Of a stretch of DNA of 64,000 nucleotides, positions 1-64,000 are shown in pieces. The stretch spans positions 5,378 through 69,377 of the forward strand of contig JAHCRF010000001.1 in NCBI GenBank assembly GCA_020148055.1, given 5' to 3'. The notes under the pieces were generated by a model, which was given only the letters and a program-made list of their open reading frames with translations, searched no databases and was not told where the DNA came from. The first letter of the stretch is position 1. Each line of letters begins with the position of its first letter. This stretch comes from Patescibacteria group bacterium. GTDB taxonomy: Bacteria; Patescibacteriota; Minisyncoccia; Minisyncoccales; JAHCRE01. Both the position numbers and the translations under genes were made by a program.

Positions 1-34
1 AACACCAGAAGACAGACACCAGAAGGCAGCAGCT

Positions 35-469
35 ATGGAGTTCTTGGCTGAGAAAAGAAAACTTACTGACACTGAAAGGCAATATCTTTCTGTTGCCAAG
101 GCTTACGGAGCTGATATGAAGAAAATTTTACAGGCAAGACCAGACTGGGCTCCTTCAACAATAGATCCAAAAACTGGAAGACCAGCAACCATCAGAGGAG
201 TGATGGAAAAAATGGAACCTAGAGAATTTAGAAGAAAAGTTCAAGCAGAAACTCTGAAAAATTTACAATCTTTATACGCTGCTGATTCTCGACAAATAAG
301 GGAAATAGCACTAAGAGGAACTCGAGCTCAAAAAGATGCTCTTCGGGATGTTGTTAGTAGAAGAGGTACTGAGATAGCAGATGAAATTACTCATTTAATC
401 AGAACAGGAAGAAGAAGAGAAGCCAATGCTTTACATGAAAAATTACAACATATAGAATCGATAGTCTAA
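35..469 (+). CDS. hypothetical protein (144 aa) in a locally higher-GC segment
   Basis: Intact ORF with no recognisable motif. Nucleotide composition at 1-1000 is visibly less AT-rich than the rest of the window. Confidence 0.4.
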   Translation: MEFLAEKRKLTDTERQYLSVAKAYGADMKKILQARPDWAPSTIDPKTGRPATIRGVMEKMEPREFRRKVQAETLKNLQSLYAADSRQIREIALRGTRAQKDALRDVVSRRGTEIADEITHLIRTGRRREANALHEKLQHIESIV

Positions 470-494
470 ATACTAAATAATTATTAAAATAAAA

Positions 495-950
495 ATGAAA
501 TCTCAATCGAATCAAAATCAGGAAATAGTCTTCAAAAAAGATCCTTCAAAAATCATCTCTGAACTAATGGAAAAATATGGTTTAAGTGAGACAAAAGAAA
601 ATTTCTTGGAAAAAATAAGAAAGGGAGAAACTACCACCAGAAGGAAAATAGCCGAAATTATAAGAGGGGTTATTGATGGAAAAATCTCAACCGAAGATTT
701 GGTTACTACCTTCCAGCAGCACTTAAATGTTTCAAAAGAAACAGCAGAAAAATTAGCTGAAGACATCAAAAGAGAAATTCCGATTTCTGTTAAGAGAGTT
801 TTAAAAGAAGAAATATCTCCTTCTCCTAAAAGAGAAGTTGCTTTACCTAAAAAACCAATAGTCGAACGAACAGAAACGAAGACTCCGACTCCTCCTAAAA
901 AACCACTTTCTCCTTCAAAAAAAGATATCTATCGAGAACCAATCAAATAG
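495..950 (+). CDS. hypothetical protein with Lys/Pro-rich C-terminus (151 aa)
   Basis: Intact ORF. The C-terminal PKK/SPSPK low-complexity tail is followed by a hairpin terminator. Confidence 0.4.
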   Translation: MKSQSNQNQEIVFKKDPSKIISELMEKYGLSETKENFLEKIRKGETTTRRKIAEIIRGVIDGKISTEDLVTTFQQHLNVSKETAEKLAEDIKREIPISVKRVLKEEISPSPKREVALPKKPIVERTETKTPTPPKKPLSPSKKDIYREPIK

Positions 951-964
951 AAATAAAAAAAGAA

Positions 965-1002
965 GGGTTAAAACTTAATTTTAATTTTTAACCCCTTTTT
1001 TG
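965..1002. terminator. bidirectional rho-independent terminator
   Basis: Perfect 9-bp stem GGGTTAAAA/TTTTAACCC (965-973 and 986-994) followed by a T-run. It sits between convergent genes. Confidence 0.5.
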
Positions 1003-2145
1003 GATATTTTCAATAATTTTTTTCGAGTCTTCGATTAGTTCTTCACCGCTCATTTCCCTTGACCCCTTCCTTTTTTCTTCTGAGGGCTTCTTTTGTGTCG
1101 GGAGCTTTTTTTCTCTCATCGGCATCCTTTTCCAAGCAGCGATAAGATTTAGTAAGCTTCTCTCCAAGCCTTCAGCTCCTTCTACTCTAATATCAAGGAA
1201 ACTTCGACCGTCAATTGCCATCCTCCTCTGAATCAGATCTTTACTTAATTCTCTGAATTCTTTATTTAACTTTGTAGACCTTTTAATCGTTTCTTGAATA
1301 TCTTTCACTGATTTACCAGTTGCTTTAGCCATCATCTGAATAACTGAACCTATTGTTTCTTCTGCTCTCTGCTCGGCCTCGTAAGGTGCTGCTTCTGCCT
1401 CCAACCTTTCTTTATCTACTCTTGGTAAAGCTTTTTCCAATTCTTTAGGAAGCTTTATTTCCTTGACAATTAACCTTAGATCTTCTTCTCTGAAGCCCGC
1501 CTTTCGCAAAGTGCCATCCTCATCTTTAAAGATCCCTTCTGCTTCCTCTCTCAATTTTGATATATTTTCAGTGGCCTGTTTCCAGGTCATTTTCCCAAAA
1601 GCCACTCTAAGAGCTCCAACCACTGCCTCCTCAGTCCAATCCATTAGTTCTTTATCTTTAATGGGGACATGAGATTTCAAGATCTTGATAAGCCCTGTTT
1701 TTGTCCTAGGAAATCGTAAATAAGCTACCGAATCAACTTTAAGGACCTGAGTCCCATATTGTGTTTTTCCTCGGTATTTCTTTGCCTTTGAAATAATTGT
1801 TCTCTCAGGATACGTCAAGTTATACCACTTTGTAGGGTATATTTTTAAGTAGCATCCTGGCAAGAGCGGTACAAAGTAATAACCGCTCTTGCAAAATCCT
1901 ACTGGTTTTCCAAAGACCACTTTTATTGCTATCTCTGCCGGTCCAACGATTTTTATTGAACAAAGGAACCAAGTTGTCACAATTAGAATAGCTATCCCCG
2001 CAACAGTTATTGCAATAGAGAGGAGCTTTAAAAAAGCAGCCACTGAAAGAGCGATTATCAGTGTCGCTATCATCTTTATCAGCGTCCCTCTACTCCACCG
2101 TCTTTTCGCTTTTTCTTCTCTCTCAATTTTCTTTTTCTCTGCCAT
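988..2145 (-). CDS. SPFH/band-7 (stomatin/prohibitin-like) membrane protein
   Basis: N-terminal TM helices, then the SPFH-type start IVGPAEIAIKVVFGKP and a coiled-coil C-terminal half. 385 aa. Confidence 0.6.
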   Translation of the reverse strand: MAEKKKIEREEKAKRRWSRGTLIKMIATLIIALSVAAFLKLLSIAITVAGIAILIVTTWFLCSIKIVGPAEIAIKVVFGKPVGFCKSGYYFVPLLPGCYLKIYPTKWYNLTYPERTIISKAKKYRGKTQYGTQVLKVDSVAYLRFPRTKTGLIKILKSHVPIKDKELMDWTEEAVVGALRVAFGKMTWKQATENISKLREEAEGIFKDEDGTLRKAGFREEDLRLIVKEIKLPKELEKALPRVDKERLEAEAAPYEAEQRAEETIGSVIQMMAKATGKSVKDIQETIKRSTKLNKEFRELSKDLIQRRMAIDGRSFLDIRVEGAEGLERSLLNLIAAWKRMPMREKKLPTQKKPSEEKRKGSREMSGEELIEDSKKIIENIQKRG

Positions 2146-2370
2146 TTCTTTTTACCTTCATACATATTTAGTTTTTAAGGTTTCGATGTTTCTATTATAT
2201 TATATTAAAATATTTTTGTCAAGGGCTACCCTCACCTTACTACTCATTTCTTTTTTATGCTATAATTAATAAATTGAGTTTTTGAAAAGACTTCTACCTA
2301 AAATTATAACAAGATGGTAGAATATATTTAGAAAATCAAAAAATTAACTACACTTTAAGTTATTTATCAT

Positions 2371-2790
2371 ATGGAATTTACTGTTCCCCAATTCATTGAG
2401 GAGGAACCAAAAATAGTCGGGCCCCTCACTTTTAAACAGTTTATTTTCGTTGCCGTAGCTGGAGCTGCTTGTTTTTTTCTTTATTTTTTTATTGGCGAAA
2501 AAAATTTCGCTCTTTTTTTACTAATTACCATAATCTTAATGGGAGGATCCCTGGCTCTTTGCTTTTTGAAAATTAAAGGTTATAGCTTGCCCATGATCAT
2601 AAAAAATTTTTTCACCTATTCAATCTCTGGTAAAGTTTTCCTCTGGAAAAGGAAAATTGTGCCCCCTAAATTTAAAAAGGTTGAAAAATTTGAAAAAGCC
2701 GAGGTCGAAGAAGAAGCTACATTGAAAATGGCTAAAAAAAGTCATTTACAAAGATTATCAACCCAGGTGGAAACCAAAACAATAAAATAA
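2371..2790 (+). CDS. small two-TM membrane protein, candidate VirB3/PrgI-like T4SS component
   Basis: 139 aa with two adjacent hydrophobic helices, encoded directly upstream of the VirB4-like ATPase as in Gram-positive prgI-prgJ arrangements. The assignment is by context and topology only. Confidence 0.35.
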   Translation: MEFTVPQFIEEEPKIVGPLTFKQFIFVAVAGAACFFLYFFIGEKNFALFLLITIILMGGSLALCFLKIKGYSLPMIIKNFFTYSISGKVFLWKRKIVPPKFKKVEKFEKAEVEEEATLKMAKKSHLQRLSTQVETKTIK

Positions 2791-2796
2791 AAACCT

Positions 2797-3444
2797 ATGC
2801 CAAGGGCACCTACTCAACAATTTTTAGAAATTAAGCAAATAAGAGAAGGGGTGATTGTTCTGAGAGATAAAACCTTAAGAGGAATTTTGATGCTTTCTTC
2901 TTTAAATTTCGCCTTAAAAGCTGAGGAGGAGCAAACTGCTATTTTATATCAATTTCAGGAGTTTTTGAATTCTTTAGATTTTTCTTGCCAACTTCTTGTC
3001 CAAACCCGGAGATTAAATATTACCGGTTACTTAGATAAATTGAAGGATCTCGAAGAAAAACAGGAAAATGAACTCCTGAAAATTCAGACCAAAGGCTATC
3101 GTGAATTTGTGGCTGGGATGATAAAAGGAGGAACAATAATGACGAAAAGTTTTTTTGTTATTATTCCTTTTTATCCTTCTCCTTTAGAAATCCAAGAATT
3201 TGGCGGCAAAAAAAAGCTTCCCGGAGTACCAAAAACTCCAACTTTAACTGAAGAATCTTTTCAAAGATATAAAAGCCAACTCTGGCAGAGAATGGAATTT
3301 GTTGCCTTGGGATTAAGAAGGTGTGGTCTCCAGGCCATTCCTCTAATTACTCCTGAACTAATTGAGCTTTTCTGGAAATTCTATCATCCAAAAGAAGCAG
3401 AATTTGGTTATTACCCTGAAATTCCCCCAGAATTAGCCCAGTAG
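2797..3444 (+). CDS. VirB4/TrbE-family N-terminal domain, encoded as a separate ORF (split VirB4)
   Basis: The motif IKQIREGVIVLRDKTLRGILMLSSLNFALKAEEEQTAILYQFQEFLNSLDFSCQLLVQ matches the conserved N-terminus of Gram-positive VirB4 homologues. The ORF ends with TAG then TAA, 20 nt before the ATPase ORF. Confidence 0.55.
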   Translation: MPRAPTQQFLEIKQIREGVIVLRDKTLRGILMLSSLNFALKAEEEQTAILYQFQEFLNSLDFSCQLLVQTRRLNITGYLDKLKDLEEKQENELLKIQTKGYREFVAGMIKGGTIMTKSFFVIIPFYPSPLEIQEFGGKKKLPGVPKTPTLTEESFQRYKSQLWQRMEFVALGLRRCGLQAIPLITPELIELFWKFYHPKEAEFGYYPEIPPELAQ

Positions 3445-3466
3445 TAAGCTTACTCTTCTATTAAAT

Positions 3467-5275
3467 TTGCCAAAAAATATGAAAATTCCATTTTTAAAAA
3501 GAAAAAAAGAAATAGAAATTCCCAAGAAAATATTTGAAGCAGAAATCCTCAAAGTAACTGATATTATTGCCCCTTCTTCAATTGAAATTTCTCAGAATTA
3601 TCTAAAATTGGGAGAGAAATTTGCCAGAAGTTATTTTATTTTTTCTTATCCAAGATATTTAAGTGCTGCCTGGCTTTCTCCGGTTATAAATTTAGATATT
3701 CCTCTAGATATTTCCTTTTTTATCCACCCAATTGAAACTGGAACGGTTTTGAAACAATTAGTAAAAAGGGTGACTGAAGTTCAATCAGAAATTATGGAAA
3801 GAGAAGAAAAAGGTCTTGTTCGAGACCCAGTTTTAGAAACTGCTTTCCGGGATTTAGAAGAATTAAGAGACAAGCTTCAGACCGCTCGAGAAAAGATGTT
3901 TAAATTTGGCCTTTATCTTACTGTTTATGTTGATAAAGAAGAAGATTTTAGAGCTATTGAAACTACTCTCCGCTCAATCCTTGAAGCCAGACTAATTTAT
4001 ATAAAACCAGCTCTTTTCCAACAACACGAAGGATTTATCTCCAGTTCTCCTTATTGCTTGGATCGGCTCCTAATCCATACCCCAATGAATACTGAGCCCC
4101 TCTCTTCTATCTTTCCTTTTATCTCTTTTGACTTGAGCTCCAACGAAGGGATTTTATATGGGGTAAACCGTCATAATAATTCTCTAATTTTATTCGATAG
4201 ATTCAGTTTAGAGAATGCGAATGAGGTAGTTTTTGCCAAGGCCGGTAGTGGAAAATCATATGCTGTAAAATTGGAAGTTTTACGATCCTTAATGTTAAAT
4301 GTGGACGTGATAGTTATTGATCCCGAGAATGAATATATGTTTTTATCTGATGCCGTTGGTGGTTCTTTCTTTAAAATTTCTCTAACCTCTCCAAATCATA
4401 TTAACCCTTTTGAATTACCTCCCCCCAGAGAAGATGAAAAACCGGAAGATGTTCTAAGATCGAATACTATAAACTTGGTCGGTTTATTAAGGATTATGTT
4501 AGGGGGGTTAACTCCGGAAGAAGATGCTATTATTGACAGAGCCTTAACTGAAACTTATGCCGCCAAAGACATTACCCCTGAATCTGATCCCGCTCTCTGG
4601 AAAGAAAATCTTCCTCTGATGGAAGATTTAGAAACAGTCCTGGAAACTATGGAGGGAACTGAATCATTAGTGAGAAGGTTGCAGAAATTCACCAAAGGAG
4701 CCTACTCCTCGTTTTTCAACCAACCTTCAAATATCTCAATGGAAAACAACATGGTTATCTTCGGAATAAGAGATATGGAAGAAGAGTTAAGACCAATGGC
4801 CCTTTATATAATTTTGAGATATATTTGGAAGACAGTCAGAGCCACTCTTAAAAAAAGAATTTTGATTGTTGATGAGGCTTGGTGGTTAATGCAATCAGAA
4901 GACGGAGCTTCATTCCTCTATGGAGTTTGTAAGCGAGCAAGGAAATACTGGTTGGGGGTAACAACAATTACCCAGGATATCGGAGATTTTATGAAGTCAT
5001 CCTACGGTCAACCAATCATTACCAACTCTTCTTTACAACTTTTATTAAAGCAATCACCAGCCACAATCGACATCGTCAAAAAAACCTTTCTTTTAACTGA
5101 GCAAGAAAAATATATGTTGTTAGAAGCAGCAGTAGGTGAGGGGTTATTTTTCGCCGGGCAAAAACACGTCGCCATAAAAGTAGTTGCCTCTTATGCTGAA
5201 GACCAGATAATTACCACAGCCCCTGAAGAAGTTTTAAAAATAAGAAAAGCAAAAAAAGAGTTAGCTGAAGAATAA
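3467..5275 (+). CDS. VirB4/TrbE-like type IV secretion ATPase, C-terminal ATPase portion
   Basis: Walker A FAKAGSGKSYAV, Walker B ILIVDEAWWLM (the DEAW signature) and the C-terminal TTITQDIGDF motif. 602 aa; with the upstream 215-aa ORF this totals about 817 aa, typical of full-length VirB4. Confidence 0.75.
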   Translation: MPKNMKIPFLKRKKEIEIPKKIFEAEILKVTDIIAPSSIEISQNYLKLGEKFARSYFIFSYPRYLSAAWLSPVINLDIPLDISFFIHPIETGTVLKQLVKRVTEVQSEIMEREEKGLVRDPVLETAFRDLEELRDKLQTAREKMFKFGLYLTVYVDKEEDFRAIETTLRSILEARLIYIKPALFQQHEGFISSSPYCLDRLLIHTPMNTEPLSSIFPFISFDLSSNEGILYGVNRHNNSLILFDRFSLENANEVVFAKAGSGKSYAVKLEVLRSLMLNVDVIVIDPENEYMFLSDAVGGSFFKISLTSPNHINPFELPPPREDEKPEDVLRSNTINLVGLLRIMLGGLTPEEDAIIDRALTETYAAKDITPESDPALWKENLPLMEDLETVLETMEGTESLVRRLQKFTKGAYSSFFNQPSNISMENNMVIFGIRDMEEELRPMALYIILRYIWKTVRATLKKRILIVDEAWWLMQSEDGASFLYGVCKRARKYWLGVTTITQDIGDFMKSSYGQPIITNSSLQLLLKQSPATIDIVKKTFLLTEQEKYMLLEAAVGEGLFFAGQKHVAIKVVASYAEDQIITTAPEEVLKIRKAKKELAEE

Positions 5276-5303
5276 ACTCTGATATCTTTTTAATGAAAAA
5301 ACC

Positions 5304-5336
5304 CTGTTATTAAAACAGGGTTTTAAAGTGTTATTT
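5304..5336. terminator. bidirectional hairpin terminator
   Basis: AAAAAACCCTGTT-ATTAA-AACAGGGTTTT between convergent virB4-like and jag genes. Confidence 0.5.
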
Positions 5337-5360
5337 CTAAAACTTAAATTTTGTCAAGTT

Positions 5361-5822
5361 TTAAGGATAGGGTTTAATTATCACTCTTCTTTCTGGTTCT
5401 TGACCAATGCTTTCGGTGGTAACATCTTGACGATCAGCTATTTCCAAATGAATAATCCTTCTTTCATAAGCTGGCATCGGCGATAGAATCTTTTCTCTTT
5501 TTGTCAAAGCGACCTCATCAGCAACTGAATGAGCCGTTTCTTTTAGATATTCAATTTTTCTCTTTTTATAATCATTGATATCCAAATCGATAAAGAAAAT
5601 TTCTTCAATCTTCCTTCTCAAGATTGCCTTCAGAAGACGTTGGATCTCCAAGAGAGTCTGTCCTCCTTCCCCGATCAGAATCTGAGGTTTTTCCATTTTC
5701 AAATTTATAGATAAAGTTTTTTCTTTCTGAAATAAAGGTTTAATTTCAACATCAATTGTCATTTTTTTAAAAAATTCCTCAACAATTTTGTTAACTGTAT
5801 CTAAATTAGATTGAGTAAGCAT
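5361..5822 (-). CDS. jag: Jag/KhpB-like RNA-binding protein (KH + R3H)
   Basis: Contains a KH-like ILIGEGGQTLLEIQ segment and a C-terminal R3H-like region. Conserved position downstream of yidC. Confidence 0.65.
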   Translation of the reverse strand: MLTQSNLDTVNKIVEEFFKKMTIDVEIKPLFQKEKTLSINLKMEKPQILIGEGGQTLLEIQRLLKAILRRKIEEIFFIDLDINDYKKRKIEYLKETAHSVADEVALTKREKILSPMPAYERRIIHLEIADRQDVTTESIGQEPERRVIIKPYP

Positions 5823-5847
5823 AAGATTTTATTTTCCTTATTCTTTA

Positions 5848-6588
5848 TTATTTATCTGCGGGTTCTGTCGCCAGAGCAGGCTTCCTAAAAATAAAATATT
5901 GCTGAATAATTGAAAAGGTTGTTGTCACTATCCAATAAAGTCCAATAGCTGAAGGTAATTTTAATAAGATGAAAAAAGTGAAGATAGGAAAAACATAGAG
6001 GGTCTGTTTTTGGAGAATCTTTGAAAATTGGCCTATTCTATCCTCCATTTTAATTTCTTGAACTTTTGGGGTAATCATTTTTGTCTGGATAAATTGAAAA
6101 ATGCCAGCGAGAATTGCTAAAATGAGCGAGGGTTGACCAAGATTCATTATTCCAAGAAAAGTGGGGTTGATTTGTCCGGGCTTAGGAACAAAATAATAAA
6201 GATTAATCATTTCTCCAGGAACCAATCCTTTACGAAATACTTGGTAGAGGGCGATTAAAATCGGGAGTTGAATTAACAAAGGTAGACAACCGGAGAAGGG
6301 ATTAATTTTTTCTTTCTGATAAAGTTCCATCATTGCCCGAGTCTGCTTTTCTTTATTGTCTTTGTATTTTTTCTGAATTTCCCGAATTTTTGGTTGGAGC
6401 TCCTGTAAAACTTTCTGAGATTTGATTGCCTTAATTCCTAAAGGATAAAATAAAATTCTGATTAAAATTGTCAAAAGAATTATTGCTATTCCGAAGTCTT
6501 GACCAGGTAAATATTGATAAAACAAAATCAGAATATTGAATAATGGCTTGTATAAAATTAGATTGAAAAGATTAATAAAAAATTCCAT
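5848..6588 (-). CDS. yidC: membrane protein insertase YidC/Oxa1
   Basis: Multi-TM protein with the C-terminal YidC signature SAIGLYWIVTTTFSIIQQ. Member of the rnpA-yidD-yidC cluster. Confidence 0.85.
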   Translation of the reverse strand: MEFFINLFNLILYKPLFNILILFYQYLPGQDFGIAIILLTILIRILFYPLGIKAIKSQKVLQELQPKIREIQKKYKDNKEKQTRAMMELYQKEKINPFSGCLPLLIQLPILIALYQVFRKGLVPGEMINLYYFVPKPGQINPTFLGIMNLGQPSLILAILAGIFQFIQTKMITPKVQEIKMEDRIGQFSKILQKQTLYVFPIFTFFILLKLPSAIGLYWIVTTTFSIIQQYFIFRKPALATEPADK

Positions 6589-6592
6589 AATT

Positions 6593-6802
6593 TTAAGGTA
6601 AATCTATCCCTCCCTGATGCCAAGGATGGCACCTTAATATTCTTTTCATCCCGAGAAACAAACCCATAAATAAACCATATTTTTTGATTGCCAAATAGGA
6701 ATATTGGGAACAGCTTGGATAAAATCGGCAAGTTCTTCCAAAAGCTTGAGAAATAAATTTTTGATAAAATTTTATTAAATTAAGAATTAAAATCTTTAAC
6801 AT
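6593..6802 (-). CDS. yidD: membrane protein insertion efficiency factor YidD
   Basis: 69 aa with the conserved Cys pattern [10 protein letters not shown]. Positioned between rnpA and yidC. Confidence 0.75.
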
Positions 6803-6803
6803 T

Positions 6804-7142
6804 CTAAATTATTTTTGCCTTACTAAAAAGTTTACTTATTACCTCTTCAATATCCCAAAAATCTTTATTTTCCAAACCCGGCTGAGCAATTAAAATAACA
6901 TCGAATCCTTTTTTAATCTTTTTCAACTTTATCCGGACTAACTCCCTCAATCTTCTTTTAATTTTATTGCGCAAGCTTGCTTTTTTTGAAATTTTTCCCC
7001 CGACAATAAAACCGAAACGATTCTGTTTTAAATTATTTCTAATCATCTTTAAAACTAAAAAATCTTCTTTAAATCCCTTCCCTTTTTTAAAAATCAATTC
7101 AAAATCTTTCTTCTTTTTAAGCCGATTTATTTTTACTAACAT
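6804..7142 (-). CDS. rnpA: RNase P protein component
   Basis: Basic 112-aa protein; motifs [25 protein letters not shown]. Lies downstream of rpmH. Confidence 0.8.
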
Positions 7143-7152
7143 CTTTAAAAAC

Positions 7153-7287
7153 TTAAACGGTTAACCTCCGTCTACCTTTTCTTCTCCGCTTAGATAAAAT
7201 TCTTCTTCCTCCTTTTTTTTTCATTCTTCTTCTAAAACCATGGGTTCTTTCTCTTTTCTTTTTCTTAGGACGATAGGTGATTGACAT
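7153..7287 (-). CDS. rpmH: 50S ribosomal protein L34
   Basis: Hand translation of the minus strand gives [44 protein letters not shown] (44 aa), a clear L34. Below the size cutoff of the supplied ORF track. Confidence 0.85.
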
Positions 7288-7588
7288 AATTTAGATTTTA
7301 GATGTTAGATTTATAGATATTAGATAGTAGTTTTTTAAGATTAGCAAAAAATATTTTTAAAGTCAATTTTCAATTCTCTTTATAAAATCTAAGATCCAAT
7401 GCCTAGTATCCAAATTTCACAATCTCTCCCCAGTTTATCAACAGATCTTCTTTTTTTTATTGAATTCTCTCCTCGTTTGACATATGGTATGATTAGATAA
7501 TAGATACTGGGTATTGGAAATAAAAAGACAAGCTAAATAGTAAATTTCGCTCACTAATATCTAATACCTAAAATCCAAAATTTAACTT
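7288..7588. promoter_or_regulatory. candidate chromosomal origin (oriC) / rpmH-dnaA divergent control region
   Basis: AT-rich rpmH-dnaA intergenic region. One DnaA-box-like 9-mer TTATCAACA at 7435-7443 and a weaker TATCCAAAT. Five 7-nt TTAGAT repeats at 7289-7330 and TAGATA repeats at 7493-7506. A second near-consensus box TTATCCCCA lies at 9042-9050, between dnaA and dnaN. Confidence 0.5.
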
Positions 7589-8938
7589 ATGAATCACGAA
7601 GAACTCTGGCAGGCAGTCCTTGCCCAAATTCAATTAAATATTTCCCAAGCTAATTTTGCCACCTGGTTTAAGAACACCAGAATCCTTGGTAAAAAAGAAG
7701 AAAAGGTGGTAATCTCTGTTCCCAATTCTTTTGCCAAAGAGTGGCTCGAAAATAAATATAATAAGTTAATTTTCAAAATTTTACATAGTTTAGACGAAGG
7801 AATTAAAGGAGTAAGATATGAAATAGGTAAAACCGGCCTAAAGGTTTTTAAAAAATCTCCACTGCCTATTTCAGAAACCGAACAGCTTGAGTTTCCAGAA
7901 TTTAAAATTGATAAAGAAACCAATCTCAATCCTCGTTATGCTTTTGAAAATTTTGTAATAGGCCCTTTTAACGAACTCCCTCAAGCAGCTGCCTGGGCAG
8001 TGACAAAAAATCCTGGGTCTATCTACAATCCATTATTTATTTATGGAGGGGTTGGTCTGGGTAAAACCCATTTACTTCAAGCCATCGGTAATGAAATCGT
8101 TAAAAATTTTCCTAAGAAAAAGATAAGATATATTCCCTGTGAAAAATTCACCTCAGGAATCATAAACTCAATCAGAAATCATAGTATTGAAAGTTTCAAG
8201 TCAAAATATCGAGCAATTGACATTTTAATTATTGACGATGTCCAATTTCTGGCTGGGAAAGAAAAAACTCAGGAAGAGTTCTTTCACATCTTTAACACTT
8301 TATATGAAAGAGATAAACAGATAATCCTTTCTTCTGATCGATCGCCAAAAGCCATTCCAGCTTTGACCGAGAGATTGAGATCTCGTTTTGAAGGAGGAAT
8401 GATCGCTGATATATCTTTGCCTGACCTTGAAACAAGAATAGCTATTCTTAAAACTAAAGCCCAAGAAAAAAGAATCAATTTCCCCAGTGAAGTTTTTTCT
8501 TATATCGCCACAAAAATCCAAAAAAATATTAGGGAACTAGAAGGAGCTTTAAATAGATTAATAGCCTACCAGAAACTAAAAAAACAAGTTCCTGATGTTG
8601 AAACCACTAAAAACCTTTTAAAGAAGATAATCATTTCTCCAGTTAAAATAACCACTCCAAAAAAAATAATCCAGGGGGTAGCTGAGTTTTACGATCTCAA
8701 GGAAAAAGATCTTCAAAGCTCTTCTCGAAAAAAAGAAATCGTTAAACCCCGTCAGGTAGCAATGTATTTATTAAGAGAGATATTAAAATGTTCTTATCCT
8801 TTTATCGGTAGAAAATTTGGAGGGAGAGATCACACCACCGCTATCCATGCTTACGGAAAAATCCTTAAAGAGTTAGAAAAGGATGAAAATCTGAAAGAGG
8901 AAATCAACTTAATAAAACAGAGAATATCAAGTGTCTAA
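7589..8938 (+). CDS. dnaA: chromosomal replication initiator DnaA
   Basis: AAA+ Walker A GGVGLGKTHLL and a C-terminal DNA-binding domain. 449 aa. Confidence 0.95.
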   Translation: MNHEELWQAVLAQIQLNISQANFATWFKNTRILGKKEEKVVISVPNSFAKEWLENKYNKLIFKILHSLDEGIKGVRYEIGKTGLKVFKKSPLPISETEQLEFPEFKIDKETNLNPRYAFENFVIGPFNELPQAAAWAVTKNPGSIYNPLFIYGGVGLGKTHLLQAIGNEIVKNFPKKKIRYIPCEKFTSGIINSIRNHSIESFKSKYRAIDILIIDDVQFLAGKEKTQEEFFHIFNTLYERDKQIILSSDRSPKAIPALTERLRSRFEGGMIADISLPDLETRIAILKTKAQEKRINFPSEVFSYIATKIQKNIRELEGALNRLIAYQKLKKQVPDVETTKNLLKKIIISPVKITTPKKIIQGVAEFYDLKEKDLQSSSRKKEIVKPRQVAMYLLREILKCSYPFIGRKFGGRDHTTAIHAYGKILKELEKDENLKEEINLIKQRISSV

Positions 8939-9062
8939 ATTATAGAAAAGAAAAGAATAAATCTTTAACTAAAAATTATTCCCAATTTTTCAACAGTTCC
9001 TCCTATAAATAAAACCAAGTCTATTTATATTTAAAAAAAATTTATCCCCAAAACCAACAATA

Positions 9063-10193
9063 ATGAAATTAAAAATATTACAAAGTAAATTAAAAAAGGG
9101 ACTTAATATTGTTGAAAGGGTTTCTATAAAATCTTTAACTTTACCGATTCTTAATAATATCTTAATTAAAGCTGAAAAAAATTTTTTAAATCTTTCATCT
9201 ACTGACTTAGAAATAGGAATTAAATGGTGGGGTCTAGCAAAAATTGAAAAAGAGGGAGCAATTGTTATTCCGGCTAAAGTTTTTTCGAATTTTGTCGGAT
9301 TTTTACCTGAAGAACCAATAAATTTAAAAATTGAAAATCAAACTTTAATTATTGAATCAGAAAAATATAGTACCCAAATCAAAGGTTTTAATCCTGAAGA
9401 GTTTCCTATTATTCCACAAATTACCACAGGGGAATCTATTATTATTAATAGTCTCTCCTTTTGTCAGGGTTTAAATCAAGTTGTTCAAATACCTATTCTT
9501 TCTTCAGCTAGACCGGAAATCTCAGGAATTTATTTCTCATTTCAAAAAGATTTGATAAAAATAGTAGCTACTGATAGTTTTCGTTTAGGAGAAAAAAGAC
9601 TTTTTTTAAAAGAAGCCCTTCCTCTCCATCAAGAGTATTCCTTGATCTTACCTCAAAAAGCGGCTAAAGAAATAATCAATATTTTTAGCGAAAAAGAAGG
9701 GAAAATTAAAATTTACTTTTCAACTAATCAGATTTTATTTGAATCCTCTATAAGAGAGACCCCCCACCCTAAAATTCAACTCATCTCCAGATTAATTGAG
9801 GGTGAATATCCAGATTACCAAGCTATTTTTCCTAAAAAATCTGAAACCCAAATTATTCTGAAAAAAAATGAACTTTTAAATCAACTAAGAACAGCTAGCC
9901 TTTTTGCCTCTAAAATGAATGAGGTAAAATTAAAAACGGATATTAAAAAAGGAGAAATTGAAATTTTTAGTCAGAATCCTGATTTAGGAGAATATCATTC
10001 CTTTCTTTCTGGAAAAATAAACGGGAAAGAGGTGGAAGTCTCTTTTAATTATCGATTCTTAATTGATGGTCTTTTAAATATAAAAAGCTCAGAGGTGATT
10101 TTTGAGTTGAATGGAGAAGAAGGGCCATCCGTTTTAAAACCAGTTGCTGATCCAAGTTATGTTTATCTGGTTATGCCTATTAAGCCAAGTTAG
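9063..10193 (+). CDS. dnaN: DNA polymerase III beta sliding clamp
   Basis: 376-aa three-domain clamp immediately downstream of dnaA. Similarity is by length, context and overall pattern. Confidence 0.85.
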   Translation: MKLKILQSKLKKGLNIVERVSIKSLTLPILNNILIKAEKNFLNLSSTDLEIGIKWWGLAKIEKEGAIVIPAKVFSNFVGFLPEEPINLKIENQTLIIESEKYSTQIKGFNPEEFPIIPQITTGESIIINSLSFCQGLNQVVQIPILSSARPEISGIYFSFQKDLIKIVATDSFRLGEKRLFLKEALPLHQEYSLILPQKAAKEIINIFSEKEGKIKIYFSTNQILFESSIRETPHPKIQLISRLIEGEYPDYQAIFPKKSETQIILKKNELLNQLRTASLFASKMNEVKLKTDIKKGEIEIFSQNPDLGEYHSFLSGKINGKEVEVSFNYRFLIDGLLNIKSSEVIFELNGEEGPSVLKPVADPSYVYLVMPIKPS

Positions 10194-10197
10194 CTAA

Positions 10198-10537
10198 ATG
10201 TTCAAGAAAATAAAGGATATTTTAGGAAAAAGAATCGAATAATACAGTTTTAAAAATGAACTTTTAGCCATAAGAATTTTTGACCTCTGGAAAAAAGTAA
10301 TAAAGGAGAAGCCGTCTTTCAATAAAAAAGCCGGTTTTTTTGAAAACCCAGCCAATTTCATTTAGAAAAAGAATTTTATTTGTTAAAGTCCAAAATTCTA
10401 CTCTTGCTCAAGAATTAAAACTTTCCGAAACAGAGATAATAAAAAAGATTAACAATTCTCTTCCCAAATCATATTTTAAAAAAATCGTTTTTAAAATATT
10501 CAGCCCTACTAAAAATTTCTTCGCTCGAGGCGGATAA
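10198..10537 (+). pseudogene. dciA: dciA (DUF721) helicase-loader homologue, disrupted by an in-frame TAA and a frameshift
   Basis: Frame 1 from ATG 10198 reads MFKKIKDILGKRIE, then TAA, then YSFKNELLAIRIFDLWKKVIKEKP. The conserved C-terminal DUF721 motif KPVFLKTQPISFRKRILFVKVQNSTLAQELKLSETEIIKKINNSL continues in frame 2 (10304-10537). Both pieces match the DciA pattern W..ivG....P..l..g.L.V.v.s...AqeL. Confidence 0.5.
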
Positions 10538-10538
10538 A

Positions 10539-12494
10539 TTAATAAAGATCCTCTGAAAATTTTAACAAAGCCCGCTCCATAACCTGGTGGAAAATTGGTC
10601 CGGCTACCGATACTCCTGGTGCTTTTTCCATCGGAGAATTGTCATTATTCCCTGCCCAAACCCCAACCACGATTGAAGGGGTATAACCTATAGTCCAACC
10701 GTCTCTATAATTATCGGTTGTTCCGGTTTTAACAGAAACCTGAAATCCCTCAAAATAAAGGGAAGATCTCGGGCCAAACATTGGAGCCCGGGCCTCATTA
10801 TCAGATAAAATATCATTAATTAATCTACAAATTTCAGTTTCCAAGACTCTTTTTGGAATTTTTTTATTTTCCTCAATTATAGCACCTGTTGAATCTTCGA
10901 TTCTCAAAATAGCTGTCGGTGTAACTTTTAATCCTTCAGTAGCAAAAACTCCGTAGGCAGACACCATATCCAATAATTTTACTTCTTGACCACCTAAAAC
11001 TATTGAAGGATAATAAGGTGATTTTAGAGTAGTAATTCCAAGTTCTCTGGCCGTTTTAACCGAGTCTTCTAAACCAACCTTTATATCTCCTAATCCAGCT
11101 AAATCCCGAAGAACTTTAATTGAGGGGACATTTATCGATTGAGCCAGGGCCTCTCTGACGGTTACCTCTCCTCGAAATTTTTCATCATAATTTTGGGGAA
11201 TATACTCTTCACCGCCCCAAATTCCAAAATTCGTTTCTTCGTCCAAGACTTTATATTTGTCGTCATAGCCCTTTTTAAAAGCAGTGGCGTAAACAAAAGG
11301 TTTGAAAGCCGAACCCGGTTGTCTCCCCCTTAAACTAACATTGGGATAAGGTTCAAAAAGACAACTTTGTCCAGGAATATTGCTTCCAGAGGTGCAACCT
11401 TCAGGATAGGGATCTGAGAACCAATCTTTAGAACCAACCATGGCTAAGATTTCCCCGGTCTTCGGTGAAATGACAACTAAAGAGGCATTAAATGCTTGAT
11501 ATTTTTCATTGATTTTTGCCCTATCCTCAACTATTTCTTCAGCTAACTGTTGAAGTTCCCAATCCAAAGAAGTATAAACTCTCAACCCCTTTTCTTTTAA
11601 GAAATCTTGACTATAGCCTTTTTTTTCTAGATATTCTCTAACGTACATTACAAAATGAAGGGCTATTTCTGGGTAATTTTCGGCAAATTTTATTTCCTCT
11701 TCTTGGGCATTTTCTTTTTGTTCATTTGTAATATATCCTAAAAGTTCCATCCGATCCAAAATATAGTCTTTTCTAGTCAATAATTCATCCAGATGCTTTC
11801 CGAACACTGGAGAGAAATAACTTGGAGCTTTAATTAAAGAAGCTAAAAGGGCGGCTTCGGATAAAGAAATTTCAGAAACCGGTTTGTTAAAATAACTCTG
11901 ACTGACTTCTTCAACCCCGTAAAGATTAGGACCAAAAGGAACCTGGTTTAAGTACCATTCCAAAATCTGATCTTTAGAATATCTTCTATCTAATTCTAAG
12001 GTTAAAATAATCTCTCTAATTTTCCTCTCTAGAGTTTTTTCCTGGGTTAAAAAAGAAGAACGGATGAGTTGTTGAGGAATAGTTGAGCCGCCTTGCACTG
12101 GCTTGCGTACTTTTAGATTAGCCAAAAGAGCTCGGCCTATTGCTTTAGGGTCTATTCCAAAATGATGATAGAAATTAACATCTTCAGCAACAACCACCGC
12201 TTCTCTTAAATAGATAGGAATCTTTTCTAAAGGAACAATTTTTCTTTTCTCTTCACCATAAATCTCATATAAAAGAGTTTCCCCTGATCTGTCATAAATC
12301 TTAGTTGACTGAATAATCTCTCTTTCTAAAAATTTTTCTGGCCGAGGAAGATCTTTAGCATAATAAATAAATACAAAAAGACTGCCTAATAGTAAAATTA
12401 AGAAAAAAAAACCAAAGGTTTTTAAAACCAAAAAAAATCTTCTCCTTCTTCTCTTTTTTAAAAAAATATCTCGGTGATATCTCCTTTTTGGCAT
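10539..12494 (-). CDS. class A penicillin-binding protein (transglycosylase + transpeptidase)
   Basis: N-terminal TM; glycosyltransferase motif GGSTIPQQLIR; transpeptidase SAFKPF (SxxK) and KTGTT motifs. 651 aa. Confidence 0.9.
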   Translation of the reverse strand: MPKRRYHRDIFLKKRRRRRFFLVLKTFGFFFLILLLGSLFVFIYYAKDLPRPEKFLEREIIQSTKIYDRSGETLLYEIYGEEKRKIVPLEKIPIYLREAVVVAEDVNFYHHFGIDPKAIGRALLANLKVRKPVQGGSTIPQQLIRSSFLTQEKTLERKIREIILTLELDRRYSKDQILEWYLNQVPFGPNLYGVEEVSQSYFNKPVSEISLSEAALLASLIKAPSYFSPVFGKHLDELLTRKDYILDRMELLGYITNEQKENAQEEEIKFAENYPEIALHFVMYVREYLEKKGYSQDFLKEKGLRVYTSLDWELQQLAEEIVEDRAKINEKYQAFNASLVVISPKTGEILAMVGSKDWFSDPYPEGCTSGSNIPGQSCLFEPYPNVSLRGRQPGSAFKPFVYATAFKKGYDDKYKVLDEETNFGIWGGEEYIPQNYDEKFRGEVTVREALAQSINVPSIKVLRDLAGLGDIKVGLEDSVKTARELGITTLKSPYYPSIVLGGQEVKLLDMVSAYGVFATEGLKVTPTAILRIEDSTGAIIEENKKIPKRVLETEICRLINDILSDNEARAPMFGPRSSLYFEGFQVSVKTGTTDNYRDGWTIGYTPSIVVGVWAGNNDNSPMEKAPGVSVAGPIFHQVMERALLKFSEDLY

Positions 12495-12562
12495 AAAGCA
12501 CCTTCATTTTAGGAAATTTAATTAGAATTGGCAAGTCCGAATTTATTTGTTATGATAAAAAA

Positions 12563-13771
12563 ATGAAAATTGATGTCACTTCTGAAAAAATTAAAGAAGT
12601 TTTAACTAGAGGAGTAGAAAAAATTTACCCTGATTTTAAAATGTTAGAAAAAAGAATGATCTCTGGCGAGAAAATGAGATTATATTGCGGTTATGATCCG
12701 TCAGCTCCAACTTTGCATCTGGGACACTTAATCACATTAAAGAAATTAGCCCAGTTTCAAGAATTAGGTCACGAAGTTATTATGCTTATTGGAGATTTCA
12801 CTGGAATGATCGGTGACCCAACTGAAAGGCTAACTGTTAGGAGAAAATTAACAAGAAGAGAGGTCATCTCAAACTCCAAAAGTTACAAGAAATTGGCTAG
12901 TAAAATTCTAAAATTTACTGGAAAAAATCCGGCTAGAATTTTATATAATAGTCAATGGTTAGATAATCTAATCTTTTTAAAATTAATAGATTTAGCTTCA
13001 AATTTTACAGTTCAACAGATAGTTGTTAGAGATATGTTTCAAAAAAGAATAAAAAAGAAGCGACCAATTTATCTACATGAATTTTTATATCCTTTAGCTC
13101 AGGCTTATGATGGTTTGGCAATGGATGTTGATCTAGAAATTGGAGGAAAAGATCAAACCTTTAATATGCTTTGTGGGAGAGATTTAATGAAGGCTTTGAG
13201 AAAGAAAGAAAAATTTGTTTTGGCAACTAAATTGTTAGTTGACCCCACTGGTAAAAAAATGGGAAAGACCGAAGGGAAAATGATATCTTTGGATGAAAAT
13301 CCAATAGAAATCTATGGTAAGATTATGTCTTGGCCGGATAGTCTGATTTTGCCTGGCCTCGAACTCCTAACTAATCTGCCTTTAAAAAAAGTCAAAGAAA
13401 TTTCAAAAAAAATTCGAGGAAGAAAATTAAACCCTGCCGATGCTAAAGCCCAATTGGCTAGAGAGATTGTAGTTATTTGTCACAATAAAAGAGCGGTCCA
13501 GGTTGCTGAAAGAGAATTTAATAGAGTTTTCAAAAAGAAAAAATTGCCATCAAAAATTCTTGAAATTAAACTTAAGGAAAAAAAACTTAATATTCTTGGC
13601 TTGTTAACTAAAACAAAATTAGCCCGATCCCGATCAGCAGCTAAAAGATTAATCTTGCAAAAAGGGGTTAAAATTGATAATGCAGTTGAAAAGGATTGGC
13701 GGAAAGTTATCAAAGTAAAAAAAGGGATGATAGTTCAAGTAGGAAAAAGGAAATTTGTAAGACTGATTTAG
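12563..13771 (+). CDS. tyrS: tyrosyl-tRNA synthetase
   Basis: Class I HIGH motif (PTLHLGHL), KMSKS-type KMGKT, and a C-terminal S4 domain. 402 aa. Confidence 0.9.
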   Translation: MKIDVTSEKIKEVLTRGVEKIYPDFKMLEKRMISGEKMRLYCGYDPSAPTLHLGHLITLKKLAQFQELGHEVIMLIGDFTGMIGDPTERLTVRRKLTRREVISNSKSYKKLASKILKFTGKNPARILYNSQWLDNLIFLKLIDLASNFTVQQIVVRDMFQKRIKKKRPIYLHEFLYPLAQAYDGLAMDVDLEIGGKDQTFNMLCGRDLMKALRKKEKFVLATKLLVDPTGKKMGKTEGKMISLDENPIEIYGKIMSWPDSLILPGLELLTNLPLKKVKEISKKIRGRKLNPADAKAQLAREIVVICHNKRAVQVAEREFNRVFKKKKLPSKILEIKLKEKKLNILGLLTKTKLARSRSAAKRLILQKGVKIDNAVEKDWRKVIKVKKGMIVQVGKRKFVRLI

Positions 13772-13800
13772 TAAAAACCCCGATTTATCGGGGTTTTTAA
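13772..13800 (+). terminator. rho-independent terminator after tyrS
   Basis: AAAACCCCGATTTATCGGGGTTTTT hairpin plus T-run. Confidence 0.6.
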
Positions 13801-14130
13801 TTACTCAAATTCTTCTTCCAATTCTTCTTCTTCCAATTCTTCATCTTCCAATTCTTCATCTCCTTCTTGATTAATAAAAGGAATTAAAATTTCATCTTCT
13901 AAATAAGGCATATTTCTCAGATTTAACCCCCACCTCTTTTTTAATTTAAAGGTAGGTATTTATTTAATTTATTCAACGCCGACCTTTTGATTAAAACTAT
14001 TATAAAAAATCAAAAAGGCCTGTCAAGTTCCGAAGGCCTTTTTAAACTTTTTCTGAGAAATAGTAAATTAAGGTAATTACCAGAGCATCGGCGCCCCCCG
14101 CTAAAACAAAATTCAGTGGGGTAAACATCA

Positions 14131-14622
14131 TCAGATTTTTACAGAGTTTGTATAACAAATTGCTATTCCAAGGGCATCGGCTGCGTCATCGGGAGGAAGT
14201 TTTTTTAGATTGAGTAAAGCCTTGACCATCCTTTGGATCTGTTTTTTTTCCGCCCTACCATAGCCGGTTATAGCCATTTTGACTTGTAAAGGAGTGAATT
14301 CATAGACTGGGATTTTTTTCTTAGCAGCAGCAAGTAGAACCACGCCTTTGGCTTGGGCAACTGGCATAGCGGTTTTTAGGTTTTTAAAAAAATAAATTTT
14401 CTCGATAGCCAAAACTTCTGGCCGGTATTTCTTAATCAACTTATTTAGTTGATTGTGTATTTTTTTTAATCTTTCTCCTTCAGCTAAAGAGGGATTGGTT
14501 TTAATCAATCCATAATCCAAGCATTTCAACTTATTTTTACTTTTTTTCTTTCTCCTTTTAGTTTTTTTTATTATTCCGTAACCGGTAGTAGCCGTACCCG
14601 GATCAATGCCCAAGATTATCAT
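14131..14622 (-). CDS. ruvC: Holliday junction resolvase RuvC
   Basis: N-terminal MIILGIDPGTATTGYGII is the RuvC signature. 163 aa. Confidence 0.9.
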   Translation of the reverse strand: MIILGIDPGTATTGYGIIKKTKRRKKKSKNKLKCLDYGLIKTNPSLAEGERLKKIHNQLNKLIKKYRPEVLAIEKIYFFKNLKTAMPVAQAKGVVLLAAAKKKIPVYEFTPLQVKMAITGYGRAEKKQIQRMVKALLNLKKLPPDDAADALGIAICYTNSVKI

Positions 14623-14626
14623 GATT

Positions 14627-15361
14627 TTATTCTTTTAAATTTGAGTAAATTTCTTGAACCGCTTCATTGTCATCTAAAGCCGCAAAGAGCTTTTGACAGG
14701 CTATTTTATCTTTTTCTTCAGTTTCCAATTCCTTTTTAGCTACCCAATCTAAAGAAGTCGATTCTGTTTTAATTCCTTTATTTTCTAAAATTTTCTTAAT
14801 CTCTTCCAACCCTTCAGGTTTTGTATAAATATCTAAAACCTCATCATGCCAATAAATGTCTTCAGCTCCTGCCTCAATCGCTAATAATTCTAATTTTCCT
14901 TTATCTTTGAGATCTTCGATCTGTGATTTACAGTCTACAGTTATACAACCTTTTCTTTCAAACATCCATTTTACTGCGCCTGGGCTGACTAATTTTCCCT
15001 TATTCTGATTTAAAATTTGTTTAATTTCACTTAGGGTTCGATTTTTATTATCAGTGATTCCCTCGATAATAATAGCAATTTTACCTGGGCCATAGGCCTC
15101 AAAAAACACCTCTTCTAATGTCACTCCTTTCAGTTCTCCGGTTCCTCTTTTGATAGCTCTTTCAATATTTTCTTTTGGAATATTAAATTCCTTAGCTTTT
15201 TCGATAGCCAAGCGTAATTTAGGGTTGGTTTCAGGATCGCCACCTTTTTCCCTGGCGGCAACTGAAATCGTTCGAGAAAGTTTCGAAAAAATTTGACCTC
15301 GTTTTTTATCAGCAATTCCTTTTTTATGCTTTATCCGATGCCAATGACTGTGTCCAGACAT
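14627..15361 (-). CDS. yebC: YebC/PmpR-family probable transcriptional regulator
   Basis: Start MSGHSHWHRIKHKKG and the YebC family pattern throughout. 244 aa. Confidence 0.85.
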   Translation of the reverse strand: MSGHSHWHRIKHKKGIADKKRGQIFSKLSRTISVAAREKGGDPETNPKLRLAIEKAKEFNIPKENIERAIKRGTGELKGVTLEEVFFEAYGPGKIAIIIEGITDNKNRTLSEIKQILNQNKGKLVSPGAVKWMFERKGCITVDCKSQIEDLKDKGKLELLAIEAGAEDIYWHDEVLDIYTKPEGLEEIKKILENKGIKTESTSLDWVAKKELETEEKDKIACQKLFAALDDNEAVQEIYSNLKE

Positions 15362-15374
15362 GTTATATTATTTA

Positions 15375-15755
15375 CTACTTCTTTTTACATTTCAGACAAG
15401 TTCTGGCTTCAGGGTAAACTTTTAATCTTCTAATATTAATCAATTTTCCACATCTCTCACAAATTCCATATTTTCCTTTTTTCATTTTTTTCAGAGCTAA
15501 ATTAATGTTTCGGAGTTTAATTTCTAGAGTATATTCGATCGGTAAAAGGATGCTATATTCTTCAATTTCATCAGCCGCTTTCTCTAAAGCTGCTCCCCCG
15601 ATCTCTCCATTAAAAAGAGGAAAACGAGGATGCCTGCCTCCTTTTAGTTTTCTATCTTTTTCAGCAAACTTTTTTAACTCTTTTTCAATTGAGGTTTTTT
15701 CTTCTTTCAATTTCAATTTTAATTTCTGGAGAAGTTTTTGAGATATTTCAACCAT
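15375..15755 (-). CDS. DksA/TraR-family C4 zinc-finger protein
   Basis: C-terminal CERCGKLINIRRLKVYPEARTCLKC four-Cys finger preceded by a coiled-coil. Confidence 0.65.
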   Translation of the reverse strand: MVEISQKLLQKLKLKLKEEKTSIEKELKKFAEKDRKLKGGRHPRFPLFNGEIGGAALEKAADEIEEYSILLPIEYTLEIKLRNINLALKKMKKGKYGICERCGKLINIRRLKVYPEARTCLKCKKK

Positions 15756-15760
15756 ATTTG

Positions 15761-17368
15761 TTAAAATCTGCCTTTAAAGAACCAATACCATAAAAAGAAA
15801 ATAGTAGTCAGAATTACTAAAATTAATGTTAAAATTACCACTCGAGTCAAAAACTTTTCAAAAGGAGGAGGTTTTTGGGGAAGAGGTCGAATAATTAGCT
15901 CTTCGGCTTTTTCTGTTGGTTTTAAAATTTCCTCAGGTCTTTCTTTCGGTTTGGTTCTTAATTTCTCTAAAAATTTTTTTCTTTCTTCTTCACCTTTTTC
16001 AAAGACCTTCAATCTTTCTACTCCTTCCTTAGGTTTCTCTCTAATCCATGGAGGAACTGGTGGAGGTGGTGGCTTAGGATGCAGTGGTTTTTGAGCTGGA
16101 GGAGGCGGTGGGGGAGGAGGAGGTTTAGGCGGCGGTGATGGCGGCTTAGGCATTGGCGGTGGCGGTGGCGGTGGTTTTCTTGGCGGTGCTGGAGGGGGCG
16201 GTTTAGGTTTTTCTTCAATTGGAGGAGACGGTCTCACTGGCGGTGGTGGTGGTTTAGGTGTTGGAGGAAGTTTTTTTATGAGATTATCAATCTCTTCGAT
16301 TCTCTTCCTGAAAGATTTTTCTTCATCTAGTAAGGGTTGGTATTCCAGGGTAATTTCTCTTTCTTCTTCTTTTATTTTACTTTTTTCAATATTCAATTGC
16401 CATTTTCTCTCTTCAAACTGCTTTCTTTCTTCTTCAGCTTTCCACCTTTCCTTTTCTATTTTTCTTTTCTCAGCCAGATCAACAACTGTCTCTTCTTTTT
16501 TCTCAAGTTCGGCTATTCTTTGCTCGGCCCCTCTTTCTTTTATTAGAGTCTCGGCCAAATTTCTTCCAACCTCCTCTTTTCTTCCAGTAAGTTTTTCCAA
16601 TTTTATTCTGAAAGGTTCTCCTTCGGATAAAGTTGAAGAGAGTTCTTTTTCTAATGCTAACTTTTTTTCTTCTAACTCTGCTTCTCTCTCTCTTTCTGAG
16701 ATTTCCTGTCTCCTTTTTTTTAACTCCTTTATCTCTCTCAAAATTTTTTGAGATCCTAAATCAACCTCTTTTATTTTATTTTTGATTGTCTCGATTTCAT
16801 CTTCGGTTTTCCATCTCTCAGCTTCGATTTCCTTTCTCTTTTTCTCAATCCCCCATCTTTCTCGCTCAATCATTTGTTTTTCAGTAACAGAGACCACCTC
16901 TTTCTCTTTCTCTTCAATTTCTTTTTTCTTTTTCTCAATTTCTCTTTCCTTTCCTAAAATTGGTTCAAGATCTTTTTCGAGTCGGCTAATTTCTTCTAAA
17001 TATTGAACCTTCCTTTTTTCAAAAAACTCCCTTTGATCAGAAAGGTTAATAATCTTTTTTTCGATCTCAACCCTTTCTTTTTTAAGTTTTTGTTTTTCTT
17101 CCCTTTCTTCTTTTTCGAATCTAATTTTTTCTTTCTCCTCAGGTTTTCTTTCCTTTTCCCTCTCCTCCTCTAATCTATCCTCTTCTAAAATTCCAGCTCT
17201 TTTTTTCTCCTCAGCTATTCTCTTTTCAATTAATCTTTTCTTTTCTTCAATTTTCAAAGCAGCAATTTTTTCCCTTTCTCTTCGGGCTTCTTCCTCTCTT
17301 AATTTCTCGATATCTTTTTTCATTGTTTTAATTTCCTCTCTTTTGAAAAATTCTTTTTTTTCTGGCAT
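15761..17368 (-). CDS. tail-anchored Lys/Glu-rich coiled-coil protein with long polyproline tract
   Basis: About 400 aa of KE-rich heptads, then about 70 aa that are mostly proline (PPPPPPPMPKPPSPPPKPPPPPPPPP), then a single C-terminal TM helix. 535 aa, no enzymatic motif. Confidence 0.5.
   Translation of the reverse strand: MPEKKEFFKREEIKTMKKDIEKLREEEARREREKIAALKIEEKKRLIEKRIAEEKKRAGILEEDRLEEEREKERKPEEKEKIRFEKEEREEKQKLKKERVEIEKKIINLSDQREFFEKRKVQYLEEISRLEKDLEPILGKEREIEKKKKEIEEKEKEVVSVTEKQMIERERWGIEKKRKEIEAERWKTEDEIETIKNKIKEVDLGSQKILREIKELKKRRQEISEREREAELEEKKLALEKELSSTLSEGEPFRIKLEKLTGRKEEVGRNLAETLIKERGAEQRIAELEKKEETVVDLAEKRKIEKERWKAEEERKQFEERKWQLNIEKSKIKEEEREITLEYQPLLDEEKSFRKRIEEIDNLIKKLPPTPKPPPPPVRPSPPIEEKPKPPPPAPPRKPPPPPPPMPKPPSPPPKPPPPPPPPPAQKPLHPKPPPPPVPPWIREKPKEGVERLKVFEKGEEERKKFLEKLRTKPKERPEEILKPTEKAEELIIRPLPQKPPPFEKFLTRVVILTLILVILTTIFFLWYWFFKGRF
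16040..16260. repeat. GC-rich simple repeat (GGTGGCGGTGG-type) encoding the polyproline tract
   Basis: Runs of ggtgg/ggcgg on the plus strand, i.e. CCN codons on the minus strand. Confidence 0.6.
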
Positions 17369-17388
17369 ATTGTTTTTAAACCCCTCTT

Positions 17389-19524
17389 TTAACGAGATGG
17401 GACTTTTCTTATTGCTTTTAATGATAAATTTATTCTTCCTTGTTCGTCAATGGAAATTACTTTAACCGGGACAACATCGCCAACTTTTATTACTTCTTCA
17501 ACTCTTTTTATTCTCCCCGGAGCTAATTGAGAAATATGAAGGAGCCCTTCTTGGCCAGGTAGAACTTCGACAAAAGCTCCAAAATCTAAGATTTTCTTTA
17601 CTTTGCCTTGAAAAACTTCTCCTACCTTAATTTCTCTGGTAATATTTTTTATCCAACTGATTGCTTTTTTGGCTGCTTCTTCCTTTTCTGAAGTAATATA
17701 GATAAGACCTGAGGGTTGAATATCTATTGAGACCTCACATTTTTCAATAATTTCATTAATCACTCTTCCTCCTGGACCGACCACTTCTCTAATTTTTCCC
17801 GGATTAATTTGTAAAGTTAGAACTCTAGGAGCATAAGACGACAGTTCAGTCCTTGGTTTCGGTAGAACTTTTCCCATCTTTTCCAAAATTTGAAGTCGAG
17901 ATTTTTTACCTTTTTCTAATACCTTTTTAAAAATTTCCTTGGTGATTCCCTCAACCTTTACATCCATTTGGATAGCGGTTACACCCTTTTTTGTTCCAGC
18001 TATTTTGAAATCCATACCTCCATGATGATCTTCTGGTCCTTGGATGTCAGTTAAGATTTTGTAATCCGCCTCATCGGTGGATGCGCCGGAGAGGCGCATT
18101 CCTTCTTTCGTCATTAAACCGATAGCAATCCCAGCAGCCGGCCTTTTTATTTGTATTCCAGCATCCATTAGAGCTAAAGAGGAGCTGGAAACCGAAGCCA
18201 TTGAGGTCGAACCATTAGAAGAAAGAATTTCAGAGACTATCCTTATTGTATAAGGAAACTCTTCAAAACTGGGAATTAGAGGTAATAGGGCTCGCTCCAC
18301 TAACATTCCATGACCAATATCCCTTCTGGCCGGTCCCCGTAAAGGCCTTATCTCTCCAACTGAATAAGGGGGAAAATTATAATGATGCATAAATCTTTTT
18401 TTACCAACAATTTCCATCCCTTCTAATAATTGAACGTCTCTTGGAGCTCCTAAAGTTAAAATCGACAAAGCCTTAGTCTGGCCTCGGCAAAAAAGACCAG
18501 AACCATGGGTTCGAGGTATTAATCCTACCTCACAATAGATTTTTCTTATTTCATCTAGCGCCCGACCATCAGACCTCTTTTCATATTTGAGAATATTTTT
18601 ATGAACTAATCGATTGATTTCTTTTTCAAAGAAATCTCGAGCATATCTTGTTTTTTCCTGACCAGGATATTTACCTTCAATAAAGTAAGTTAATTCTTCT
18701 TTTAGTTTGTTAACTTCTTCCATCCTTCCAACTTTTGTTTTTTGATAAAGAGCCTTTTCTAGTTTATTTCCTAAAAAATTCTTGATTTCCTTTTCTAATT
18801 CGAGATCTCTTGGGGGAGTTTCAATTAAAATTTTTTCTTTACCAATTTTTTCTGAAATTTCTCCTTGAAAATCAACCAGTTTTTTTAGATATTTCTCGGA
18901 AAATTCTAAAGCTTCCAAAATTGAACTTTCATTGATCTCCTCAAAATCTCCCTCGATCATATTAATTAAGATCTCTCCATTTCTCTCGCCACCGGCTAAA
19001 ATGAGATCTATGTCGCTTTTTTCTCTTTCTTCGTAAGTCGGATTTAAAACAAATTGGCCGTTTATTTTACCAATTCGAACTGCTGCTATTGGTCCTTGCC
19101 AGGGAATATCAGAAATTGAGAGAGCCAAGGAGGCAGAGATTAGACTTAAAATATCAGGGTCATTTTTTTCATCCCAGGAAAGGATAGTAGCAATTACCTG
19201 GACTCCCCGCCTTAAATTTTCTGAAAATCTTGGTCGAATAGCCCGATCAATCAATCTTGAATTACAGATCGCCTCGCCTGAAGGTCGGGTTTCTCTCCTG
19301 ATATAACGAGATCCCCGAATCTTCCCAGCAGCATAATATCTTTCCTCATAATTAACGGTTAAAGGGAAAAAATCAACTTCCTCTCTATCATATTTTGACA
19401 TCACGCAGGTAGTCAAAACCAAGGTATCGCCCAGTCTTATAAGAACATCAGAATTTGCCTGTTCGGCTAAATTCCTAGTTTCTACTTTCAGTTCCTTTCC
19501 TGCTAGGTCTAATTTAAAATTCAT
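17389..19524 (-). CDS. pnp: polynucleotide phosphorylase
   Basis: Two RNase PH domains, KH and S1 at the C-terminus. 711 aa. Lies immediately downstream of rpsO (classic rpsO-pnp). Confidence 0.95.
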   Translation of the reverse strand: MNFKLDLAGKELKVETRNLAEQANSDVLIRLGDTLVLTTCVMSKYDREEVDFFPLTVNYEERYYAAGKIRGSRYIRRETRPSGEAICNSRLIDRAIRPRFSENLRRGVQVIATILSWDEKNDPDILSLISASLALSISDIPWQGPIAAVRIGKINGQFVLNPTYEEREKSDIDLILAGGERNGEILINMIEGDFEEINESSILEALEFSEKYLKKLVDFQGEISEKIGKEKILIETPPRDLELEKEIKNFLGNKLEKALYQKTKVGRMEEVNKLKEELTYFIEGKYPGQEKTRYARDFFEKEINRLVHKNILKYEKRSDGRALDEIRKIYCEVGLIPRTHGSGLFCRGQTKALSILTLGAPRDVQLLEGMEIVGKKRFMHHYNFPPYSVGEIRPLRGPARRDIGHGMLVERALLPLIPSFEEFPYTIRIVSEILSSNGSTSMASVSSSSLALMDAGIQIKRPAAGIAIGLMTKEGMRLSGASTDEADYKILTDIQGPEDHHGGMDFKIAGTKKGVTAIQMDVKVEGITKEIFKKVLEKGKKSRLQILEKMGKVLPKPRTELSSYAPRVLTLQINPGKIREVVGPGGRVINEIIEKCEVSIDIQPSGLIYITSEKEEAAKKAISWIKNITREIKVGEVFQGKVKKILDFGAFVEVLPGQEGLLHISQLAPGRIKRVEEVIKVGDVVPVKVISIDEQGRINLSLKAIRKVPSR

Positions 19525-19534
19525 ATTCTTCGTT

Positions 19535-20047
19535 TCATTTTTTTAAAAGATATTTTTCAGGATTTTTTTCTAAATCAATGAACTCATCAGCTGTTTCTTT
19601 TAAAAGCAAAGCTGCTGATTTTCCAAAGGCAATAACCTCTATTCTTTTTCCTCGGTTCTTTAAATATTCAGCCAAAGCGACAAAATCACCATCTCCAGAA
19701 ACCAAAACTAAAGTATCAAGACTAGGAGCTATTCTAATAGCATCAATAACTATTCCTACATCCCAATCAGCTTTTTTCAAACCACCATAAAACTCCTGAA
19801 GATCTCTGACTCTAGTTTCAATTCCCAATTTAGTTAAGGCCTCGAAGAAAGGTTTTTCTTCTCCTGTTTTTGTTCTGACAACATAGGCAAAGGCTCTAAT
19901 TAAATTTCTTCCACTTACAGCTAACTTTAAAATTTCTCGAAAATTAACTCTAGCTTGGTAAAGATTTTTTGCCGAGTGGTAGAGATTCTGGACATCAATT
20001 AAGACAGCTACTCTTTGACCACTATGCTTAATAACCATAATCATCAA
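19535..20047 (-). CDS. NYN/LabA-like domain protein
   Basis: VAVLIDVQNLYHSAKN ... LVSGDGDFVALAEYL pattern of NYN (LabA/DUF88) nuclease-fold proteins. Confidence 0.65.
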   Translation of the reverse strand: MMIMVIKHSGQRVAVLIDVQNLYHSAKNLYQARVNFREILKLAVSGRNLIRAFAYVVRTKTGEEKPFFEALTKLGIETRVRDLQEFYGGLKKADWDVGIVIDAIRIAPSLDTLVLVSGDGDFVALAEYLKNRGKRIEVIAFGKSAALLLKETADEFIDLEKNPEKYLLKK

Positions 20048-20113
20048 CGAATACCTAATCTGTTACAAATATACGAATATTCGCAAATTCGAAAAGGATT
20101 CGTTATTTGTTGA

Positions 20114-20380
20114 TTATTTCTTAAGACCTATTTTTTTCACAATGCTATTGTATCTTTTTTTATCATTTTCTTTTAAATAATTTAGCAATTTTTTTCTTTT
20201 AGCCACCATTTTTAAAAGGCCCCTTTTTGAATGGAAATCCTTTGAATGTTTTTTTAAATGTAAAAGCAATCTTTTTATTTCTTCAGTTAATAAAGCAATC
20301 TGGACTTCTGGCGAGCCAGAATCTGCCTTATGAATCTTATATCTTTCAATTAATTTCAATTTTTCTTCAAGAGTGAGCAT
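20114..20380 (-). CDS. rpsO: 30S ribosomal protein S15
   Basis: 88 aa with the S15 pattern ([29 protein letters not shown]). Confidence 0.9.
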
Positions 20381-20487
20381 CGAATCTACTTTTATTTTAT
20401 ACCAAAAATAAAAAAAAAGCCAAAAGCCTTTTCACTAATAACTAAGAACTATCAACTAATAACTAAAATTGCAAAGCAATTTTCCAG

Positions 20488-20560
20488 TGCCTCCAGCAGG
20501 AGTCGAACCTGCAACTCACGGCTTAAGAGGCCGTTACTCTTCCAATTGAGTTATGGAGGC
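20488..20560 (-). tRNA. tRNA-Lys (anticodon CUU)
   Basis: Cloverleaf folded by hand: acceptor GCCTCCA/TGGAGGC, anticodon stem ACGGC/GCCGT, loop CUCUUAA, T-loop GGTTCGACTCC. Confidence 0.85.
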
Positions 20561-20569
20561 AAATTATGG

Positions 20570-21718
20570 TTATGGTACTGGACAGTTAATAGTATGCCAA
20601 CTCTGAAAGGGACTACCAGCTGGGGTTAGAAAAACGACAATTGTATTCACAATCAACCAAGCAGCCAGGACAATGACTAGACCAATTACAGTTGCTTTTA
20701 AAAGCTTTTTTCCTCCTCTGATTTTTTCTGGGTCTCCTGTGGCAGTCAAAAGCATTATTCCACTAATTACGAACATTAGAACTGCCAAGGGGAAAATGAT
20801 ATTTACAGTCACATAATCAACAACCCTTTTAAATAAGACAAGAATATGGCAGAGAGTACAAGGAGCGCTCTCATCAAGAGCTGTACCTGGATCATCTACT
20901 AACCTTCCACAAGGGACAAGTCCTCCATAAAGGCATTCCCAAATAATAAGAGCATCAGTATCATTACAATCCCAACATCCTATTATCCCAGGAGGTAAAT
21001 CAGTTGGATCACAGGGACAATCCATAGTCATAAAGCCATCTCCATCTCCATCCCAGGCGGCCATCATTACTGCAGCATAAATATCGTCAGCCATATCGGC
21101 GGGAGTTCCGCCCCAAATAAATTTTTTATCATTAGCCGTAGTACTAACAACTAAATCGTTCATACTATTGCTACAACAACCGCTAGCTCCATCTCCTTCG
21201 AGTGGAAAAACATATACACCATTGGCATCGGCTGCATTAGCTGCGTTAACTATTGAATCATTGTCATCATTACTCGGTGTATCGATAACTCCATCATCGG
21301 TGCACCCATTCCCACAATAGGGCCCCTCATCACTTATTGGCATAATTATTTTGATTGGTGCCGTCCAGGGATAATTCTGAGCTCTATCTTCAACAGCTGG
21401 TCCCCATTGTTCTCTGTCACCATGAGGAGCGCCACACCCAGCATAAGGAAGAACACCTGTTGCACATACTTTAAGCATATCAATGCCATATATTGTATAC
21501 TTTAGAATAACGTCTTTTTTCTCTAAACTATCAACTACATCATCAATAACATTACAAAGAGTAATCCATTCATTATTCATTGAACCGGAAGTATCTACTA
21601 CAAAAACAATTTCAGCATCAATGACACACAATTCTGCATCAGCTGAAAAAATAGGAATAATTCCTATTAAAATAGATATAATTAAGAAATATAAAACAAA
21701 TATTTTTTTATTTCTCAT
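20570..21718 (-). CDS. secreted vWA-like adhesin domain fused to Cys/Asp-rich region and a C-terminal VirB2/TrbC-like pilin hairpin
   Basis: Signal peptide; vWA MIDAS-like IVFVVDTSGSM; D/G/C-rich middle. The C-terminus CTLCHILVLFKRVVDYV ... TATGDPEKIRGGKK ... is homologous to the small pilin-like proteins at 62175-63621 (shared RV.D.V motif and G-D/S-P-E/D-K loop between two TM helices). Confidence 0.5.
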   Translation of the reverse strand: MRNKKIFVLYFLIISILIGIIPIFSADAELCVIDAEIVFVVDTSGSMNNEWITLCNVIDDVVDSLEKKDVILKYTIYGIDMLKVCATGVLPYAGCGAPHGDREQWGPAVEDRAQNYPWTAPIKIIMPISDEGPYCGNGCTDDGVIDTPSNDDNDSIVNAANAADANGVYVFPLEGDGASGCCSNSMNDLVVSTTANDKKFIWGGTPADMADDIYAAVMMAAWDGDGDGFMTMDCPCDPTDLPPGIIGCWDCNDTDALIIWECLYGGLVPCGRLVDDPGTALDESAPCTLCHILVLFKRVVDYVTVNIIFPLAVLMFVISGIMLLTATGDPEKIRGGKKLLKATVIGLVIVLAAWLIVNTIVVFLTPAGSPFQSWHTINCPVP

Positions 21719-21846
21719 ATTAGATTATTATAATACTTTTTTATTTAAATATAAATTTTAAATTCTTAACTTTTTAAATTGATAAGGCAGTTTTACCCCA
21801 CCCTGTTTTTTAATTATAGCCAAATTTTAAATTTTACAAAACATTT

Positions 21847-21918
21847 GTGCCCTCGCCAGGACTCGAACCCGGATCTTCTGTTCCGAAGACAGAGATGTTA
21901 TCCATTACACCACGAGGG
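21847..21918 (-). tRNA. tRNA-Arg (anticodon UCG)
   Basis: Acceptor GCCCTCG/CGAGGGC, anticodon stem TCTGT/ACAGA, loop CUUCGGA, T-loop GGTTCGAGTCC. Confidence 0.8.
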
Positions 21919-21976
21919 CATATTTAATTGTATCAGAATAATTGAAAAATTCAATATTTTGAGTTAAAATAAAGTC

Positions 21977-23443
21977 ATGGAAATTCCCAGAGAAGTAAAA
22001 TTTGTTATTAATGAATTAAAAAAAGCAGGCTTTGAAGCTTATATTGTTGGGGGCTGTGTTAGAGATTTTTTAAGACATGTGGAACCTCAAGATTGGGATG
22101 TAGCGACCAACGCCAAACCTGAAGAAATTGGGGAAATTTTTTTAAGGAGTTTTATCAATAACAAATTTGGGACAGTGACCATTTTAACAGATTCAGAAAA
22201 TCCAAGATTGAAGGAAATTGAGATCACCCCCTACAGAATAGATGAGAAATATACAGATAAACGCCATCCGGATAAAATTTCCTGGGCGAAGACTATTGAA
22301 GAAGATTTGGCTAGGAGAGATTTTACTATCAATGCCATGGCCTTAATGGAAATTAAAAATCAAAAGGCAAAAGTCAAAATTATTGATCTTTTTGGCGGCC
22401 AAAAAGATTTAGAGGAAAAAATCATTCGGGCAGTTGGAGATCCAGAAAAAAGATTTTCAGAGGATGCGCTGCGTATGATGAGGGCGGTAAGATTTGCTAC
22501 TATCTTAGATTTTAAGATTGAAGAAAAAACTACTCAGGCAATTAAAAAAAATTCTTTTTGGCTCCAGGCGATTTCAAAAGAGAGAATAAGAGATGAATTT
22601 TTAAAAATTATTATGACAGATAGAGCAGCTGATGGAGTTGAACTTTTGAGATCACTTCCTCTCTTAAAATACATTGTTCCTGAATTAGGAGAGGGTTATG
22701 GAGTTTCCCAAAATAAACACCACATTTATGATTGCTATGAACATTCTATTTTGTCTTTAAAGTATGCTGCAAAAAGAAATTTTAACAAATATGTTAGATT
22801 GGCTGCTTTATTTCATGATATTGCTAAACCTCGGGTTAAAAGAGGGGAAGGACCTGATGCCACTTTTTATGGCCACGAAATTTTAGGAGCAAAAATGACT
22901 AGCCGGATTTTAAATCGGCTAAAATTTCCAAAGAAAGAGATTGAGAAGATTGCCAAACTTGTTAGATATCACCTTTTTTATTATAATCCTGGAGAAGTTT
23001 CTGAGGCCTCGGTGAGAAGATTAGTCCGTCAAGTTGGACCAGAAAATATGGAAGAGTTATTACAAGTTAGAATGGCAGATCGAATTGGCTCAGGTTGCCC
23101 AAAGGCCGAGCCTTATAAATTAAGACATTTGAGATATCTTATCGAAAAAGTCTCCCAAGATCCGATTTCAGTGAAAATGCTCAAAGTTAATGGAAAGGCG
23201 GTAATGAAAATTTTAGATATTCAACCTGGGCCAAAGATAGGCAATGTTTTAGATATTTTACTGAGCTATGTCTTGGAAGATCCTGAGAAGAATGAAAAAG
23301 GATTTTTAGAAAAAGAAGTTGAAAAATTAGCTAGATTATCTGATGAAGAATTAAAAAATTTAGCTCAAAAAGCTAAAAAAGAAAGAGAAAAAATAGAGAT
23401 CAAAAGAGATGAAATGACAAAGAAAAAATATTGGGTAACATAG
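21977..23443 (+). CDS. cca: CCA-adding enzyme / poly(A) polymerase-family nucleotidyltransferase with HD domain
   Basis: N-terminal GGCVRD nucleotidyltransferase motif; a later HD motif (FHDIAKP); long C-terminal extension. 488 aa. Confidence 0.8.
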   Translation: MEIPREVKFVINELKKAGFEAYIVGGCVRDFLRHVEPQDWDVATNAKPEEIGEIFLRSFINNKFGTVTILTDSENPRLKEIEITPYRIDEKYTDKRHPDKISWAKTIEEDLARRDFTINAMALMEIKNQKAKVKIIDLFGGQKDLEEKIIRAVGDPEKRFSEDALRMMRAVRFATILDFKIEEKTTQAIKKNSFWLQAISKERIRDEFLKIIMTDRAADGVELLRSLPLLKYIVPELGEGYGVSQNKHHIYDCYEHSILSLKYAAKRNFNKYVRLAALFHDIAKPRVKRGEGPDATFYGHEILGAKMTSRILNRLKFPKKEIEKIAKLVRYHLFYYNPGEVSEASVRRLVRQVGPENMEELLQVRMADRIGSGCPKAEPYKLRHLRYLIEKVSQDPISVKMLKVNGKAVMKILDIQPGPKIGNVLDILLSYVLEDPEKNEKGFLEKEVEKLARLSDEELKNLAQKAKKEREKIEIKRDEMTKKKYWVT

Positions 23444-23591
23444 CTCGGGAACACAATTTTTAGGACACGCTCTGCTCCCCAGCGAGGAGCAAGCTCATTT
23501 CCTCGCGAGTTGCTCGCCTTCGGCGAGACCATGCCAACTCGCTGCGGATGGTCCATAAAAATTGATTCCCTCGCTTAAAGATGCTGCGCTG

Positions 23592-23664
23592 CGGGGCATG
23601 GTGTAATGGTTAACATGCAGGCTTCGGGTGCCTGAGATTCCCGGTTCGAGCCCGGGTGCCCCGA
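23592..23664 (+). tRNA. tRNA-Pro (anticodon CGG)
   Basis: Acceptor CGGGGCA/TGCCCCG, anticodon stem CAGGC/GCCTG, loop UUCGGGU, T-arm CCCGG-TTCGAGC-CCGGG. Confidence 0.85.
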
Positions 23665-23671
23665 CTAGATT

Positions 23672-24316
23672 ATGAAGATTAAATTAATTTTATTTGATTT
23701 TTTTGGGACTTTGGCTTTTCTTTCCAAACGACCAGATCCTTTAAAATTTCTTGGAATTTTAGAGAAATTTGGTTGTGATTTTAATAACTTGAACTGGAAA
23801 AAGGGAGAAGAATCCCTTTCCTCTTTAAATGATTTCTTTTGTAAGGCAAGAAATTGGGAGGATAGTGTTAGATTAATTTTCAAGAGGTTTGGGAAGAGAC
23901 CATCAAGGAAGGCCATTCAGGAAATTACTAGTTTTTTAAAAAAGAATTTAGTTTTCAAGTTTTATAAAGACTTTGCTTTTATAAAAGAACTTCCTTTCAG
24001 AAAGGCACTCTTAACTAGCGCTCCAAAATTTATTTTTTCTAATATCACCTTGGGTGGGTTTGAAAAAATTTTGACTCCTTTGGAAGTTAGGGCCATAAAG
24101 CCAGATCTAAAAGCCTTTTTATCTGCTTTAAAGATATTTAAAATTAAACCTGAAGAAATCTTAATGGTCGGTGATGATTTAGAAGGAGACATAATACCTG
24201 CTGGGAAAATTGGAATGGAGGCGGTATTAATTGATCGAAATAACTCCATTAAGATTAAAAATTCCTCTGTTAAGAAAATTAATTCCTTAAAAGAATTAAA
24301 AAATATTTTAATTTAA
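23672..24316 (+). CDS. HAD-superfamily hydrolase
   Basis: Motif I ILFDFFGTL (DxDGT variant) and a C-terminal VGDDLEGDI motif. 214 aa. Confidence 0.65.
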   Translation: MKIKLILFDFFGTLAFLSKRPDPLKFLGILEKFGCDFNNLNWKKGEESLSSLNDFFCKARNWEDSVRLIFKRFGKRPSRKAIQEITSFLKKNLVFKFYKDFAFIKELPFRKALLTSAPKFIFSNITLGGFEKILTPLEVRAIKPDLKAFLSALKIFKIKPEEILMVGDDLEGDIIPAGKIGMEAVLIDRNNSIKIKNSSVKKINSLKELKNILI

Positions 24317-24370
24317 TTTTGAGTTTTGGTATTTAAGTTTTGAGTTTGAGCCCAGCTGGGCTGGGCGAAC

Positions 24371-24441
24371 GGGCCTATAGCTCAACGGTAGAGCACTGCT
24401 TTCGCATAGCAAAGATATGGGTTCAATTCCCATTAGGTCCA
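24371..24441 (+). tRNA. tRNA-Ala (anticodon CGC)
   Basis: G3:U70 pair in acceptor stem GGGCCTA/TAGGTCC; anticodon loop UUCGCAU; T-loop GGTTCAATTCC. One C:A mismatch at the top of the anticodon stem. Confidence 0.75.
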
Positions 24442-24443
24442 CT

Positions 24444-24827
24444 ATGATTCCTAAACAACTGGGGATTTTAGGTGAAAAAATTGCTTGTCAGTATTTAAAA
24501 AGTAAAGGTTATCAAATTTTAGACAGGAATTACTTAAATAAATTTCTTTCCGGACCCCAAAGAGGAGAAATTGATGTTATTGCCAAGAAAAATAGAACGA
24601 TTAGTTTTATCGAAGTCAAAACTCTTCAAGACCAGACCTCTTTGAAGGGATTTTCGCCGGAAATGAAGGTTAATTTCCAAAAACAAAAGAAAATAATAAA
24701 AACAGCTGAAAACTGGTTGAGAAAAAAGAAAATTCCCTTGAATATTAGATGGCAGATTGATATAATTTCGATTAAGGTCAATCTAAATTCAAAAAAGGCA
24801 AAAATTAATCATTTTAAAAATGTTTGA
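24444..24827 (+). CDS. yraN: YraN/UPF0102-family endonuclease-like protein
   Basis: GEKIACQYLKSKGYQILDRNY ... GEIDVIAKKNRTISFIEVKT pattern. The upstream part of the supplied ORF overlaps tRNA-Ala, so the start is placed at ATG 24444. Confidence 0.65.
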   Translation: MIPKQLGILGEKIACQYLKSKGYQILDRNYLNKFLSGPQRGEIDVIAKKNRTISFIEVKTLQDQTSLKGFSPEMKVNFQKQKKIIKTAENWLRKKKIPLNIRWQIDIISIKVNLNSKKAKINHFKNV

Positions 24828-25479
24828 ATTTCTTTGGATAATTTTTAGTTATTTATTAGGGTCAATTCCTTCTGGATTTTTAATCACTCGTTGGTCAACT
24901 AAGAAAAATGTTCTGGAAATAGGTTGGAGGAAAACTTCGGGCTCCAATGTTTTCAAATATGTTGGCAAATGGCAAGGAGCCTTAACCGGAATTTTCGATC
25001 TTTTAAAAGGATATTTAGCTGTCTTCCTTGCTAGAAAATTAGGACTGTCGATTGAGACTCAGATTTTTTCAGGAATAGCTGCCATTTGCGGCCACAACTG
25101 GAGTCTTTTTATTAAATTTGCTGGAGGAAGAGGAGTTGGAACTTTAATTGGAGCCTTTTTAGTAATATCTCCAAAAATTTTAAGTTTTTCTTTAATTCCC
25201 TTTATTCTTTTAGCTTTAATCTGGAATGCTTCGATTGGTACCATTTTATTTTTTCCAACAGCCATTTTCCTCTCAATTTATTTTAATCAATTCGAGATAG
25301 CCGGAATTTTTTCAATTCTAGCTCTCTTTCCGATTTTAATTAAAAGATTAAGCCCAATAAAAGAAATTTTCCAATCGAAAGAAAAAGAAATTTTAATTAG
25401 AAATCGTTTAATTTTTGATAATGACCGAACCCTCTTAGATTTAAGAATAAAAAAAATCTTAAGAAAATTTACTAAATAA
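24820..25479 (+). CDS. plsY: PlsY-like glycerol-3-phosphate acyltransferase
   Basis: Multi-TM; N-terminal LLGSIPSGFLI and SGSNVFKYVG resemble PlsY GSIPFG / SGNIGATN motifs. Confidence 0.55.
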   Translation: MFEFLWIIFSYLLGSIPSGFLITRWSTKKNVLEIGWRKTSGSNVFKYVGKWQGALTGIFDLLKGYLAVFLARKLGLSIETQIFSGIAAICGHNWSLFIKFAGGRGVGTLIGAFLVISPKILSFSLIPFILLALIWNASIGTILFFPTAIFLSIYFNQFEIAGIFSILALFPILIKRLSPIKEIFQSKEKEILIRNRLIFDNDRTLLDLRIKKILRKFTK

Positions 25480-25570
25480 TATTAAAAACTTGACACTCGG
25501 TGTTATTTTGTTAAATTAAAATAATGATTTCAGAAAATTTGTCCGTTAAGAACGGACATTTTTAAAAACT

Positions 25571-26716
25571 ATGGATATAAAATCTTTCGCCTCAGCGATC
25601 GCCCAGATTGCTGAAGAAAAAGGGATTTCTTCTGAAAAGGTGATTGAGAGTATTGAATCAGCAATAGCTGCAGCTTTCAAAAAGGATTATGGCAAGAAGG
25701 GGCAAAAAATTTTGGCCAAGTTGAATCCGAAAACTGGTGAAGTTAAATTTTGGCAGGTAAAGTCAGTGGTTGATCAGTCAATGATTTTTTCAGAACAAGA
25801 GCTTAAAAAAATAAAGGAGGAAAAGATTAAAATTAAAGAAGATGAAAAAAAAGTTCGTTTTAATCCAGAAAGACATATTATGATTGAAGAGGCTAAAAAG
25901 ATAAGGCCCAAGATTAAAGCCGGGGAGGAATTGATAATTGATCTTCAACCTAAAAAAGATTATGGCCGAATCGCTGCTCAGACAGCGAAGCAGGTGATTT
26001 TGCAAAAAATTAGGGAGGCTGAAAGAGAAGCCATTTATGAAGAATACAAATCAAAGGAAGGAGAAATAACTTCAGGTATAGTCCAGAGAGTTGAGGCTAG
26101 AAATGTTTTCTTAGATATTGGTAAGACCCTTGGGGTTTTGCCAAAAAATGAACAGGTTATAGGAGAGTTCTACCGTCCATCGCAGAGATTGAAGGTCTAT
26201 ATTTTAAAGGTTGAAAAGACTCCCAAAGGACCATTAATCTTTTTATCTCGAGCCTATCCCAAAATTGTTTCTAAACTTTTTGAATTAGAGGTTCCAGAAG
26301 TTTCAGCGGGCCAGGTTGTGATAAAATCTTTAGCTAGGGAACCGGGTTCTCGGACAAAAATTGCTGTTGCCTCAACAGCAGAGGGAGTAGATCCGATTGG
26401 CTCAATGGTTGGTCAAAGAGGAACAAGGGTGATGGCAGTAATTAATGAATTAGGAGGAGAGAAAATTGATATTATTGAATATTCTGAGGATCCAGAACAA
26501 TATATTGCTAATGCAATGTCACCAGCTAAGGTCTCGGAAATAAAAATTATGCCAAAAAACAAGGCCTTGGTGATTGTTTCTGAAGATCAGCTATCCTTGG
26601 CTATTGGTCGGGATGGTCAAAATGTTAGATTAGCGGCGAAATTGACTGGCTGGAAGATTGATGTCAGGGCTTCGGAGGAATCTATCGAGGAGGAAAAAAC
26701 CAAGAAAAAATCGTGA
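25571..26716 (+). CDS. nusA: transcription termination/antitermination factor NusA
   Basis: NusA N-terminal domain, S1 and two KH domains. 381 aa. Confidence 0.9.
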   Translation: MDIKSFASAIAQIAEEKGISSEKVIESIESAIAAAFKKDYGKKGQKILAKLNPKTGEVKFWQVKSVVDQSMIFSEQELKKIKEEKIKIKEDEKKVRFNPERHIMIEEAKKIRPKIKAGEELIIDLQPKKDYGRIAAQTAKQVILQKIREAEREAIYEEYKSKEGEITSGIVQRVEARNVFLDIGKTLGVLPKNEQVIGEFYRPSQRLKVYILKVEKTPKGPLIFLSRAYPKIVSKLFELEVPEVSAGQVVIKSLAREPGSRTKIAVASTAEGVDPIGSMVGQRGTRVMAVINELGGEKIDIIEYSEDPEQYIANAMSPAKVSEIKIMPKNKALVIVSEDQLSLAIGRDGQNVRLAAKLTGWKIDVRASEESIEEEKTKKKS

Positions 26717-26740
26717 TCAATTAATTTTTAATTATTCAAG

Positions 26741-28720
26741 ATGATGGTTTTAATAATTACTTCGATATCTGGTCTTATTTCGATTTCTGTAGCAGTCTAT
26801 CTATTTTTTTACATTGTCGGACAGGAAAAAGGGACTAAAAGAATGATTGAAATCTCTGAAGCTATAAAAGAAGGAGCCAATGCTTATTTAAAGAGACAAA
26901 ATAAGAGTTTGGCAATTTTCGTATTGATAATGGCTATTTTGCTTGGAATTTTGTTAGGTTTTAAAGTTGCTCTAGCTTATATTTTTGGGACAATTTGTAC
27001 GGCAATAGCTAGTTTTTTTGGGATGGCAGCTGCGATTAATGCTAATGTCAGAACAACTCATGCCGCCAGAAGAAGTTTAGGCGATGCTTTCAAAGTTTCT
27101 TTTTATGGTGGAGCAATTATGGGGATATCGATTGTCGGGATGGCATTACTTGGAATAAGCATTCTCTATTTCATTTTCGGACCAGAAGGGTTAGATATTA
27201 TTTTGGGTTTTAGTTTCGGAGCGTCTGCCTTAGCCCTTTTTGCTAAAGCAGGCGGTGGAATCTATACAAAAACTGCTGATATTGGAGCAGATTTAGTTGG
27301 GAAAGTGGAATTAGGGATTCCTGAAGATGATCCAAGGAATCCAGCCGTCATTGCTGATAATGTTGGTGATAATGTTGGTGATGTAGCTGGGATGGGGGCT
27401 GATTTAATCGATTCTTATATTGCTTGTCTAATAGCAGCAATGATTTTAGGGAAGAGCTTGGGGATTAATTTTGTTTTACTCCCTCTTTTGATGGGAGCGG
27501 TGGGAATATTCTCTTCTTTAATCGGAATGTTTTTTGTCAAAATTAAAAAGAAAAATCCCGGAACGGCTTTAAATAAGGGAACCTTTTCAACCTGTTTTTT
27601 CTTTGCCATTTTGATATTCTTTCTAATTCATTTTTTAGGATTTTCGAACGAAGGGTTGAAGATTTTCTTCGCTATTCTTTCAGGATTGATTGCTGGAATA
27701 ATAATTGGGATCGCTACTAATTACTTCACTTCAATTGATAAAAAGCCGGTTTTAAAAACGGCTGAAGCGGCAAAAACAGGGGCAGCAATAAATATTTTAT
27801 CAGGATTTTCTTATGGTTTAATTAGTGTTTTACCACCAGTAATCGGAATTTGTGCTGCTATTTTAATTTCTTTTCATTTAGTCGGGATTTATGGAATTTC
27901 AATTTCAGCTGTTGGAATGCTATCTATTGTGGGGACGATAATTTCAGCTGATGCTTACGGACCCATTGTTGACAATGCCAAAGGAATCGCTGAGCAATCA
28001 GGTCTTGGAGAAAAAGTAATAAAAATAACTGATAGATTGGATGCTGCTGGTAATACTTCAAAAGCAATCACTAAAGGTTTTGCAATTGGAGCTGCCGCTT
28101 TAACTGTTCTTTCTCTTTTCGCCGCCTATTCCAAATTAGTTGGAATTGAAAGCTTGGATTTAATGAAACCCGATGTCATGGTTGGAGTTTTCATTGGCGC
28201 TATCACTCCACCATTTTTATCAGCTCTTTTAATTTTAGCAGTTCAAAGAAACGCTGGTAGAATGATTACTGAGGTTAGAAGACAATTTAAAGAAATTCCA
28301 GGCCTGATGGAAGGAAAGGTGAGACCTGATTATGCAAGATGTGTTGATATCGCTACAAAAGGAGCTTTAAAAGAATTAATCTTGCCTTGTCTTTTGACAA
28401 TAATTTTTCCTTTAGCTGTTGGCTTTTTGCTTGGAAAATATGCTTTAGGAGGGTTTTTAGGAGGAAGTATTTTTACTGGGATAATTTTTGCTTTATTAAT
28501 GGCAAACTCAGGAGGAGCCTGGGACAATGCTAAGAAATACATTGAAAAAGGGAACTTTGGGGGAAAAGGTTCAGAAGTCCATAAAGCAGCTATGATCGGA
28601 GATTTAGTTGGGGATCCATTTAAAGATACAGCCGGTCCTACCATTAACACTTTAATTACTGTTATGTCTTTAGTGGCTACTATTTTTGCACCTTTAATTA
28701 TAAAATATGCCCTATTTTGA
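26741..28720 (+). CDS. hppA: membrane-bound proton/sodium-translocating pyrophosphatase
   Basis: Signature GGIYTKTADIGADLVGKVE ... DNVGDNVGDVAGMGADL; about 15 TM helices. 659 aa. Confidence 0.9.
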   Translation: MMVLIITSISGLISISVAVYLFFYIVGQEKGTKRMIEISEAIKEGANAYLKRQNKSLAIFVLIMAILLGILLGFKVALAYIFGTICTAIASFFGMAAAINANVRTTHAARRSLGDAFKVSFYGGAIMGISIVGMALLGISILYFIFGPEGLDIILGFSFGASALALFAKAGGGIYTKTADIGADLVGKVELGIPEDDPRNPAVIADNVGDNVGDVAGMGADLIDSYIACLIAAMILGKSLGINFVLLPLLMGAVGIFSSLIGMFFVKIKKKNPGTALNKGTFSTCFFFAILIFFLIHFLGFSNEGLKIFFAILSGLIAGIIIGIATNYFTSIDKKPVLKTAEAAKTGAAINILSGFSYGLISVLPPVIGICAAILISFHLVGIYGISISAVGMLSIVGTIISADAYGPIVDNAKGIAEQSGLGEKVIKITDRLDAAGNTSKAITKGFAIGAAALTVLSLFAAYSKLVGIESLDLMKPDVMVGVFIGAITPPFLSALLILAVQRNAGRMITEVRRQFKEIPGLMEGKVRPDYARCVDIATKGALKELILPCLLTIIFPLAVGFLLGKYALGGFLGGSIFTGIIFALLMANSGGAWDNAKKYIEKGNFGGKGSEVHKAAMIGDLVGDPFKDTAGPTINTLITVMSLVATIFAPLIIKYALF

Positions 28721-28738
28721 TAATAAGTCCTAATCCAG

Positions 28739-30025
28739 ATGAAAACTTCTATTAAAAAATTACCAGAATCTCAAGCCGAGATCTTGTTTGAGATTCCGGC
28801 CGAAGAATTTAAAGATTTTATTGAAAAGACAATTTCTAATTTAGCTAAAGATTTGGAGATTGAAGGATTTCGTAAAGGTCAGGCACCTAAAGAAATTGTC
28901 ATTAAGAAAATTGGTCAGGAAAAAATTCTAGCTTCAGCTGTCCAATTAGCTGTTAGAAAAAATTATCTTCAGACAATCTCTCAATTGGCAGACGAAATTG
29001 AAGTTATTTCTCAGCCAGGAATTAAGATTTTATCTGAACCTAGTTTTGATAAGGGACTAATTTTTAAAGCCCAATTTTCAGTTATGCCTAAAATTAATTT
29101 ACCAGATTATAAAAAAATTGCTTCTGAAAATAAAAAAAAGGAAGTTTCTATAAAAGAAAAAGAAGTTGAGGATGCGCTTTCATGGCTTCAAAAATCTCGG
29201 GCAAAATTTATTTTTAAAAACCAGCCAGCCGAGAAAAGAGATTTTGTCGAAATTGAATTTAGCTCCCCTCAAATTGAAGGAAATCTTAAAAGACATGATA
29301 GCTTTATTTTAGGTCAAGGAAGTTTTATTAAAGGTTTTGAGGAGAATTTAGACAAGATGTCAGCTGGTCAGGAAAAAGAATTTTCTTTAATCTTTCCGAA
29401 AAATCATTTTCGAAAAGATTTAGCCGGAAAAAAAGTTCATTTTAAAGTGAAAATGAAGTCTGTTCAGACAGTCATCTTTCCAGAAATTAATGACCAATTT
29501 GCTAAAAATTTAGGTCGTTTTGAGAACCTGACTGCTTTAAAAAAAAGTATTAAAGAGGGATTAAAAACAGAGAAGGAAAAACATGAATCTCAAAGGATTC
29601 GTCAGAAGATTTTAGAAAAAATAGCCCAAAAAACAAAATTAGAAATTCCGGAAATTTTAATTACAGCGGAGAAAAAGAGAATGGCAGATAGTTTTAAAAA
29701 ATTAGTTTCAGAGAAACTTAAAATTTCTTTTGAGGATTATTTAACTAAAATTAAAAAGACCGAAAAACAGCTTTTGGATACTTTTTCTTCTGAGTCTGAA
29801 AGGAAAATCAAATATTCTTTAGTTTTAAGGAAAATCTCAAAGATAGAAAAAATTGGAGTTTCTGAAGAAGAGATAAAAACTGAGATAAATAAAATTTTAA
29901 AAAATTATCCAGAAATTAAGAAAGCCGAAAAAGAACTTGATTTAGAGAAGTTAAAAAGTTATTATAAAGAAGTGATACGAAACGAAAAAACTCTAAAGTT
30001 TTTAGAAAATTTATCAAAAAAATAA
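28739..30025 (+). CDS. tig: trigger factor
   Basis: 428 aa with N-terminal ribosome-binding domain and a PPIase-like middle domain. Located upstream of clpP. Confidence 0.85.
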
Positions 30026-30029
30026 ACTT

Positions 30030-30617
30030 ATGGCTCTCATTCCAACTGTCATTGAAAAAACTCGATATGGAGAAAAGGCCTATGATATTTATTCTCGACT
30101 TTTAAAAGATAGAATCATTTTTTTAGCTGGTCCAATTATTGATCCAGTGGCTAATTCGATTATTGCCCAGATGTTATATTTAGCCGCTAAAGATCCCAAG
30201 AAAGAAATCAAGTTTTATATTAATAGCCCCGGAGGAATATTAACTTCTGCTTTAGCCATTTACGATACTATCCAATATGTGAAATGTCCGGTTTCGACTG
30301 TCTGTGTGGGGGCAGCTGGTTCAGGAGCAGCGGTTTTACTAGCAGCTGGTGCTAAAGGAAAGAGATTTGCCTTGCCTAACGCCGAAATTTTACTCCATCA
30401 GGTAGCTGTTAGTGGTTTAGGTGGGCAAGCAGTAGAAGTTGAAATCGCTGCTAAACAAATTGTGAAATTAAAGAATAAAATAAACAAAATTTTAGCCAAA
30501 CACACCGGTCAACCCTTAGAAAAACTTGAAAAGGATACTGATCGCGACTTTTATTTGTCAGCCGAGAAAGCAAAAGAATACGGAATCATCGATGAAGTAA
30601 TTAAGACAAAAGAATAA
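30030..30617 (+). CDS. clpP: ATP-dependent Clp protease proteolytic subunit
   Basis: Catalytic-site context [13 protein letters not shown] ... [21 protein letters not shown]. 195 aa. Confidence 0.9.
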
Positions 30618-30623
30618 GTTTTG

Positions 30624-30652
30624 GAGGACAGTCTCAGGACTGTCCATTTTAC
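30624..30652 (+). terminator. hairpin terminator after clpP
   Basis: GGACAGTC-TCAG-GACTGTCC followed by ATTTT. Confidence 0.45.
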
Positions 30653-30662
30653 TTTCTAAAAT

Positions 30663-31190
30663 ATGCTAAAACTTTTAAGAAATAAAATTCAATCATTAAC
30701 CGAGACCCAGGTTAATATCCTAACAGCAATATTGGTTTTAATTAATCTTGGAATTGTCATTTTCTGGATTAATTTCTGGGTCAGTTTACCAAAAACGACT
30801 TCACCACCAATAGAGGAAAAGCCCGCCTCCTTAGTTGGAGAAATTCCCGAAGAGTTAAAACCAGGAGAAATTGGTGAACCAGAAGAAGGAGAAGGGCCGC
30901 TGGTTGAATTACCGTCAGTTATTTCTAATACTTCAGGTACTATCAAGGAAATACAAAAAGATAGATTAATAATCTTAGGTGATGGTTCAAATTTTTCAGA
31001 TCAAAAAGAAAGAGAACTGACTTTAATTTTCACTAATTCAACTATTACCTTTGAGCCGGGCCAAAAAATTAGATATCAGGCTCTTGAAAGTTTAAAATAT
31101 TTGAAAATCGGTGATTTAATAACTATTTCCTCTCCAGAAAACATCCGAGGCAAAACAGAATTTATAGTCAATTATATTAATAAACTTTAA
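30663..31190 (+). CDS. hypothetical membrane-anchored protein with acidic Pro/Glu linker
   Basis: N-terminal TM, then EEKPASLVGEIPEELKPGEIGEPEEGEGP linker, then a C-terminal domain without motifs. Confidence 0.4.
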   Translation: MLKLLRNKIQSLTETQVNILTAILVLINLGIVIFWINFWVSLPKTTSPPIEEKPASLVGEIPEELKPGEIGEPEEGEGPLVELPSVISNTSGTIKEIQKDRLIILGDGSNFSDQKERELTLIFTNSTITFEPGQKIRYQALESLKYLKIGDLITISSPENIRGKTEFIVNYINKL

Positions 31191-31335
31191 TCCTAAATTA
31201 GTAAAATTCCTAAGTTGCTCTGCTTTGAATTCACAATAAATGATAAGGAAAAGAGTCCGGTCTATCTTTATAAATACAAAGAAGGAACTTTTCTTAAAAT
31301 TTGATAGGTTTGATATAATAAATTAACTGTTTAGT

Positions 31336-32751
31336 TTGAAGTTTCGGACAATATTTTTCACTATGTCTAAAAAAATTTTTATTTTTTTAATAATAATTCT
31401 TCTGATAGCTTTTGGTTTTCTGATTTTTAATTTTAGAAAGGCTAAAGAAATTGGAGCCTTTGCTGACGGCCAAAATGCTTGGGGCTGGGCCTGGTCGGAA
31501 AAGATTGGCTGGATTAGTTTTAATAATACAACAGGTGGTGGGGCAATAGATTATGGAGTAAATATTGATCCTGCAACTGGCAATTTAACTGAGTATGCCT
31601 GGTCGCGAGGAACTACTGCTGATGTAGGAGGAATTGGCTGGATTAGTTTTAATCCAGCCGGTCCTTATCCAGAAGCCCCCGATTATTCCGCTTGTCTGGA
31701 TTTACCAGGAGCTGGTCAGGTTTGCGATGGTGTTGGAGATTGGACAGTTTCTGGTTGGGCAAGGGCTTATCGGCCAATAGAACCAGGAGGTCAGACCCTT
31801 GGTGGTTGGGAGGGTTGGATAAAAATGAGAGGGACTGCCCAAGACACAACTCCTTATGGAGTTTGGCTTGAAGCTACTGGTGTCCCTGATGAATATGAAT
31901 TTCGGGGCTGGGCCTGGGGAGGAGACCCCGATGTTGATCCAGAGGCAATCACTGGCTGGATTAGTTTTAATTGTAATAATCCTGAAACAGGAGATGTCTG
32001 TGGAACTTCAAATTACAAAGTAATGGCTTCTCTTGCTTTTGCCCCACCTAATCAGCTACCCTATGTTGAATCAGTGCTGCTTGATGGAGAAAATTACTGT
32101 AATATTAATCCAGGAGTTGGCCGGGTTGGATTCAAATGGACTTACCAGGATGATGATGGTGATAATCAATCTCAATATCATCTTCAGGTATTTGACCCGT
32201 TTCAGGTTTTGGTTGTGGATTCTATTAATCCTCAAAGTGTTTCTCCTGGTGGGACAGGGACTTCAGCTGTCTCAGTGGTTGATAACCCTACTGGTGATAC
32301 TTCTGATTTAGATATTGACTATGATGTTATCCCTGGCACTCCTACTACTTATTCTTGGCGAGTAAGAGCTCAGGCAGCAACAGGAAATCTAAATTGGTCT
32401 GACTGGGAACCAGGTCCAGATTTTACTACTCCTAAACATGCCTGGCCCTGGATTGATTTTGACTGGTCTCCTCAATTTGCAAGCGTTGATGAGGTTGTTC
32501 AATTCGCTGACCAATCAACTGTTTATGGTGGCGCTATTAAAGCTGCCTGGAATTGGGTATTTCCAGGAGATTGGGGATTTGAAGTAGGTAGTGACCCCTC
32601 TAGTCAAAATCCTTCTGGTAGATTTACAACCTCAGGCGAGAAAACTGTTTCTTTAACCGTGACTGATTCAGATGGTTTTGCCTGCACTGATTCCAAGAGT
32701 ATAAACGTTTCCCTTCCTCTTCCTGAATGGAAAGAGATTCCGCCTTATTAG
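31336..32751 (+). CDS. membrane-anchored surface protein with three WxW...GWISFN repeats and C-terminal Ig-like/PKD domains
   Basis: N-terminal TM. Repeats WGWAWSEKIGWISFN, YAWSRG...GGIGWISFN and RGWAWGG...ITGWISFN. C-terminal PKD-like segment (TVSLTVTDSDGFACTD). Confidence 0.5.
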   Translation: MKFRTIFFTMSKKIFIFLIIILLIAFGFLIFNFRKAKEIGAFADGQNAWGWAWSEKIGWISFNNTTGGGAIDYGVNIDPATGNLTEYAWSRGTTADVGGIGWISFNPAGPYPEAPDYSACLDLPGAGQVCDGVGDWTVSGWARAYRPIEPGGQTLGGWEGWIKMRGTAQDTTPYGVWLEATGVPDEYEFRGWAWGGDPDVDPEAITGWISFNCNNPETGDVCGTSNYKVMASLAFAPPNQLPYVESVLLDGENYCNINPGVGRVGFKWTYQDDDGDNQSQYHLQVFDPFQVLVVDSINPQSVSPGGTGTSAVSVVDNPTGDTSDLDIDYDVIPGTPTTYSWRVRAQAATGNLNWSDWEPGPDFTTPKHAWPWIDFDWSPQFASVDEVVQFADQSTVYGGAIKAAWNWVFPGDWGFEVGSDPSSQNPSGRFTTSGEKTVSLTVTDSDGFACTDSKSINVSLPLPEWKEIPPY

Positions 32752-32887
32752 ATTTATAGAAGCAAATTTATCCCACACCAGGATAAATTCGGTGCGAGGT
32801 AGGCGCGGATATTAACGCGGAAGAAGATGGAGAATATTTTTCAGTCCCTTACCAGGGGATTTTTATATTTCTGATTTTTTTAAAAAT

Positions 32888-32916
32888 TTGACAGTAAGAA
32901 ATTTATTTGTTAAAAT
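32888..32916 (+). promoter_or_regulatory. sigma70-type promoter upstream of rny
   Basis: TTGACA - 17 nt - TAAAAT. Confidence 0.4.
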
Positions 32917-33011
32917 TTTAGAAGGATTAATAATCTTGAATTTTGGATCTATTCGGCATAAAAATTAAAATTTGGTTAATATGTTGAATCACCAATTTTT
33001 CATTTCAAAAT

Positions 33012-34541
33012 ATGAATCAATTAATTTTACTTTTAGTAGGAATTTTTTCTTTGGGAATGGGAGCAATTTTAGGGTATTTCGCCCGTCAATCAATTGCCAA
33101 ACGAGATTATGCAAATATCGAAGCAAAAATCCAAAAAAGGATTTCCCAGTGTAAGGCTGAGACCGAGGCAATTTTAACAAAGGCAAAGCAAAAGGCCTTA
33201 AAAATAATTGAATCGGCCAAAAAAGAGATAGATCAAAGACGTGAGAAGCTTTTTAAAACTGAAAAACTTTTATTGAAAAGGGAGAATATTTTAGATGAGA
33301 GAATTTCTAATCTCGAGCAAAGAAAAAAGGAATTTCATCAGAAAGTTGAAAAACTTAGAAGGATAAAAGAAACCTTAGAAAATTTAGGAAAAGAGGCCCA
33401 GGGAAATTTGGAAAAAATTTCCGGATTTTCTAAAGAGGAAGCAAAAAAAGAACTATTCCAAAATCTCGAGAGAGAATATCAAAAGGAAATTTTAGAAAGA
33501 ATGAGAAAATTGGAATCAGATGGTTGGAAGAGGTTTGAGAGAAAAGCCAAGGAATTATTGGCTTTAGCAATCCAAAAGTGTGGTCTTTCACAGGCTCAGG
33601 AAATAACCACTACAATTGTGAACCTACCCTCTGAAGAAATTAAGGGAAGAATAATCGGTAAAGAGGGAAGAAATATTAGGACCTTGGAGAAATTGACTGG
33701 AGCGGAGATATTAGTGGATGATACTCCTGAAATCGTGATCGTATCTGCCTTCGATCCAATCAGACGGCAGATTGCTAAAACTGCCCTGGAGAAATTAATT
33801 CGAGATGGAAGAATCCAACCAGCTAGAATTGAAGAAATGGTTTCAAAGGCTACATCTGAGATAAATTCTCAAATTAAAAAAGCTGGGGAGCAGGCTGTCT
33901 ATGATACAGGAGTGATTGGTCTCCATCCGAAGTTGGTTCAATTGTTAGGAAGATTAAACTTTCGAACAAGTTATGGCCAGAATGTTTTGCTCCATTCAAT
34001 TGAAGTCGCCCATTTAGCTGCCGCATTAGCTTCAGAGCTAGGAGCAAATTCTCAAGTTGCTCTAAAAGCTGGTCTCTTACATGACATTGGTAAGGCAGTC
34101 GATTATCAGATTCAGGGTTCTCATGTTGATATCGGAATAAAAATCTTGGAGAGATTTGGGATAGAGAAAGAGGTAACTTCGGCTATGAAAGCTCACCATG
34201 AAGAATATCCTTATGAAAGTTTAGAAGCTATTTTAGTTCAGACAGCTGATCAAATTTCAGGGGCCAGGCCAGGGGCGAGAAAAGAAAGCTTAGAGAATTA
34301 TCTAAAAAGATTGACTGAATTAGAAACTATTGCTACTTCTTTTTCTGGGATTAGAAAGGCTTATGCCATTCAGGCTGGAAGAGAACTAAGGGTTTTTGTT
34401 AAACCTGAAGAAATTAATGACCTGGAGGCAAAAAAATTAGCCCGGGAAATTGCTGATAGAGTTGAGACTGAGCTAAAATATCCCGGAGAAATTAAGGTCA
34501 ATGTAATTAGAGAAAGCCGAGTAATTGAATACGCAAGATAA
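33012..34541 (+). CDS. rny: ribonuclease Y
   Basis: N-terminal TM, coiled-coil, KH domain (IIGKEGRNIRTLEKLTGAEILVDD) and HD domain (LLHDIGKAVD). 509 aa. Confidence 0.9.
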   Translation: MNQLILLLVGIFSLGMGAILGYFARQSIAKRDYANIEAKIQKRISQCKAETEAILTKAKQKALKIIESAKKEIDQRREKLFKTEKLLLKRENILDERISNLEQRKKEFHQKVEKLRRIKETLENLGKEAQGNLEKISGFSKEEAKKELFQNLEREYQKEILERMRKLESDGWKRFERKAKELLALAIQKCGLSQAQEITTTIVNLPSEEIKGRIIGKEGRNIRTLEKLTGAEILVDDTPEIVIVSAFDPIRRQIAKTALEKLIRDGRIQPARIEEMVSKATSEINSQIKKAGEQAVYDTGVIGLHPKLVQLLGRLNFRTSYGQNVLLHSIEVAHLAAALASELGANSQVALKAGLLHDIGKAVDYQIQGSHVDIGIKILERFGIEKEVTSAMKAHHEEYPYESLEAILVQTADQISGARPGARKESLENYLKRLTELETIATSFSGIRKAYAIQAGRELRVFVKPEEINDLEAKKLAREIADRVETELKYPGEIKVNVIRESRVIEYAR

Positions 34542-34587
34542 ATTCCATTATTTCAAAAAGCCCTTTTATGAGGGCTTTTTTGATTTG

Positions 34588-34659
34588 AGCGGGTGATGGG
34601 AATCGAACCCACGTACGCGGCTTGGAAGGCCACTGCACTGACCACTGTGCTACACCCGC
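34588..34659 (-). tRNA. tRNA-Gly (anticodon UCC)
   Basis: Acceptor GCGGGTG/CACCCGC, anticodon stem GTGGC/GCCGC, loop CUUCCAA, T-loop GGTTCGATTCC. Confidence 0.85.
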
Positions 34660-34674
34660 AAATTTAATTTTTTG

Positions 34675-34745
34675 TCGGGGCACCCAGATTCGAACTGGGA
34701 CTAAATCCTCCCAAAGGACTCGTGCTACCGTTACACCATGCCCCG
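34675..34745 (-). tRNA. tRNA-Pro (anticodon UGG)
   Basis: Acceptor CGGGGCA/TGCCCCG, anticodon stem AGTCC/GGATT, loop UUUGGGA, T-arm CCCAG-TTCGAAT-CTGGG. Confidence 0.85.
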
Positions 34746-34825
34746 TCCTCTTCAACATATCAAGATTTCTCTTCCTAGTCAATTTATTTTGCTTGTTCTT
34801 TTTTAAATGTGCTATAATAAAAGTG

Positions 34826-35767
34826 ATGAAGCTCAAAAAAATTCTTCATCAATTAAATATTCCTGCTCAGTGTCGAAGATACAGAGTTCCCCTTTGGCAG
34901 TGCCCTCAATTTCTCTTTCCAATTATGGGAATAGTTATTATTGGGGCAGCTGTTATCGCTTATCTAATTGGTACTCGTTATATCAAAGACCCGGAAATAA
35001 TTGCCTTAATTGTCCTTATCTCAAGTGGTGTTTTGTTTATTCTCACTTACATTATTACCATTTCTTTTGAAAGATTGGCTGAAGTCAGCCGGATGAAGTC
35101 GGAATTTATTAGCATTGTCTCTCATCAATTACGCTCCCCAATTACTAATTTAAGTTGGGCAATTGATATTTTAATGTCCAGAGGGTTGAGGGGGGCTGAA
35201 AAAAAACAACTGGAATATTTTAAGATTTTAAAAGAAAATAGTGGTCGGATGAAGGAATTAGTCCAGGATTTACTTGATGTCCTGAGAATTGAGGAAGGTA
35301 GTTTATTAATTAGAAAAGAAAAGATTTCTTTAGTAGAAATAGTTAAGAGTTTGATTTTTAAATTCCAGCCTTTTGCCCTGAGTTCAAATGTCGAGATAAA
35401 ATTTGATTTTGATAAAAACCTACCAGAAATCTTTACCGATTCTCATCAGATAAAAGTGGTTATTGAGAATCTTTTAGATAATGCTATCCGTTATATTAAG
35501 AGAAAGGGTGAAGTTAAGATTCGTTTAAGAAAAAAGGAAAACGAGGTCCTTTTCGAAATTAAAGACAATGGGGTTGGTATTCCTGAAGAAGATCAGAAAT
35601 ATATTTTTCAGAAATTCTTCCGTTCAAAAAGTGGAACAAAGCAGCAAGGGAGTGGTCTTGGTCTTTTTATCACCAAATCAATTATTGAGAGATTGGGAGG
35701 AAAAATTTGGTTTGAATCCGAGGAAGGAAGGGGGACAACTTTTTGGTTCACTTTACCAATTAAATAA
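34826..35767 (+). CDS. sensor histidine kinase (two TM, HisKA + HATPase_c)
   Basis: H-box SIVSHQLRSPIT and G-box DNGVGIPEE...GSGLGLFI. The supplied ORF begins inside two minus-strand tRNA genes, so the start is moved to ATG 34826 (MKLKKILHQ). Confidence 0.8.
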   Translation: MKLKKILHQLNIPAQCRRYRVPLWQCPQFLFPIMGIVIIGAAVIAYLIGTRYIKDPEIIALIVLISSGVLFILTYIITISFERLAEVSRMKSEFISIVSHQLRSPITNLSWAIDILMSRGLRGAEKKQLEYFKILKENSGRMKELVQDLLDVLRIEEGSLLIRKEKISLVEIVKSLIFKFQPFALSSNVEIKFDFDKNLPEIFTDSHQIKVVIENLLDNAIRYIKRKGEVKIRLRKKENEVLFEIKDNGVGIPEEDQKYIFQKFFRSKSGTKQQGSGLGLFITKSIIERLGGKIWFESEEGRGTTFWFTLPIK

Positions 35768-35877
35768 ATTGTTCGGAAAGATAATTTTTGGTACCTACTT
35801 TTTCATTTAACCAAGCCGGACATCGTGCCTGCTTAGCTTAGTAGTCTCAAAAATTACTTTCCTGCTTTTACTAATTT

Positions 35878-36252
35878 ATGCCAAAAACTATATTATTTAT
35901 TGAAGATGAGTCGTCTCTTCAAGAAACTTTTAGAGGTATTTTAATAAGGGAAGGCTATGAAATGATTTCAGCTATGGATGGAGAAGAAGGCCTGAAATTA
36001 GCAAAAACTGAAAAACCAGATTTAATCCTCTTAGACCTTATTCTACCAAAAATTGATGGTTTTAAAGTTCTGAAGAGATTAAAAGAGGATCCCGAAACAA
36101 AAAAAACTCCAGTCATTATTTTAACCAATCTTGAAGATGTAGAGAATGTGAATAAAGCTCTTGAATTAGGAGCAACAACTTACTTAGTTAAGGCAAGTTA
36201 TAGCCCGGAAGAAATATTGGAAAAAATTAGAAGAATCTTAGGAGAACGCTAA
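35878..36252 (+). CDS. single-domain response regulator (CheY/PilH-like receiver)
   Basis: REC domain with phospho-acceptor context LILLDLILPKIDG. 124 aa and no output domain. Confidence 0.8.
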   Translation: MPKTILFIEDESSLQETFRGILIREGYEMISAMDGEEGLKLAKTEKPDLILLDLILPKIDGFKVLKRLKEDPETKKTPVIILTNLEDVENVNKALELGATTYLVKASYSPEEILEKIRRILGER

Positions 36253-36272
36253 AAAATTTTATAAGCCAAAAT

Positions 36273-38021
36273 ATGCGTGTTGAACCGGGACAATTAAAAG
36301 CCTTTCTTTTAGACGCTGGTTTGGTTACCAAAGAGAAATTCGAGAAGGCTCTAAAAAAAGCTGAAAAGACCGAACAGAAAGTCGGGGATGTTTTAATTTC
36401 TGAAGGTTTGATTACCCAAGAGGAACTAATTAAACTCGAGGCCTATATTTTAGGAGTTCCTTTTGTGAATTTAGAAAAAGAAATCATTTCTCCGGAAGTT
36501 TTAAAGCTTATTCCTGAACCAATTGCCAGATCCCATAATATTGTTGCCTTTAGAAAAAAGGGAAAAACTTTAGAAGTAGCCATGTTGGATCCAGAAGATT
36601 TAAGGATGATTGAGTTTATTAAAAAGACTGCTAACCTTAAAATCCTACCAAGGCTAACTACTCCAGGCTCTATTAAAAATGTTTTGCGTCAATACCAAAA
36701 AACTTTGGAGGCTGAATTTGGCGAAATTATAAGAAAGGAAGCTGGGGAAATAATTCCAATAAAGGAAGAAGAAATAGTGGAGGAAAAAGAGGAACTAAAA
36801 AAAGTAGCCAAGGAATTACCAGTAATTCGGATTGTCGATACCTTGTTAAAACATGCCATTTTACAGAGAGCTTCTGATATTCATATAGAACCAACAGAAA
36901 AAGAAGTAATGATTAGATATCGAATTGATGGAATTTTACATGATGCCATGGTCCTTCCAAAACAAGCTAGCTCAGGAATTGTAGCCAGGATTAAAGTTCT
37001 CTCTGATTTGAAGCTAGATGAACATCGACTCCCCCAAGATGGTCGATTTAAAATTGAAACTGAGGAATATCGCTATTCTCTTCGAGTTTCCATTCTCCCA
37101 GTTTTTGGTGGGGAGAAAATCGTTATGCGCCTTTTACCAGAAGAAGCCAAGGTTCTTACTTTAGAAGGCTTAGGACTAAGAGGAGAAGCTTTAGAAAAAA
37201 TTCTAATTAATTTAAGAAAACCAGCGGGAAAGATTTTGATTACTGGTCCCACCGGCTGTGGAAAGACCACAAGCCTGTATGCTATGCTGGAGATTTTAAA
37301 TACTCCGGCAGTCAATATTTCAACTATTGAAGATCCAATTGAATACCGAATACCCAGAATCAATCAGACTCAGGTTAACCCAAAAATCGGCCTCACTTTT
37401 GCTTCTGGTTTAAGAACTTTAGTCAGACAGGATCCAGACATTATCATGGTTGGAGAAATTAGAGATAATGAAACCGCCGGTTTAGCTATCAATGCTGCCC
37501 TGACCGGACATTTAGTTTTGTCAACTTTGCATACTACCAACGCTGCCGGGGCCGTTCCCAGATTGATTGATATGAAAGCTGAACCATTTTTGATTTCCTC
37601 AACTTTAAATTGTATTTTAGCCCAGAGATTGGTCAGAAAATTTTGTAAAGAAAAAGAAAAATATAATCTATCAGAATCAGAAATAAAAAATTTAGAAAGA
37701 TACTGCAATTTGAATAGAATTTTGCAGATTTTAAAAGAGGAAAAAATTGTTAAAAAAAATCAAACCTTCAAAGATATTGAGTTTTTTCGACCGAAGTCCT
37801 CAAAAGAATGTCCAGAGGGCTACAAAGGTCGAATTGGAATTTTTGAAATTTTACCAATTACTGAAACTATAAAAGAGTTAATTGTTAAGCGGGCTACTTC
37901 GGATCAGATTCAGGCTCAGGCACAGAAAGAGGGGATGAGGACGATGATTGAAGACGGTTTCGTTAAAGCAGCCCAAGGAATAACCAGTATTGAGGAGATA
38001 TTACGAGTCATTATAGAATAA
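36273..38021 (+). CDS. pilB: type IV pilus assembly ATPase PilB (GspE family)
   Basis: N-terminal GSPII_E_N-like domains; Walker A GPTGCGKTT and the GspE Asp/His boxes. 582 aa. Confidence 0.85.
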   Translation: MRVEPGQLKAFLLDAGLVTKEKFEKALKKAEKTEQKVGDVLISEGLITQEELIKLEAYILGVPFVNLEKEIISPEVLKLIPEPIARSHNIVAFRKKGKTLEVAMLDPEDLRMIEFIKKTANLKILPRLTTPGSIKNVLRQYQKTLEAEFGEIIRKEAGEIIPIKEEEIVEEKEELKKVAKELPVIRIVDTLLKHAILQRASDIHIEPTEKEVMIRYRIDGILHDAMVLPKQASSGIVARIKVLSDLKLDEHRLPQDGRFKIETEEYRYSLRVSILPVFGGEKIVMRLLPEEAKVLTLEGLGLRGEALEKILINLRKPAGKILITGPTGCGKTTSLYAMLEILNTPAVNISTIEDPIEYRIPRINQTQVNPKIGLTFASGLRTLVRQDPDIIMVGEIRDNETAGLAINAALTGHLVLSTLHTTNAAGAVPRLIDMKAEPFLISSTLNCILAQRLVRKFCKEKEKYNLSESEIKNLERYCNLNRILQILKEEKIVKKNQTFKDIEFFRPKSSKECPEGYKGRIGIFEILPITETIKELIVKRATSDQIQAQAQKEGMRTMIEDGFVKAAQGITSIEEILRVIIE

Positions 38022-38022
38022 A

Positions 38023-39243
38023 ATGCCAAAGTTTTTCTATACTGCTAAATCTTTTAAAGGAGAAATAAAATCAGGAATTTTAGAAGCCAAAGATGAGCAT
38101 CAGTTAGCTAGAACCCTTCGCCAGGAAGGATATATTTTAATTTCAACAAGTTTAGAAAAAGAGATTGGGAAAGGGAAATTTAAGATTTCCCTTCCTTTTT
38201 TTGGAGGAGTATCCTTGACCGAAAAAATGATGTTTACCAGAAATCTTCGGATAATGATTGCTGCCGGTATATCTCTGCCCCGGGCTTTAGAAACTTTAGC
38301 TTCGCAGTCAAAAAGTAAAAAATTCAAGAAGGCTTTATTAGACGTAGCTGATGAGATTACCAAAGGAAGAAGCTTTTCTGATTCTTTAACTAAATATTCT
38401 GATATTTTCTCCGAACTCTTTATTAGCATGATAAAAGTAGGAGAGGAGGCAGGAACTCTAGAAGAGGTTTTAAAAATTTTAACTAATCAGATGGAAAGAG
38501 AACATGAATTAGAATCTAAAGTTAAAGGTGCGATGATTTATCCGGCGGTTATTATTTTTACTATGATCGGTATTGGAGTTTTAATGCTGATTATGGTTGT
38601 TCCAAGATTGGCTGAGACTTTTGAGGAATTGGCAATCGAGCTTCCTCCGACCACTAAGTTGGTAATTTTCCTTGGTAATTTTTTGGCTGAGAAATGGGCT
38701 TTAGCTGTCTTAATAATTCTCGCCCTTTTAATTTTATTTAGGATAATTTTAAAAACAAAGAGAGGAAAAAGAACAACCGATTTTCTAACTTTAAGAATTC
38801 CTATCATCTCCCCCATTATTAGGAAAACTAATTCAGCCTATACTGTTAGGACCTTAGCTTCTCTTATTACCTCAGGAGTGCCAATTGTCCGGGCTTTGGA
38901 AATTGTCTCGGGAGCCCTGGGAAATATTTACTTTCAAGAAGCAATGGCAGACGCCAGCGAGAAAGTTAGAAAGGGTTCTAAACTTTCCGACGCCTTGAGA
39001 TCCCATGAAGGAGTTTATCCTTCATTAGTTATTCAGATGATTGAGGTAGGGGAAGAAACTGGAGAAACTTCGACTATCCTGGCTAAGCTGGCCGATTTTT
39101 TTGAAGAGGAGGTTACCAATGCTACCAAAAATTTAACGGCAGTTATTGAACCAATCTTAATGCTTCTTATCGGAGGGGCTGTAGGATTCTTTGCAATTTC
39201 AATGATTCAGCCAATATACGGGATGTTAGGAGCAGTAAAGTGA
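38023..39243 (+). CDS. pilC: type IV pilus platform protein PilC (GspF family)
   Basis: Two GspF repeats with three TM segments. 406 aa, immediately downstream of pilB. Confidence 0.85.
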   Translation: MPKFFYTAKSFKGEIKSGILEAKDEHQLARTLRQEGYILISTSLEKEIGKGKFKISLPFFGGVSLTEKMMFTRNLRIMIAAGISLPRALETLASQSKSKKFKKALLDVADEITKGRSFSDSLTKYSDIFSELFISMIKVGEEAGTLEEVLKILTNQMEREHELESKVKGAMIYPAVIIFTMIGIGVLMLIMVVPRLAETFEELAIELPPTTKLVIFLGNFLAEKWALAVLIILALLILFRIILKTKRGKRTTDFLTLRIPIISPIIRKTNSAYTVRTLASLITSGVPIVRALEIVSGALGNIYFQEAMADASEKVRKGSKLSDALRSHEGVYPSLVIQMIEVGEETGETSTILAKLADFFEEEVTNATKNLTAVIEPILMLLIGGAVGFFAISMIQPIYGMLGAVK

Positions 39244-40148
39244 ATTCAAAATTCAAAATTCAAAATTCAAAATTGAATGTCGGGGTTACTCTTGTTGAGT
39301 TAGTGGTGATTATTGGGATTTTAGTTATTTTAGCTCTCATATCTGCCCCGGTCTTCCGTTTTTTTCAAAAAGAGTCAGATTTAAATAATAACACTGAGGA
39401 AATTATCAATACCTTAAGATTTGCTCAAAATAGAACTCTGGCTTCTGAAGGAGCTAGTCAATACGGAGTCTATTTTGATAACACTACCTCTCCCCATCAA
39501 TATACCTTATTTAAGGGCACAGATTTTGCTTCTAGAGATAGTTCTTCTGATGAAATTCATAAATTAGCAAAAGCAGTAGAGTTTTATGAAATTAATTTAA
39601 ATGGAGGAAATGAGTTGGTTTTTGATCGAGTAACGGGGAAAACTAGCCAACCTGGTAATGTTTCTTTAAGATTAAAAGTAGATCTTACAAAAACTAAGAC
39701 TATCTACATTGAGAGTTCTGGTCAGGTGGGGCTGACTATCCCGTCAGTCCCTACTGATGGTCAAGTAGAAGATTCCAGGCATGTTCATTCTGATTTAGGA
39801 TGGAGTATTCAAAACTCCACTGCTTTAAAATTTTCTTTTCCCGATATCCCACAAGTAGAAACCATAGATATGGCTGATTATTTTAATACTGGTAAAACAG
39901 AATTTGATTGGGAAGGAACATTTTCTGTAGGCGGGATCGACCAAATATTCCGAGTTCATACCCATGCTCTTGATGCATTTAATACTCTTCTCTGTATTCA
40001 TCGTAATCGAAACGATGGGAAAAATAACCAAGAAGTAATAATTTATATTGTCGACGGGGGAATAGATAAAGATATCGCCCATTATTTAGCCGATGCAGTA
40101 GATACTGTGGAAAAAGGTTTTTATGTTAATACAATGGAAAGACAATAA
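39240..40148 (+). CDS. type IV pilin-like protein (prepilin N-terminus), 302 aa
   Basis: Leader ...KLNVG then VTLVELVVIIGILVILALI, with Glu at +5 after the putative G cleavage site. The start is ambiguous: GTG 39240 or TTG 39273. Confidence 0.65.
   Translation: MNSKFKIQNSKLNVGVTLVELVVIIGILVILALISAPVFRFFQKESDLNNNTEEIINTLRFAQNRTLASEGASQYGVYFDNTTSPHQYTLFKGTDFASRDSSSDEIHKLAKAVEFYEINLNGGNELVFDRVTGKTSQPGNVSLRLKVDLTKTKTIYIESSGQVGLTIPSVPTDGQVEDSRHVHSDLGWSIQNSTALKFSFPDIPQVETIDMADYFNTGKTEFDWEGTFSVGGIDQIFRVHTHALDAFNTLLCIHRNRNDGKNNQEVIIYIVDGGIDKDIAHYLADAVDTVEKGFYVNTMERQ
39244..39271 (+). repeat. heptanucleotide tandem repeat (ATTCAAA)x4 at the pilC stop / pilin start
   Basis: attcaaa x4 read directly from the sequence, followed by the degenerate unit attgaat. 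It overlaps the first codons of the GTG-initiated pilin ORF. Confidence 0.8.
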
Positions 40149-40608
40149 AAAGGGAATATCAGTCATAGAAATTCTAATAGTTATCGCTATTATTGGTATT
40201 GCTTTGACTAGTCTTTTAGGCGTAGCCGCCTTTTCTTTAAAGGTTTCCGTTTCAATAAAAGAGACCACTCAGGCCAATGCTTTAGCCCAGGAGATAATTG
40301 AGGCAGTCAGAAATTTTCGAGATGGAACAACTTGGGATAGTGATGGTCTAGGAACTTTAACCACCAGCCTTGCTTATTATCCTCAAAAAACAGCCGATAC
40401 TCCTCCAAAATGGACCCTAATTCAGGGCGAAGAAACAATTAATGGTTTCACTCGAAAAGTGATTTTTGCAGATGTTATGAGGGATGCCAGTGATAATATT
40501 GTCGGAACTGGTGGAATAAATGACCCCAATACAAAAAAGGTGACCGTAACTGTTTCCTGGAAAGATAAAAAGGTAGAAATAGTAACCTATTTTACTAACT
40601 GGAAATGA
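40123..40608 (+). CDS. type IV pilin-like protein, 161 aa
   Basis: Leader MLIQWKDNKKG then ISVIEILIVIAIIGIAL (class III signal, E+5). Overlaps the preceding gene by 26 nt. Confidence 0.65.
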   Translation: MLIQWKDNKKGISVIEILIVIAIIGIALTSLLGVAAFSLKVSVSIKETTQANALAQEIIEAVRNFRDGTTWDSDGLGTLTTSLAYYPQKTADTPPKWTLIQGEETINGFTRKVIFADVMRDASDNIVGTGGINDPNTKKVTVTVSWKDKKVEIVTYFTNWK

Positions 40609-41126
40609 TGAAGAAACCACTTCAAAGAAGTTTCACTTTAATGGAAATTTTAGTTTATATTGCAGTTCTTTCTATTGTAATTACGGCTATTGTCTCGTTT
40701 GTTCTCTGGTTTATTCATTCCAATACTAAAACTAAGGCAATGCGAGAAACCTTGGATAATGCAAGAAGAGTTATGGAAATAATGACCTATGAGATCAAAG
40801 AGGCAAGAAGCATTTATGCACCAACTACTACTTCTACTCAACTCTCTTTGGAAACAACAAAATATTTGCCAGAAGGAGAAGAGACAAGCTTCATTGATTT
40901 TTATCTTTGTGATTATCGTCTCTGTCTTAAAAAAGAATCCCGAGATTCAATTGCTTTAACTTCAGATAGTGTGGAAATAAATAATCTGGTTTTTACCCGA
41001 ATTGTCTCTGGAGAAGTCCCTTCTATCCAGATTGATTTAACAATTGATTACAAAAACCCAACTAATCGACCAGAATATCAAGCCTCAGTTGGTTTAAAAT
41101 CAACTGTCTCTTTAAGAGAGTATTAA
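40605..41126 (+). CDS. type IV pseudopilin-like protein, 173 aa
   Basis: MMKKPLQRS then FTLMEILVYIAVLSIV hydrophobic N-terminus with E+5. Ser rather than Gly at -1. Confidence 0.55.
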   Translation: MMKKPLQRSFTLMEILVYIAVLSIVITAIVSFVLWFIHSNTKTKAMRETLDNARRVMEIMTYEIKEARSIYAPTTTSTQLSLETTKYLPEGEETSFIDFYLCDYRLCLKKESRDSIALTSDSVEINNLVFTRIVSGEVPSIQIDLTIDYKNPTNRPEYQASVGLKSTVSLREY

Positions 41127-41127
41127 A

Positions 41128-42936
41128 ATGTTAAATCTAAAAAAACAAAAAGGATTCGCCGCCTTCTTTATAACGATTTTAGTTTTAGTTGTAATGATGG
41201 GTATTGCTATTAGCATTACAGTTTTGAGCTTAGGTGAACATAAAATTTCAAGAAACATTACTAAATCTAACCAGGCCTATTATGTTGCCGAAGCCGGGAT
41301 TGAAGATAGTATTTATCGGATTATAAAAGGAAAAAATTATCAGGCAACTAATAGTCTGGTAGTAGAAGAGGGAACAGCAACTATCAGTATCACTGATGAA
41401 GATAGTTCGAAAGTTATTAAATCTAGCGGTGCAGTTTCTCAGAGGATTAGAAAATTAAGCACCACTCTTACCACTGAGACGATAACCATAGCTTTCCATT
41501 ATGGTGCCCAAGTGGATAGAGGAGGATTACAAATTCAGCCCAACGCTAGAGTGGTTGGAAATGTTTATTCCAACGGAAGCATTATGGGAAGCGGAACTGG
41601 TTTTGATTTCAGCGAAGTTTGTGAAAGTGGTGTTGCCTGTATTACTGGCGATGCCTGGGTGGCTGGAGGGGTAGCTCCTAATCCAGACCAAGAGTGGACT
41701 AGCCAAGATTCTGATTTTTCGTTTGGTTTGAAAATCGGCCCAGTTGATTACCTTGATACTGCCCAGAGCTTCGTTCCTTCTGAGTCAGAAGTATTAAATA
41801 TAGTCAGTCTTTATTTGAAAAAAGTCGGTGAGCCTCCCGATCAGACTGTTAGAATTTTGATTGATAATGGAGGTTCTCCATCTAATACTTCCTTGGCCTC
41901 AGGCACATTAAAAGCTTCAAAAGTGACTTCAAATTACGGCTGGATTGACGTGAGCCTTGATCCTCCGCCGAGCTTAACCGCCGGCCAAACTTATTGGATT
42001 ATGATTGATGTTGCTAGAGATGATGATAATCATTGGATCTGGGGAAAAGATAGCACGGATGGGTACCCCCTTGGAACTGGAAAATATACAAAGGATTGGA
42101 CAAAGTCCGATGCTGTATGGGCAGAGGTCGGCGGTGATTTAAACTTTAAAACCTGGATGGGAGGAATAATTACTTATATGGATGGAACCTGGGTTGGGGT
42201 TAATGCTTATGCTAATACCATTACCGATTCAAATATCACTGCTGATGCTTATTACCAATCCATTGAAAATACTGTTGTTTATGGAACAAGCTATCCTGGA
42301 AGTCCTGACCCACCAACCAAGGATTTACCAATTTCTTATGCTCAAATTCAAGATTGGGAGGCAGCGGCTGAGGCAGGAGGAGTAATTGGGGGAAGTTATA
42401 ATCCTCCTGATGGTTCCTCTCTGGGTCCGATAAAAATAAACGGCAATCTAACTTTCCCAAGTAATGGGACGGTGACGATCGAGGGACCAGTCTGGGTGAC
42501 AGGAAAAATTTTAGCCGAAAATAATGTCACCATTAAACTCAAAGAAGGTTTAACTTCTGGTTATACAATAATTGCCGATAATCCTTCTGACCAGGCAGGT
42601 TTTGGTCAGATAGAGCTTAATAATAATGTGATTACTCAAGATTCTCCCCAAGGTGGCAAACTCCTTTTTATTGCAACAAATAAATCTACTTCTATTGCTA
42701 ATCCATCCATTTGGCTTCATAACAACGTTAATCAAGAATTAGCTCAATCCATTATTTTGAGTCTCCATGGAACAATAAAAGTTGAAAATAATGTTAAATT
42801 TAAAGAAATAACCGGCTATGCAATATATTTGGCAAATAATGCTGAGATTGTTTATGAAATCGGTTTAATCAATGCTGGTTTTTCTTCTGGACCAGGAGGA
42901 GGTTGGGAAGTGACCAATTGGAAAGAAATTGAGTAA
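41128..42936 (+). CDS. large PilX-like minor pilin (602 aa)
   Basis: N-terminus GFAAFFITILVLVVMMGIAISITVLSLGEHKISRNITKSNQAYYVAEAGIED resembles the PilX N-terminal domain, followed by a large extracellular region. Confidence 0.5.
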   Translation: MLNLKKQKGFAAFFITILVLVVMMGIAISITVLSLGEHKISRNITKSNQAYYVAEAGIEDSIYRIIKGKNYQATNSLVVEEGTATISITDEDSSKVIKSSGAVSQRIRKLSTTLTTETITIAFHYGAQVDRGGLQIQPNARVVGNVYSNGSIMGSGTGFDFSEVCESGVACITGDAWVAGGVAPNPDQEWTSQDSDFSFGLKIGPVDYLDTAQSFVPSESEVLNIVSLYLKKVGEPPDQTVRILIDNGGSPSNTSLASGTLKASKVTSNYGWIDVSLDPPPSLTAGQTYWIMIDVARDDDNHWIWGKDSTDGYPLGTGKYTKDWTKSDAVWAEVGGDLNFKTWMGGIITYMDGTWVGVNAYANTITDSNITADAYYQSIENTVVYGTSYPGSPDPPTKDLPISYAQIQDWEAAAEAGGVIGGSYNPPDGSSLGPIKINGNLTFPSNGTVTIEGPVWVTGKILAENNVTIKLKEGLTSGYTIIADNPSDQAGFGQIELNNNVITQDSPQGGKLLFIATNKSTSIANPSIWLHNNVNQELAQSIILSLHGTIKVENNVKFKEITGYAIYLANNAEIVYEIGLINAGFSSGPGGGWEVTNWKEIE

Positions 42937-42960
42937 AAATTTTAAATTCAAAATTTCAAA

Positions 42961-42990
42961 TGTGGCCTAGGGCCACTTTTTATTTTTATT
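42961..42990 (+). terminator. hairpin terminator after the pilX-like gene
   Basis: GTGGCC-TAG-GGCCAC followed by TTTTTATTTTT. Confidence 0.5.
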
Positions 42991-43014
42991 TTTAATGATA
43001 TAATTAATTAGAAA

Positions 43015-44214
43015 ATGTTTGAATTTTTAACTTTAAAATCAGAAGCTTTTGGTTTAGATATTTCTGATTTATCTTTAAAGATTATAAAGCTCAAAAGAAA
43101 GCGGAAATTTTTGGGTCTGGCTTCTTTTAATAAAGCTGAGATAAAACCAGGAATTATTGAAAACATTGAAATTAAAGATGAGGAGGCCTTAGCTAATATT
43201 ATCAAAGAGGCAATTTCTAAAGTTGAGGGGGAAAAAATCAAAACAAAATACGTTGTTGCCTCTTTACCCGAAGAGAAAGCATTTTTGCAGGTAATTCAGA
43301 TGCCATTAATGAAAGAGGAGGAATTAAAAAAGGCAGTTTACTTTGAGGCAGAAAACTATATCCCTTTACCAATTGAAGAAGTTTATTTGGATTTTCAAAT
43401 AGTTAAGCCGATTTTTAATCATTTAGACCACCTTGATGTTTTAATTGCTGCTATGCCCAAGAAAATTGTTGATTCCTATATTTCTTGTTTAAAAAAAGCA
43501 GGTTTGGTTCCCAAAGTTCTGGAAGTTGAATCCCAGGCCATTGCCCGAGCCTTAATCAAGAATGAAGTTATTCCTTTCCCCCTTCTTTTAATTGATCTAG
43601 AAGCAACCAGAACCAGTTTTATTATGTTTTCAGGTTACAGTTTAAGGTTTACCGCCTCTATTCCTGTTTCTTCTCAGAAATTTACCGGAGCTATTTCTAA
43701 GGTTTTGAAAGTTGATTTGAAGGAAGCTGAAAAATTAAAAATAAAATACGGATTACGAGAAAAGCACCAGTTAAAAACTGAAAATAGTACAAAGAAAGAA
43801 ATAGGGAGAGGAAAAATTTTTGAAGCAATAGCTCCTCTTTTAAGGGATTTAATTGAGCAAATTAAAACCTATCTTGTTTATTATCGTACCCATGTTCATC
43901 ATGAACATCTCCCCGTTGATGCTAAAGAAGTTGAAAAAATTTTCCTTTGTGGAAAAGGAGCCAACCTTAAAGGACTTTCTGATTTTCTTTCCTTGGAACT
44001 AAAAATTCCAGTTGAGTTAGGTAACCCTTGGGTAAATATTTTACCAGAACCTCTCAAGGAAGTACCAGAGCTACCTTTTGAGACATCTCTTGGTTATACT
44101 ACTGCTTTAGGTTTAGCATTGAGGGGAGTCCAACCCACCCAGGGAGGAGGTCTCGTCGCGCTTGGCGAGAAGGCCTCTCGCGTCATGATCGCCCCCACTA
44201 AAGCAAGCCCCTAA
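43015..44214 (+). CDS. pilM: type IV pilus assembly protein PilM (actin-like ATPase fold)
   Basis: 399 aa with an FtsA/PilM-like pattern. Begins the pilM-N-O set. Confidence 0.75.
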   Translation: MFEFLTLKSEAFGLDISDLSLKIIKLKRKRKFLGLASFNKAEIKPGIIENIEIKDEEALANIIKEAISKVEGEKIKTKYVVASLPEEKAFLQVIQMPLMKEEELKKAVYFEAENYIPLPIEEVYLDFQIVKPIFNHLDHLDVLIAAMPKKIVDSYISCLKKAGLVPKVLEVESQAIARALIKNEVIPFPLLLIDLEATRTSFIMFSGYSLRFTASIPVSSQKFTGAISKVLKVDLKEAEKLKIKYGLREKHQLKTENSTKKEIGRGKIFEAIAPLLRDLIEQIKTYLVYYRTHVHHEHLPVDAKEVEKIFLCGKGANLKGLSDFLSLELKIPVELGNPWVNILPEPLKEVPELPFETSLGYTTALGLALRGVQPTQGGGLVALGEKASRVMIAPTKASP

Positions 44215-44220
44215 AAAATT

Positions 44221-44742
44221 ATGATTAATCTTTTACCGCCAAAAGAAAGAGAGAATTTAATTCAAGAAGAAAATTGGAAATTGGTTTTAATTTTAGGAAT
44301 CCTTTTTTTATCTCTTTTAATGTGTTTGATTTTAATTTTACTTTCGATTCAGATTTATAACTCTGGAAAAATTCAATCTCAGAAAGTTATTATTGAGATT
44401 GGGGAAAAAGAGTTTGAAGATCCAGAGACTCAAAATTTTCGGAAAAAAATTATTTTAATTAATCAAAATTTTTCGAAATTAAATTCTTTTTATCAGAGTC
44501 AGACTAATTTGATTGAGATTTTGGAAAAAATCTCGGGAACTTTTCCTGAAGAGATATATTTAACCTCCCTTTCTTATCAAAAAGAGAATCTCCAAATTTC
44601 CCTCTCAGGATATGCTCCCAACCGCGAGGTCTTAGTTGGATTTAAGAAGAATCTTGAAAAAGAATTTCCAGATGCCCATTTTTCACCCCAAAGTTGGTTT
44701 GAACCAACCGATTTTCAAGTAAATTTCAAAATTGTTCAATGA
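44221..44742 (+). CDS. pilN: PilN-like bitopic membrane protein
   Basis: Single N-terminal TM after a short cytoplasmic MINLLPPKERE, a conserved PilN-type start. 173 aa. Confidence 0.55.
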   Translation: MINLLPPKERENLIQEENWKLVLILGILFLSLLMCLILILLSIQIYNSGKIQSQKVIIEIGEKEFEDPETQNFRKKIILINQNFSKLNSFYQSQTNLIEILEKISGTFPEEIYLTSLSYQKENLQISLSGYAPNREVLVGFKKNLEKEFPDAHFSPQSWFEPTDFQVNFKIVQ

Positions 44743-45299
44743 AATTGAAGCCCGAGAGAAAAATTTATCTATCTTTAATAATTTTTGGAATAATAACTAT
44801 TTTATTAATTATTTTGATAATTCACCCCCTTTTTAAAGGAATCCAAAAAAATTCTGAAGAGTTCATTTCTCAGAAAAAGAAGTTAATTTTGCTCCAAGAA
44901 GAAATGAAAAGTCTCAAAGAAACAGAGGTTCTTTATAAAACCTATCAAACCAATATAGATAAAATTGATGATCTTTTTGCTGATCCGGAAGTCCCGATTG
45001 AATTCATCGAGTTTTTAGAAAAAAATGCGGAGAAATCTCAACTCTCAATTAAGATTTCTCTAATGGCTAGAAAAGAAACGGAGCCCTGGCCTAGTCTTTT
45101 TTTTCAAATCTCAACTGTTGGTTCTTTTCCTAATCTCTTAAAATTTTTAGAGAAATTAGAAGCTAGTTCTTATTTAATTGAAATTTCAGATTTGAACGTA
45201 AAAAGATTAACTGAAAAAGAGCTTCAATCAGACGAATTCAGAACTTTTTCCCTTGGTGATGTTTATACTATGTTTTTAATAAAAGTTCTCACCAAATGA
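44739..45299 (+). CDS. pilO: PilO-like bitopic membrane protein
   Basis: Single TM plus coiled-coil. Translationally coupled to pilN (4-nt overlap). 186 aa. Confidence 0.5.
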   Translation: MKLKPERKIYLSLIIFGIITILLIILIIHPLFKGIQKNSEEFISQKKKLILLQEEMKSLKETEVLYKTYQTNIDKIDDLFADPEVPIEFIEFLEKNAEKSQLSIKISLMARKETEPWPSLFFQISTVGSFPNLLKFLEKLEASSYLIEISDLNVKRLTEKELQSDEFRTFSLGDVYTMFLIKVLTK

Positions 45300-45300
45300 A

Positions 45301-45416
45301 AAGTCGCGGCACGCGACGGTCGCTCTTGCGACCGCGCTAACACCGCTCCTTAAAACCCATCGGTTTTAATCTTTCCGCTACGGGAAAACACCCAGTTTTC
45401 CCGACCCCTTTCTAAA
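45301..45416 (-). repeat. GC-rich ~115-nt intergenic element, copy A (inverted relative to copy B at 62003-62122)
   Basis: The reverse complement shares AGAAAGGGGTCGGGAAAACTG(A/G)GTG and CGGAAA(G/T)ATTAAAACCGATGGGTTTTAAGGAGCGG with 62003-62122. Contains hairpins CGGGAAAAC/GTTTTCCCG and AAAACC/GGTTTT. Confidence 0.55.
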
Positions 45417-45424
45417 TTTTTATC

Positions 45425-45754
45425 ATGATAAAAATTCCATTGAAATTTAAAAAAGACAAAGAATTTTTTAAGAAAATTCTAAGGATTCTAGGAGAGCATA
45501 TTTTTTTAAGTTTCCTCGTCCTCCTTTTTTTAGCTTTAATTTTAGGTGGTTTTATTTTTTATCAATATAGTTTTTTAGCTGAAAAGTTAGAACCTCAGAT
45601 TATTGAAAAACCCCTTCAGTTTGAAGAAGCTCTTTATCAAAAAATTTCAGAAGAATGGCAGATTCGCCAGAGAAGATTTGAGGAAACTGAATTAAAAGAA
45701 TATCCAGATTTATTTCGACTCCTTATTTTAATCCCCGAGGAATTGACTGAATAG
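45425..45754 (+). CDS. hypothetical small bitopic membrane protein (109 aa)
   Basis: One TM helix and an acidic C-terminus. It follows the pil genes. Confidence 0.35.
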   Translation: MIKIPLKFKKDKEFFKKILRILGEHIFLSFLVLLFLALILGGFIFYQYSFLAEKLEPQIIEKPLQFEEALYQKISEEWQIRQRRFEETELKEYPDLFRLLILIPEELTE

Positions 45755-45787
45755 CTTAATTATGAGCGAAGCGAGGAAAAAAGGACC

Positions 45788-45816
45788 TTGCAAAAGGTTC
45801 TTATTTTAGATATAAT
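45788..45816 (+). promoter_or_regulatory. sigma70-type promoter for the tRNA-Arg/His cluster
   Basis: TTGCAA - 17 nt - TATAAT, ending 13 nt before the tRNA-Arg 5' end. Confidence 0.45.
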
Positions 45817-45828
45817 ATAGAGATCAGA

Positions 45829-45902
45829 GCCCTCGTAGCTTAATTGGAGAAAGCAGGACCCTTCTAAGGTCAAGAGTGCAGGTTCGACTCCTGCCGAGGG
45901 CA
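45829..45902 (+). tRNA. tRNA-Arg (anticodon UCU)
   Basis: Acceptor GCCCTCG/CGAGGGC, anticodon loop CUUCUAA, T-arm GCAGG-TTCGACT-CCTGC. Confidence 0.85.
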
Positions 45903-45905
45903 TTT

Positions 45906-45961
45906 ATGGCGGTCGTAGATTAATTGGATAAAGCGCCAGATTGTATCCACAACCGATCGCT
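45906..45961 (+). other. tRNA-like fragment (about 56 nt)
   Basis: GCGGTCG...CGATCGC can pair as an acceptor stem, and the D-arm GATTAATTGGATAAAGC resembles the neighbouring tRNA-Arg D-arm. There is no anticodon arm and no TTCGA T-loop, and it is too short for a full tRNA. Confidence 0.3.
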
Positions 45962-46013
45962 TTACCCCTTACTACATTTAATTCATAAAAGTGGAACAAT
46001 TTAATTAAATTAT

Positions 46014-46085
46014 GGTGGCCTTAGTGTAGCGGAAGCACAAGGATCTGTGGAGTCCTTAGCGGCGGTTCGAATCCGCTAGGTCACC
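46014..46085 (+). tRNA. tRNA-His (anticodon GUG) with extra 5' G(-1)
   Basis: G-1 opposite discriminator C73; anticodon stem AGGAT/GTCCT; loop CUGUGGA; T-arm GGCGG-TTCGAAT-CCGCT. Confidence 0.85.
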
Positions 46086-46089
46086 CTCT

Positions 46090-46122
46090 AAAAAAACAGC
46101 TCCTCAGAGCTGTTTTTTTTAA
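46090..46122. terminator. bidirectional rho-independent terminator
   Basis: AAAAAAACAGCTC-CTCA-GAGCTGTTTTTTTT between the tRNA cluster and convergent htrA. Confidence 0.6.
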
Positions 46123-46141
46123 TCTTAAATAAATCTTAGTT

Positions 46142-47206
46142 TTATTTTCTTTCTCCTAATTTAGCTTTTAGCATCATTTCTTTTCCTCCTCTTAAAATTT
46201 TTAAATTAATTTCGTCGCCAATTCTAGATTTCTGTAAAATATTTGCCAAGGAATTCTCAGTGGTGATTTTTTCTCCTTCAAATTCTAAGATGATATCAAA
46301 TTCTTTGAGTCCAGCCCGATCGGCTGCACTTCCTCTTACCACTGGCGGTTCTCCCAAAGTCTCTCTAACAATTAAAGCTCCATAATTTACTGGTAATTTA
46401 TTTTTCGTAGCAATTTCTTTATCTAAAATGATATACCTTACTCCCAAAAATGGGATTTTTATTTTTCCATATTTTTTTACCTCCTCTAAGACTCTTTTAA
46501 CATAATTGATCGGAATGGCAAAACCAATATTTTGAGCCCCCATGACCATAGCTGTATTGATACCAATAACTTTCCCTTCAATATCAACCAAAGGTCCTCC
46601 AGAATTTCCTGGATTAATGGCAGCATCAGTCTGGATTAAACCCCTTAGGCTTTCAACCCGGCGAGTCAGTGGTCCAACTGCTTTAATTTTTCGACTGAGG
46701 CCAGAAATAATTCCCGCACTTAATGTATCATGAAATTCTCCTAAAGGATTACCAATAGCAATTACTGTCTGACCTAATTCAATCTTGCCTGAATCTCCTA
46801 ATTCCAGATAGGGAAGATTTTTGTCCTTTATTTTTAAGATAGCAATGTCATTAAGTGGATCTGAAGCCAAAACTTGAGCTGGGTATTTTTTTTCTGGTTC
46901 TAAAATGACGGTGTAATCGGCTTTTGGCTCACTAATTACATGACGACAGGTGAGGATTAGACCATCGGGGGAGGCGATAAACCCCGATCCTCCTCCTATT
47001 TTCACCTTTTCTTTTTCCTTCTTTTCGATTCTTGGGATAATAAATTCTTTACCCCAGAAGGGAAAAAAATAAAAGCCTTCAATTTTGGGAAGATCTTTTG
47101 AAATAACAATAGTTATTACCGCTGGACAGACCTTCTTCGCAACTTCGACTATTGGTGACTTTTCTATCATCAAATTCATTATAATATAAAATCCTATTGT
47201 CAACAA
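46142..47206 (-). CDS. htrA: HtrA/DegP-family serine protease with PDZ domain
   Basis: Trypsin-like catalytic motif GNSGGPLVD plus a C-terminal PDZ domain. 354 aa. Confidence 0.85.
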   Translation of the reverse strand: MLTIGFYIIMNLMIEKSPIVEVAKKVCPAVITIVISKDLPKIEGFYFFPFWGKEFIIPRIEKKEKEKVKIGGGSGFIASPDGLILTCRHVISEPKADYTVILEPEKKYPAQVLASDPLNDIAILKIKDKNLPYLELGDSGKIELGQTVIAIGNPLGEFHDTLSAGIISGLSRKIKAVGPLTRRVESLRGLIQTDAAINPGNSGGPLVDIEGKVIGINTAMVMGAQNIGFAIPINYVKRVLEEVKKYGKIKIPFLGVRYIILDKEIATKNKLPVNYGALIVRETLGEPPVVRGSAADRAGLKEFDIILEFEGEKITTENSLANILQKSRIGDEINLKILRGGKEMMLKAKLGERK

Positions 47207-47339
47207 TCATAATCTTTGCTAAAATTTTAATGAACTCCATTTTAGGAAGAGGGTGACCTGAGCGAAGCGAAGACCAGAGGGAGAAACCTTAGGTGTCTCC
47301 TATGGAGAGCCGAGCGAACGAAGTGAGTGAGGCGATAAA

Positions 47340-47411
47340 GCCCCTGTAGTTCAATGGATAGAGCAAGAGTTTCCTAAACTCTAGATATAGGTTCGAATCC
47401 TGTCAGGGGCA
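47340..47411 (+). tRNA. tRNA-Arg (anticodon CCU)
   Basis: Acceptor GCCCCTG/CAGGGGC, anticodon stem AGAGT/ACTCT, loop UUCCUAA, T-loop GGTTCGAATCC. Confidence 0.85.
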
Positions 47412-47413
47412 CT

Positions 47414-47490
47414 GGGCCCATGGCGCAGTTGGTTAGCGCGCATGTATGGCATACATGAGGTCGCGAGTTCAAATCTCGCTGGGTCCACCA
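47414..47490 (+). tRNA. tRNA-Ala (anticodon GGC), CCA encoded
   Basis: G3:U70 pair; anticodon stem CATGT/ACATG; loop AUGGCAU; T-arm GCGAG-TTCAAAT-CTCGC. The 3' CCA is present. Confidence 0.8.
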
Positions 47491-47511
47491 GGTTAGATAT
47501 GACAACTTTTT

Positions 47512-48489
47512 ATGAAAATATTAGTTACCGGGGCAACCGGTTTTTTGGGTCATCATCTTACGAGAAGATTGGTAAAAGCAGGTTTCAATGTAAGAATATT
47601 AAAGGAAAAAGGAGCCTCTTTAAATTTAATTGAAGATTTAAAATTAGAAACAATAGAAGGCGATATCAGAGATTTCGAGGTCGTTAAAAGAGCAGTTAAA
47701 GGATGTGAAATTGTTTTTCATCTAGCAGCTTTGATTTCCTATTGGGATAAATTAAACCCTCTTCAATATGAAGTAAACGTGATCGGTACTGAGAATATTG
47801 TTAAGAACTGTCTTGAAGAAAAAGTTAAAAGATTAATTCACGTTAGTTCAACAGCAGCAATTGGCACAGAACCTGAGGGGAAATTAGCTAATGAGGAAAC
47901 CTCTTATAATCTCTGGGGTTTTAAAATAAATTATTGTAATACAAAATATTTAGGAGAAATTGAGGTTAGAAAAGGAATAGATAGGGGATTAGATGCCGTA
48001 ATTTTGTGTCCGGGTTCAATGTATGGAGCAGGAGATATTAGGAGAATTAAGGAAGACCCATTTTTTTCACAAGGTATTTTTAGCCTATTTTATATTAGGG
48101 GGGGGTTAGCCGTAGTTGATGTTGAGGATGTGGCAGACGGTTTAATCTTGGCTTGGAAAAAAGGGAAATCTGGCCAAAGATATATTCTGGCAAGTGAAAA
48201 TTTAACCTTTTTTGAAATTAAAAAGACAATTTCTGAATTTTTAGGAAAGGAACCACCAAAAATTTGTCTTCCTTATCCAATTTTTTTAGCTTTAGCTTAT
48301 ACTTTAAATTGGTTAGCTATTTTGACTAAAAAAAGACCCAAGATTACCTCAACGATGGCCCGTTTTAATAAAATTTATTTTTATTTCTCAGCGAAGAAAG
48401 CGAGAAAAAAATTAGGAATGAAATTTAGGTCTTTTAAAGAATCAATTAAAAAGGCAATAGATTGGTATAAAGAAAATGGCTATTTATAA
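47512..48489 (+). CDS. NAD-dependent epimerase/dehydratase (extended SDR)
   Basis: Rossmann motif ILVTGATGFLGHHL. 325 aa. Confidence 0.75.
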   Translation: MKILVTGATGFLGHHLTRRLVKAGFNVRILKEKGASLNLIEDLKLETIEGDIRDFEVVKRAVKGCEIVFHLAALISYWDKLNPLQYEVNVIGTENIVKNCLEEKVKRLIHVSSTAAIGTEPEGKLANEETSYNLWGFKINYCNTKYLGEIEVRKGIDRGLDAVILCPGSMYGAGDIRRIKEDPFFSQGIFSLFYIRGGLAVVDVEDVADGLILAWKKGKSGQRYILASENLTFFEIKKTISEFLGKEPPKICLPYPIFLALAYTLNWLAILTKKRPKITSTMARFNKIYFYFSAKKARKKLGMKFRSFKESIKKAIDWYKENGYL

Positions 48490-48588
48490 AGGCGAGAATT
48501 ATACTTCTTTTAGGATCTAAAAATCTTGCCTAAGGCAAGTTTTTTTATTGATTTTGAATAAAAAAAATGCTATCTTAAGATTATAATC

Positions 48589-48675
48589 GGAGAGGTGGCT
48601 GAACGGAAAAGCACAGGCCTCGAAAACCTGAACCCTCTTTAGGGTCTGTGGGTTCGAATCCCACCCTCTCCGCCA
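48589..48675 (+). tRNA. tRNA-Ser (anticodon CGA), type II with long variable arm, CCA encoded
   Basis: Acceptor GGAGAGG/CCTCTCC, anticodon loop CUCGAAA, long variable arm, T-arm GTGGG-TTCGAAT-CCCAC, discriminator G then CCA. Confidence 0.75.
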
Positions 48676-48678
48676 AAA

Positions 48679-49116
48679 ATGAAAAAAGAATATTTCAAAT
48701 TTGTTTCAGCTTGTCATTTATTTCTCATAAATGGAAATAAAATTTTATTGTTAAGGCGATTTAATACTGGTTGGGAAGATGGCAAATATAGTGTGGTCGC
48801 TGGTCATTTAGATGGCAATGAGACAGTAAAGGCCGCTATGATAAGAGAGGCCAAAGAAGAAGTGGGAATAGATATTAACGAAGACGATTTAGAGTTTTTT
48901 CAAGTAATGCATCGAAAATCAGAAGAAGAGCGTATTGATTTTTTCTTTCTAGTCAAGAAATGGTCTGGCAATATTGAGATTAAAGAGCCTCATAAATGTG
49001 ATCAGTTGGATTGGTTTGGTTTGGATAAACTCCCAGGAAATATGGTAGCTTATGTGAAAAGAGCTATCGAGAATTATAAAAATCAGATAAATTTTGATCA
49101 ATTCGGCTGGGATTAA
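48679..49116 (+). CDS. NUDIX hydrolase
   Basis: Nudix box GHLDGNETVKAAMIREAKEEVGI. Confidence 0.7.
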   Translation: MKKEYFKFVSACHLFLINGNKILLLRRFNTGWEDGKYSVVAGHLDGNETVKAAMIREAKEEVGIDINEDDLEFFQVMHRKSEEERIDFFFLVKKWSGNIEIKEPHKCDQLDWFGLDKLPGNMVAYVKRAIENYKNQINFDQFGWD

Positions 49117-49119
49117 AAT

Positions 49120-49494
49120 ATGTTTAATTTTTTTGAAAAAAAGAAAAAAAAGCCAAAGAATCTTAAAGAGATCCTAACTCGTTTTAATGATTTGGAGAAA
49201 AATTTTGAAAAACTTTCTGAAGAATTAGAGAGATTGAAAGGAGAAAGCCAATTTTCTATTCAGAAGACAGGAATAGTAAGATTTAATCCTTTCTCTGAAA
49301 TTGGAGGTGATCAAAGTTTCTCTATTGCTTTACTTAATAGAAATAATAATGGCTTTGTTATTACCAGTTTTTATACTCGGGAGAGAAATCGAGTTTTTGC
49401 AAAGCCAATAGTTAATGGAAAATCTCAATATTTTTTGTCGAAAGAAGAAAAAGAGGCAATAGAAAAAGCAATAAACACTGAACCCAAATGTTGA
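49120..49494 (+). CDS. hypothetical protein (possibly DUF4446-like)
   Basis: Coiled-coil N-terminus, then GIVRFNPFSEIGGDQSFSIALLN...VITSFYTRERNRVFAKP. The family assignment is from memory only. Confidence 0.35.
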   Translation: MFNFFEKKKKKPKNLKEILTRFNDLEKNFEKLSEELERLKGESQFSIQKTGIVRFNPFSEIGGDQSFSIALLNRNNNGFVITSFYTRERNRVFAKPIVNGKSQYFLSKEEKEAIEKAINTEPKC

Positions 49495-49535
49495 CAAAAT
49501 TTCGGCAACCGAATAATTTTTGTCAAATTTTAACT

Positions 49536-51032
49536 TCAATGGTTGAAAAGAAAGACCAAAATTTAGCATCCCGTCCTCCGGTAGTAGTAGTTTTAGGACA
49601 TGTTGATTCAGGGAAAACCTCAATTTTGGATTATATCAGAAAAACTCAGGTGGCTAAAAAAGAGGCCGGCGGGATTACTCAGCATATTGGAGCTTATCAG
49701 ATTGAAAAGGAAGGAAAAGAAATTACCTTTATTGATACTCCTGGCCATGAGGCTTTTTCAGCGATGAGAGCAAGAGGGGCAAAAGTTGCCGATATTGCTA
49801 TTTTGGTGATTGATGGAGTTGAGGGAGTAAAAGCCCAAACCAAAGAAGCCATCTCATATATAAAAAAGGTCCAGATTCCAATGGTTGTGGCTATAAATAA
49901 AATTGATAAAACAGCGGCTGATTCAGAAAGGGTTAAAAGAGAACTTTCAAAACAGAATATTTTAGTTGAGTCAATGGGAGGGAAAGTTCCTTCAGTTGGG
50001 GTTTCAGCAAAAACCGGGAGAGGGATTGAAAATCTCTTGGAATTAATTTTATTGGTGGCTGAAATGGAGAATTTTAAAGGTGATATCTCAAAATCAGCCG
50101 AGGGAGTGGTGATCGAATCATATTTAGATAGTTTGCGAGGACCAACCGCTACTTTACTTTTAAGAGACGGAATTTTAAGATCGGGTGATATTGTTGGAAC
50201 TTCTTCAACTTTTGGGAAAATTAGAACTTTGGAAAATTTTCAAGGGAAACTAATCAAGACAGCCCAACCCTCAATGCCAGTTATTTTGCTTGGTTTTGAG
50301 AATGTTCCCCAAGTTGGAGAAAAATTTAAGGTTTTCGGTGACGCTCAGCAAGCTAAAGATTATCTTCAGAAACCAGAAAGAAAAGGAGTTGGAAAAGTGT
50401 TTTTTATTGAACCTGGTAAAAGAGTTCTAAATTTGGTTTTAAAAACCGATGTTTTGGGATCAATTGAGGCAATTGAAGAAGTTTTGAAAGGTCTTCCCCA
50501 AGAAAAAGTCATTTTAAGAATTTTAAAAACTGAAGCCGGAGATATTAATGAATCTGATGTTAAGTTGGCAAAGTCGGCCAAGGCAAAAGTCTTGGGTTTT
50601 CGAGTAAAAATAAGTCCAATTGCTCAGAGTTTAGCTGAAAAAGAAAAAATTAAAATTATGACTTTTGAGGTTATTTATGATTTTGTTCAGGCTGTTCGGG
50701 AGTTAATGGAAAAAATTTTAGAACCGGAGACAATCAGAACAGACTTAGGGAAAGTTAAAACTTTAATAATTTTTCGAACTGAAAGAAATCGTCAGATTAT
50801 TGGCGGTAGAGTTACTACAGGGGAGGTTAAAAAGGGAGTTTTAATCGAGATTTTTCGAGGTGAAGAGAAAATTGGCCAGGGAAAACTGATTAATCTCCAA
50901 ATAAATAAAAAAGATGTTGAAAAGGCGGGCATGGGGGATGAGTGTGGAATTTTATACGAGGGCAATATAAAAATTGAAGAAGGTGATATTTTAGTAATTT
51001 ACACTCAGGAGAGGAGAAAGGGGGAGTTATAG
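49536..51032 (+). CDS. infB: translation initiation factor IF-2 (short form lacking the N-terminal region)
   Basis: G-domain VVVVLGHVDSGKTSILD ... DTPGHEAF ... NKID, then domain II and C1/C2. The ATG at 49536 is preferred. An upstream TTG at 49488 is possible. Confidence 0.8.
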   Translation, partial: SMVEKKDQNLASRPPVVVVLGHVDSGKTSILDYIRKTQVAKKEAGGITQHIGAYQIEKEGKEITFIDTPGHEAFSAMRARGAKVADIAILVIDGVEGVKAQTKEAISYIKKVQIPMVVAINKIDKTAADSERVKRELSKQNILVESMGGKVPSVGVSAKTGRGIENLLELILLVAEMENFKGDISKSAEGVVIESYLDSLRGPTATLLLRDGILRSGDIVGTSSTFGKIRTLENFQGKLIKTAQPSMPVILLGFENVPQVGEKFKVFGDAQQAKDYLQKPERKGVGKVFFIEPGKRVLNLVLKTDVLGSIEAIEEVLKGLPQEKVILRILKTEAGDINESDVKLAKSAKAKVLGFRVKISPIAQSLAEKEKIKIMTFEVIYDFVQAVRELMEKILEPETIRTDLGKVKTLIIFRTERNRQIIGGRVTTGEVKKGVLIEIFRGEEKIGQGKLINLQINKKDVEKAGMGDECGILYEGNIKIEEGDILVIYTQERRKGEL

Positions 51033-51035
51033 AAA

Positions 51036-51377
51036 ATGTCCAAACGTATTCAACGCGTCAACCAACTTATTAAAAAAGAGCTTGGAAAAATTCTTCTTCG
51101 AGAGGGAGATTTTTCAAAAGAGACCTTAGTGACTCTTACCAGAGTTGAAACTTCGATTGATTTAAGAGAAGCTAAAGTCTGGATTTCTGTTTTTCCTAGA
51201 AATCAAACCACTAAAGTTATTCAGATTTTAAATCGAAAAATTTATGATTTTCAGCAAAAAATTAACAAAATCCTCAAGATGAGGCCGGTCCCCAAAATAA
51301 AGTTTTTAATTGAAACAAGAGCTAAAGAAGCAGCCAGAATTGAAGAACTCTTAGAAAAAATAAAAAAATCTGGTTGA
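51036..51377 (+). CDS. rbfA: ribosome-binding factor A
   Basis: MSKRIQRVNQLIKKELGKIL RbfA start. Conserved infB-rbfA order. 113 aa. Confidence 0.85.
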   Translation: MSKRIQRVNQLIKKELGKILLREGDFSKETLVTLTRVETSIDLREAKVWISVFPRNQTTKVIQILNRKIYDFQQKINKILKMRPVPKIKFLIETRAKEAARIEELLEKIKKSG

Positions 51378-51408
51378 AAAAATGTTTGAAACTGCTAAGA
51401 TAATTAGT

Positions 51409-51481
51409 GGCCAGGTAGCCAAGTAGCTAAGGCGGCAGTCTGCAAAACTGCTATACGTGGGTGCAATTCCCGCCCTGGCCT
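51409..51481 (+). tRNA. tRNA-Cys (anticodon GCA) with atypical T-loop
   Basis: Acceptor GGCCAGG/CCTGGCC, anticodon stem GCAGT/ACTGC, loop CUGCAAA, discriminator U. The T-loop reads TGCAATT, with G instead of the usual U at position 55. Confidence 0.65.
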
Positions 51482-51490
51482 CAAAATTTT

Positions 51491-51575
51491 GCCCGGGTGG
51501 AGGAATGGGTAGACTCGAGAGACTTAAAATCTCTTGGATGAATAATCCGTGTGGGTTCGAGTCCCACCCCGGGCA
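51491..51575 (+). tRNA. tRNA-Leu (anticodon UAA), type II
   Basis: Acceptor GCCCGGG/CCCGGGC, anticodon stem AGAGA/TCTCT, loop CUUAAAA, long variable arm, T-arm GTGGG-TTCGAGT-CCCAC. Confidence 0.8.
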
Positions 51576-51638
51576 TAAATAAAAAACTCGGCGTAGTTGC
51601 GCCGGGCCTTTTATATAAGGAGATTTAATCTCCGAAGC

Positions 51639-52163
51639 TTAACCTTCCAACATTTCAATATAGGCTCTTTTTGATCCAAAATTTAAGGCTTGCCAATAAG
51701 AAGGGAACCAGATATCAACATGGTAATACCCTTTTTTCCAATGCATTCTATCTTCAACCACAAAAACTTTATCTCCATAGATTTCCGGTATCCTGATTTT
51801 TGTTCCAAAGGGAAGCAGATTATTTGCCACAACTCCCTCTCTTACCAGAGTACCAGCTGCAGTGATATAGGGATTATCGTCGGTCTCAAAAGGCGAAGAG
51901 GAATAAGCAGTCACAATTACTTTTATTTTTCGGACCACCTGGACAGGATTAGAATAATTAGAAGCTGACAAAAGGCTATTTCCTTGGACAATAGGCAATC
52001 TATTTCCTAAAATCTCTTCAATAGAAAACTCAGCTAAATTAGCCTCTATTTTTTGAATTTTAGCCTCAAAAATAGACCTTCCACCAATGTAAAATCCGAT
52101 GACTATCAGAATAATTAAGATATTTTTGCCCCAAAAATTAGGGCATTTTGATTTCTTACTCAT
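51639..52163 (-). CDS. 3D-domain (MltA/YuiC-like) cell-wall-binding protein
   Basis: N-terminal TM. C-terminal GTKIRIPEIYGDKVFVVEDRMHWKKGYYHVDIWF resembles the 3D domain with conserved Asp residues. Confidence 0.5.
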   Translation of the reverse strand: MSKKSKCPNFWGKNILIILIVIGFYIGGRSIFEAKIQKIEANLAEFSIEEILGNRLPIVQGNSLLSASNYSNPVQVVRKIKVIVTAYSSSPFETDDNPYITAAGTLVREGVVANNLLPFGTKIRIPEIYGDKVFVVEDRMHWKKGYYHVDIWFPSYWQALNFGSKRAYIEMLEG

Positions 52164-52334
52164 TTTTAAAACCCCTTAAAGGGGTTGTACCATTTTAGCT
52201 TATCCACAAGGGCTGTCAAGAGTAAACCAAAAACCCGAGAAAAACTCTCGGGCGGCGGAAATAAAGAAGAGACAAAAACGGGACCCAATCTCTTAATGAA
52301 AAAGGAGCTTAGCTCCTTTTATAAATTTGCACTG

Positions 52335-52406
52335 AGCGGGTGAAGGGAGTCGAACCCTCTTCTTAATCTTGGCAAGATCATATAATAACCGTTATACTAC
52401 ACCCGC
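52335..52406 (-). tRNA. tRNA-Gly (anticodon GCC)
   Basis: Acceptor GCGGGTG/CACCCGC, anticodon stem TGATC/GATTA, loop UUGCCAA, T-arm GAGGG-TTCGACT-CCCTT. Confidence 0.8.
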
Positions 52407-52412
52407 TTTTTG

Positions 52413-52487
52413 TGCCGCGGACCAGACTTGCACTGGTGAAACCTCGTCTTTTTCAGAGACGCGCTCTACTACCTGAGCTACCGCGGC
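52413..52487 (-). tRNA. tRNA-Phe (anticodon GAA) with atypical T-loop and 7-nt variable loop
   Basis: Acceptor GCCGCGG/CCGCGGC, D-arm GCTC-AGGTAGTA-GAGC, anticodon stem CGTCT/AGACG, loop CUGAAAA. The T-arm is ACCAG-TGCAAGT-CTGGT, with G at position 55. Confidence 0.65.
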
Positions 52488-52490
52488 TGA

Positions 52491-52901
52491 TTATTCGGGA
52501 TATACTTTCCCTTTTAGAAGATTTTTAAGAGGCAAAAATAAAGGTTTTGGTAAACTATTCCAGTCAAACCAGTTGATTTTTGACATTTCTTCATTACAAA
52601 TTTTAGATTTGCTGGATTTCCAATCAGAGATTACCCATATTGTAATGTAATGCTTTTTCTCTTTTTTGAAAAGATCCTCGGTGAAACCCACTACTTCTAA
52701 GTTTTTAATTTCAATTCCTATTTCTTCCTTTACTTCTCTTTTAGCGCAATTGGTAACACTTTCTCCAAAATCAATGTGTCCTCCAGGCGGAGCCCAAGTT
52801 TCTGCTCCATGAGAACCCCTTCTTTTCATTAACAGTATCTTTTTCTTTTTATTTATAATAACTCCAACCCCGACTCTAACTTTTTTATTCTTTTCTTTCA
52901 T
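52491..52901 (-). CDS. NUDIX hydrolase
   Basis: Nudix box GGHIDFGESVTNCAKREVKEEIGIE. The start is set at MKEKNKK (ATG 52901) because the upstream part of the supplied ORF overlaps tRNA-Val. Confidence 0.7.
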   Translation of the reverse strand: MKEKNKKVRVGVGVIINKKKKILLMKRRGSHGAETWAPPGGHIDFGESVTNCAKREVKEEIGIEIKNLEVVGFTEDLFKKEKKHYITIWVISDWKSSKSKICNEEMSKINWFDWNSLPKPLFLPLKNLLKGKVYPE

Positions 52902-52912
52902 TGTTTTGAAGA

Positions 52913-52986
52913 TGGGCGGCATAGGACTCGAACCCATAACCTCCGCGATGTAAGCGCGACGCTCTAACCATTGAGCTAGCCGCCCC
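52913..52986 (-). tRNA. tRNA-Val (anticodon UAC)
   Basis: Acceptor GGGCGGC/GCCGCCC, anticodon stem TCGCG/CGCGG, loop CUUACAU, T-arm ATGGG-TTCGAGT-CCTAT. Confidence 0.85.
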
Positions 52987-52995
52987 TTTTCTTGC

Positions 52996-53082
52996 TGGTG
53001 CCCAGGGCGGGACTCGAACCCGCAAGGGGTTACCCCCACTACCACCTCAAGGTAGCGAGTTTTCCAATTTCTCCACCTGGGC
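52996..53082 (-). tRNA. tRNA-Leu (anticodon GAG), type II, CCA encoded
   Basis: Acceptor GCCCAGG/CCTGGGC, anticodon stem CTACC/GGTAG, loop UUGAGGU, long variable arm, T-arm CGGG-TTCGAGT-CCCG, then ACCA. Confidence 0.8.
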
Positions 53083-53787
53083 GAACTGACTTTGTTCGTT
53101 ATAATTTATATTTATTTGGAAAATTTTTCGAGCTTTTTCATATTTTCGTTGTAAAAAAGGAATATTATCTGAATAAAACATTTTATTAAACAGAATAACG
53201 CTCTCTTCCTTTGCATATCTTAAGAGATAAGTATTGTTACCCGCAGACCCAATACTTCCGTTTAATCTACAGAGATTCTTAATCTTTTCTTGTAGCCATT
53301 TAAGAAAATTAAGACTTGCTGAGGAAAACGCAATGTAAAACATAAAACTACTATGCCATCGAGAATCCCAAAACGAGTAAATTGTTCCATCGCCATCAAA
53401 ACACCCTCTTAGAAAATCAAAGAAATATTTATTCGGAATTTCAAGCTTAGAAATTGCTTTTGATTTATTAGGCATTAATCCAATTTTCAGAAGCCATTTA
53501 TAAAGTTTGACATTACTAAATTGAATGCGGGGATATCTTTTATCTGTAGATCCGCTTGTTTTTGTCCCAATCTCCACATCGATTAAATTCATACATTTCT
53601 TAAAAGTTTTCACTAATTGGATATCATTAGACGTAAACTCAAGATGTCTACCATCTTTAGATAAATTTCCATCGGTAGTTAATAATCCAATCGCATAAGC
53701 GAATTCAGGAGTCAATTTTATCTTATAATTTTTATTTTTCTGACTTCCTCTCATTTTTATTTTTTTATTATTTTTGATTCTAACCAA
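53047..53787 (-). CDS. free-standing double-motif LAGLIDADG homing endonuclease
   Basis: First motif FAYAIGLLTTDGNL; second motif FLRGCFDGDGTI. About 246 aa with the usual two-half architecture. The last 36 nt of the ORF overlap the 5' part of tRNA-Leu(GAG). Confidence 0.7.
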   Translation of the reverse strand: MVRIKNNKKIKMRGSQKNKNYKIKLTPEFAYAIGLLTTDGNLSKDGRHLEFTSNDIQLVKTFKKCMNLIDVEIGTKTSGSTDKRYPRIQFSNVKLYKWLLKIGLMPNKSKAISKLEIPNKYFFDFLRGCFDGDGTIYSFWDSRWHSSFMFYIAFSSASLNFLKWLQEKIKNLCRLNGSIGSAGNNTYLLRYAKEESVILFNKMFYSDNIPFLQRKYEKARKIFQININYNEQSQFAQVEKLENSLP

Positions 53788-53806
53788 TTTTGTTCCGTCC
53801 GCCCAT

Positions 53807-54217
53807 TTATTTAATTTCCTTAATTTCTTCGGATTTCTGCCCTAATTTCTCTTCGGTCGTAGCTTTAACAAATTCTTTTCTTTTCAATTTTGCCTTCTTT
53901 CCTTTAACTTTTCTTAAATAGTAAAGTTTTGCCCTTCTGACTTTTCCTCTCTTTGTAATTTCTATTTTTTCAATAGTAGGGGAGTGAAGAGGAAAAATTC
54001 TTTCTACTCCGATTCCAGAAATTATCTTTCTGACCGTGATTGTAGCTCCAATTCCTTTACCATGTTTCCTAGCTAAAACTACTCCTTCAAAAACTTGAAT
54101 TCTTTCTTTACCTTTTTCTCTAATTTTTTGGTAAACCTTAACGGTATCACCCGATCTAATATCCGGTAGGTCTTTTTTTAGAAAAGGCCCTAAGAATTTC
54201 TCGATTTTAGTCACCAT
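53807..54217 (-). CDS. rplS: 50S ribosomal protein L19
   Basis: [45 protein letters not shown] is the L19 pattern. 136 aa. Confidence 0.9.
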
Positions 54218-54914
54218 AATTTAATTTTTCTAATATTTTTTTAAAATTTTCTGGCAAATCTGATTTAAACTCTTTTTCTTTTCCGTCTGGCAATTTTATT
54301 TTTAGATAATTAGCATGTAAAAATTGGCGATTTAATCCTTTAGGCGTTGGTTGATTTTTAAATCCATAAATTTTATCTCCAGCAATTGGACAGGAAAGAT
54401 AGGCTAGATGACATCTGATTTGGTGGCGCCTTCCAGTTTTCGGAATCACCTCTATTAATGTATATTTTTTAAACCTCTTTAAAACTTTGAATCCTGTAAT
54501 AGCCTTTCTTTTTTCTCTAGCTTTTGGTTCAAAAGGTAGATAGACTCTTTGCTTTTTTCTATTTTTTGGAGATCTCCCAATTAAAGTTTCAATTTTCCCA
54601 AAATCTTCTTTTAAGTTTCCAACTACCAAGGCCAAATATTTTTTGATTACTTTTCTTTCTTTAAATTGTCTTTGTAAAAAATCTAAAGTTTTATTATTTT
54701 TAGCAACCAAAAGAATTCCAGAAGTATCCTTGTCTAATCGATGGACAATTCCGTATCTCGGGGCTTTACCGATTTTTTTTAAATCAGGATAATTTTCTAA
54801 AAGATAATCTATTAAAGTTTTTTCCTTTATTCTTCTTTCAGGAAAAACAATTATTCTAGCTGGCTTATCAATTACTAAAAGGCCTTCATCTTCATAAATA
54901 ACCTTTAATTCCAT
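54207..54914 (-). CDS. RluA-family pseudouridine synthase
   Basis: Catalytic motif [16 protein letters not shown]. 235 aa. Confidence 0.8.
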
Positions 54915-54915
54915 G

Positions 54916-54989
54916 TGGGCGCGACAGGACTTGAACCTGTGAACCTCCTCAATGTCAGTGAGGCGCTCTAACCACTGAGCTACGCGCCC
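54916..54989 (-). tRNA. tRNA-Val (anticodon GAC)
   Basis: Acceptor GGGCGCG/CGCGCCC, anticodon stem CCTCA/TGAGG, loop CUGACAU, T-arm ACAGG-TTCAAGT-CCTGT. Confidence 0.8.
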
Positions 54990-54996
54990 CTAATGA

Positions 54997-55070
54997 TGCG
55001 CGTGGTAGGACTCGAACCTACGAACCCCGACTTTATAAGAGTCGTGCTCTAACCACTGAGCTACACGCGC
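54997..55070 (-). tRNA. tRNA-Ile (anticodon UAU)
   Basis: Acceptor GCGCGTG/CACGCGC, perfect anticodon stem CGACT/AGTCG with loop CUUAUAA, T-arm GTAGG-TTCGAGT-CCTAC. Confidence 0.75.
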
Positions 55071-56944
55071 TTGATTTTTACTTTTAGAGAAGGAATTTTG
55101 AAAATTTTTTTTGATTTTTTAGAGATCTTCTTCTCTTTTAGTAAGTTTTCAAACTCCCTTTTTTCAATTGTTTCTTTCTTGATTAAGGTTTTAGCAATTT
55201 TCTCAAGTAATCTTCTTTTTTGAATCAAAATCTTTTTTGCCTGATTTTCAGCATTTTTAATAAATTTGGTTACCTCTTTATCAATTTGAATTGCCATTTT
55301 CTCAGAATAGTCTCTTCTTTCAGAAATTTCTTTTCCCAAGAAAACTAATTCTTCTTTTTTACCAAAAGAAATTGGTCCCAGAGCTGACATTCCATATTCT
55401 TTGACTAATTTTCTGGCCAATTCGGAAGCCTTTTTTAAGTCATTAGTAGCGCCGGTAGTAATCTCGCCAAACTTTATTTTTTCAGCAACATAACCCCCAA
55501 GTAATGTCGCCATTTCAGCCAAAAATTGAGATTTTGTTTTAATTTTCCTTTCTTCGGTGGGCATCTTTAGGGTGTAACCGGCCGCTAACCCTCGGGCAAC
55601 AATCGAAATTTTTCTAACTTCTTCTGTTCCAGAAAGAAAAGTAGAAACTAAGGCATGACCAGCTTCATGGAAGGCGGCAATTTCCTTTTCTTTTTCAGAT
55701 AAAATGTGGCTTTTTCTTTCCGGACCCAATAAAACTTTCTCAATTGATTCTAATATTTCTTCCTGGTAGATTTGAGCTTTATTTCTTCTAGCAGTCAAAA
55801 TTGCCGCTTCATTAACCAAATTAGCTAAATCAGCTCCTGAAAATCCTGGTGTCCTCTCAGCAATTTCTCTTAGGTTAATATTTGAAGTCAAAGGTTTTCC
55901 CTGACAATGAATTTTTAAAATTTCTACTCGGTCATTAACATCTGGCAAATCTAAAACCACTCTTCGATCAAACCTCCCCGGCCTTAAAAGAGCGGGATCC
56001 AAAATATCAGGGCGATTGGTCGCTGATATTACGATTACATGGGTATCTCTTTCAAATCCATCCATTTCTACTAAAATTTGATTTAGTGTTTGTTCTCTCT
56101 CGTCATGCCCTCCGCCAATACCTGCTCCCCGATGACGACCAATAGCATCAAGTTCATCAATGAAAATTATTGCCGGAGCATTTTTTTTAGCTGTTAAAAA
56201 TAAGTCTCTTACCCTGGCTGATCCCACTCCGACAAACATCTCCACAAATTCCGATCCAGAAATATGATAAAAAGGAACATTAGCCTCACCGGCCACCGCT
56301 CTCGCTAATAAAGTTTTTCCGGTTCCCGGTGCTCCCATTACTAAAACTCCTCTAGGAATTCTCGCCCCTATCTGTAGATATTTTTTTGGATTTTTTAGAA
56401 AATCAACAATCTCCTTTAACTCTTCTTTTGCTTCTTTTAGGCCGGCCACATCCTTGAAAGTAATTTTCTCTTTTGGATGACCTTCGGCTCCAAAAAGTCT
56501 TGCTTTAGCTTTGGTGAAATTGAATACTTGGGTTGCTCCGGTTCTGGCCTGGCGAAAAATAAGCCAAAAAAAGAAGATTAAGAATATAAAAGGAAGGAAA
56601 TATAAAATTGGGCCCAACCAGCTTAAAATTTCTCGTTTTTCTTCTGCTGTTATTTCTATTTTTTGCAGTTTTTCTTGACTCAATCCATAGTTTATTAAAG
56701 ATTCAGAAAGGGCAATCTCTGGCTCTTTTCTTGATTTAGCTTTTGTTCCATCTTGGTAAATTATTTCCAGTTCATTATTGGAAACAGTAATTCTTTTGAT
56801 CTTTTCCTGTTCGATCTCCTTAACCAATTGAGTTAAAGAGAGCACCTTTTCTCTCTCCACTGGTTGAAAAAATAAGGCAAAAATAGCTGAAATAGCTAAG
56901 AAAATGAGGAGAATAAAGAGGAAATTTTTGAATAGAAATTTCAT
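55061..56944 (-). CDS. ftsH: ATP-dependent zinc metalloprotease FtsH
   Basis: Two N-terminal TM helices; AAA+ Walker A GAPGTGKT and an SRH region; zinc motif HEAGHAL. 627 aa. The 3' end overlaps tRNA-Ile by about 10 nt. Confidence 0.9.
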
Positions 56945-57014
56945 ATAATTGATGATAACAAAAAAATTTAAAAAGTCAATTAAAAAACGACCTTGAGAAC
57001 TTTGTCGTTTTTTT

Positions 57015-58076
57015 TTATTTGTTATTTTTTAATCTTAAAGTTAGACGATGTTCAATTGGTTCGATTGACAAAATTTCAAAATTATATTTTTTCCCGATCT
57101 CCAAAATATCTTCCATCTTTTTTTGAGAACCAAACTCAGAAATATGGCATAACCCCTGAATTCTTTTATTAATTTTAATGAAAGCACCAAAGGGGTTAAA
57201 TTTACTAACTTCTCCCGAAATTATCTCTCCTTTTTTGTGTTTTTTTTCAAAGTTTTCCCAGGGATCTTTTTTTAATGCTTTTAAAGATAAGGAAACCCTC
57301 TCATCAGAAATTTTGATAATTTTTGCTTTCACTTTTTCCCCAACTTTAACTACTTCTGATGGATCTTCAATTAGTTGCCAGTCAAGCTCGGAAATATGAA
57401 TTAACCCCTCTAAATTTTCCTTACCAAATTTCAAAAAAACTCCAAAATCCAAAATAGCAGTAATTTCTCCTTCAACCACATCTCCTATTTGATAATTTTC
57501 TAAAATTTTCTTTATTTTTTTAGCCTCTTTTGCTTTTTCGGATAAAATAAGTTTTCCTTCTTTTTGAGAAAGATCAAAAATTTTTACTTCTAATTCCTTA
57601 CCAACAAATTTTTTGAGTTCTTTTAAAATTTTTATCTGGTCTCCTCCTTCTACCCGGGGATAATGCTCAGAAGATAATTGAGAAACTGGCAGAAAGGCCG
57701 GAATTCCAGAAACTTCAGCTAATAGCCCTCCTTTATTTGCTTCCAAAATTTTTACCTTCAAAATCTCATCTTTTTCTTTTTTTTGCGCCAATTGCTGCCA
57801 GGCTAACTCTTTTCCGGCTTGGCTTATTGATAATTCGATATAACCTTCTTCGTTTTCCAGATCTATTATTTTAGCAAAAAGATTATCTCCGATTTTCAAT
57901 TCTTTTAGAATCTCTTTTCCTTCAAAGAATTCTTTCCCATAGATTATTCCAGTTCCAGAAAATCCCAAATCTAAATAGACAGCCGATCTTCCTATGCCAA
58001 TAATTTTTCCCTCAACAATTTCACCTATTTTTAGAGGTTTTAATAAATTATTTGGAATCTCAAAATTTTTTCTCAT
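57015..58076 (-). CDS. S1 RNA-binding domain protein (short ribosomal protein S1-like, four S1 repeats)
   Basis: Four repeats of the S1 fold pattern (G.V.G.V..I..FGAF...). 353 aa. Confidence 0.7.
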   Translation of the reverse strand: MRKNFEIPNNLLKPLKIGEIVEGKIIGIGRSAVYLDLGFSGTGIIYGKEFFEGKEILKELKIGDNLFAKIIDLENEEGYIELSISQAGKELAWQQLAQKKEKDEILKVKILEANKGGLLAEVSGIPAFLPVSQLSSEHYPRVEGGDQIKILKELKKFVGKELEVKIFDLSQKEGKLILSEKAKEAKKIKKILENYQIGDVVEGEITAILDFGVFLKFGKENLEGLIHISELDWQLIEDPSEVVKVGEKVKAKIIKISDERVSLSLKALKKDPWENFEKKHKKGEIISGEVSKFNPFGAFIKINKRIQGLCHISEFGSQKKMEDILEIGKKYNFEILSIEPIEHRLTLRLKNNK

Positions 58077-58113
58077 ACCATATAATTTACCATAAATTTT
58101 TTATTTTTACAAA

Positions 58114-58173
58114 CCCCGTTAGAGAACCGGATAGCACGATTTTTTAGATTATCCAGCGATTTCTCTAACGGGG
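58114..58173. promoter_or_regulatory. long imperfect palindrome in the divergent S1 / MBL-hydrolase control region
   Basis: 13-bp perfect arms CCCCGTTAGAGAA ... TTCTCTAACGGGG (114-126 and 161-173), with inner arms CCGGATA/TATCCAG. No T-run follows. Confidence 0.35.
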
Positions 58174-58237
58174 CAAGAGTTGAATTAAAAAGGATTTCTT
58201 GATAAGATAAGATATTATTATAAATTTTTTTTCAATT

Positions 58238-58900
58238 TTGGCAAACATGCAGATTACTTGGTATGGTCAATCTTTTTTTCGAATTTTGACTCAGAAAGGA
58301 AAAAATAATCAAGTTAACCTTGTTATCGATCCCTTTAACGAGACTATTGGATTACGGCCTCCAAAACTCGAGGCTGATATTTTGTTAATCACTCATCAGC
58401 ATTCAGATCATAACAATCTTCTGGCAGTTTCAGGAAACCCTTTTGTTATTTCAGGTCCCGGCGAATATGAAATAAAAGGAGTCTTTATTCAGGGGATTCC
58501 ATCTTTCCATGATAATGTTAGAGGAAAAGAACGAGGTCTAAATACTATTTATACTATAGAGACCGAAGAAATTCGACTTTGTCATTTAGGAGATTTGGGC
58601 CAAAAAGAATTAGATTCTGAACAACTTGAAAAAATAGGCGATATCGATATTTTAATGATTCCCATAGGTGGAGTTTATACAATTTCAGCAAAAGAAGCTT
58701 CAAAAGTAATTTCCCAATCAGAACCCAAGATTGTTATTCCAATGCATTATCAGATTCCAAAGTTGAAAATCAAATTAGAGGGACTAAATAAATTTTTAAA
58801 GATGATGGGAATAAAGACACCTGAAATCTTAAAGAAGTTTTTGATTAAAAAGAAAGATCTGGCAGCTGAGGGGATGAAAATTATTATTTTAAAACCCTAA
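58238..58900 (+). CDS. MBL-fold metallo-hydrolase
   Basis: HxHxDH motif (ITHQHSDHNN). 220 aa. Confidence 0.7.
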   Translation: MANMQITWYGQSFFRILTQKGKNNQVNLVIDPFNETIGLRPPKLEADILLITHQHSDHNNLLAVSGNPFVISGPGEYEIKGVFIQGIPSFHDNVRGKERGLNTIYTIETEEIRLCHLGDLGQKELDSEQLEKIGDIDILMIPIGGVYTISAKEASKVISQSEPKIVIPMHYQIPKLKIKLEGLNKFLKMMGIKTPEILKKFLIKKKDLAAEGMKIIILKP

Positions 58901-58971
58901 ACCGAGCACGTAGAAGAATTATACGCTTCGGTCAAATGATTTTTTTTGGAACATCCTAAAAGAAAACAAAA

Positions 58972-61449
58972 ATGGTCAATAAATCACCAAAATTAAAAAA
59001 TGAAATAGGCTATATTAAACCGCGTGAGATTACTGAGGAGATGAAGGAAAGTTATATTGACTATGCTATGTCAGTTATTATCTCTCGGGCTCTACCTGAT
59101 GTCAGAGATGGGATGAAGCCGGTCCATCGTCGGATTTTGTATTCAATGTATGAGATGGGTTTAAGACATGATGCAAAATTTAGGAAGTCAGCAGCTACTG
59201 TCGGTCAGGTAATTGCTGCTTATCATCCTCATGGAGACATTCCAGTTTACGATGCTTTGACTAGAATGGCTCAAGATTTTTCATTAAGATATCCTTTAAT
59301 TAATGGTCAAGGAAATTTTGGTTCAATCGATGGTGACCCTAGTGCTGCCATGAGATACACTGAAGCCAAACTTTCAGAAGTTGGTGAGGAAATGCTAAGA
59401 GATATTGGAAAAGATACGGTTGATTTTGTTGATAATTATGATGGAACCAGAAAAGAACCAGTGGTCTTGCCTTCACCTTTACCCCAACTTCTTTTAAATG
59501 GTTCTCTCGGGATTGCCGTAGGTATGGCAACCAATATTCCTCCTCATAATCTTTCTGAGGTTGCAGATGCCGCAATCTATTTACTCTCGCACTCAAAAGC
59601 TGATACCGAGGATCTCTTTGAATTTGTCAAAGGGCCTGATTTTCCAACCGGTGGGGAAATTTATGGTCAAAAAGAAATAATTACTGCCTATTCCCAAGGG
59701 AAGGGCCCGATTGTTACTCGAGGAAAGACAGAAATTATTCGTGGAGAAGGAGGTAAAACTAAAATTGTAATTACTGAAATTCCCTTTCAGGTTCAAAAAT
59801 CAAATTTAGTTAAGCAATTTGCTAAGTTGGTCCAAGAAAAAAGAGTCAAAGGGATAAAGGATATCAGAGATGAATCTGATAAGGAAGGTCTAAGAATTGT
59901 TATTGACCTTTCTCGAGAGGCCTATCCTCGGAAAATCTTAAACCAACTTTATAAATTCACCGATCTACAGAAAACCTTTCACTTAAATATGTTAGCCCTA
60001 GTTGATGGAATTCAGCCGAGGGTTTTAAGTTTGGCTGATCTTTTAAATTATTATCTTTCTCATCGGAAAAAAGTAATTTTTAGGAGAACCAAATATGATT
60101 TAGAAAGAGCTAAAGAAAGAGCTCATATTTTAAAAGGATTAAATAAGTGTTTAGGAAAGATTGATCAGGTCATTAAAACGATAAAAGCTTCTAAAGATCG
60201 GAAAGAAGCTGAGAAAAATTTAATAAAAAGATTTAAAGTAACCAAGATTCAGGCCTCGGCCATTTTAGAGACGAAGTTATCTGCTTTGGCAAAATTAGAG
60301 AGAAAGAGAATTGAGGAAGAACTTAAAGAAAATTTGACCAAAATTAAAGAATTCAAAAAAATTCTTAAAAGTCCCAAAAAGATAAAGGAAATTATTGAAA
60401 GAGAGTTAAAAGGACTCAAAGAAAAGTTTGCTGGCAAGAGAAAAACAAAGGTGATTTCTAAAAAAATTGAAGAAATAGCCTTGGAAGATTTAATTCCCCA
60501 GGAGGAAACAATCATCACCTTAACTCAGGGTGGTTATATTAAAAGGATAAATCCCAAAAGTTATAAAATTCAGAAAAGAGGAGGTAAAGGAATTTTAGGA
60601 ATGAAGACTTTACAGGAAGATATTGTTGAGCATTTCCTTTTAGCTAAAACTCATGATTCTTTACTTTTCTTTACCGATTCGGGAAAGGTTTTTAAAATCT
60701 TAGTTTATGAAATTCCTGAGGCAACGAGAGTAGCCAGGGGTCGAGGTCTTTTGAATTTTCTGGAAATTTCTTCTCGGGAGAAGGTTTTAACTCTTTTACC
60801 TTTAAGTAAAAAAGATTTAGAGTTGGGGATAAAATATTTAGTAATGATTACTCGAAATGGTATAATTAAAAAAACAGAGATTTCTGAATTTGAGAATGTT
60901 CGGAGATCGGGATTAATTGCCATTTCGCTTAAAAAGGGTGATCTTTTAAAAAAGGTTCAAAAGAGTACGGGGGATGATGGAGTGATTTTGGTAACTAAAA
61001 AAGGCCAATCTATTCGATTTAAAGAAAAAGAGATTAGAGGGATGGGAAGACCGGCTTCTGGAGTAAAAGGAATTAAATTAGGAAAAGAAGATAGGGTAGT
61101 AGGAATGGACATAATAAGGTCAAAGGTCAAAGGTCAAAGGTCAAAGGTCAAAGAACATCTTTTGGTGGTTACGGGAAATGGCTATGGGAAAAGGACGGAT
61201 TTGCGAGAATACCGATTGCAGGGGAGAGGAGGCTTTGGGATTAAAACAGCTAAAATTACTTCAAAGACCGGCGATTTAGTTTTTTCAAAATTATTAACCA
61301 CCGAAGAAGATTTAATTGTAATTTCTCAAAGAGGCAAAGTAATTAGGATTAAAATTGCCTTAATTCCAAAATTCTCACGGATTACCCAAGGAGTGAAAAT
61401 TATGAAATTAGAAGAAGGAGATTGGGTCGCTTCCGCAACCTGTATCTAA
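58972..61449 (+). CDS. gyrA: DNA gyrase subunit A
   Basis: N-terminal GyrA signature (AAMRYTEAKL), active-site region and a C-terminal beta-pinwheel domain. 825 aa. Confidence 0.95.
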   Translation: MVNKSPKLKNEIGYIKPREITEEMKESYIDYAMSVIISRALPDVRDGMKPVHRRILYSMYEMGLRHDAKFRKSAATVGQVIAAYHPHGDIPVYDALTRMAQDFSLRYPLINGQGNFGSIDGDPSAAMRYTEAKLSEVGEEMLRDIGKDTVDFVDNYDGTRKEPVVLPSPLPQLLLNGSLGIAVGMATNIPPHNLSEVADAAIYLLSHSKADTEDLFEFVKGPDFPTGGEIYGQKEIITAYSQGKGPIVTRGKTEIIRGEGGKTKIVITEIPFQVQKSNLVKQFAKLVQEKRVKGIKDIRDESDKEGLRIVIDLSREAYPRKILNQLYKFTDLQKTFHLNMLALVDGIQPRVLSLADLLNYYLSHRKKVIFRRTKYDLERAKERAHILKGLNKCLGKIDQVIKTIKASKDRKEAEKNLIKRFKVTKIQASAILETKLSALAKLERKRIEEELKENLTKIKEFKKILKSPKKIKEIIERELKGLKEKFAGKRKTKVISKKIEEIALEDLIPQEETIITLTQGGYIKRINPKSYKIQKRGGKGILGMKTLQEDIVEHFLLAKTHDSLLFFTDSGKVFKILVYEIPEATRVARGRGLLNFLEISSREKVLTLLPLSKKDLELGIKYLVMITRNGIIKKTEISEFENVRRSGLIAISLKKGDLLKKVQKSTGDDGVILVTKKGQSIRFKEKEIRGMGRPASGVKGIKLGKEDRVVGMDIIRSKVKGQRSKVKEHLLVVTGNGYGKRTDLREYRLQGRGGFGIKTAKITSKTGDLVFSKLLTTEEDLIVISQRGKVIRIKIALIPKFSRITQGVKIMKLEEGDWVASATCI
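61116..61150 (+). repeat. heptanucleotide tandem repeat (AAGGTCA)x5 inside the gyrA coding sequence
   Basis: Five perfect 7-nt units encoding RSKVKGQRSKVK. Confidence 0.8.
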
Positions 61450-61472
61450 ACTGTTTGAACTTACACTTTAAA

Positions 61473-61997
61473 CATATGGAATTTTTAAATCCACAAGAAG
61501 TTTTAAATCAATTGGAATTAGAGGGTGATATGATTGCTGCTGATTTTGGTTCAGGTTCTGGCGGCTGGGCAATACCTTTGGCAAAAAGATTGAAATTTGG
61601 AAGAGTCTATGCTATTGATATTTTAGAGGAGCCTCTTTCAGCTCTTAAAAGTAAGGGAGAGATTGAAAGAGTTTTCAATATTGAGACTGTACGTTCTAAT
61701 GTGGAAGCAAAACAGGGTTCAAAGCTTGCCGATTCTTTTTGCGATTTAGTTCTAATAACCAATCTCTTGTTTGAAGCAAAGGATAAAAAGATAATTATGG
61801 ATGAAGCAAAAAGAGCTTTAAAAAAGAAAGGAAAAATTTTAGTTGTTGATTGGTTTCCCGAAGCTCCTCTTGGTCCAAAAGAAGGCAGAGTTTCAGCTGC
61901 CGACGTTAAAAAAATAGCTCAAGATTTAAATTTAAAATTAGAAAAAGAATTTAAAGCCGGAGCTTACCATTATGGCTTAATATTTATAAAGCCATAA
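61473..61997 (+). CDS. class I SAM-dependent methyltransferase
   Basis: Motif I IAADFGSGSGGW. Start set at ATG 61473 (MEFLNPQE) to avoid overlap with gyrA. Confidence 0.6.
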   Translation, partial: HMEFLNPQEVLNQLELEGDMIAADFGSGSGGWAIPLAKRLKFGRVYAIDILEEPLSALKSKGEIERVFNIETVRSNVEAKQGSKLADSFCDLVLITNLLFEAKDKKIIMDEAKRALKKKGKILVVDWFPEAPLGPKEGRVSAADVKKIAQDLNLKLEKEFKAGAYHYGLIFIKP

Positions 61998-62002
61998 TGA
62001 GA

Positions 62003-62122
62003 GAAAGGGGTCGGGAAAACTGAGTGCAGGGGCCCGCAAAGCGGGAGGGTGGTGGGTGGGTTGGAGTCCCGTGGCGGAAATATTAAAACCGATGGGTTTT
62101 AAGGAGCGGAGCGACCATTAGT
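62003..62122 (+). repeat. GC-rich ~120-nt intergenic element, copy B (with G-rich insert)
   Basis: Shares both flanking blocks with the reverse complement of 45301-45416. The internal insert contains GGGAGGGTGGTGGGTGGGTTGG (62043-62064). It ends in AAAACCGATGGGTTTTAAGGAGCGG. Confidence 0.55.
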
Positions 62123-62174
62123 GTTTAGTCTTTACTAAATTATAGTCTTTGCTAAAATTAACTAATATTTGTTT

Positions 62175-62510
62175 ATGAAGCCTTATCTAATTAAAAAAAT
62201 AATTTTTCCAATACTTTTATTCTCTTTTTTGATACCTTTTTTGGCTGAGGGAATAGTAATTCCCAACCCTCTTGATGCTACTACATTTGAAGAGTTGATT
62301 GAAAAACTTATTGATCTCATTTTTTGGGTTGCTGTAGCCATTACTCCCCTTATGATTATTGTTGCCGGTTTTTATTTTGTAACAGCAGCTGGTGATCCAG
62401 AAAAAATTAGGAAAGCTAAAAATATAATTTTATGGACAATAGTCGGACTTGCTATAGTTTTACTTGCCAAAGGAATAATTTCTATGATAAGACAAATAAT
62501 AGGAGGATAA
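62175..62510 (+). CDS. small secreted VirB2/TrbC-like pilin-family protein (signal peptide + two TM hairpin)
   Basis: Signal peptide, then LIDLIFWVAVAITPLMIIVAGFYFVTAAGDPEKIRKAKNIILWTIVGLAIVLLA. The G-DPEK loop between two helices is shared with the 20570-21718 and 62581-63621 proteins. Confidence 0.45.
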   Translation: MKPYLIKKIIFPILLFSFLIPFLAEGIVIPNPLDATTFEELIEKLIDLIFWVAVAITPLMIIVAGFYFVTAAGDPEKIRKAKNIILWTIVGLAIVLLAKGIISMIRQIIGG

Positions 62511-62580
62511 AATTAAAAAGTGAAACCTAAGATTTAAAAATACAAAGGTCGAGGAAATAATAAACAATAAACAATAAACA

Positions 62581-63036
62581 ATGAATAATATGAGAAAAAT
62601 TATTTCAGTTCTAATCTTAGCTGCTTTGCTTTTACCCCTAGTTGCTTTAGCTCAGATAGAGGTAAAGGAGTGCTGTACTCTTCATAAAACAATTACAGTT
62701 GAGGGAGACACCTGTGCCGAAGGTGATGTAGCAGCTCCTGATGCAGCAGCAGCTGCAGATTGTGCAGGAGCCTACTGTGCAGCTTCAGCAGATGCTTGGG
62801 GAATGTTTTGTCTTTTAAATAGCATTTACCGAGTTACTGACTGGGTCTCTTACATCTTATTTGCTTTTGTTGGAGTGATGATAATTATTGGAGCCTTTAC
62901 AATTGTTACAGCTGGTGGATCGCCCGACAAGGTGTCTTCTGGAAGAAATTACATTGTGTATGCGATCATTGGTTTAGTAGTTGCCTTTTTTGCCAGGGCT
63001 ATTCCTGCTCTTGTCAAGGCAGTGATAGGAATGTAA
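62581..63036 (+). CDS. Cys-rich secreted VirB2/TrbC-like pilin-family protein, paralogue 1
   Basis: Signal peptide ending ALAQ; six-Cys ectodomain; conserved LLNSIYRVTDWVSY; two TM helices separated by TAGGSPDKVSSGRN. Confidence 0.5.
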   Translation: MNNMRKIISVLILAALLLPLVALAQIEVKECCTLHKTITVEGDTCAEGDVAAPDAAAAADCAGAYCAASADAWGMFCLLNSIYRVTDWVSYILFAFVGVMIIIGAFTIVTAGGSPDKVSSGRNYIVYAIIGLVVAFFARAIPALVKAVIGM

Positions 63037-63656
63037 AGAGAGAAAAATTTGGTAAATTTTAACTTCTTGTTCGGAGAGAATAAGAGATTTTGATTGAATT
63101 CGAAATGCAGAGAGTTGAGCAAAATAACTTCCGGCTTTAGAGTCTGCGGTCCAAGAAACAATATGAGCAAAATTATTTTAGTTTTAGCTTTGGTAAGTTT
63201 ATTGAGCCTCTTGCTTTTACCAATGGTAGCCTTGGCTCAGATAGAAATAAAGGAGTGCTGTACTCTTCATAAAACAATTACAGTTGATACGGTTACCTGT
63301 AACGAAGATACTGTGGCAGCTCCTGATGCAGCAGCAGCTGCAGATTGTGCAGGAGCCTACTGTGCAGCTTCAGCAGATGTTTGGGGAATGTTTTGTATTT
63401 TGAATACTATTTACCGAGTTACTGACTGGGTCTCTTACATCTTATTTGCTTTTGTTGGAGTGATGATAATTATTGGAGCCTTTACAATTGTTACAGCTGG
63501 TGGATCGCCCGACAAGGTGTCTTCTGGAAGAAATTACATTGTGTATGCGATCATTGGTTTAGTAGTTGCCTTTTTTGCCAGGGCTATTCCTGCTCTTGTC
63601 AAGGCAGTGATAGGAATGTAAAGAGAGAAAAATTTGGTAAATTTTAACTTTCTATT
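62641..63656 (+). repeat. tandem direct duplication (two ~430-nt copies at a period of about 590 bp) spanning the two Cys-rich pilin-like genes
   Basis: 62722-63068 and 63310-63656 are almost base-for-base identical, including the shared 3' flank TAAAGAGAGAAAAATTTGGTAAATTTTAACTT. The 5' portions are diverged. Confidence 0.7.
63163..63621 (+). CDS. Cys-rich secreted VirB2/TrbC-like pilin-family protein, paralogue 2 (tandem duplicate)
   Basis: C-terminal about 100 aa and the 3' UTR are nearly identical at DNA level to 62581-63068. The N-terminal ectodomain segment differs (DTVTCNEDTVA versus EGDTCAEGDVA). Start placed at ATG 63163 (MSKIILV). Confidence 0.5.
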   Translation: MSKIILVLALVSLLSLLLLPMVALAQIEIKECCTLHKTITVDTVTCNEDTVAAPDAAAAADCAGAYCAASADVWGMFCILNTIYRVTDWVSYILFAFVGVMIIIGAFTIVTAGGSPDKVSSGRNYIVYAIIGLVVAFFARAIPALVKAVIGM

Positions 63657-63776
63657 TAGAAAGAATGAATGTTTTGATTTAATCAATCCCGCCAAGGGGT
63701 TGATTTTTTAATATTAAAAAGATAAGGTAAAATAGATGGATGTAGCTGAATTGGAATAGGCATCCTCTACCAAATT

Positions 63777-63858
63777 GCCGAGGTGGTGAAACTGGAAAAC
63801 ACGTAGGATTTAGGATCCTATGGCGAAAGCTTTGTGGGTTCAAATCCCACCCTCGGCA
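63777..63858 (+). tRNA. tRNA-Leu (anticodon UAG), type II
   Basis: Acceptor GCCGAGG/CCTCGGC, anticodon stem TAGGA/TCCTA, loop UUUAGGA, long variable arm, T-arm GTGGG-TTCAAAT-CCCAC. Confidence 0.8.
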
Positions 63859-63860
63859 CA

Positions 63861-63892
63861 GCAAAAGTCGCCAAAAAGGCGACTTTTAGTTA
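63861..63892 (+). terminator. rho-independent terminator after tRNA-Leu
   Basis: AAAAGTCGCC-AAAAA-GGCGACTTTT followed by AGTT. Confidence 0.5.
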
Positions 63893-64000
63893 TTAGTTTC
63901 TAGTTATTAGTTTTTTATTCTTTCACTTCTATCTTTCTTTTTTTCTCCCTCTCAATTTTAGGTATCCTTATAGTTAAAATTCCTTCTTTAAAAGATGCTT

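Follow-up and report, generated by a model that had tools for sequence, protein, structure and literature searches.

Gene content and order of the locus

The window, i.e. the whole 64,000-nucleotide stretch of DNA analysed, comes from a Paceibacteria/Nealsonbacteria-like genome, and its first kilobases very probably form the right-hand part of a chromosomal type IV secretion system (T4SS) of the kind known from the ultra-small Patescibacteria/CPR bacteria, which adjoins dnaA and encodes its VirB4 as two chains (Table 1). On the parent contig the genes run KsgA, PsbP-like, VirB2-like pilin, VirB6-like, 151-aa protein, SPFH (opposite strand), PrgI/VirB3, TrsD-like and VirB4. Among 80 related species-level loci the recurring order is KsgA-pilin-VirB6-like-PrgI-TrsD-like-VirB4-Jag-YidC-RnpA-DnaA-DnaN, and both this block order and its chromosomal position are conserved. 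In the source genome KsgA lies upstream of the T4SS block, and downstream of it come jag-yidC-rnpA, as the sequence-only reading had recognized, and then rpmH-dnaA-dnaN; the flank 3' of VirB4 is the same in most of the 80 loci that are long enough to show it. Matches to the DnaA box (TTATCCACA, at most one mismatch) numbered 19 against 16 expected and formed no cluster, so it is the neighbouring genes that place the locus "beside the origin".

Table 1. Features of the T4SS locus, its conserved flank and the pilin genes (window coordinates)
Feature	Position	Strand	Basis
3' end (last 144 codons) of 617-aa polytopic membrane protein, probably VirB6/TrbL-like	1-469	+	parent-contig gene call, translation
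151-aa soluble protein	495-950	+	no family match (profile scans)
SPFH/Band-7 membrane protein	988-2145	-	Band_7, 44 bits vs cutoff 23.6
PrgI-family (VirB3-like) two-TM protein	2371-2790	+	PF12666 PrgI, 34.4 bits vs cutoff 27
TrsD-like protein, VirB4 N-terminal domain as a separate 215-aa chain	2797-3444	+	PF26593 "TraC-like"; profile, fold and alignment
VirB4 ATPase body, 598 aa	3479-5275 (ATG 3479; first possible start TTG 3467)	+	profiles, PDB sequence search
Conserved flank	5361-10193	mixed	Pfam on called genes
jag/R3H	5361-5822	-	Pfam on called genes
yidC	5848-6588	-	Pfam on called genes
yidD-like	6593-6802	-	name read from translation
rnpA	6804-7142	-	Pfam on called genes
rpmH	7153-7287	-	name read from translation
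dnaA	7589-8938	+	Pfam on called genes
dnaN	9063-10193	+	Pfam on called genes
382-aa secreted protein with C-terminal T4SS_pilin (VirB2-like) domain	20570-21718	-	PF18895
Tandem array of three small VirB2-like pilin genes	62175-62510, 62590-63036, 63163-63621	+	PF18895 on three consecutive genes

The start of the window cuts through the gene of a large membrane protein that begins 1385 nt further upstream (L001 5820-7673). One of the "two unknown ORFs" that had been described in the first kilobase, ORF 35-469, is consequently no gene of its own, being the tail of this 617-aa gene, whose front part lies outside the window. The protein has ~8-10 hydrophobic segments in residues 1-370. Pfam and NCBIfam scans gave no direct match for the protein itself; its homologue P0384 reaches the gathering score of the Pfam TrbL/VirB6 family (26.6 vs 25.9), and the homologues P0370 and P0374 cover nearly the whole of that profile under threshold. 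An AF2 model (pLDDT 76.6) found TrwI/VirB6 of R388 as its top four PDB fold matches, with probabilities of 0.99-1.00, weak E-values of 0.14-0.3 and TM-scores on the target of 0.48-0.51. Homologues and predicted fold together point to a VirB6-like protein. Just upstream of the window follows a gene for a VirB2-like pilin (PF18895, 32.7 bits vs cutoff 26.6). Because the window start cuts the probable VirB6-like gene and the pilin gene lies just beyond it, the locus is most likely complete rather than a stump; against the statement that no VirB6 follows stands this candidate just upstream.

The other VirB2-like genes suspected elsewhere in the window are present, and they were rightly linked to the locus: a 382-aa protein with a signal-like N-terminus and two C-terminal TM segments, and a tandem trio near the window end. 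The window also holds a type IV pilus/competence-type cluster at 36273-45299.

Between the VirB6-like and PrgI genes lie two variable members. The 151-aa protein recurs in this place in 20 of the 80 related loci, and the SPFH gene, correctly called on the opposite strand by the sequence-only reading, is a passenger that the locus carries now and then (16/80). The SPFH gene has a slightly high GC (0.396), inside the window's own range of 0.27-0.46. The first kilobase had been considered less AT-rich than the genome; positions 1-1000 have 34.3% GC, the whole window averages 35.0%, and this kilobase falls at the 43rd percentile of 1-kb windows, so that no separate GC block stands out. A promoter scan showed a perfect 12/12 sigma-70 consensus at 2222-2194 on the minus strand, and none convincing on the plus strand ahead of PrgI (12 sites vs 12.3 expected). 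The upstream two-TM gene described as VirB3-like indeed belongs to the PrgI family, and it directly precedes the TrsD-like gene in 77 of the 80 related loci.

The two chains of VirB4

The open reading frames at 2371-2790, 2797-3444 and 3467-5275 exist as first described, as does the TAG (3442-3444) with TAA directly after it (3445-3447). VirB4 is nevertheless not split by "in-frame stops", since the small ORF lies in frame 1 and the large one in frame 2, and the spacer after the TAA measures 19 nt to the TTG or 31 nt to ATG 3479. ATG 3479 is the start common to the relatives, which begin at the equivalent ATG (MKIPF...).

The larger ORF comprises the remainder of the N-terminal region and the P-loop domain, and its translation has Walker A (KAGSGKSY), Walker B (LIVDEAWW) and TITQD motifs, in agreement with its original identification as the VirB4 ATPase. 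Against NCBIfam conju_CD1110 it reaches 352.9 bits (cutoff 325; profile positions 166-734 of 752) and against Pfam P-loop_TraG 81 bits; it also covers positions 61-174 of the CagE_TrbE_VirB profile, and matches PDB 4ag5, the VirB4 C-terminal domain, at E 7e-40 and TrwK at E 3e-6. With 108.9 bits it does not reach the cutoff of 643 of TIGR00929 VirB4_CagE, a family score for a single polypeptide of ~800 aa, and the archaeal DNA-import ATPases CedB and CedD match at 42 and 15 bits, far under cutoffs. These profiles and motifs identify the product of the larger ORF as a monoderm-type VirB4 ATPase of the CD1110 group (MPF-FATA-related) with intact Walker A and B. All VirB4 orthologues at 58-88% identity are from Patescibacteria MAGs.

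The 215-aa product of the smaller ORF is more divergent. A local Pfam scan gave no family, PF26593 being seen in precomputed annotations alone, a PDB sequence search returned nothing meaningful, and the match to NCBIfam TrsD is weak (E 8.7e-4, 19 bits, under the curated cutoff of 200). It does match conju_CD1110 at profile positions 2-80 and VirB4_plasma at 104-209, and with an AF2 model of moderate pLDDT (68.5) the top 14 fold matches are all TrwK/VirB4 (Foldseek E 0.003-0.13). Among 5608 homologues the best 120 all stand alone, at 182-217 aa; 149 of the 150 best representatives at 50% identity stand alone as well. Representatives with C-terminal extensions (280-443 aa) were considered as truncated fused VirB4s and rejected, as the extensions have no similarity to the VirB4 chain.

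A rare fused form, one 797-aa relative (P0231), shows how the two chains correspond. Residues 1-202 of the TrsD-like protein align with its residues 1-213, and residues 23-588 of the ATPase body with its residues 227-791. The two ORFs are thus colinear with a full-length VirB4, as had been supposed, and the alignment, inspected for residues lost at the junction, leaves an interval of only ~13 linker residues from one aligned segment to the next; nothing is therefore missing. The fused gene (in L085) has the same chromosomal context as the window, and cut and uncut forms of VirB4 coexist at one chromosomal site in Patescibacteria.

Both genes are included in 78 of the 80 related loci, the contigs of the other two ending first. 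In all 78 the TrsD-like gene ends in a stop at 202-221 aa and a separate VirB4 of ~590-604 aa restarts at its own start codon (ATG in 76). The gaps between the two genes begin at -4, an ATGA overlap in 10 loci, and are mostly <50 nt; all three relative frames (30/28/19) and all three kinds of stop codon are used, and dN/dS of the TrsD-like ORF is 0.09-0.18. The split is the normal state of VirB4 in the relatives and is under purifying selection. VirB4 cut at the same place is also found in Bacillota plasmids.

Remnant, pseudogene or working machine

The sequence-only reading had left open whether the ATPase is a decayed pseudogene or a two-chain VirB4, the latter being thought unusual. A full-length VirB4 recently inactivated by a nonsense or frameshift mutation would indeed leave adjacent ORFs colinear with the intact protein, with two stops and a shift of frame between them, and one fused relative does exist in the same chromosomal context. 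A recent break does not, however, recur at the same protein position in every one of 78 relatives, each with its own stop, gap length and frame, nor does it produce ATGA overlaps of the type seen in coupled genes. With no sign of relaxed selection on the small ORF, thousands of stand-alone homologues and the same split in Bacillota plasmids, decay is effectively refuted and retains almost no probability. The two-chain alternative stands, and it is normal rather than unusual: the separate N-terminal piece, TrsD, is reported to outnumber every other T4SS component in Patescibacteria (PMC12102498).

That the genes are the stump of a conjugative or DNA-uptake element, inserted beside the origin in this lineage with most of its genes since lost, is scarcely more probable. 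The VirB4 family is typical of monoderm conjugative elements, and a reading confined to the window meets neither VirB6 nor VirB8 nor VirD4 beyond VirB4. Directly upstream, however, and in part past the window edge, come the pilin gene and the probable VirB6-like gene; the block keeps its order and position across species, its GC equals that of the genome, and precomputed Pfam annotations place no integrase family on any gene in the window and no relaxase or coupling-protein (T4CP) family on the called genes of the window or of the 7 kb ahead of it. A published survey describes the system as chromosomal and spread over the whole phylum (PMC12102498). The T4SS cluster is intact and conserved, not a decayed remnant. 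It is plausible that the system was acquired horizontally from monoderm conjugative elements in the distant past, which is distinct from a recent remnant.

An intact machine might still serve DNA transfer or uptake, conjugation-like or Ced-like, instead of host interaction or nutrient exchange. T4SSs are ancestrally conjugative, the VirB4 has its weak, sub-cutoff similarity to CedB and CedD, and the window contains the type IV pilus/competence-type cluster. This reading is unlikely in view of the lack of a relaxase or T4CP in the window, the report of relaxases in only 103 Patescibacteria genomes, and the finding in the literature that comEC loss is without effect on viability whereas T4SS genes are essential.

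Relation to known systems and proposed function

The cluster is already known: it matches the chromosomal Patescibacteria T4SS described by Quinonero-Coronel et al. 2025 (PMC12102498), whose repertoire comprises VirB4, TrsD, PrgI/VirB3, VirB6 and VirB2-like pilins with pilin arrays, usually without a relaxase, and which in Paceibacteria sits near dnaA, dnaN, rnpA, rpmH and ksgA; the same points are summarized in PMC12857230. The parts found here are the same, including the adjoining TrsD homologue and the tandem pilin array, with the 617-aa protein as the probable VirB6, and so are the neighbourhood and the lack of a nearby relaxase or T4CP. Nothing substantive differs, the source genome adding the SPFH gene and the 151-aa ORF. 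In that survey TrsD is called a remote homologue of the VirB4 N-terminus with its function unassigned; the TrsD-like protein here is exactly colinear with the N-terminus of the fused relative.

Similar gene arrangements occur in the MPF-FATA T4SSs of monoderm plasmids, such as the pGO1/pSK41 subclass (TrsC-TrsD-TrsE), Geobacillus pGspE55-1 and a Pontibacillus plasmid, which share the order PrgI-like, TrsD-like, VirB4, with a VirB4 of ~620-636 aa and genes that overlap or abut. In the Pontibacillus locus these genes are preceded, as here, by ones for a pilin-like and a large membrane protein, and ORF5 is 26-31% identical to the proteins of these plasmids. Of 54 matched plasmids, 24 are typed conjugative. 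These loci are carried on plasmids with a large M23 peptidase gene next, whereas the source locus is chromosomal, core and relaxase-free; a LysM-M23 peptidase of the source genome lies further upstream (L001 2113-2985). The canonical single-chain VirB4s (TrwK of R388, A. tumefaciens VirB4; TIGR00929) have in common with the two chains the P-loop ATPase domain and the N-terminal domain fold, and they partner with VirB3 and VirB6, as the two chains probably do. They differ in being one polypeptide, as reflected in the 109 bits scored here against the TIGR00929 cutoff of 643, and the source VirB4 belongs to a monoderm-type system without the VirB7/9/10 outer-membrane core.

On balance the evidence leans toward TrsD being the N-terminal, VirB3/membrane-docking domain of VirB4, which became a subunit of its own by gene fission at the interdomain linker, the two-chain VirB4 being an old and stable architecture of one T4SS subclass. 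By analogy with R388 and the literature on monoderm T4SSs, the TrsD-like chain would associate with the ATPase chain and with membrane PrgI/VirB3, an association that may dock the VirB4 hexamer beneath the VirB6-like channel, and ATP hydrolysis would then power assembly of the VirB2-like pilin and/or passage of substrate. The machine most likely serves interaction with a host, in exchange or uptake across the host contact, and not conjugation, because no relaxase or coupling protein is nearby and because Southlakia epibionticum cannot grow as an epibiont without the homologous genes. There the TrsD, PrgI, VirB6 and pilin homologues are all essential (functional data of Wang et al. 2023, as cited in PMC12102498), in a member of the Saccharimonadia, which is another class than that of the source genome.

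A VirB4 that seems to be broken by stop codons should thus not be annotated, in a CPR genome, as a pseudogene or a dead mobile element: two ORFs are how VirB4 is ordinarily encoded in this system, and the only CPR species tested needs the system for epibiotic growth. To this the present locus adds a small point, that the TrsD-like protein and VirB4 together make up one full-length VirB4, of which a rare fused form exists at the same locus, and TrsD is thereby given a concrete, testable structural role. If this is true, docking domain and motor could, as two chains, be combined in another stoichiometry or be regulated differently.

Two ORFs colinear with one ATPase

The ORF positions assigned by a sequence-only reading of this region (Table) are borne out, as are the TAA (3445-3447) directly 3' of the stop codon of the small ORF and the Walker A (KAGSGKSY), Walker B (LIVDEAWW) and TITQD motifs in the translation of the large one. 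Pfam likewise places the VirB3-like product of the upstream gene in the PrgI family and the opposite-strand product among SPFH/Band_7 proteins. The large ORF scores 352.9 bits against the NCBIfam model conju_CD1110 ("VirB4-like conjugal transfer ATPase"; cutoff 325 bits) over model positions 166-734 of 752, matches Pfam P-loop_TraG, and matches the solved VirB4 C-terminal domain 4ag5 with an E-value of 7e-40. The small TrsD-like protein falls on N-terminal positions of two NCBIfam VirB4 models (2-80 of 752 and 104-209 of 894), and the large protein covers the remainder of each (166-734 and 280-893, respectively). The gene is not "split by in-frame stops" as first described, since the small ORF is in frame 1 and the large ORF, from either 3467 or 3479, is in frame 2. 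Nor does the region begin with a higher-GC block: the GC content of the first kilobase is 0.343 vs a window mean of 0.350 (43rd percentile among 1-kb windows), and the only mildly high piece, the SPFH gene at 0.396, is inside the normal range of the window.

Features of the window, in window coordinates
Feature	Position	Strand	Remarks
Sigma-70 consensus	2194-2222	-	perfect 12/12 (TTGACA, 17 nt, TATAAT); ~50 nt upstream of SPFH start at 2145, in divergent intergenic region common to SPFH and PrgI genes
PrgI/VirB3-like	2371-2790	+	139 aa; above Pfam threshold for PrgI family
TrsD-like small ORF	2797-3444	+	215 aa; stop TAG 3442-3444
VirB4 ATPase body	3467-5275	+	602 aa from TTG; 598 aa from ATG at 3479
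T4SS_pilin protein	20570-21718	-	382 aa; C-terminal T4SS_pilin domain, Cys/Asp-rich N-terminal region (precomputed Pfam)
Histidine kinase and response regulator pair	34622-36252		precedes type IV pilus cluster
Type IV pilus cluster	36273-45299	+	PilB-like ATPase with MshEN domain, PilC/T2SSF, N_methyl pilins, PilX_N protein, PilM, PilN
ORF between rplS and NUDIX gene	53047-53787	-	235-246 aa; only a faint LAGLIDADG_3 match; 3' end abuts or overlaps predicted tRNA-Leu (52996-53082) and tRNA-Val genes
Three tandem small T4SS_pilin (VirB2-like) genes	62175-63621	+	precomputed Pfam; flanked by methyltransferase and HSP20 gene, about 57 kb from virB4

A rare fused relative, the single-chain 797-aa VirB4 P0231 (locus L085, 544-2937; GCA_964615945.1, contig CAZTUR010000004.1), allows the junction to be examined directly. 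Residues 1-202 of the small protein align to its residues 1-213 with 40% identity, and residues 23-588 of the large protein to its residues 227-791 with 58% identity, which leaves only some 13 residues of P0231 between the matched parts. Thus, as judged by alignment, no part of VirB4 is missing across the junction, and the break falls within a linker. The fused gene occupies the same context as the split form, in the order PrgI-VirB4(797)-163 aa-Jag-YidC-RnpA-DnaA-DnaN. In addition, the 14 best PDB matches to an AF2 model of the small protein (pLDDT 68.5) are TrwK/VirB4 chains (prob 0.82-1.00, TM on query 0.40-0.48), and those that follow have prob <0.15.

The interrupted ATPase had been regarded as either a decayed pseudogene or a two-chain VirB4, and comparison with relatives favors the latter. 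A search of a 90%-clustered database with the 215-aa protein yields 5608 homologues (E<=1e-3), the best 120 of which are all 182-217 aa long and 66-100% identical, nearly all with PF26593 "TraC-like"; the 1.84 billion representatives at 50% identity give 1826 matches, and in 149 of the best 150 of these the domain stands alone, P0231 being the sole fusion to the ATPase. A scan of GTDB species genomes gave 427 loci, of which the best 80 were examined; most are labelled Nealsonbacteria, Paceibacteria or Parcubacteria, "uncultured Saccharibacteria" titles being submitters' labels. In all 78 of these 80 loci that are long enough for both genes, the small gene is closed by a stop after 202-221 codons and VirB4 has its own start codon, ATG in 76, at the equivalent of window position 3479. 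The junctions vary by genome (an ATGA overlap in 10 loci, a 1-9 nt gap in 31, the rest mostly <90 nt), all three stop codons TAA, TGA and TAG are in use, and the relative frame of the two genes is +2 in 30, +1 in 28 and 0 in 19 loci. Comparison of the small gene with six relatives with unsaturated dS yields a dN/dS of 0.09-0.18. Decay is rejected by the varied junctions together with this value and the invariable split: encoding VirB4 as two genes is a conserved arrangement that purifying selection maintains.

In five related loci the VirB4 ORF is 1117-1263 aa long (L007 from 1273, L019 from 1608, L021 from 10341, L041 from 10661, L045 from 1682) because of an insert of ~520-660 aa within Walker A, i.e. 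GSGK / S/T...VHN / SYAxKLE, removal of which restores GSGKSYAxKLE as in the window VirB4. With its first residue Ser (Thr in L021), a terminal His-Asn followed by Ser, and LAGLIDADG-like blocks inside, the insert resembles a large intein, homing endonuclease included, lodged in the P-loop of VirB4.

Genomic setting and the mobile-element question

The 215-aa protein is recorded in an 87-kb ENA scaffold (L001; coordinate = window + 7204), which reaches upstream of the window, and in a 137-kb NCBI contig from a "Patescibacteria group bacterium". ORF 35-469, at first taken as a separate unknown gene, is in L001 the tail of a 617-aa gene, preceded, nearest first, by a gene for a 321-aa product carrying a T4SS_pilin (VirB2-like) domain (32.7 bits vs a cutoff of 26.6), a PsbP-like 227-aa gene, KsgA and a LysM-M23 peptidase. 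Residues 1-370 of the 617-aa protein include roughly 8-10 hydrophobic segments. Family scans of the protein itself gave no direct match, but its homologues match Pfam TrbL/VirB6, one above threshold, and the best four PDB matches to its AF2 model (pLDDT 76.6) are TrwI/VirB6 of plasmid R388 (prob 0.99-1.00, TM-score on target about 0.5, E-values weak). The supposed lack of VirB6 is thus probably an artefact of the window edge, which cuts this putative VirB6-like gene.

The same reading had considered the locus the stump of an integrated conjugative element. However, wherever the contig is long enough, the 80 loci share a block in the order KsgA, (PsbP-like), pilin, VirB6-like, PrgI, TrsD-like, VirB4, (pilin), Jag, YidC, RnpA, DnaA, DnaN. 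Many contigs being short, PrgI is found in at least 77 loci, VirB4 in at least 78, pilin in at least 55, Jag in at least 54, VirB6-like in at least 49 and DnaA in at least 44; the only variable pieces are the SPFH gene (16/80) and a 151-aa ORF (20/80). Precomputed Pfam assignments cover all called genes across the window and the 7 kb before it, and include no integrase, relaxase or coupling protein. On this synteny and the gene content of that stretch the remnant interpretation is rejected. The expectation of VirB2-like pilin genes elsewhere in the window was correct (Table).

Just before KsgA, L001 1-2985 encodes a 982-aa MmeI/Eco57I-type restriction-modification fusion and the LysM-LysM-Peptidase_M23 protein. 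Since a large M23 peptidase directly follows VirB4 in Bacillota plasmid loci, the latter may by analogy be a cell-wall-opening (VirB1-like) partner of the secretion system. The cumulative GC skew minimum lies near 22 kb (about 21.8-22.0 kb), about 14 kb from dnaA, and gene strand switches there, from minus at 10.5-21.7 kb to plus at 22-45 kb; a motif search found DnaA boxes neither enriched nor clustered anywhere in the window. The replication origin may, from these sequence features, not be right at dnaA.

Known systems and a proposed mechanism

A survey of T4SS in Patescibacteria (Quinonero-Coronel et al. 2025, PMC12102498), the points of which are restated in a 2025 review (PMC12857230), describes a VirB4 clade that is monophyletic and akin to the MPF-FATA class of monoderms, along with PrgI/VirB3, VirB6 and VirB2-like pilins, some of them in arrays of 2-11 genes. 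Relaxases are reported to be scarce, and the genes of Paceibacteria and Microgenomatia to lie near dnaA, dnaN, rnpA, rpmH and ksgA. The window locus agrees with this chromosomal system feature by feature, with the 617-aa protein as its putative VirB6, and the two-chain VirB4 locus is therefore an already known system. Bacillota plasmids (54 records matched; Geobacillus and Pontibacillus loci inspected) share the split and the order PrgI-like, TrsD-like and VirB4 of 620-636 aa; in Pontibacillus these genes are also preceded by those for a pilin-like protein and a large membrane protein.

Beyond the gene set, conserved split, colinearity, selection and synteny observed here, R388 structures and monoderm T4SS offer an analogy for how the parts might work. 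The TrsD-like chain would bind both the ATPase chain and PrgI/VirB3, tethering the VirB4 hexamer beneath the VirB6-like channel, and ATP hydrolysis would drive the extraction of pilins, assembly of the pilus and/or passage of a substrate. In Southlakia epibionticum, homologues of TrsD, PrgI, VirB6 and the pilin are reported to be essential for growth as an epibiont (Wang et al. 2023, as cited in PMC12102498). These Saccharimonadia data and the absence of relaxase and coupling protein among the genes called in and just before the window suggest a role in host interaction rather than conjugation. To the known system the present analysis makes a modest addition, namely explicit evidence that TrsD-like plus short VirB4 amounts to a VirB4 split by gene fission; the fused form, which is rare, occupies the same locus.

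Follow-up and report, generated by a model that had tools for sequence, protein, structure and literature searches.

A VirB2-like pilin module with a predicted vWA head at a conserved tRNA-bounded locus in Patescibacteria

A single gene, encoding a protein of 382 amino acids, lies between a tRNA-Arg and a tRNA-Lys gene in the genome of a tiny, symbiotic member of the Patescibacteria, of a Parcubacteria/Paceibacteria-like lineage. A sequence-only reading had described its product as a secreted vWA domain fused to a VirB2-like pilin hairpin and its position as an insertion hotspot, which raises two questions: what would a pilin-like module carrying a large N-terminal domain do at the surface of such a cell, and is the locus an acquired islet or a resident one? 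According to the literature, nothing is known of what the Patescibacteria T4SS does, and no experiment has yet settled whether it builds a pilus (PMC11665869, PMC12857230). Here we examined the protein, its relatives and its surroundings in the window, by which we mean the whole 64-kb stretch of DNA analysed.

Domain organisation of the protein

The open reading frame starts with ATG on the minus strand, and its product is identical to a database protein, NCBI MBZ9578270.1, annotated 'TrbC/VirB2 family protein'. The features of the gene are listed below, with their basis in brackets.

20570..21718 (-): whole gene, vWA-headed VirB2-like pilin, 382 aa (open reading frame list and exact match in the protein collection)
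21727..21755 (-): promoter-like TTTATA-17-TATAAT, ending 8 nt upstream of the ATG, a consensus match only (consensus scan, 10/12 matches)
21635..21718 (-): signal peptide, residues 1-28, MRNKK, hydrophobic core and SADA (sequence, Kyte-Doolittle, model helix 2-19)
21053..21634 (-): vWA domain, residues 29-222, 8 Cys, strongly acidic (model, Foldseek, profile matches)
21581..21595 (-): MIDAS motif D42-T-S44-G-S46, of the form DxSxS (invariant columns, HMM alignment to integrin alpha-X)
20933..21052 (-): Asp/Cys-rich stalk, residues 223-262, DGDGDGF...CPCDP...GCWDCNDTD...C (composition, alignment A1)
20828..20932 (-): neck, residues 263-297, YGGLVPCGR..DDP.T..E..PCTLCH (over 90% conserved in 167 module sequences)
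20744..20827 (-): first hydrophobic helix, residues 298-325 (models, hydropathy, PF18895)
20699..20743 (-): short basic loop, residues 326-340, TGDPEKIRGGKKLLK (conserved G328, P330 and K337)
20624..20698 (-): second hydrophobic helix, residues 341-365, with conserved G345 and W354 (models, hydropathy, conservation in the 167 modules)
20573..20623 (-): predicted extracellular tail, residues 366-382, TPAGSPFQSWHTINCPVP, with conserved W374 and C379 (alignment conservation)

No Shine-Dalgarno sequence was visible ahead of the ATG on inspection, and a scan found no terminators around the gene. That the protein is secreted, as first proposed, agrees with the signal peptide read from the sequence. 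Cleavage is likely immediately N-terminal to Glu29 and Cys31, and AxA-like sites directly precede the conserved Cys31 in aligned orthologues. This leaves a mature protein of ∼354 aa in which the vWA domain and stalk precede the hairpin. A Kyte-Doolittle scan placed hydrophobic segments at residues 3-35, 298-330 and 337-369, and the basic loop between the latter two reads TATGDPEKIRGGKKLLK. Topology prediction places the head on the cell's exterior, with both ends of the hairpin facing outward; by the positive-inside rule, the loop would be cytoplasmic, or lumen-facing if the module stands in a fibre. By composition, the ectodomain has a net charge of -32 and none of the 17 Cys of the protein falls within the helices.

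Assignment of the head came from structure prediction and family profiles. On the 382-residue sequence alone, Pfam returned matches below cutoff for VWA_2 (E 0.017, 16.1 bits vs a cutoff of 27) and VWA (E 0.028, 15.1 bits vs 23.8), spanning residues 37-67 only. In the AlphaFold model, strands at 33-41, 70-79, 122-129 and 168-170 alternate with helices (pLDDT 80-93), and the best Foldseek matches are integrin I-like and vWA domains (E 1.4e-4, probability 1.0). The top 17 PDB matches (probability 0.99-1.00) comprise I-like domains of integrin beta, I domains of integrin alpha and one further vWA protein, with modest TM-scores of 0.5-0.56 on isolated I domains and lower on larger targets. Searching with the head as a single sequence found only the two closest orthologues, owing to the word index, so a profile search was needed. 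Against PDB sequences, the head-family profile matched the I domains of integrin alpha-X and alpha-L (E 1.3e-4), with SpaC among the weak matches; against 5.8 billion proteins it reached Pfam VWA proteins at E 4e-40 to ∼1e-8. Five of 14 head-family members matched Pfam VWA individually (best 1.8e-5), and four matched VWA_4 (2.9e-8).

The proposed vWA N-terminus is thus upheld: model and profiles confirm the head as a vWA domain, and its DxSxS motif marks a putative MIDAS metal site. Three acidic residues, D42, E103 and D130, do not vary across alignments A1 and A2, and D130 sits in PISDEG, the counterpart of the vWA 'TDG' motif. When aligned by HMM with the I domain of integrin alpha-X, DTSGS falls opposite DGSGS and PISDEG opposite VITDGK. 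DxSxS is retained in 11 of the 12 orthologues covering the motif; two orthologues depart from the DTSGS form (the motif is lost in P0004 and reads DSTLT in P0005). No equivalent of the MIDAS Thr could be assigned; the invariant Glu103 may take its place. The missing Thr assignment and the two deviating orthologues count against reading the head as an adhesin.

The long Asp/Gly/Cys-rich middle described earlier stands as a matter of composition, residues 131-262 being 16.7% Asp, 11.4% Gly and 6.8% Cys, but not as a separate region: residues 131-222 form the second half of the vWA fold, and the separate stalk comprises only residues 223-262. Within the stalk (22.5% Asp, 5 Cys), D223, D225, D227, C236, C248, D250, D253 and C262 are invariant in alignment A1, a pattern suggesting that it is probably a small metal- or disulfide-stabilised spacer. 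One other member of the module family matches the Pfam MopE motif.

At the C-terminus, Pfam PF18895 (T4SS_pilin) matches residues 305-360 with E 1.8e-12 and 47.6 bits vs a cutoff of 26.6, and the protein has the layout of that family: signal peptide, two hydrophobic helices and a short basic loop. This match above cutoff, together with the vWA evidence at the N-terminus, bears out the proposed fusion of a vWA domain to a VirB2-like hairpin. Pfam PF04956 (TrbC/VirB2) covers the same helices below its cutoff (18.6 bits vs 27.9, E 0.0022, model positions 41-98); relatives with a single hairpin score 24.9-26.3 bits, and only multi-hairpin proteins pass. The full AlphaFold model has a helix at 289-324, and a separate model of the 121-residue module (pLDDT 88) has two 35-residue helices, one at its positions 28-63 with pLDDT 90-98. 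Foldseek of the module model against the PDB gave no significant match: the best, to the ATP synthase c subunit, had E 1.1, and a pilin of archaeal conjugation came only 49th. Because a helical hairpin is so generic, we regard this search as uninformative rather than negative. The module profile likewise found no VirB2 or TraA among PDB chains, only spurious low-complexity helical matches. In the tail, W374 and C379 are invariant in alignment A1 and ∼90% conserved across the 167 modules; from the sequence, C379 is probably in a disulfide with the neck.

A conserved slot with replaceable heads

The two tRNA genes bound what we call the slot.

21847..21919 (-): tRNA-Arg(tcg), upstream boundary (ARAGORN; in the same place in 16 related loci)
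20487..20560 (-): tRNA-Lys(ctt), downstream boundary, starting 9 nt after the stop codon (ARAGORN)

Both flanking tRNA genes are therefore present, as first read, on the same strand as the gene. Since the window holds 20 tRNA genes in 64 kb, being flanked by tRNAs is not in itself unusual here. The order in the window is cca, tRNA-Arg(tcg), slot, tRNA-Lys(ctt), rpsO-NYN-pnp, and the 16 distinct related loci all keep the order cca, tRNA-Arg, one to four genes, tRNA-Lys, rpsO, making 17 places once the window is counted. The tRNA-Lys lies within the gene run in three of the 16 and was not captured in one; in L001, L087 and L090 tRNA-Lys(ctt) follows the slot gene by 2-3 nt. At least one slot gene per locus has a pilin module, and most slot genes carry it. 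Their products are small stand-alone pilins, vWA-headed pilins, or pilins whose Cys-rich heads are unrelated. In no locus was the slot empty, and this holds for the distant loci with small stand-alone pilins as well.

Such constancy bears directly on the idea that the gene is a recently acquired islet, a mobile element inserted at a tRNA gene, which the flanking tRNAs and a GC content of 0.41-0.43 inside the gene vs 0.35 for the window could suggest. Every related locus examined has the same slot beside cca and rpsO filled by a pilin-module gene; the gene is the only open reading frame between the tRNAs, with no integrase or other mobility gene; no att-like, tRNA-derived direct repeats were found at the slot; and plasmid and phage collections gave no match. 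The raised GC follows from an Asp/Gly/Ala/Cys-rich composition, and pnp also reaches 0.41. Module divergence from the closest relative is also similar to that of the housekeeping neighbours (72.6% vs 75-81% identity). We rejected the mobile-element reading on these grounds and consider recent acquisition very improbable. The earlier view of an insertion hotspot, and the presence or absence among relatives that it would imply, thus gave way to a slot that is occupied everywhere and differs only in content. As gene number and head domain are hypervariable, 'variable slot' is the right description and 'acquired islet' the wrong one.

The variation has a sharp breakpoint. In L090, the closest relative by cca and pnp (cca 81%, pnp 75% and rpsO 78% identity), the slot protein matches residues 263-381 only, at 72.6% amino acid identity, and carries an unrelated head. 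DNA similarity at the slot is limited to tRNA-Arg, the module (78.7% of nucleotides) and tRNA-Lys; homology resumes at position 20926 (residue 265), just within the neck, by both blastn and blastp. In the more distant L001 (pnp 61%), the vWA head is kept, with 57% identity over the full length. The slot thus holds the same module with no head, the same head or an unrelated one, and so behaves as a constant anchor with swappable heads. Single-linkage BLAST clustering placed all non-vWA heads in one cluster, probably through shared Cys-rich repeats, so we claim just two head classes, vWA and non-vWA Cys-rich, besides headless pilins. The same anchor at the same spot, with different or no heads in relatives, makes the locus a candidate host-attachment determinant.

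Head replacement also weighs on the possibility that the head is not an adhesin, its vWA domain serving instead the secretion machine, by nucleating or capping a fibre as VirB5 does, or metal chelation and envelope organisation. vWA domains do occur in intracellular and assembly roles, Mg-chelatase ChlD-type names appear among the distant profile matches, and a conserved single-pass partner of ∼300 aa accompanies the vWA-pilin in three relatives. The head is nevertheless dispensable at this locus, where close relatives have other heads or none, and extracellular vWA/MIDAS domains recur as tip adhesins in two other pilus classes, PilY1, RrgA and SpaC being examples. We therefore regard a non-adhesin head as improbable.

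Fibre subunit or membrane anchor

The window contains further relatives of the module and a T4SS core.

62169..62510 (+): small stand-alone pilin of PF18895, 113 aa, opening a three-gene array (Pfam, BLASTP)
62581..63036 (+): PF18895 pilin, 151 aa, with a Cys-rich N-terminal part (Pfam, BLASTP)
63094..63621 (+): PF18895 pilin, listed at 175 aa, sharing 86% identity with its neighbour 62581..63036 (Pfam)
2371..5275 (+): T4SS core, comprising PrgI/VirB3-like 2371-2790, a 215-aa open reading frame 2797-3444 and a VirB4-like ATPase 3467-5275 (Pfam)

The three array pilins match PF18895 at E 8e-14 to 3.8e-10. Pairwise BLASTP of the 382-residue protein against the 113-aa and 151-aa pilins was significant over the two-helix region (E 1e-10 and 5e-8), with the aligned loop variants TATGDPEK, TAAGDPEK and TAGGSPDK inside the span. 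Homology of the C-terminus to these proteins, proposed earlier, holds to this extent; the relationship is not that of close paralogues. The array pilins share 24-31% identity with the module and are devoid of the Cys neck (GGLVPCGR...PCTLCH) and tail (W..I.CP) that mark its subtype. As a source of the module they were rejected on the same grounds.

The core genes match Pfam PrgI (E 3.4e-8), TraG P-loop (E 6.9e-23) and AAA_10; they lie 15 kb from the 382-residue protein's gene, which is set among housekeeping genes. Other lineages have stand-alone pilins that share the GLVPCG subtype; these adjoin prgI-orf215-virB4 in L039 and L080, and lie within 6 kb of virB4 in L015, L026 and L028; T4SS genes are this close to same-subtype pilins in only five of 79 loci. 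In L039, prgI and virB4 enclose a homologue of the 215-aa open reading frame; in L080 a homologue follows prgI, the matched stretch there ending short of virB4. More broadly, VirB2-like pilins occur near virB4 in 1135 of 1948 Patescibacteria assemblies, and S. epibionticum has an essential pilin array (PMC12102498, PMC10633639, PMC12857230). The window also contains a complete type IV pilus cluster, and this cell may have two filament systems.

Family-wide, the module is both abundant and modular, with 10,933 cluster representatives at E ≤ 1e-3. Among the 216 closest module proteins, 180 have extra domains as N-terminal extensions, C-terminal extensions or both, including vWA, beta-propellers, SLT, GH52 and dockerin, and lengths reach 1440 aa. 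Some members (P0107, P0111) carry 5-8 tandem hairpins and look like polytopic membrane proteins. These observations, and the profile search finding same-subfamily vWA heads on PEP-CTERM-like anchors in other bacteria, are what would be expected if the two-pass module never polymerised and were a membrane anchor only, holding extracytoplasmic domains in the surface or wall zone, possibly as a docking element for a secretion machine or cell-wall apparatus. Enzymes, proteins of more than 1000 aa and multi-hairpin members suit such an anchor no less than a pilin. Also against a fibre are the distance of the gene from virB4 and its place outside a T4SS operon, the TrbC score below cutoff, a structural search that gave only generic helical hairpins, and a profile search that reached no solved VirB2 or TraA.

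What an anchor does not readily explain is the conservation of the module. Modules from proteins with unrelated heads are 60-76% identical, extracellular neck and tail included, which is well beyond what a plain membrane anchor would need and above the 25% average identity reported for array pilins. Reach is a second difficulty: only ∼60 residues separate head and helices, and what is generally known of monoderm envelopes suggests that a head held at the membrane would probably lie beneath the wall or S-layer, short of a host. Finally, small members of the family adjoin prgI and virB4 (this analysis; PMC12102498). We consider the anchor-only account possible but rather doubtful.

Taken together, the evidence leads us to lean, if only a little, towards a VirB2-like pilin module that displays a swappable vWA adhesin head. 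The protein would be exported by Sec, and its C-terminal 120 residues, the constant part, would insert into the membrane in the order Cys neck, hydrophobic helix, short basic loop, hydrophobic helix, short Cys tail. The module would then enter a fibre built mostly of the small pilins at 62-63.6 kb through the PrgI-VirB4 machine at 2.4-5.3 kb, or stay docked in the membrane. Its variable part, the vWA head on a 40-residue stalk, would bind a ligand on another cell through the metal site. By a geometric estimate, a VirB2-type helical fibre would become crowded if each subunit bore a 230-residue head, so the protein would be a minor or tip subunit at best; a tip or adhesin pilin is plausible. The slot would then be a surface locus with a constant anchor and swappable heads, as one would expect if it determined host recognition in an episymbiont.

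We further suggest, as a tentative generalisation, that the Patescibacteria VirB2-like pilin may be both a fibre subunit and a general display scaffold with interchangeable heads (vWA, beta-propellers, Cys-rich, lytic transglycosylase, dockerin). The tRNA-bounded locus by rpsO would be a site of head swapping, whose occupant, in or at the tip of the T4SS fibre, would set the kind of host cell to which the episymbiont attaches.

Looking forward, modules with ligand-binding or wall-cutting heads are testable candidates for host contact and breach, and a locus with replaced heads and constant anchor and flanks is a place to seek host-range determinants in metagenomes. VirB2-type pilins with folded domains at either end would show that the scaffold tolerates large cargo. 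Were the scaffold reading true, the protein would be the first T4SS pilin to come with its own adhesin, and would offer a genetic handle on host specificity and on the role of the essential Patescibacteria T4SS. Even as an anchor only, the module would represent a previously undescribed and very abundant mode of surface display in the phylum.

Relation to known systems

VirB2 of Agrobacterium, TrbC of RP4 and TraA of F resemble the protein's predicted layout in having a leader peptide, a helical hairpin whose loop is basic, and both termini turned outward. TrbC, VirB2 and TrhA undergo head-to-tail cyclisation, to which the predicted neck-to-tail disulfide may be likened. These classical pilins are ∼70-120 residues when mature and have no extra domain, whereas the 382-residue protein is larger, with a vWA domain and stalk, scores below the TrbC cutoff and gave no significant match to solved pilins in the sequence and fold searches. 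The host here is also a monoderm, and VirB2 pilins are otherwise unknown in monoderms in the literature.

The closest described relatives are the Patescibacteria VirB2-like pilins (Quinonero-Coronel et al. 2025, PMC12102498; Wang et al. 2023, PMC10633639), which belong to the same Pfam family, PF18895, and the same phylum, and have in common the signal peptide, the two hydrophobic helices and a (T/S)AxG(D/N/S)P...K loop. Like the genomes in those studies, this one has PrgI/VirB4 near dnaA and a three-gene small-pilin array. The described pilins are small, arranged in arrays and often near virB4; the protein studied here carries a 230-residue vWA head and stalk, comes from a single gene in a conserved tRNA-bounded slot by rpsO, and is of the Cys neck/tail subtype. 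We found no mention of domain fusions to the pilin in PMC12102498, PMC10633639 or other searchable literature.

As contact devices, the VirB5 tip protein and Gram-positive PrgB have a similar proposed role, in T4SS target-cell contact, without homology. PrgB-like adhesins were not detected in Patescibacteria (PMC12102498), a gap that head-bearing pilins could fill.

As a locus, the slot resembles tRNA-linked genomic islands in its tRNA boundaries and in content that varies among relatives; unlike them, it has no integrase or att repeats, is never empty, and has flanks and a 3' module that are vertically conserved. With the cassette-exchange loci for pilins and receptor-binding proteins of pathogens and phages it shares a sharp breakpoint, a conserved assembly part with a replaced binding part, and variation in paralogue number. 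It differs from them in that the window showed no sign of silent cassettes, a recombinase or a diversity-generating retroelement.

The type IV pilus protein PilY1 and the sortase-pilus proteins RrgA, GBS104 and SpaC present a vWA/MIDAS domain for attachment where a filament ends, as the present protein may do. Each is a protein in its own right, linked to an unrelated pilin fold either non-covalently (PilY1) or by sortase, whereas the 382-residue protein has its vWA domain and a VirB2-type hairpin in one translated chain.

The vWA head

The sequence-only reading had placed a 382-aa ORF between tRNA-Lys and tRNA-Arg genes, and both the ORF and its neighbours were recovered. Its product, the vWA-pilin, starts at an ATG and is identical to MBZ9578270.1 (NCBI, "TrbC/VirB2 family protein [Patescibacteria group bacterium]"); the opposite (plus) strand of the region holds short unsupported ORFs only (47-92 aa). 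Because the 64-kb window carries 20 tRNA genes, tRNA flanking is in itself weak evidence for anything.

20487-20560, minus strand, tRNA-Lys(ctt), by ARAGORN
20570-21718, minus strand, vWA-pilin
21847-21919, minus strand, tRNA-Arg(tcg), by ARAGORN
Residues 1-28, Sec-type signal peptide (MRNKK, hydrophobic core, SADA; hydropathy, model helix 2-19)
Residues 29-222, alternating strand/helix domain (model pLDDT 80-93)
Residues 223-262, stalk, DGDGDGF..CPCDP..GCWDCNDTD..C (22.5% Asp, 5 Cys)
Residues 263-297, neck, YGGLVPCGR..DDP.T..E..PCTLCH (orthologue alignment)
Residues 298-325 and 341-365, two hydrophobic helices (predicted models, hydropathy)
Residues 326-340, basic loop, TGDPEKIRGGKKLLK
Residues 366-382, tail, ..SPFQSWHTINCPVP (W374 and C379 invariant)

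In orthologues, AxA-like sites at the signal peptide end lie just ahead of the first conserved Cys, and the stalk Asp and Cys are nearly all invariant. By the positive-inside rule the loop would be cytoplasmic, with head, neck and tail outside; all 17 cysteines (17/17) fall within the parts predicted outside, and the ectodomain has a net charge of -32.

The vWA assignment of the N-terminus was upheld once structure prediction and profiles were applied. From this one sequence, the Pfam models VWA and VWA_2 reach residues 37-67 only, below threshold (E 0.017-0.028). The full model, compared with the PDB by Foldseek, returned integrin beta I-like domains, alpha I domains and another vWA protein as its top 17 matches (best E 1.4e-4, prob 0.99-1.00, TM 0.5-0.56 on isolated I domains). 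A profile of ten aligned head sequences matched the I domains of integrins alpha-X and alpha-L in the PDB sequence set (E 1.3e-4), pairing DTSGS with DGSGS and PISDEG with VITDGK, and from 5.8 billion proteins it retrieved carriers of Pfam VWA, VWA_2 or VWA_4 (E 4e-40 to about 1e-8), some bearing the name "vWA domain-containing protein". Pfam VWA is matched by 5 of 14 family members on their own, and VWA_4 by 4 of 14. These four independent tests (Foldseek comparison, two profile searches and family-member matches) confirm the head as a vWA domain. Of the MIDAS proposed within it, DxSxS and D130 are present and conserved, and the Thr position was not assignable; the head alignment shows no variation at D42 (of DxSxS), E103 or D130, and D-x-(S/T)-x-(S/T) is retained in 11 of the 12 orthologues covering the putative motif.

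This head subfamily is present in about 19 of the 216 proteins closest to the vWA-pilin's C-terminal module, sometimes with an extra PKD or other N-terminal domain, and in other bacteria it bears PEP-CTERM-like tails instead of the pilin module (P0223, P0226). By its distribution, the head is a mobile surface module found beyond Patescibacteria-type pilins. In another protein, P0218, a head of the same subfamily stands behind a different N-terminal domain.

The pilin module

PF18895 (T4SS_pilin) covers residues 305-360 above threshold, and the classical TrbC/VirB2 model aligns with the same helices below threshold (18.6 vs 27.9 bits). Three small downstream ORFs also belong to PF18895, bearing out the proposed homology with the C-terminus (BLASTP E 1e-10, 5e-8).

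62169-62510, PF18895 pilin
62581-63036, PF18895 pilin
63094-63621, PF18895 pilin; listed TTG start probably too far upstream

In a joint alignment, however, these array pilins share only 24-31% identity with the module, have neither the GGLVPCG/PCxLCH neck nor the W..I.C tail, and stop directly after helix 2; by these features the module is of a different subtype. The tandem pilins 62581-63036 and 63094-63621 are 86% identical, differing mostly in the signal peptide and Cys-rich N-terminal part, and look like a recent duplication. A tblastn and HMM scan of the window found no further pilin-type genes.

Modelled separately (pLDDT 88), the module retrieved generic helical hairpins only with Foldseek (best E 1.1), which did not discriminate solved pilins, and its sequence profile matched none of these. 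We call the module "VirB2-like" on account of its Pfam family, the TrbC match below threshold, the neighbouring genes in other lineages and published work, not on account of its structure.

Searched with the 121-residue module, a set of 1.84 billion cluster representatives gave 10,933 matches at E <= 1e-3 and 1,539 at the stricter limit of E <= 1e-10. The 216 closest proteins comprise 36 that are essentially stand-alone, 76 with an N-terminal extension only, 55 with a C-terminal extension only and 49 with both; they reach 1440 aa, some possibly being fragmentary gene calls. When 89 long members were surveyed with Pfam, VWA was found in five, NHL, SGL or Vgb-lyase beta-propellers in about seven, SLT in two, and Kelch, GH52, cytochrome b5, dockerin, InlB-type repeats and the MopE motif in one each; most had no recognisable Pfam domain. 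Across 167 module sequences conservation is about 80-99% for GLVPCG, PCxLCH, GG, G.P, K337, G345, W354, W374 and C379 and 50-80% for the helices, and modules of proteins with unrelated heads share 60-76% identity. Some family proteins (P0107, 820 aa; P0111, 606 aa; P0190; P0159) contain 4-8 tandem pilin hairpins and score above the Pfam TrbC threshold; they could be polytopic membrane proteins or pilin oligomers joined covalently.

The slot between cca and rpsO

In every relative examined, all of them metagenome-assembled, the gene order is cca (divergent), tRNA-Arg(tcg), 1-4 genes, tRNA-Lys(ctt), rpsO, NYN and pnp; as in the window, tRNA-Pro(cgg) and tRNA-Ala(cgc) often lie beyond cca.

Genes occupying the slot in the window and related loci (L-numbers); head classes are resolved coarsely, as vWA or non-vWA only
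Window: vWA-pilin
L001 / L007: 303-aa protein, vWA-pilin P0002
L004: 180 aa, 515-aa pilin fusion, vWA-pilin P0006, 291 aa
L087: 310 aa, vWA-pilin P0011; after tRNA-Lys, 277 aa and 545-aa pilin fusion
L088: vWA-pilin-dockerin P0004
L090: 331-aa P0020, Cys-rich non-vWA head
L091: 129-aa ORF, 837-aa fusion, 407-aa fusion; after tRNA-Lys, 111-aa pilin
L092 / L094: 494 aa, 195 aa, 400 aa, 321 aa
L093: 599 aa
L008, L010, L011, L012, L017, L022, L029: small stand-alone pilins, shorter than listed because some called starts overrun tRNA-Arg

The suggestion of a tRNA-flanked insertion hotspot was thus half right: gene content is hypervariable, but synteny contradicts an acquired mobile insertion, the slot being occupied in every relative examined. 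A mobile islet is highly improbable also because the slot has no integrase or att-like repeat and the module is unmatched in plasmid and phage collections; the mildly raised GC of the gene (0.41-0.43 vs 0.35) fits its Asp/Gly/Ala/Cys-rich composition, and pnp too reaches 0.41.

Two loci show instead that anchor and flanks are inherited vertically, the head having been replaced at a breakpoint at the neck. L090, which gives the decisive comparison, is close to the window (cca 81%, pnp 75%, rpsO 78% identity), yet its slot protein matches the vWA-pilin over residues 263-381 only (72.6%); in their DNA the two loci resemble each other only at tRNA-Arg, the module (window 20640-20926, 78.7%) and the tRNA-Lys junction, with no similarity across promoter, signal peptide, head and stalk. 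L001 is more distant (pnp 61%) and retains the vWA head, with 57% identity over the full length.

In three relatives the vWA-pilin adjoins a single-pass membrane protein of about 300 aa (L001 614-1525, L004 7402-8277, L087 4079-5011), absent from the window; copies share 25-33% identity, one matches DUF4352 weakly, and in 2 of the 3 the gene overlaps the vWA-pilin start. An HNH_repeat gene between UPF0102 and cca (L088 2253-3152, L093 1379-2281), also absent from the window, is a small variable insertion near the slot.

The slot pilin stop codon lies 2-9 nt ahead of the tRNA-Lys(ctt) 5' end in four genomes (window 20560-20572, L001 2661-2665, L087 6272-6276, L090 5996-5999). This spacing, with no terminator predicted, suggests co-transcription, the mRNA 3' end arising from tRNA processing. 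Upstream, within 21719-21755, a promoter-like TTTATA-17-TATAAT, a consensus match only, stops 8 nt short of the start codon. There is no visible Shine-Dalgarno sequence, and the mRNA may be leaderless or nearly so.

Secretion machinery, possible function and known systems

The window encodes a T4SS core a few kb from dnaA (7589-8938; dnaA/dnaN region 7589-10193).

2371-2790, PrgI/VirB3-like
2797-3444, conserved 215-aa ORF, no significant Pfam match
3467-5275, VirB4-like ATPase

This layout is the one described for Patescibacteria, where 1948 assemblies have VirB2-like pilins, 1135 of these having them near virB4, where arrays comprise 2-11 divergent pilins, and where no PrgB-like adhesins are reported (Quinonero-Coronel et al. 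2025, PMC12102498). By Tn-seq, T4SS and pilin array are essential in S. epibionticum (Wang et al. 2023, PMC10633639); reviews regard T4SS function in Patescibacteria as unknown and a pilus as merely potential (PMC11665869, PMC12857230).

Among 79 genome loci with the module, stand-alone pilins of the GLVPCG subtype stand directly upstream of prgI-orf215-virB4 (L039) or of prgI-orf215 (L080), and <6 kb from virB4 in L015, L026 and L028. In the latter three their neighbour, about 4 kb from virB4, combines a pilin hairpin with a lytic-transglycosylase-like C-terminal region (in L015, 4752-5909, 385 aa); the SLT likeness of the L015 protein was judged by eye, and Pfam SLT is matched in the hairpin fusions P0082 and P0090. 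Such a C-terminal SLT-type lytic transglycosylase presumably provides VirB1-like activity. The 215-aa ORF has homologues (E about 1e-49) flanked by prgI and virB4 in L039 and following prgI in L080, a placement that makes it probably an unnamed T4SS component. Window 36273-45299 holds a complete type IV pilus cluster (PilB-like ATPase, PilC-like platform, PilM, PilN and four N-methyl/PilX-type (pseudo)pilins, one of 602 aa), and the cell would therefore have two filament systems.

One genome thus encodes a T4SS core and small pilins alongside a secreted-type vWA/stalk/hairpin protein. It is very probable that the latter is exposed at the cell surface, its vWA domain borne on a pilin-family module, and that its locus is one where heads are swapped. 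After Sec export and signal-peptide cleavage, the hairpin would sit N-out/C-out in the membrane, and neck and tail cysteines could staple the two ends of the module. The VirB4 machine may then draw it into a fibre made mainly of small pilins, where the headed subunit could be only a minor or terminal component, since, by a rough estimate from F-/T-type pilus geometry, the subunits have too little surface each to accommodate a 4-nm domain if all of them carried one. Incorporation into a T4SS fibre is a tentative proposal. It is rather doubtful that the module serves as an anchor without a fibre role: this would account for the wide range of domains fused to the module, for the proteins with several hairpins and for the vWA heads on PEP-CTERM-like tails, but explains the extreme module conservation and T4SS neighbourhood less well. 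The fibre reading is also mildly favoured by the gap of about 60 residues between head and helices, with which a purely membrane-bound head would probably fall short of clearing the wall or S-layer. The chances are even that the head is an adhesin for the host cell, its putative MIDAS binding an acidic ligand on the partner; a non-adhesin, machine-internal role is improbable, being hard to reconcile with a replaceable head.

The T4SS survey does not discuss pilin domain fusions (PMC12102498), and a structure-clustering preprint notes only the abundance of PF18895 in freshwater. In the full-text literature on Patescibacteria pilins, which included few subscription papers, we found neither headed VirB2-like pilins nor the cca-rpsO slot described; PF18895 pilins themselves are known. 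A headed VirB2-like pilin at this slot is not categorically new, and public domain-architecture tables presumably already show pilin-head combinations.

The vWA-pilin is a member of PF18895. Compared with classical VirB2/TrbC pilins, its score and size fall outside the formal limits and the fold search gave no pilin match; despite this, we read it as a protein that would work like one. TrbC and VirB2 pilins undergo cyclisation, to which the proposed neck-tail stapling would be a functional parallel. PilY1 is a vWA tip adhesin on type IV pili, as are RrgA, SpaC and GBS104 on sortase pili, and it is the vWA domains of these proteins that the head of the vWA-pilin parallels.

Follow-up and report, generated by a model that had tools for sequence, protein, structure and literature searches.

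In Neisseria, the opa genes carry CTCTT pentamers in the region that encodes the signal peptide, and pilC carries a poly-G tract in its signal-peptide region. Switching of both Opa and PilC has been shown experimentally; their copy numbers are variable and OFF alleles are common among isolates. Repeats of seven nucleotides serve comparable ends. The promoters of hmw1A and hmw2A in H. influenzae contain 13-38 copies of a heptanucleotide, the number varying with the strain, in an experimentally characterised switch, and the same species has an intragenic heptanucleotide repeat, (AATTTTG)14 (PMC2651432). Neisseria pglE is a heptanucleotide phase-variable locus that acts on pilin glycosylation (PMC7157529). 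Heptanucleotides are also reported to be the most abundant class of long simple repeats in many bacteria, which has been put down to polymerase slippage (Mrazek 2007, as related in PMC4679880 and PMC4692102).

The locus considered here is a heptanucleotide array at the junction of a pilC gene and a pilin gene, within a window of 64,000 nucleotides, the whole stretch of DNA that was analysed. The organism that carries it is an uncultivated ultrasmall bacterium of the Patescibacteria. An initial annotation had put the array forward as a candidate slipped-strand phase-variation switch controlling pilin expression. The evidence described below somewhat favours reading the tract as an evolutionarily labile microsatellite, generated by slippage and taken up in a leader peptide that tolerates it; a programmed switch between ON and OFF is a lesser possibility.

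The pilC-pilin junction and its operon

The array lies on the forward strand in an operon that comprises genes for a pilB-type assembly ATPase (36273..38021; Pfam T2SSE, E=1.9e-124, and MshEN), a pilC-type platform protein (38023..39243; Pfam T2SSF, E=5.7e-61) and a series of pilin-like proteins. Downstream of the array-bearing gene are those for a second, PilV/GspI-like minor pilin (40123..40608; Pfam N_methyl, and TIGR02523 PilV at 6.9e-7, under the curated cut-off), a third, GspJ/ComGF-like minor pilin (40605..41126; Pfam N_methyl, with weak GspJ and ComGF matches) and a large PilX-like tip pilin (41128..42936; Pfam PilX_N, 5e-8). A consensus scan places the end of this pilB-pilC-minor-pilin operon at a terminator-like hairpin, GTGGCCTAGGGCCAC, with a T-run (42962..42976, forward strand). 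Between the PilX-like stop and the hairpin, an A/T-rich motif at 42944 had initially been taken to be related to the array; the stretch (42936..42961, forward strand) proved to be a degenerate period-7 sequence (TRF, 3.7 copies, 73% matches) in which a search for the array, with as many as 3 mismatches allowed in 21 nt, gave no match, and it was discarded as a second copy.

The array-bearing gene is a surface determinant, a pilin of FimU-like fold. Its product is annotated by NCBI as 302 aa (P0001), and the mature part (39285..40148, forward strand) is a FimU/GspH-like minor pilin with an extra C-terminal beta domain, as judged from an AlphaFold model (pLDDT 90.1) and its PDB matches. The model has a long N-terminal helix (residues 18-68), and its best match is the P. 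aeruginosa minor pilin FimU (4ipu; prob 1.00, TM-target 0.68, E 1.5e-3); homologs are named FimT or PulG by JGI. Searches with the N-terminal methylation models PF07963 and TIGR02532 gave no PF07963 match to this pilin and only sub-threshold NCBIfam pilin matches, those to XpsH and ComGD being weak. PF07963 is present in several homologs, and Val instead of Phe at position +1 probably explains why it is missing here. The hallmark of a type IV prepilin is present nonetheless: a short hydrophilic leader runs to Gly(-1) and is followed by a helix with Glu at +5 (...KLNVG/VTLVELVVIIGILVILALISAPV, the slash marking the predicted cleavage site). The prepilin motif G/VTLVELVV thus leads into a hydrophobic helix, and homologous leaders occur in the closest relatives.

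The junction (39240-39284, forward strand) reads GTG, a single A, four ATTCAAA units and then ATT GAA TGT CGG G. As initially described, the four perfect units (39244-39271) come just after the pilC stop (TGA, 39241-39243); they form part of a perfect tandem array, AATTCAA x4.57 (39243..39274, forward strand), which TRF scores at 64 with period 7, 4.6 copies and 100% matches. The array supplies codons 2-11 of a 15-codon leader, or class III signal peptide, region (39240..39284, forward strand), V/M-NSKFKIQNSKLNVG, which ends at the Gly(-1) codon (39282-39284). The initial annotation was right to place the repeat at the 5' end of the first pilin-like gene, where the leader is encoded, and had translated that leader correctly as VNSKFKIQNSKLNVG/VTLVELVV. 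Its point that one unit more or less puts the gene out of frame is also correct, since frame arithmetic allows only 1, 4 or 7 units.

A GTG overlapping the pilC stop as GTGA (39240..39242, forward strand) and an in-frame TTG (39273..39275, forward strand) are both present, as had been noted. The GTG is the real start because the TTG, which encodes Leu12 of the leader, is a synonymous TTA in the relative L062, and because in-frame starts overlapping the pilC stop are the norm of the clade, occurring at 43 of 94 related junctions (28 ATGA, 12 TAATG and 3 GTGA). The GTGA overlap itself is kept in L062 and in a second relative, L147. An AGGAG motif lies 9 nt upstream of the GTG, and no purine-rich motif was found upstream of the TTG. 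The array therefore overlaps the GTG-initiated leader, as one half of the initial proposal had it, whereas its role as the ribosome-binding region of a TTG start falls with the TTA of L062. The GTGA overlap implies translational coupling of pilC and the pilin gene. Across the relatives' junctions, leaders range from 3 to 56 residues, and that of L002, with 8 residues, is exactly 21 nt, or 3 units, shorter than the leader in the window.

Other roles for the junction were considered and set aside. Folding of the RNA at 39190-39330 is no better than that of shuffled sequences (z=0.04), and an Rfam search of the window returned tRNAs only. An internal promoter in the array was rejected, there being no sigma-70-like site and operon site counts being the same as in shuffles. 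Programmed ribosomal frameshifting was dropped on inspection, as the GTG frame contains no X XXY YYZ slippery heptamer.

Heptanucleotide arrays across related genomes

The array belongs to a genome-wide class of heptanucleotide simple repeats that are unexpected by comparison with shuffled sequence and lie mainly near gene ends. Three perfect period-7 arrays of at least 3 copies occur in the window and none in 200 dinucleotide-preserving shuffles of it; the chance expectation for the 21-nt array pattern is 0.12 matches. Period 7 likewise dominates the tandem repeats in 865 kb of related Patescibacteria, where 20 perfect arrays of at least 3 copies were found versus 0.0 in 20 shuffles, and where perfect arrays at periods 8-12 number 2, 0, 0, 0 and 0. 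It accounts for 26 of 35 arrays in 619 kb and for 45 of the 71 arrays with a TRF score of at least 40. Outside the pilC-pilin junction, most arrays (42/64) are intergenic or extend across a gene end, and they usually lie 2-14 nt away from the start or stop codon.

Arrays of this kind are also found in frame within genes, as identified in the window by TRF and ORF context. A perfect AAGGTCA x5.4 array (61116..61153, forward strand) lies in gyrA (GyrA score 1103.7 bits against a cut-off of 902), and an AAATCAA-like x4.3 array (22350..22379, forward strand) lies in the gene for the CCA-adding enzyme (NCBIfam CCA tRNA nucleotidyltransferase, 1.7e-83, 280.8 bits, slightly under the curated cut-off of 290); both are translated as loops. 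The initial annotation had seen in the pilin array the classic architecture of a contingency locus. Because the same kind of array stands in frame in gyrA and at many non-coding gene boundaries, this architecture is better described as a genome-wide habit than as the mark of a dedicated contingency locus.

Unit sequences are highly diverse, with 41 different canonical units among 60 arrays, all of them A/T-rich and G-poor. A common insertion element was ruled out as the link between arrays: no further copy of the inserts of L142, L143, L101 and L007 turned up in the loci examined, and only the insert of the L068 array recurs, in L069/L071. A limited literature search found no description of such heptanucleotide arrays in Patescibacteria.

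Arrays are concentrated where pilC meets the pilin genes. They occur at ~17% of 112 pilC-to-pilin junction loci, which is a 44-fold enrichment over the rest of the loci and a ~7-fold enrichment over an assumed intergenic density. The leader of the first pilin carries an array at 14 of 94 junctions, while the leaders of other pilins do so in 2 of 107 cases (9x, p=0.001); the frequency at the pilB-pilC junction (10/107) is similar to that in the first leader (Fisher p=0.28). Leader arrays span a narrow range of lengths (median 32 nt), and none has seven units. Selection for the array, and not just tolerance of it, could lie behind the enrichment at the junction and in the first leader.

Conservation and change of the array

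Two assemblies made independently from other samples, those of L062 (JGI, 91% nt identity) and L147 (Logan, 82.5%), also contain the (ATTCAAA)x4 array, which is therefore not an assembly artefact. The window and these relatives, diverged from it by ~9% and ~17%, respectively, all have four units. The L147 contig ends after the fourth unit, which was not accepted as a polymorphism; repeated k-mers are a simpler cause, because the same contig begins inside another array. The 32-nt array shows 0 changes between the window and L062, versus 10/140 upstream and 5/56 downstream, and perfect arrays persist across 9-26% nucleotide divergence. Under independent neutral evolution, the probability of an unchanged array is 0.07, 0.005, 1e-4 and 6e-5 for four lineage pairs, so that something keeps the arrays pure. 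Their perfection points to slippage-driven homogenisation. Homogenisation in frame needs either three-unit slips or tolerated out-of-frame intermediates, the latter being expected of a phase-variable locus.

The initial annotation had suggested comparing the repeat number across related genomes. The number is invariant in L062 and L147 and differs in L002, L142 and L145, such differences being seen only at the species level. Related species differ at this junction in unit number, unit sequence and insertions: L063 and L146 have GTTCAAA x5; L142, L143, L101 and L068 have insertions inside the array; and L145, the closest relative by PilC (92%), has wholly different arrays. In L142 the GTG frame is closed and an ATG within the insertion reopens it, and units containing stop codons (TTAGATN, TAAACCG) are found only upstream of an ATG.

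A search for strain variants of the window's own species ended with two contigs encoding the exact PilC protein, both in the source assembly; the nearest relatives, at 89-91% nt identity, are different species. Strain pairs that are 97.9-99.96% identical show no differences in array length, including arrays of 9.6 and 10.9 copies. Among 18 non-redundant array-bearing junctions with a pilin motif, none is out of frame (upper 95% bound 19%), a count made from consensus assemblies, in which minority OFF alleles are invisible. Arrays are not involved in the two N-terminally truncated homologs, and neither was accepted as an OFF allele: P0074 has an ordinary in-frame ATG leader missed by the gene caller, and P0114 lies at a low-coverage contig end and has a garbled N-terminus. 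The ON/OFF switch initially proposed for the repeat is thus not borne out by the frame of the junctions, by the equal copy number or by the strain pairs, and any switching is probably of low rate. With respect to the usual marks of a contingency locus, the unit is not a multiple of three, lies inside an open reading frame and alters the frame when its number changes; copy-number variation among closely related strains and the joint presence of ON and OFF alleles were not found. At 4.6 copies, the tract is above the permissive survey threshold of at least 3 heptamers for H. influenzae and far below the 13-38 copies of hmw1A/2A (PMC2651432).

Explanations and comparison with known systems

If the tract is a slippage-generated microsatellite, it would be one of many such arrays accumulating at gene boundaries in a clade of Nealsonbacteria/Paceibacteria-like Patescibacteria. 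Because the pilin start overlaps the pilC stop, an array expanding at the GTGA would be translated, its three frames in turn, within a short hydrophilic leader that is presumably removed by prepilin peptidase. This leader may tolerate nearly any stop-free, lysine-containing sequence, so an array could persist there provided that its number of units (1, 4 or 7) leaves the frame intact; in the window it would have stretched the leader from 8 residues, as in L002, to 15. Slippage would hold the units identical over long evolutionary times and would occasionally give rise to in-frame jumps, to unit changes throughout an array and to a landing pad for small insertions. FimU-like minor pilins belong to a complex to which the priming of pilus assembly is ascribed. 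If one or two units were gained or lost, a null allele of this pilin would result, and selection appears to purge such alleles instead of keeping them as an OFF phase.

The array might instead be a genuine contingency locus, at which reversible one-unit ATTCAAA slips turn the FimU-like pilin, and thus pilus priming, OFF and ON in some cells, as a form of bet-hedging over host attachment, phage exposure or DNA uptake. This explanation is entertained tentatively, as a minority reading. A unit that is not a multiple of three, placed inside the leader region of a surface-structure gene and in frame only at 1, 4 or 7 copies, suits it well, but the array has only four units, leader arrays cluster at ~32 nt without reaching seven, and a longer perfect array resides in the essential gene gyrA. 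The strong enrichment at the junction across the clade, with unrelated units that suggest repeated independent origin, also speaks for a switch; however, arrays are equally common at the pilB-pilC junction, where a frameshift has no relevance. Concerted evolution (ATTCAAA or GTTCAAA in all units), the perfection of the array over deep divergence and the occurrence of in-frame states of both 1 (L002) and 4 units among close relatives can be set against the equal copy number at 9% and 17% divergence, the near-identical strain pairs without length polymorphism, even at 9.6-10.9 units, and the lack of an out-of-frame allele at any of the 18 junctions. At 3 units, the upstream frame would end at a TGA overlapping the TTG (TTGA), with possible leaky re-initiation, and heptanucleotide phase variation has precedents in Neisseria pglE and H. 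influenzae hmw1A/2A (PMC7157529, PMC2651432). A wider form of the idea, in which the leader arrays of the first minor-pilin gene are selected contingency loci that switch type IV pilus priming in episymbiotic Patescibacteria, would explain the 44-fold enrichment, the repeated origin with unrelated units and the deep homogeneity; it is considered rather doubtful.

It is improbable that the exact heptad periodicity has a function of its own in the RNA or DNA, whether as a G-poor unstructured stretch aiding coupled translation in a genome largely devoid of Shine-Dalgarno sequences, as a row of sites for a heptamer-reading protein, such as a cold-shock-domain protein, or as a repeated lysine-rich leader needed for membrane insertion or peptidase recognition. 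Conservation at the nucleotide level, with 0/32 changes between the window and L062 and a perfect array in L147, is consistent with such a function, but L145 (92% PilC) has entirely different arrays and that of L142 is interrupted. Arrays on the operon strand are poor in G (0.08 versus 0.22 in the background) and most genes in the window lack a Shine-Dalgarno motif, although the predicted RNA structure is the same as that of shuffles. For CspB, binding to direct repeats of heptamers has been reported, with one protein on each heptamer (PMC4679880), whereas the variety of canonical units (41 in 60 arrays) leaves no shared motif. The narrow length distribution of leader arrays fits a functional constraint, but most relatives have leaders of 3-8 residues without an array. 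The notion of a chance low-complexity run or an assembly artefact, devoid of biological meaning, has next to no probability: the genome is A+T-rich (35% G+C) and short A/T repeats are frequent in the TRF list, but perfect period-7 arrays were absent from the 200 shuffles of the window and the 20 shuffles of 865 kb, and independent assemblies of three samples all contain the pilin array, by which this notion is refuted.

To our knowledge, type IV pili are nearly universal in Patescibacteria. Cultivated Saccharibacteria use them to bind their hosts, to compete and to move (PMC11623550). Should the arrays slip at an appreciable rate, host attachment would be under a simple, heritable ON/OFF control in cells that possess very few regulators. 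As selected contingency loci, they would also be the first case of phase variation by simple repeats to be described from the Candidate Phyla Radiation, acting on the organelle that holds the host. Even without switching, arrays that pepper these genomes have practical and evolutionary value. They host small insertions and break short-read assemblies, and so matter for binning and assembly, as well as for annotation, because pilin start codons and leaders are easily miscalled. They also touch on a long-standing puzzle, the preference of bacterial tandem repeats for period 7.

Compared with the FimU/GspH core minor pilins of type IV pili and type II secretion, the array-bearing gene product shares the prepilin leader, the N-terminal helix with Glu5 and the FimU-like fold, and the gene opens the set of four pilin-like genes that follow pilB and pilC in the order H-I-J-K. 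It differs in its length of 302 residues with the extra beta domain, in having Val rather than Phe at +1, and in matching Pfam N_methyl not at all and NCBIfam models only below threshold. Like the repeats of Neisseria opa and pilC, the array is a non-multiple-of-three repeat within the part of a surface protein gene that encodes an N-terminal leader, here presumably cleaved, where a change in unit number shifts the frame and leaves the mature protein unaltered. In contrast to those loci, it has four units, no copy-number variation in the closest lineages and no OFF allele, and it lies in a class III (prepilin) leader of an uncultivated Patescibacterium. With hmw1A/hmw2A, (AATTTTG)14 and pglE it has in common the 7-nt unit and a link to surface or adhesion functions, the intragenic cases working by frameshift; hmw1A/2A, however, have 13-38 copies that differ by strain, while the 4.6 copies here are invariant in the lineages available.

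Among known genome-wide heptamer arrays, the heptamers of Calothrix/Nostoc, Xanthomonas (GGGAATC) and Beggiatoaceae (TAACTGA), together with the class of Mrazek 2007, show the same specific over-representation of period 7 (PMC4692102, PMC4679880). These arrays, too, have 2-11 copies, are mainly intergenic near start and stop codons, form inverted pairs and differ in length and sequence between related species; they are not known to have a demonstrated function, and polymerase slippage is proposed as their source. As far as these accounts go, one or a few motifs dominate in each of those genomes, unlike the 41 canonical units among 60 arrays found here, and the present arrays stand apart in that some of them are translated, as a prepilin leader and as loops of GyrA and the CCA-adding enzyme.

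The array and the pilin leader

The window, with a G+C content of 35%, is contained in ENA assembly ERZ23498930 (ZHAO22-1_SAMN13740702 scaffold_55), and its nearest relatives are uncultivated Patescibacteria labeled Nealsonbacteria, Paceibacteria and similar; from 32023 onward it is identical to L001, one of the loci compared. Its pilus operon (36273-42936) begins with a pilB-type ATPase gene (T2SSE, E=1.9e-124), followed by a pilC-type platform protein gene (38023-39243; T2SSF, E=5.7e-61) and four pilin-like genes, which together form the customary H-I-J-K complement of core minor pilins: FimU/GspH-like (39240-40148), PilV/GspI-like (40123-40608), GspJ/ComGF-like (40605-41126) and PilX-like (41128-42936, a PilX_N protein). 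A terminator-like hairpin (42962-42976) separates the operon from pilM, pilN and a pilO-like gene. The first pilin is a minor pilin of the FimU/GspH-like kind that carries an extra beta domain at its C-terminus. Its AlphaFold model (mean pLDDT 90.1) has convincing PDB matches only to P. aeruginosa FimU, namely the four chains of 4ipu (probability 1.00, target TM-score 0.68, E=1.5e-3); homologs are named FimT or PulG by JGI.

The four perfect ATTCAAA units at 39244-39271 noted in the initial annotation are borne out by TRF, which reports a perfect period-7 array of 4.6 copies at 39243-39274; 200 dinucleotide-preserving shuffles of the window never produced a perfect period-7 array with three or more copies. 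The junction reads GCA GTA AAG TGA, with the GTG at 39240 overlapping the pilC stop as GTGA, then the four units, then ATT GAA TGT CGG G. Translation from this GTG gives V/M-NSKFKIQNSKLNVG|VTLVELVVIIGILVILALISAPV, a prepilin-like arrangement in which a short, hydrophilic leader ends in Gly and precedes a hydrophobic helix whose residue +5 is Glu. Codons 2-11 of the leader are supplied by the array, its three frames being read in turn. The claim that the array overlaps a GTG-initiated leader is upheld, and the alternative TTG start at 39273 is disfavored, because L062, from another sample and 91% identical in nucleotides, has TTA in its place, a synonymous change when read from the GTG, because the pilin start overlaps the pilC stop at 43 of 94 related junctions (28 ATGA, 12 TAATG, 3 GTGA), and because the GTG has AGGAG 9 nt ahead of it and the TTG has nothing but the array. 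L062 retains the GTGA overlap and the entire leader, and the NCBI annotation of the protein (P0001, 302 aa) likewise starts at the GTG. Most of this leader peptide is formed by the array, and the FimU-like minor pilin is translationally coupled to pilC. Most genes inspected have an A-rich upstream region and no recognizable Shine-Dalgarno sequence (30 nt before 35878, 36273, 38023, 40123, 41128, 43015, 44221 and 58972), to which the pilin GTG, with its AGGAG inside pilC, is an exception.

The junction across related loci

Relatives comprised 60 loci from species-representative genomes, 80 from JGI metagenomes and 9 further contigs added via pilin and PilC protein matches. In most of them the leader has 3-8 residues (e.g., MKKKG|FTLVE) and directly overlaps the pilC stop. 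A sizeable minority carry heptanucleotide arrays of unrelated units at exactly the same junction, examples being GTTCAAA x5 (L063, L146), AATTTTC x4.6-4.7 (L019, L087), AAATCTC x4.1-4.4 (L068, L015), TCAAAAA/TCAAGAA x5 (L004), GAATCAT x4.6 (L033), CAACATT x4.4 (L040), AAGTCGC-like x4.9 (L052) and TTCAAAA x3.4 (L061). In 112 non-redundant loci (865 kb), 22 arrays of period 7 (or 14 or 21) and at least 21 nt fell within 6.7 kb of junction sequence, versus 64 in the other 858 kb. Array density is 44 times higher at the junction (3.3 versus 0.075 per kb; Poisson p ~1e-28), and still ~7 times higher if all background arrays are assumed to lie within 10% non-coding DNA. The frame is open from start codon to cleavage site in all 18 array-bearing junctions with a recognizable cleavage motif; units containing stops (TTAGATN in L145, TAAACCG in L069-L074) are placed ahead of the ATG, and stop-free units occupy the leader. 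The lengths of leader arrays bunch tightly around 32 nt (22-40), none attaining seven units, and intergenic arrays are as long as 76 nt. Arrays are not significantly fewer at pilB-pilC junctions (10/107) than in first pilin leaders (14/94; p=0.28), and they are rare in other pilin leaders, most of which overlap the preceding gene (2/107, p=0.001).

Among the closest relatives, L062 has four identical units, with no differences in the 32-nt array versus 10/140 upstream and 5/56 downstream. L147 (82.5% nucleotide identity) has GTGA and four identical units, where the contig ends. L142 (91%) has two units followed by a 52-nt insertion; its GTG frame meets a TGA, and an ATG within the insertion reopens the frame (MQIQKQPYGESLTSFDPAKLNVG|VTLVEL). 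L145 (PilC 92%) has a TAG stop, five non-coding TTAGATN units and another coding array (leader MINIQNPISKIPYQKSSKG|FSLVEL), and L002 (PilC 86%) has the leader MKSKIKKG, exactly 21 nt (three units) shorter and thus the one-unit state. L144 has a degenerate five-unit version, which L143 also has, with an 18-nt in-frame insertion (both about 82-84% nucleotide identity). Indels and insertions are therefore concentrated in this region when species are compared, but its frame is open in every case. Copy number differs only at the species level (L002, L142, L145); the same four units recur in L062 and L147. The perfect (GTTCAAA)x5 of L146 and L063 (PilC 86% and 79%) encodes MSSKFKVQSSKFKK in both, and the pilin downstream in L146 is of another type; therefore leader and array travel with pilC. 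Because these two loci share a leader ahead of different pilins, and because unrelated sequence follows 92-97% identical pilC genes in other strains, pilin cassettes appear to be exchanged by recombination with its breakpoint at the pilC 3' end and leader. The sequence just past pilC is unrelated in L088/L098 (pilC 92% identical) and L101/L102 (97%), with the break between L101 and L102/L103/L106 at the pilC stop, about L101 4226.

Several other features of these junctions were observed. Insertions of 18-66 nt interrupt junction arrays in L142 (606-657), L143 (153-170), L101 (4259-4313), L068 (4246-4311) and L007 (6239-6286), usually in frame. A dispersed miniature element landing in arrays is suggested because a 37-nt hairpin-forming part of the L068 insert recurs in L069/L071 (1083-1119, 95% identity). 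In L098, ~50-170 nt past the pilC stop, a 16-nt repeat is followed by an ORF starting MDIFRFREFPIYKDARVFRKELKNL, which takes the pilin gene's place and may resemble the four-helix-bundle proteins of rRNA intervening sequences. Moranbacteria-like loci carry, directly past pilC, a conserved element of ~110 nt with terminal inverted repeats (L036 6189-6305 and L061 6231-6331, 86% identical; also L034, L043), which matched no Rfam family and is a candidate structured RNA or miniature mobile element. In some loci the pilB-pilC spacer holds pairs of heptanucleotide arrays: L007 2989-3016/3031-3060, L082 597-645/665-695, L065 2932-2961/2970-2990 and L076 333-363/394-425. The L007 pair are mutual reverse complements (GGTTTTA versus AAAACCT), those of L082 and L065 are complementary in part only, and such pairs could form long transcript hairpins.

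Period-7 arrays genome-wide and their turnover

Period 7 is dominant among tandem repeats of these genomes: in the first 619 kb it accounts for 26 of 35 arrays, and in 865 kb for 45 of 71 with a TRF score of at least 40. Perfect period-7 arrays of at least three copies numbered 20 in the 865 kb of related genomes versus 0.0 in shuffles; periods 8-12 gave 2, 0, 0, 0 and 0, and period 4 was at chance level. Of the 64 arrays located away from the junction, 42 are intergenic or cross a gene end, usually 2-14 nt away from a start or stop codon, and the 41 canonical units among 60 arrays are A/T-rich and G-poor on the operon strand. Within the window, a perfect AAGGTCA x5.4 array (61116-61153) lies in frame within gyrA (GyrA score 1103.7 bits) and a further period-7 array (22350-22379) in frame within the CCA-adding enzyme gene; others flank tRNAs (20434-20466, 24317-24347, 63886-63913) or are intergenic (7290-7330), and some adjoin terminators. 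An AAACAAT-type array (62555-62590) spans the ATG of a VirB2-like gene (region 62555-63036), placing ~27 nt between a GAGG motif and the start codon. The product is a small Cys-containing membrane protein weakly similar to conjugative VirB2/TrbC-like pilins (NCBIfam E=0.007), and a close paralog lies just downstream (63094-63621). Short-read assemblies of these genomes appear to be broken by such arrays: L147, a Logan contig, starts inside a TTAAATG-type array (1-30) and ends after the fourth ATTCAAA unit (1258-1285), and because it also starts in another array, its end was read as an assembly break at repeated k-mers.

No array length differences were found in assembly pairs of 97.9-99.96% identity (L008/L083, 9.6 copies; L025/L136, 10.9 copies; L069/L071, junction arrays). 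Perfect arrays are common to lineages whose flanks diverge by 9% (window/L062), 17% (window/L147), 23% (L063/L146) and 26% (L019/L087), for which the chance under independent neutral change is 0.07, 0.005, 1e-4 and 6e-5, respectively. Between the ATTCAAA and GTTCAAA lineages, all units changed together. Perfect shared arrays, with the joint change of units, are the signature of concerted evolution by slippage or of nucleotide-level selection, and they show that unit turnover outpaces point mutation. This puts only a low floor under the slippage rate, roughly the point-mutation rate per array, and high-frequency switching is not shown by it.

Microsatellite or contingency switch

The initial annotation proposed a slipped-strand switch controlling the pilin, and its frameshift arithmetic is sound: when the locus was rebuilt in silico with 0-8 units, only 1, 4 and 7 units connected the GTG to the pilin. 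With three, the frame stops at a TGA overlapping the TTG (TTGA), and with five, a stop is met 20 nt into the mature coding region. The proposal is partly supported: the locus is built like a frameshift switch and is evolutionarily dynamic. However, the array belongs to a genome-wide class found also in essential genes and at non-coding boundaries, has few units, is invariant in copy number in the lineages available, and has yielded no out-of-frame allele, so that a true contingency switch at the first pilin gene is considered unlikely. A cis function exerted by the array at the sequence level seems more improbable still. The reading somewhat favored is that of a microsatellite which slippage maintains and which a permissive, cleaved leader tolerates.

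Heptanucleotide repeats, as cited in PMC4679880 and PMC4692102, are over-represented in bacterial genomes, mostly intergenic, without known function and ascribed to polymerase slippage (Mrazek 2007), the examples mentioned there including Calothrix/Nostoc heptamers, Xanthomonas GGGAATC and Beggiatoaceae TAACTGA. Heptanucleotide phase variation occurs at the hmw1A/2A promoters (13-38 copies) and the intragenic (AATTTTG)14 of H. influenzae (PMC2651432), and in Neisseria pglE (PMC7157529). A Gracilibacterium is reported to carry a gene with a hypervariable 9-mer repeat (PMC6851277), and in cultivated Saccharibacteria type IV pili are important to host binding and motility (PMC11623550). For Patescibacteria, neither simple-repeat phase variation nor heptamer arrays were found described in the literature searched. 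In the Opa design, repeats lie within signal-peptide coding regions, and the window array resembles it in lying within the coding region of a leader.
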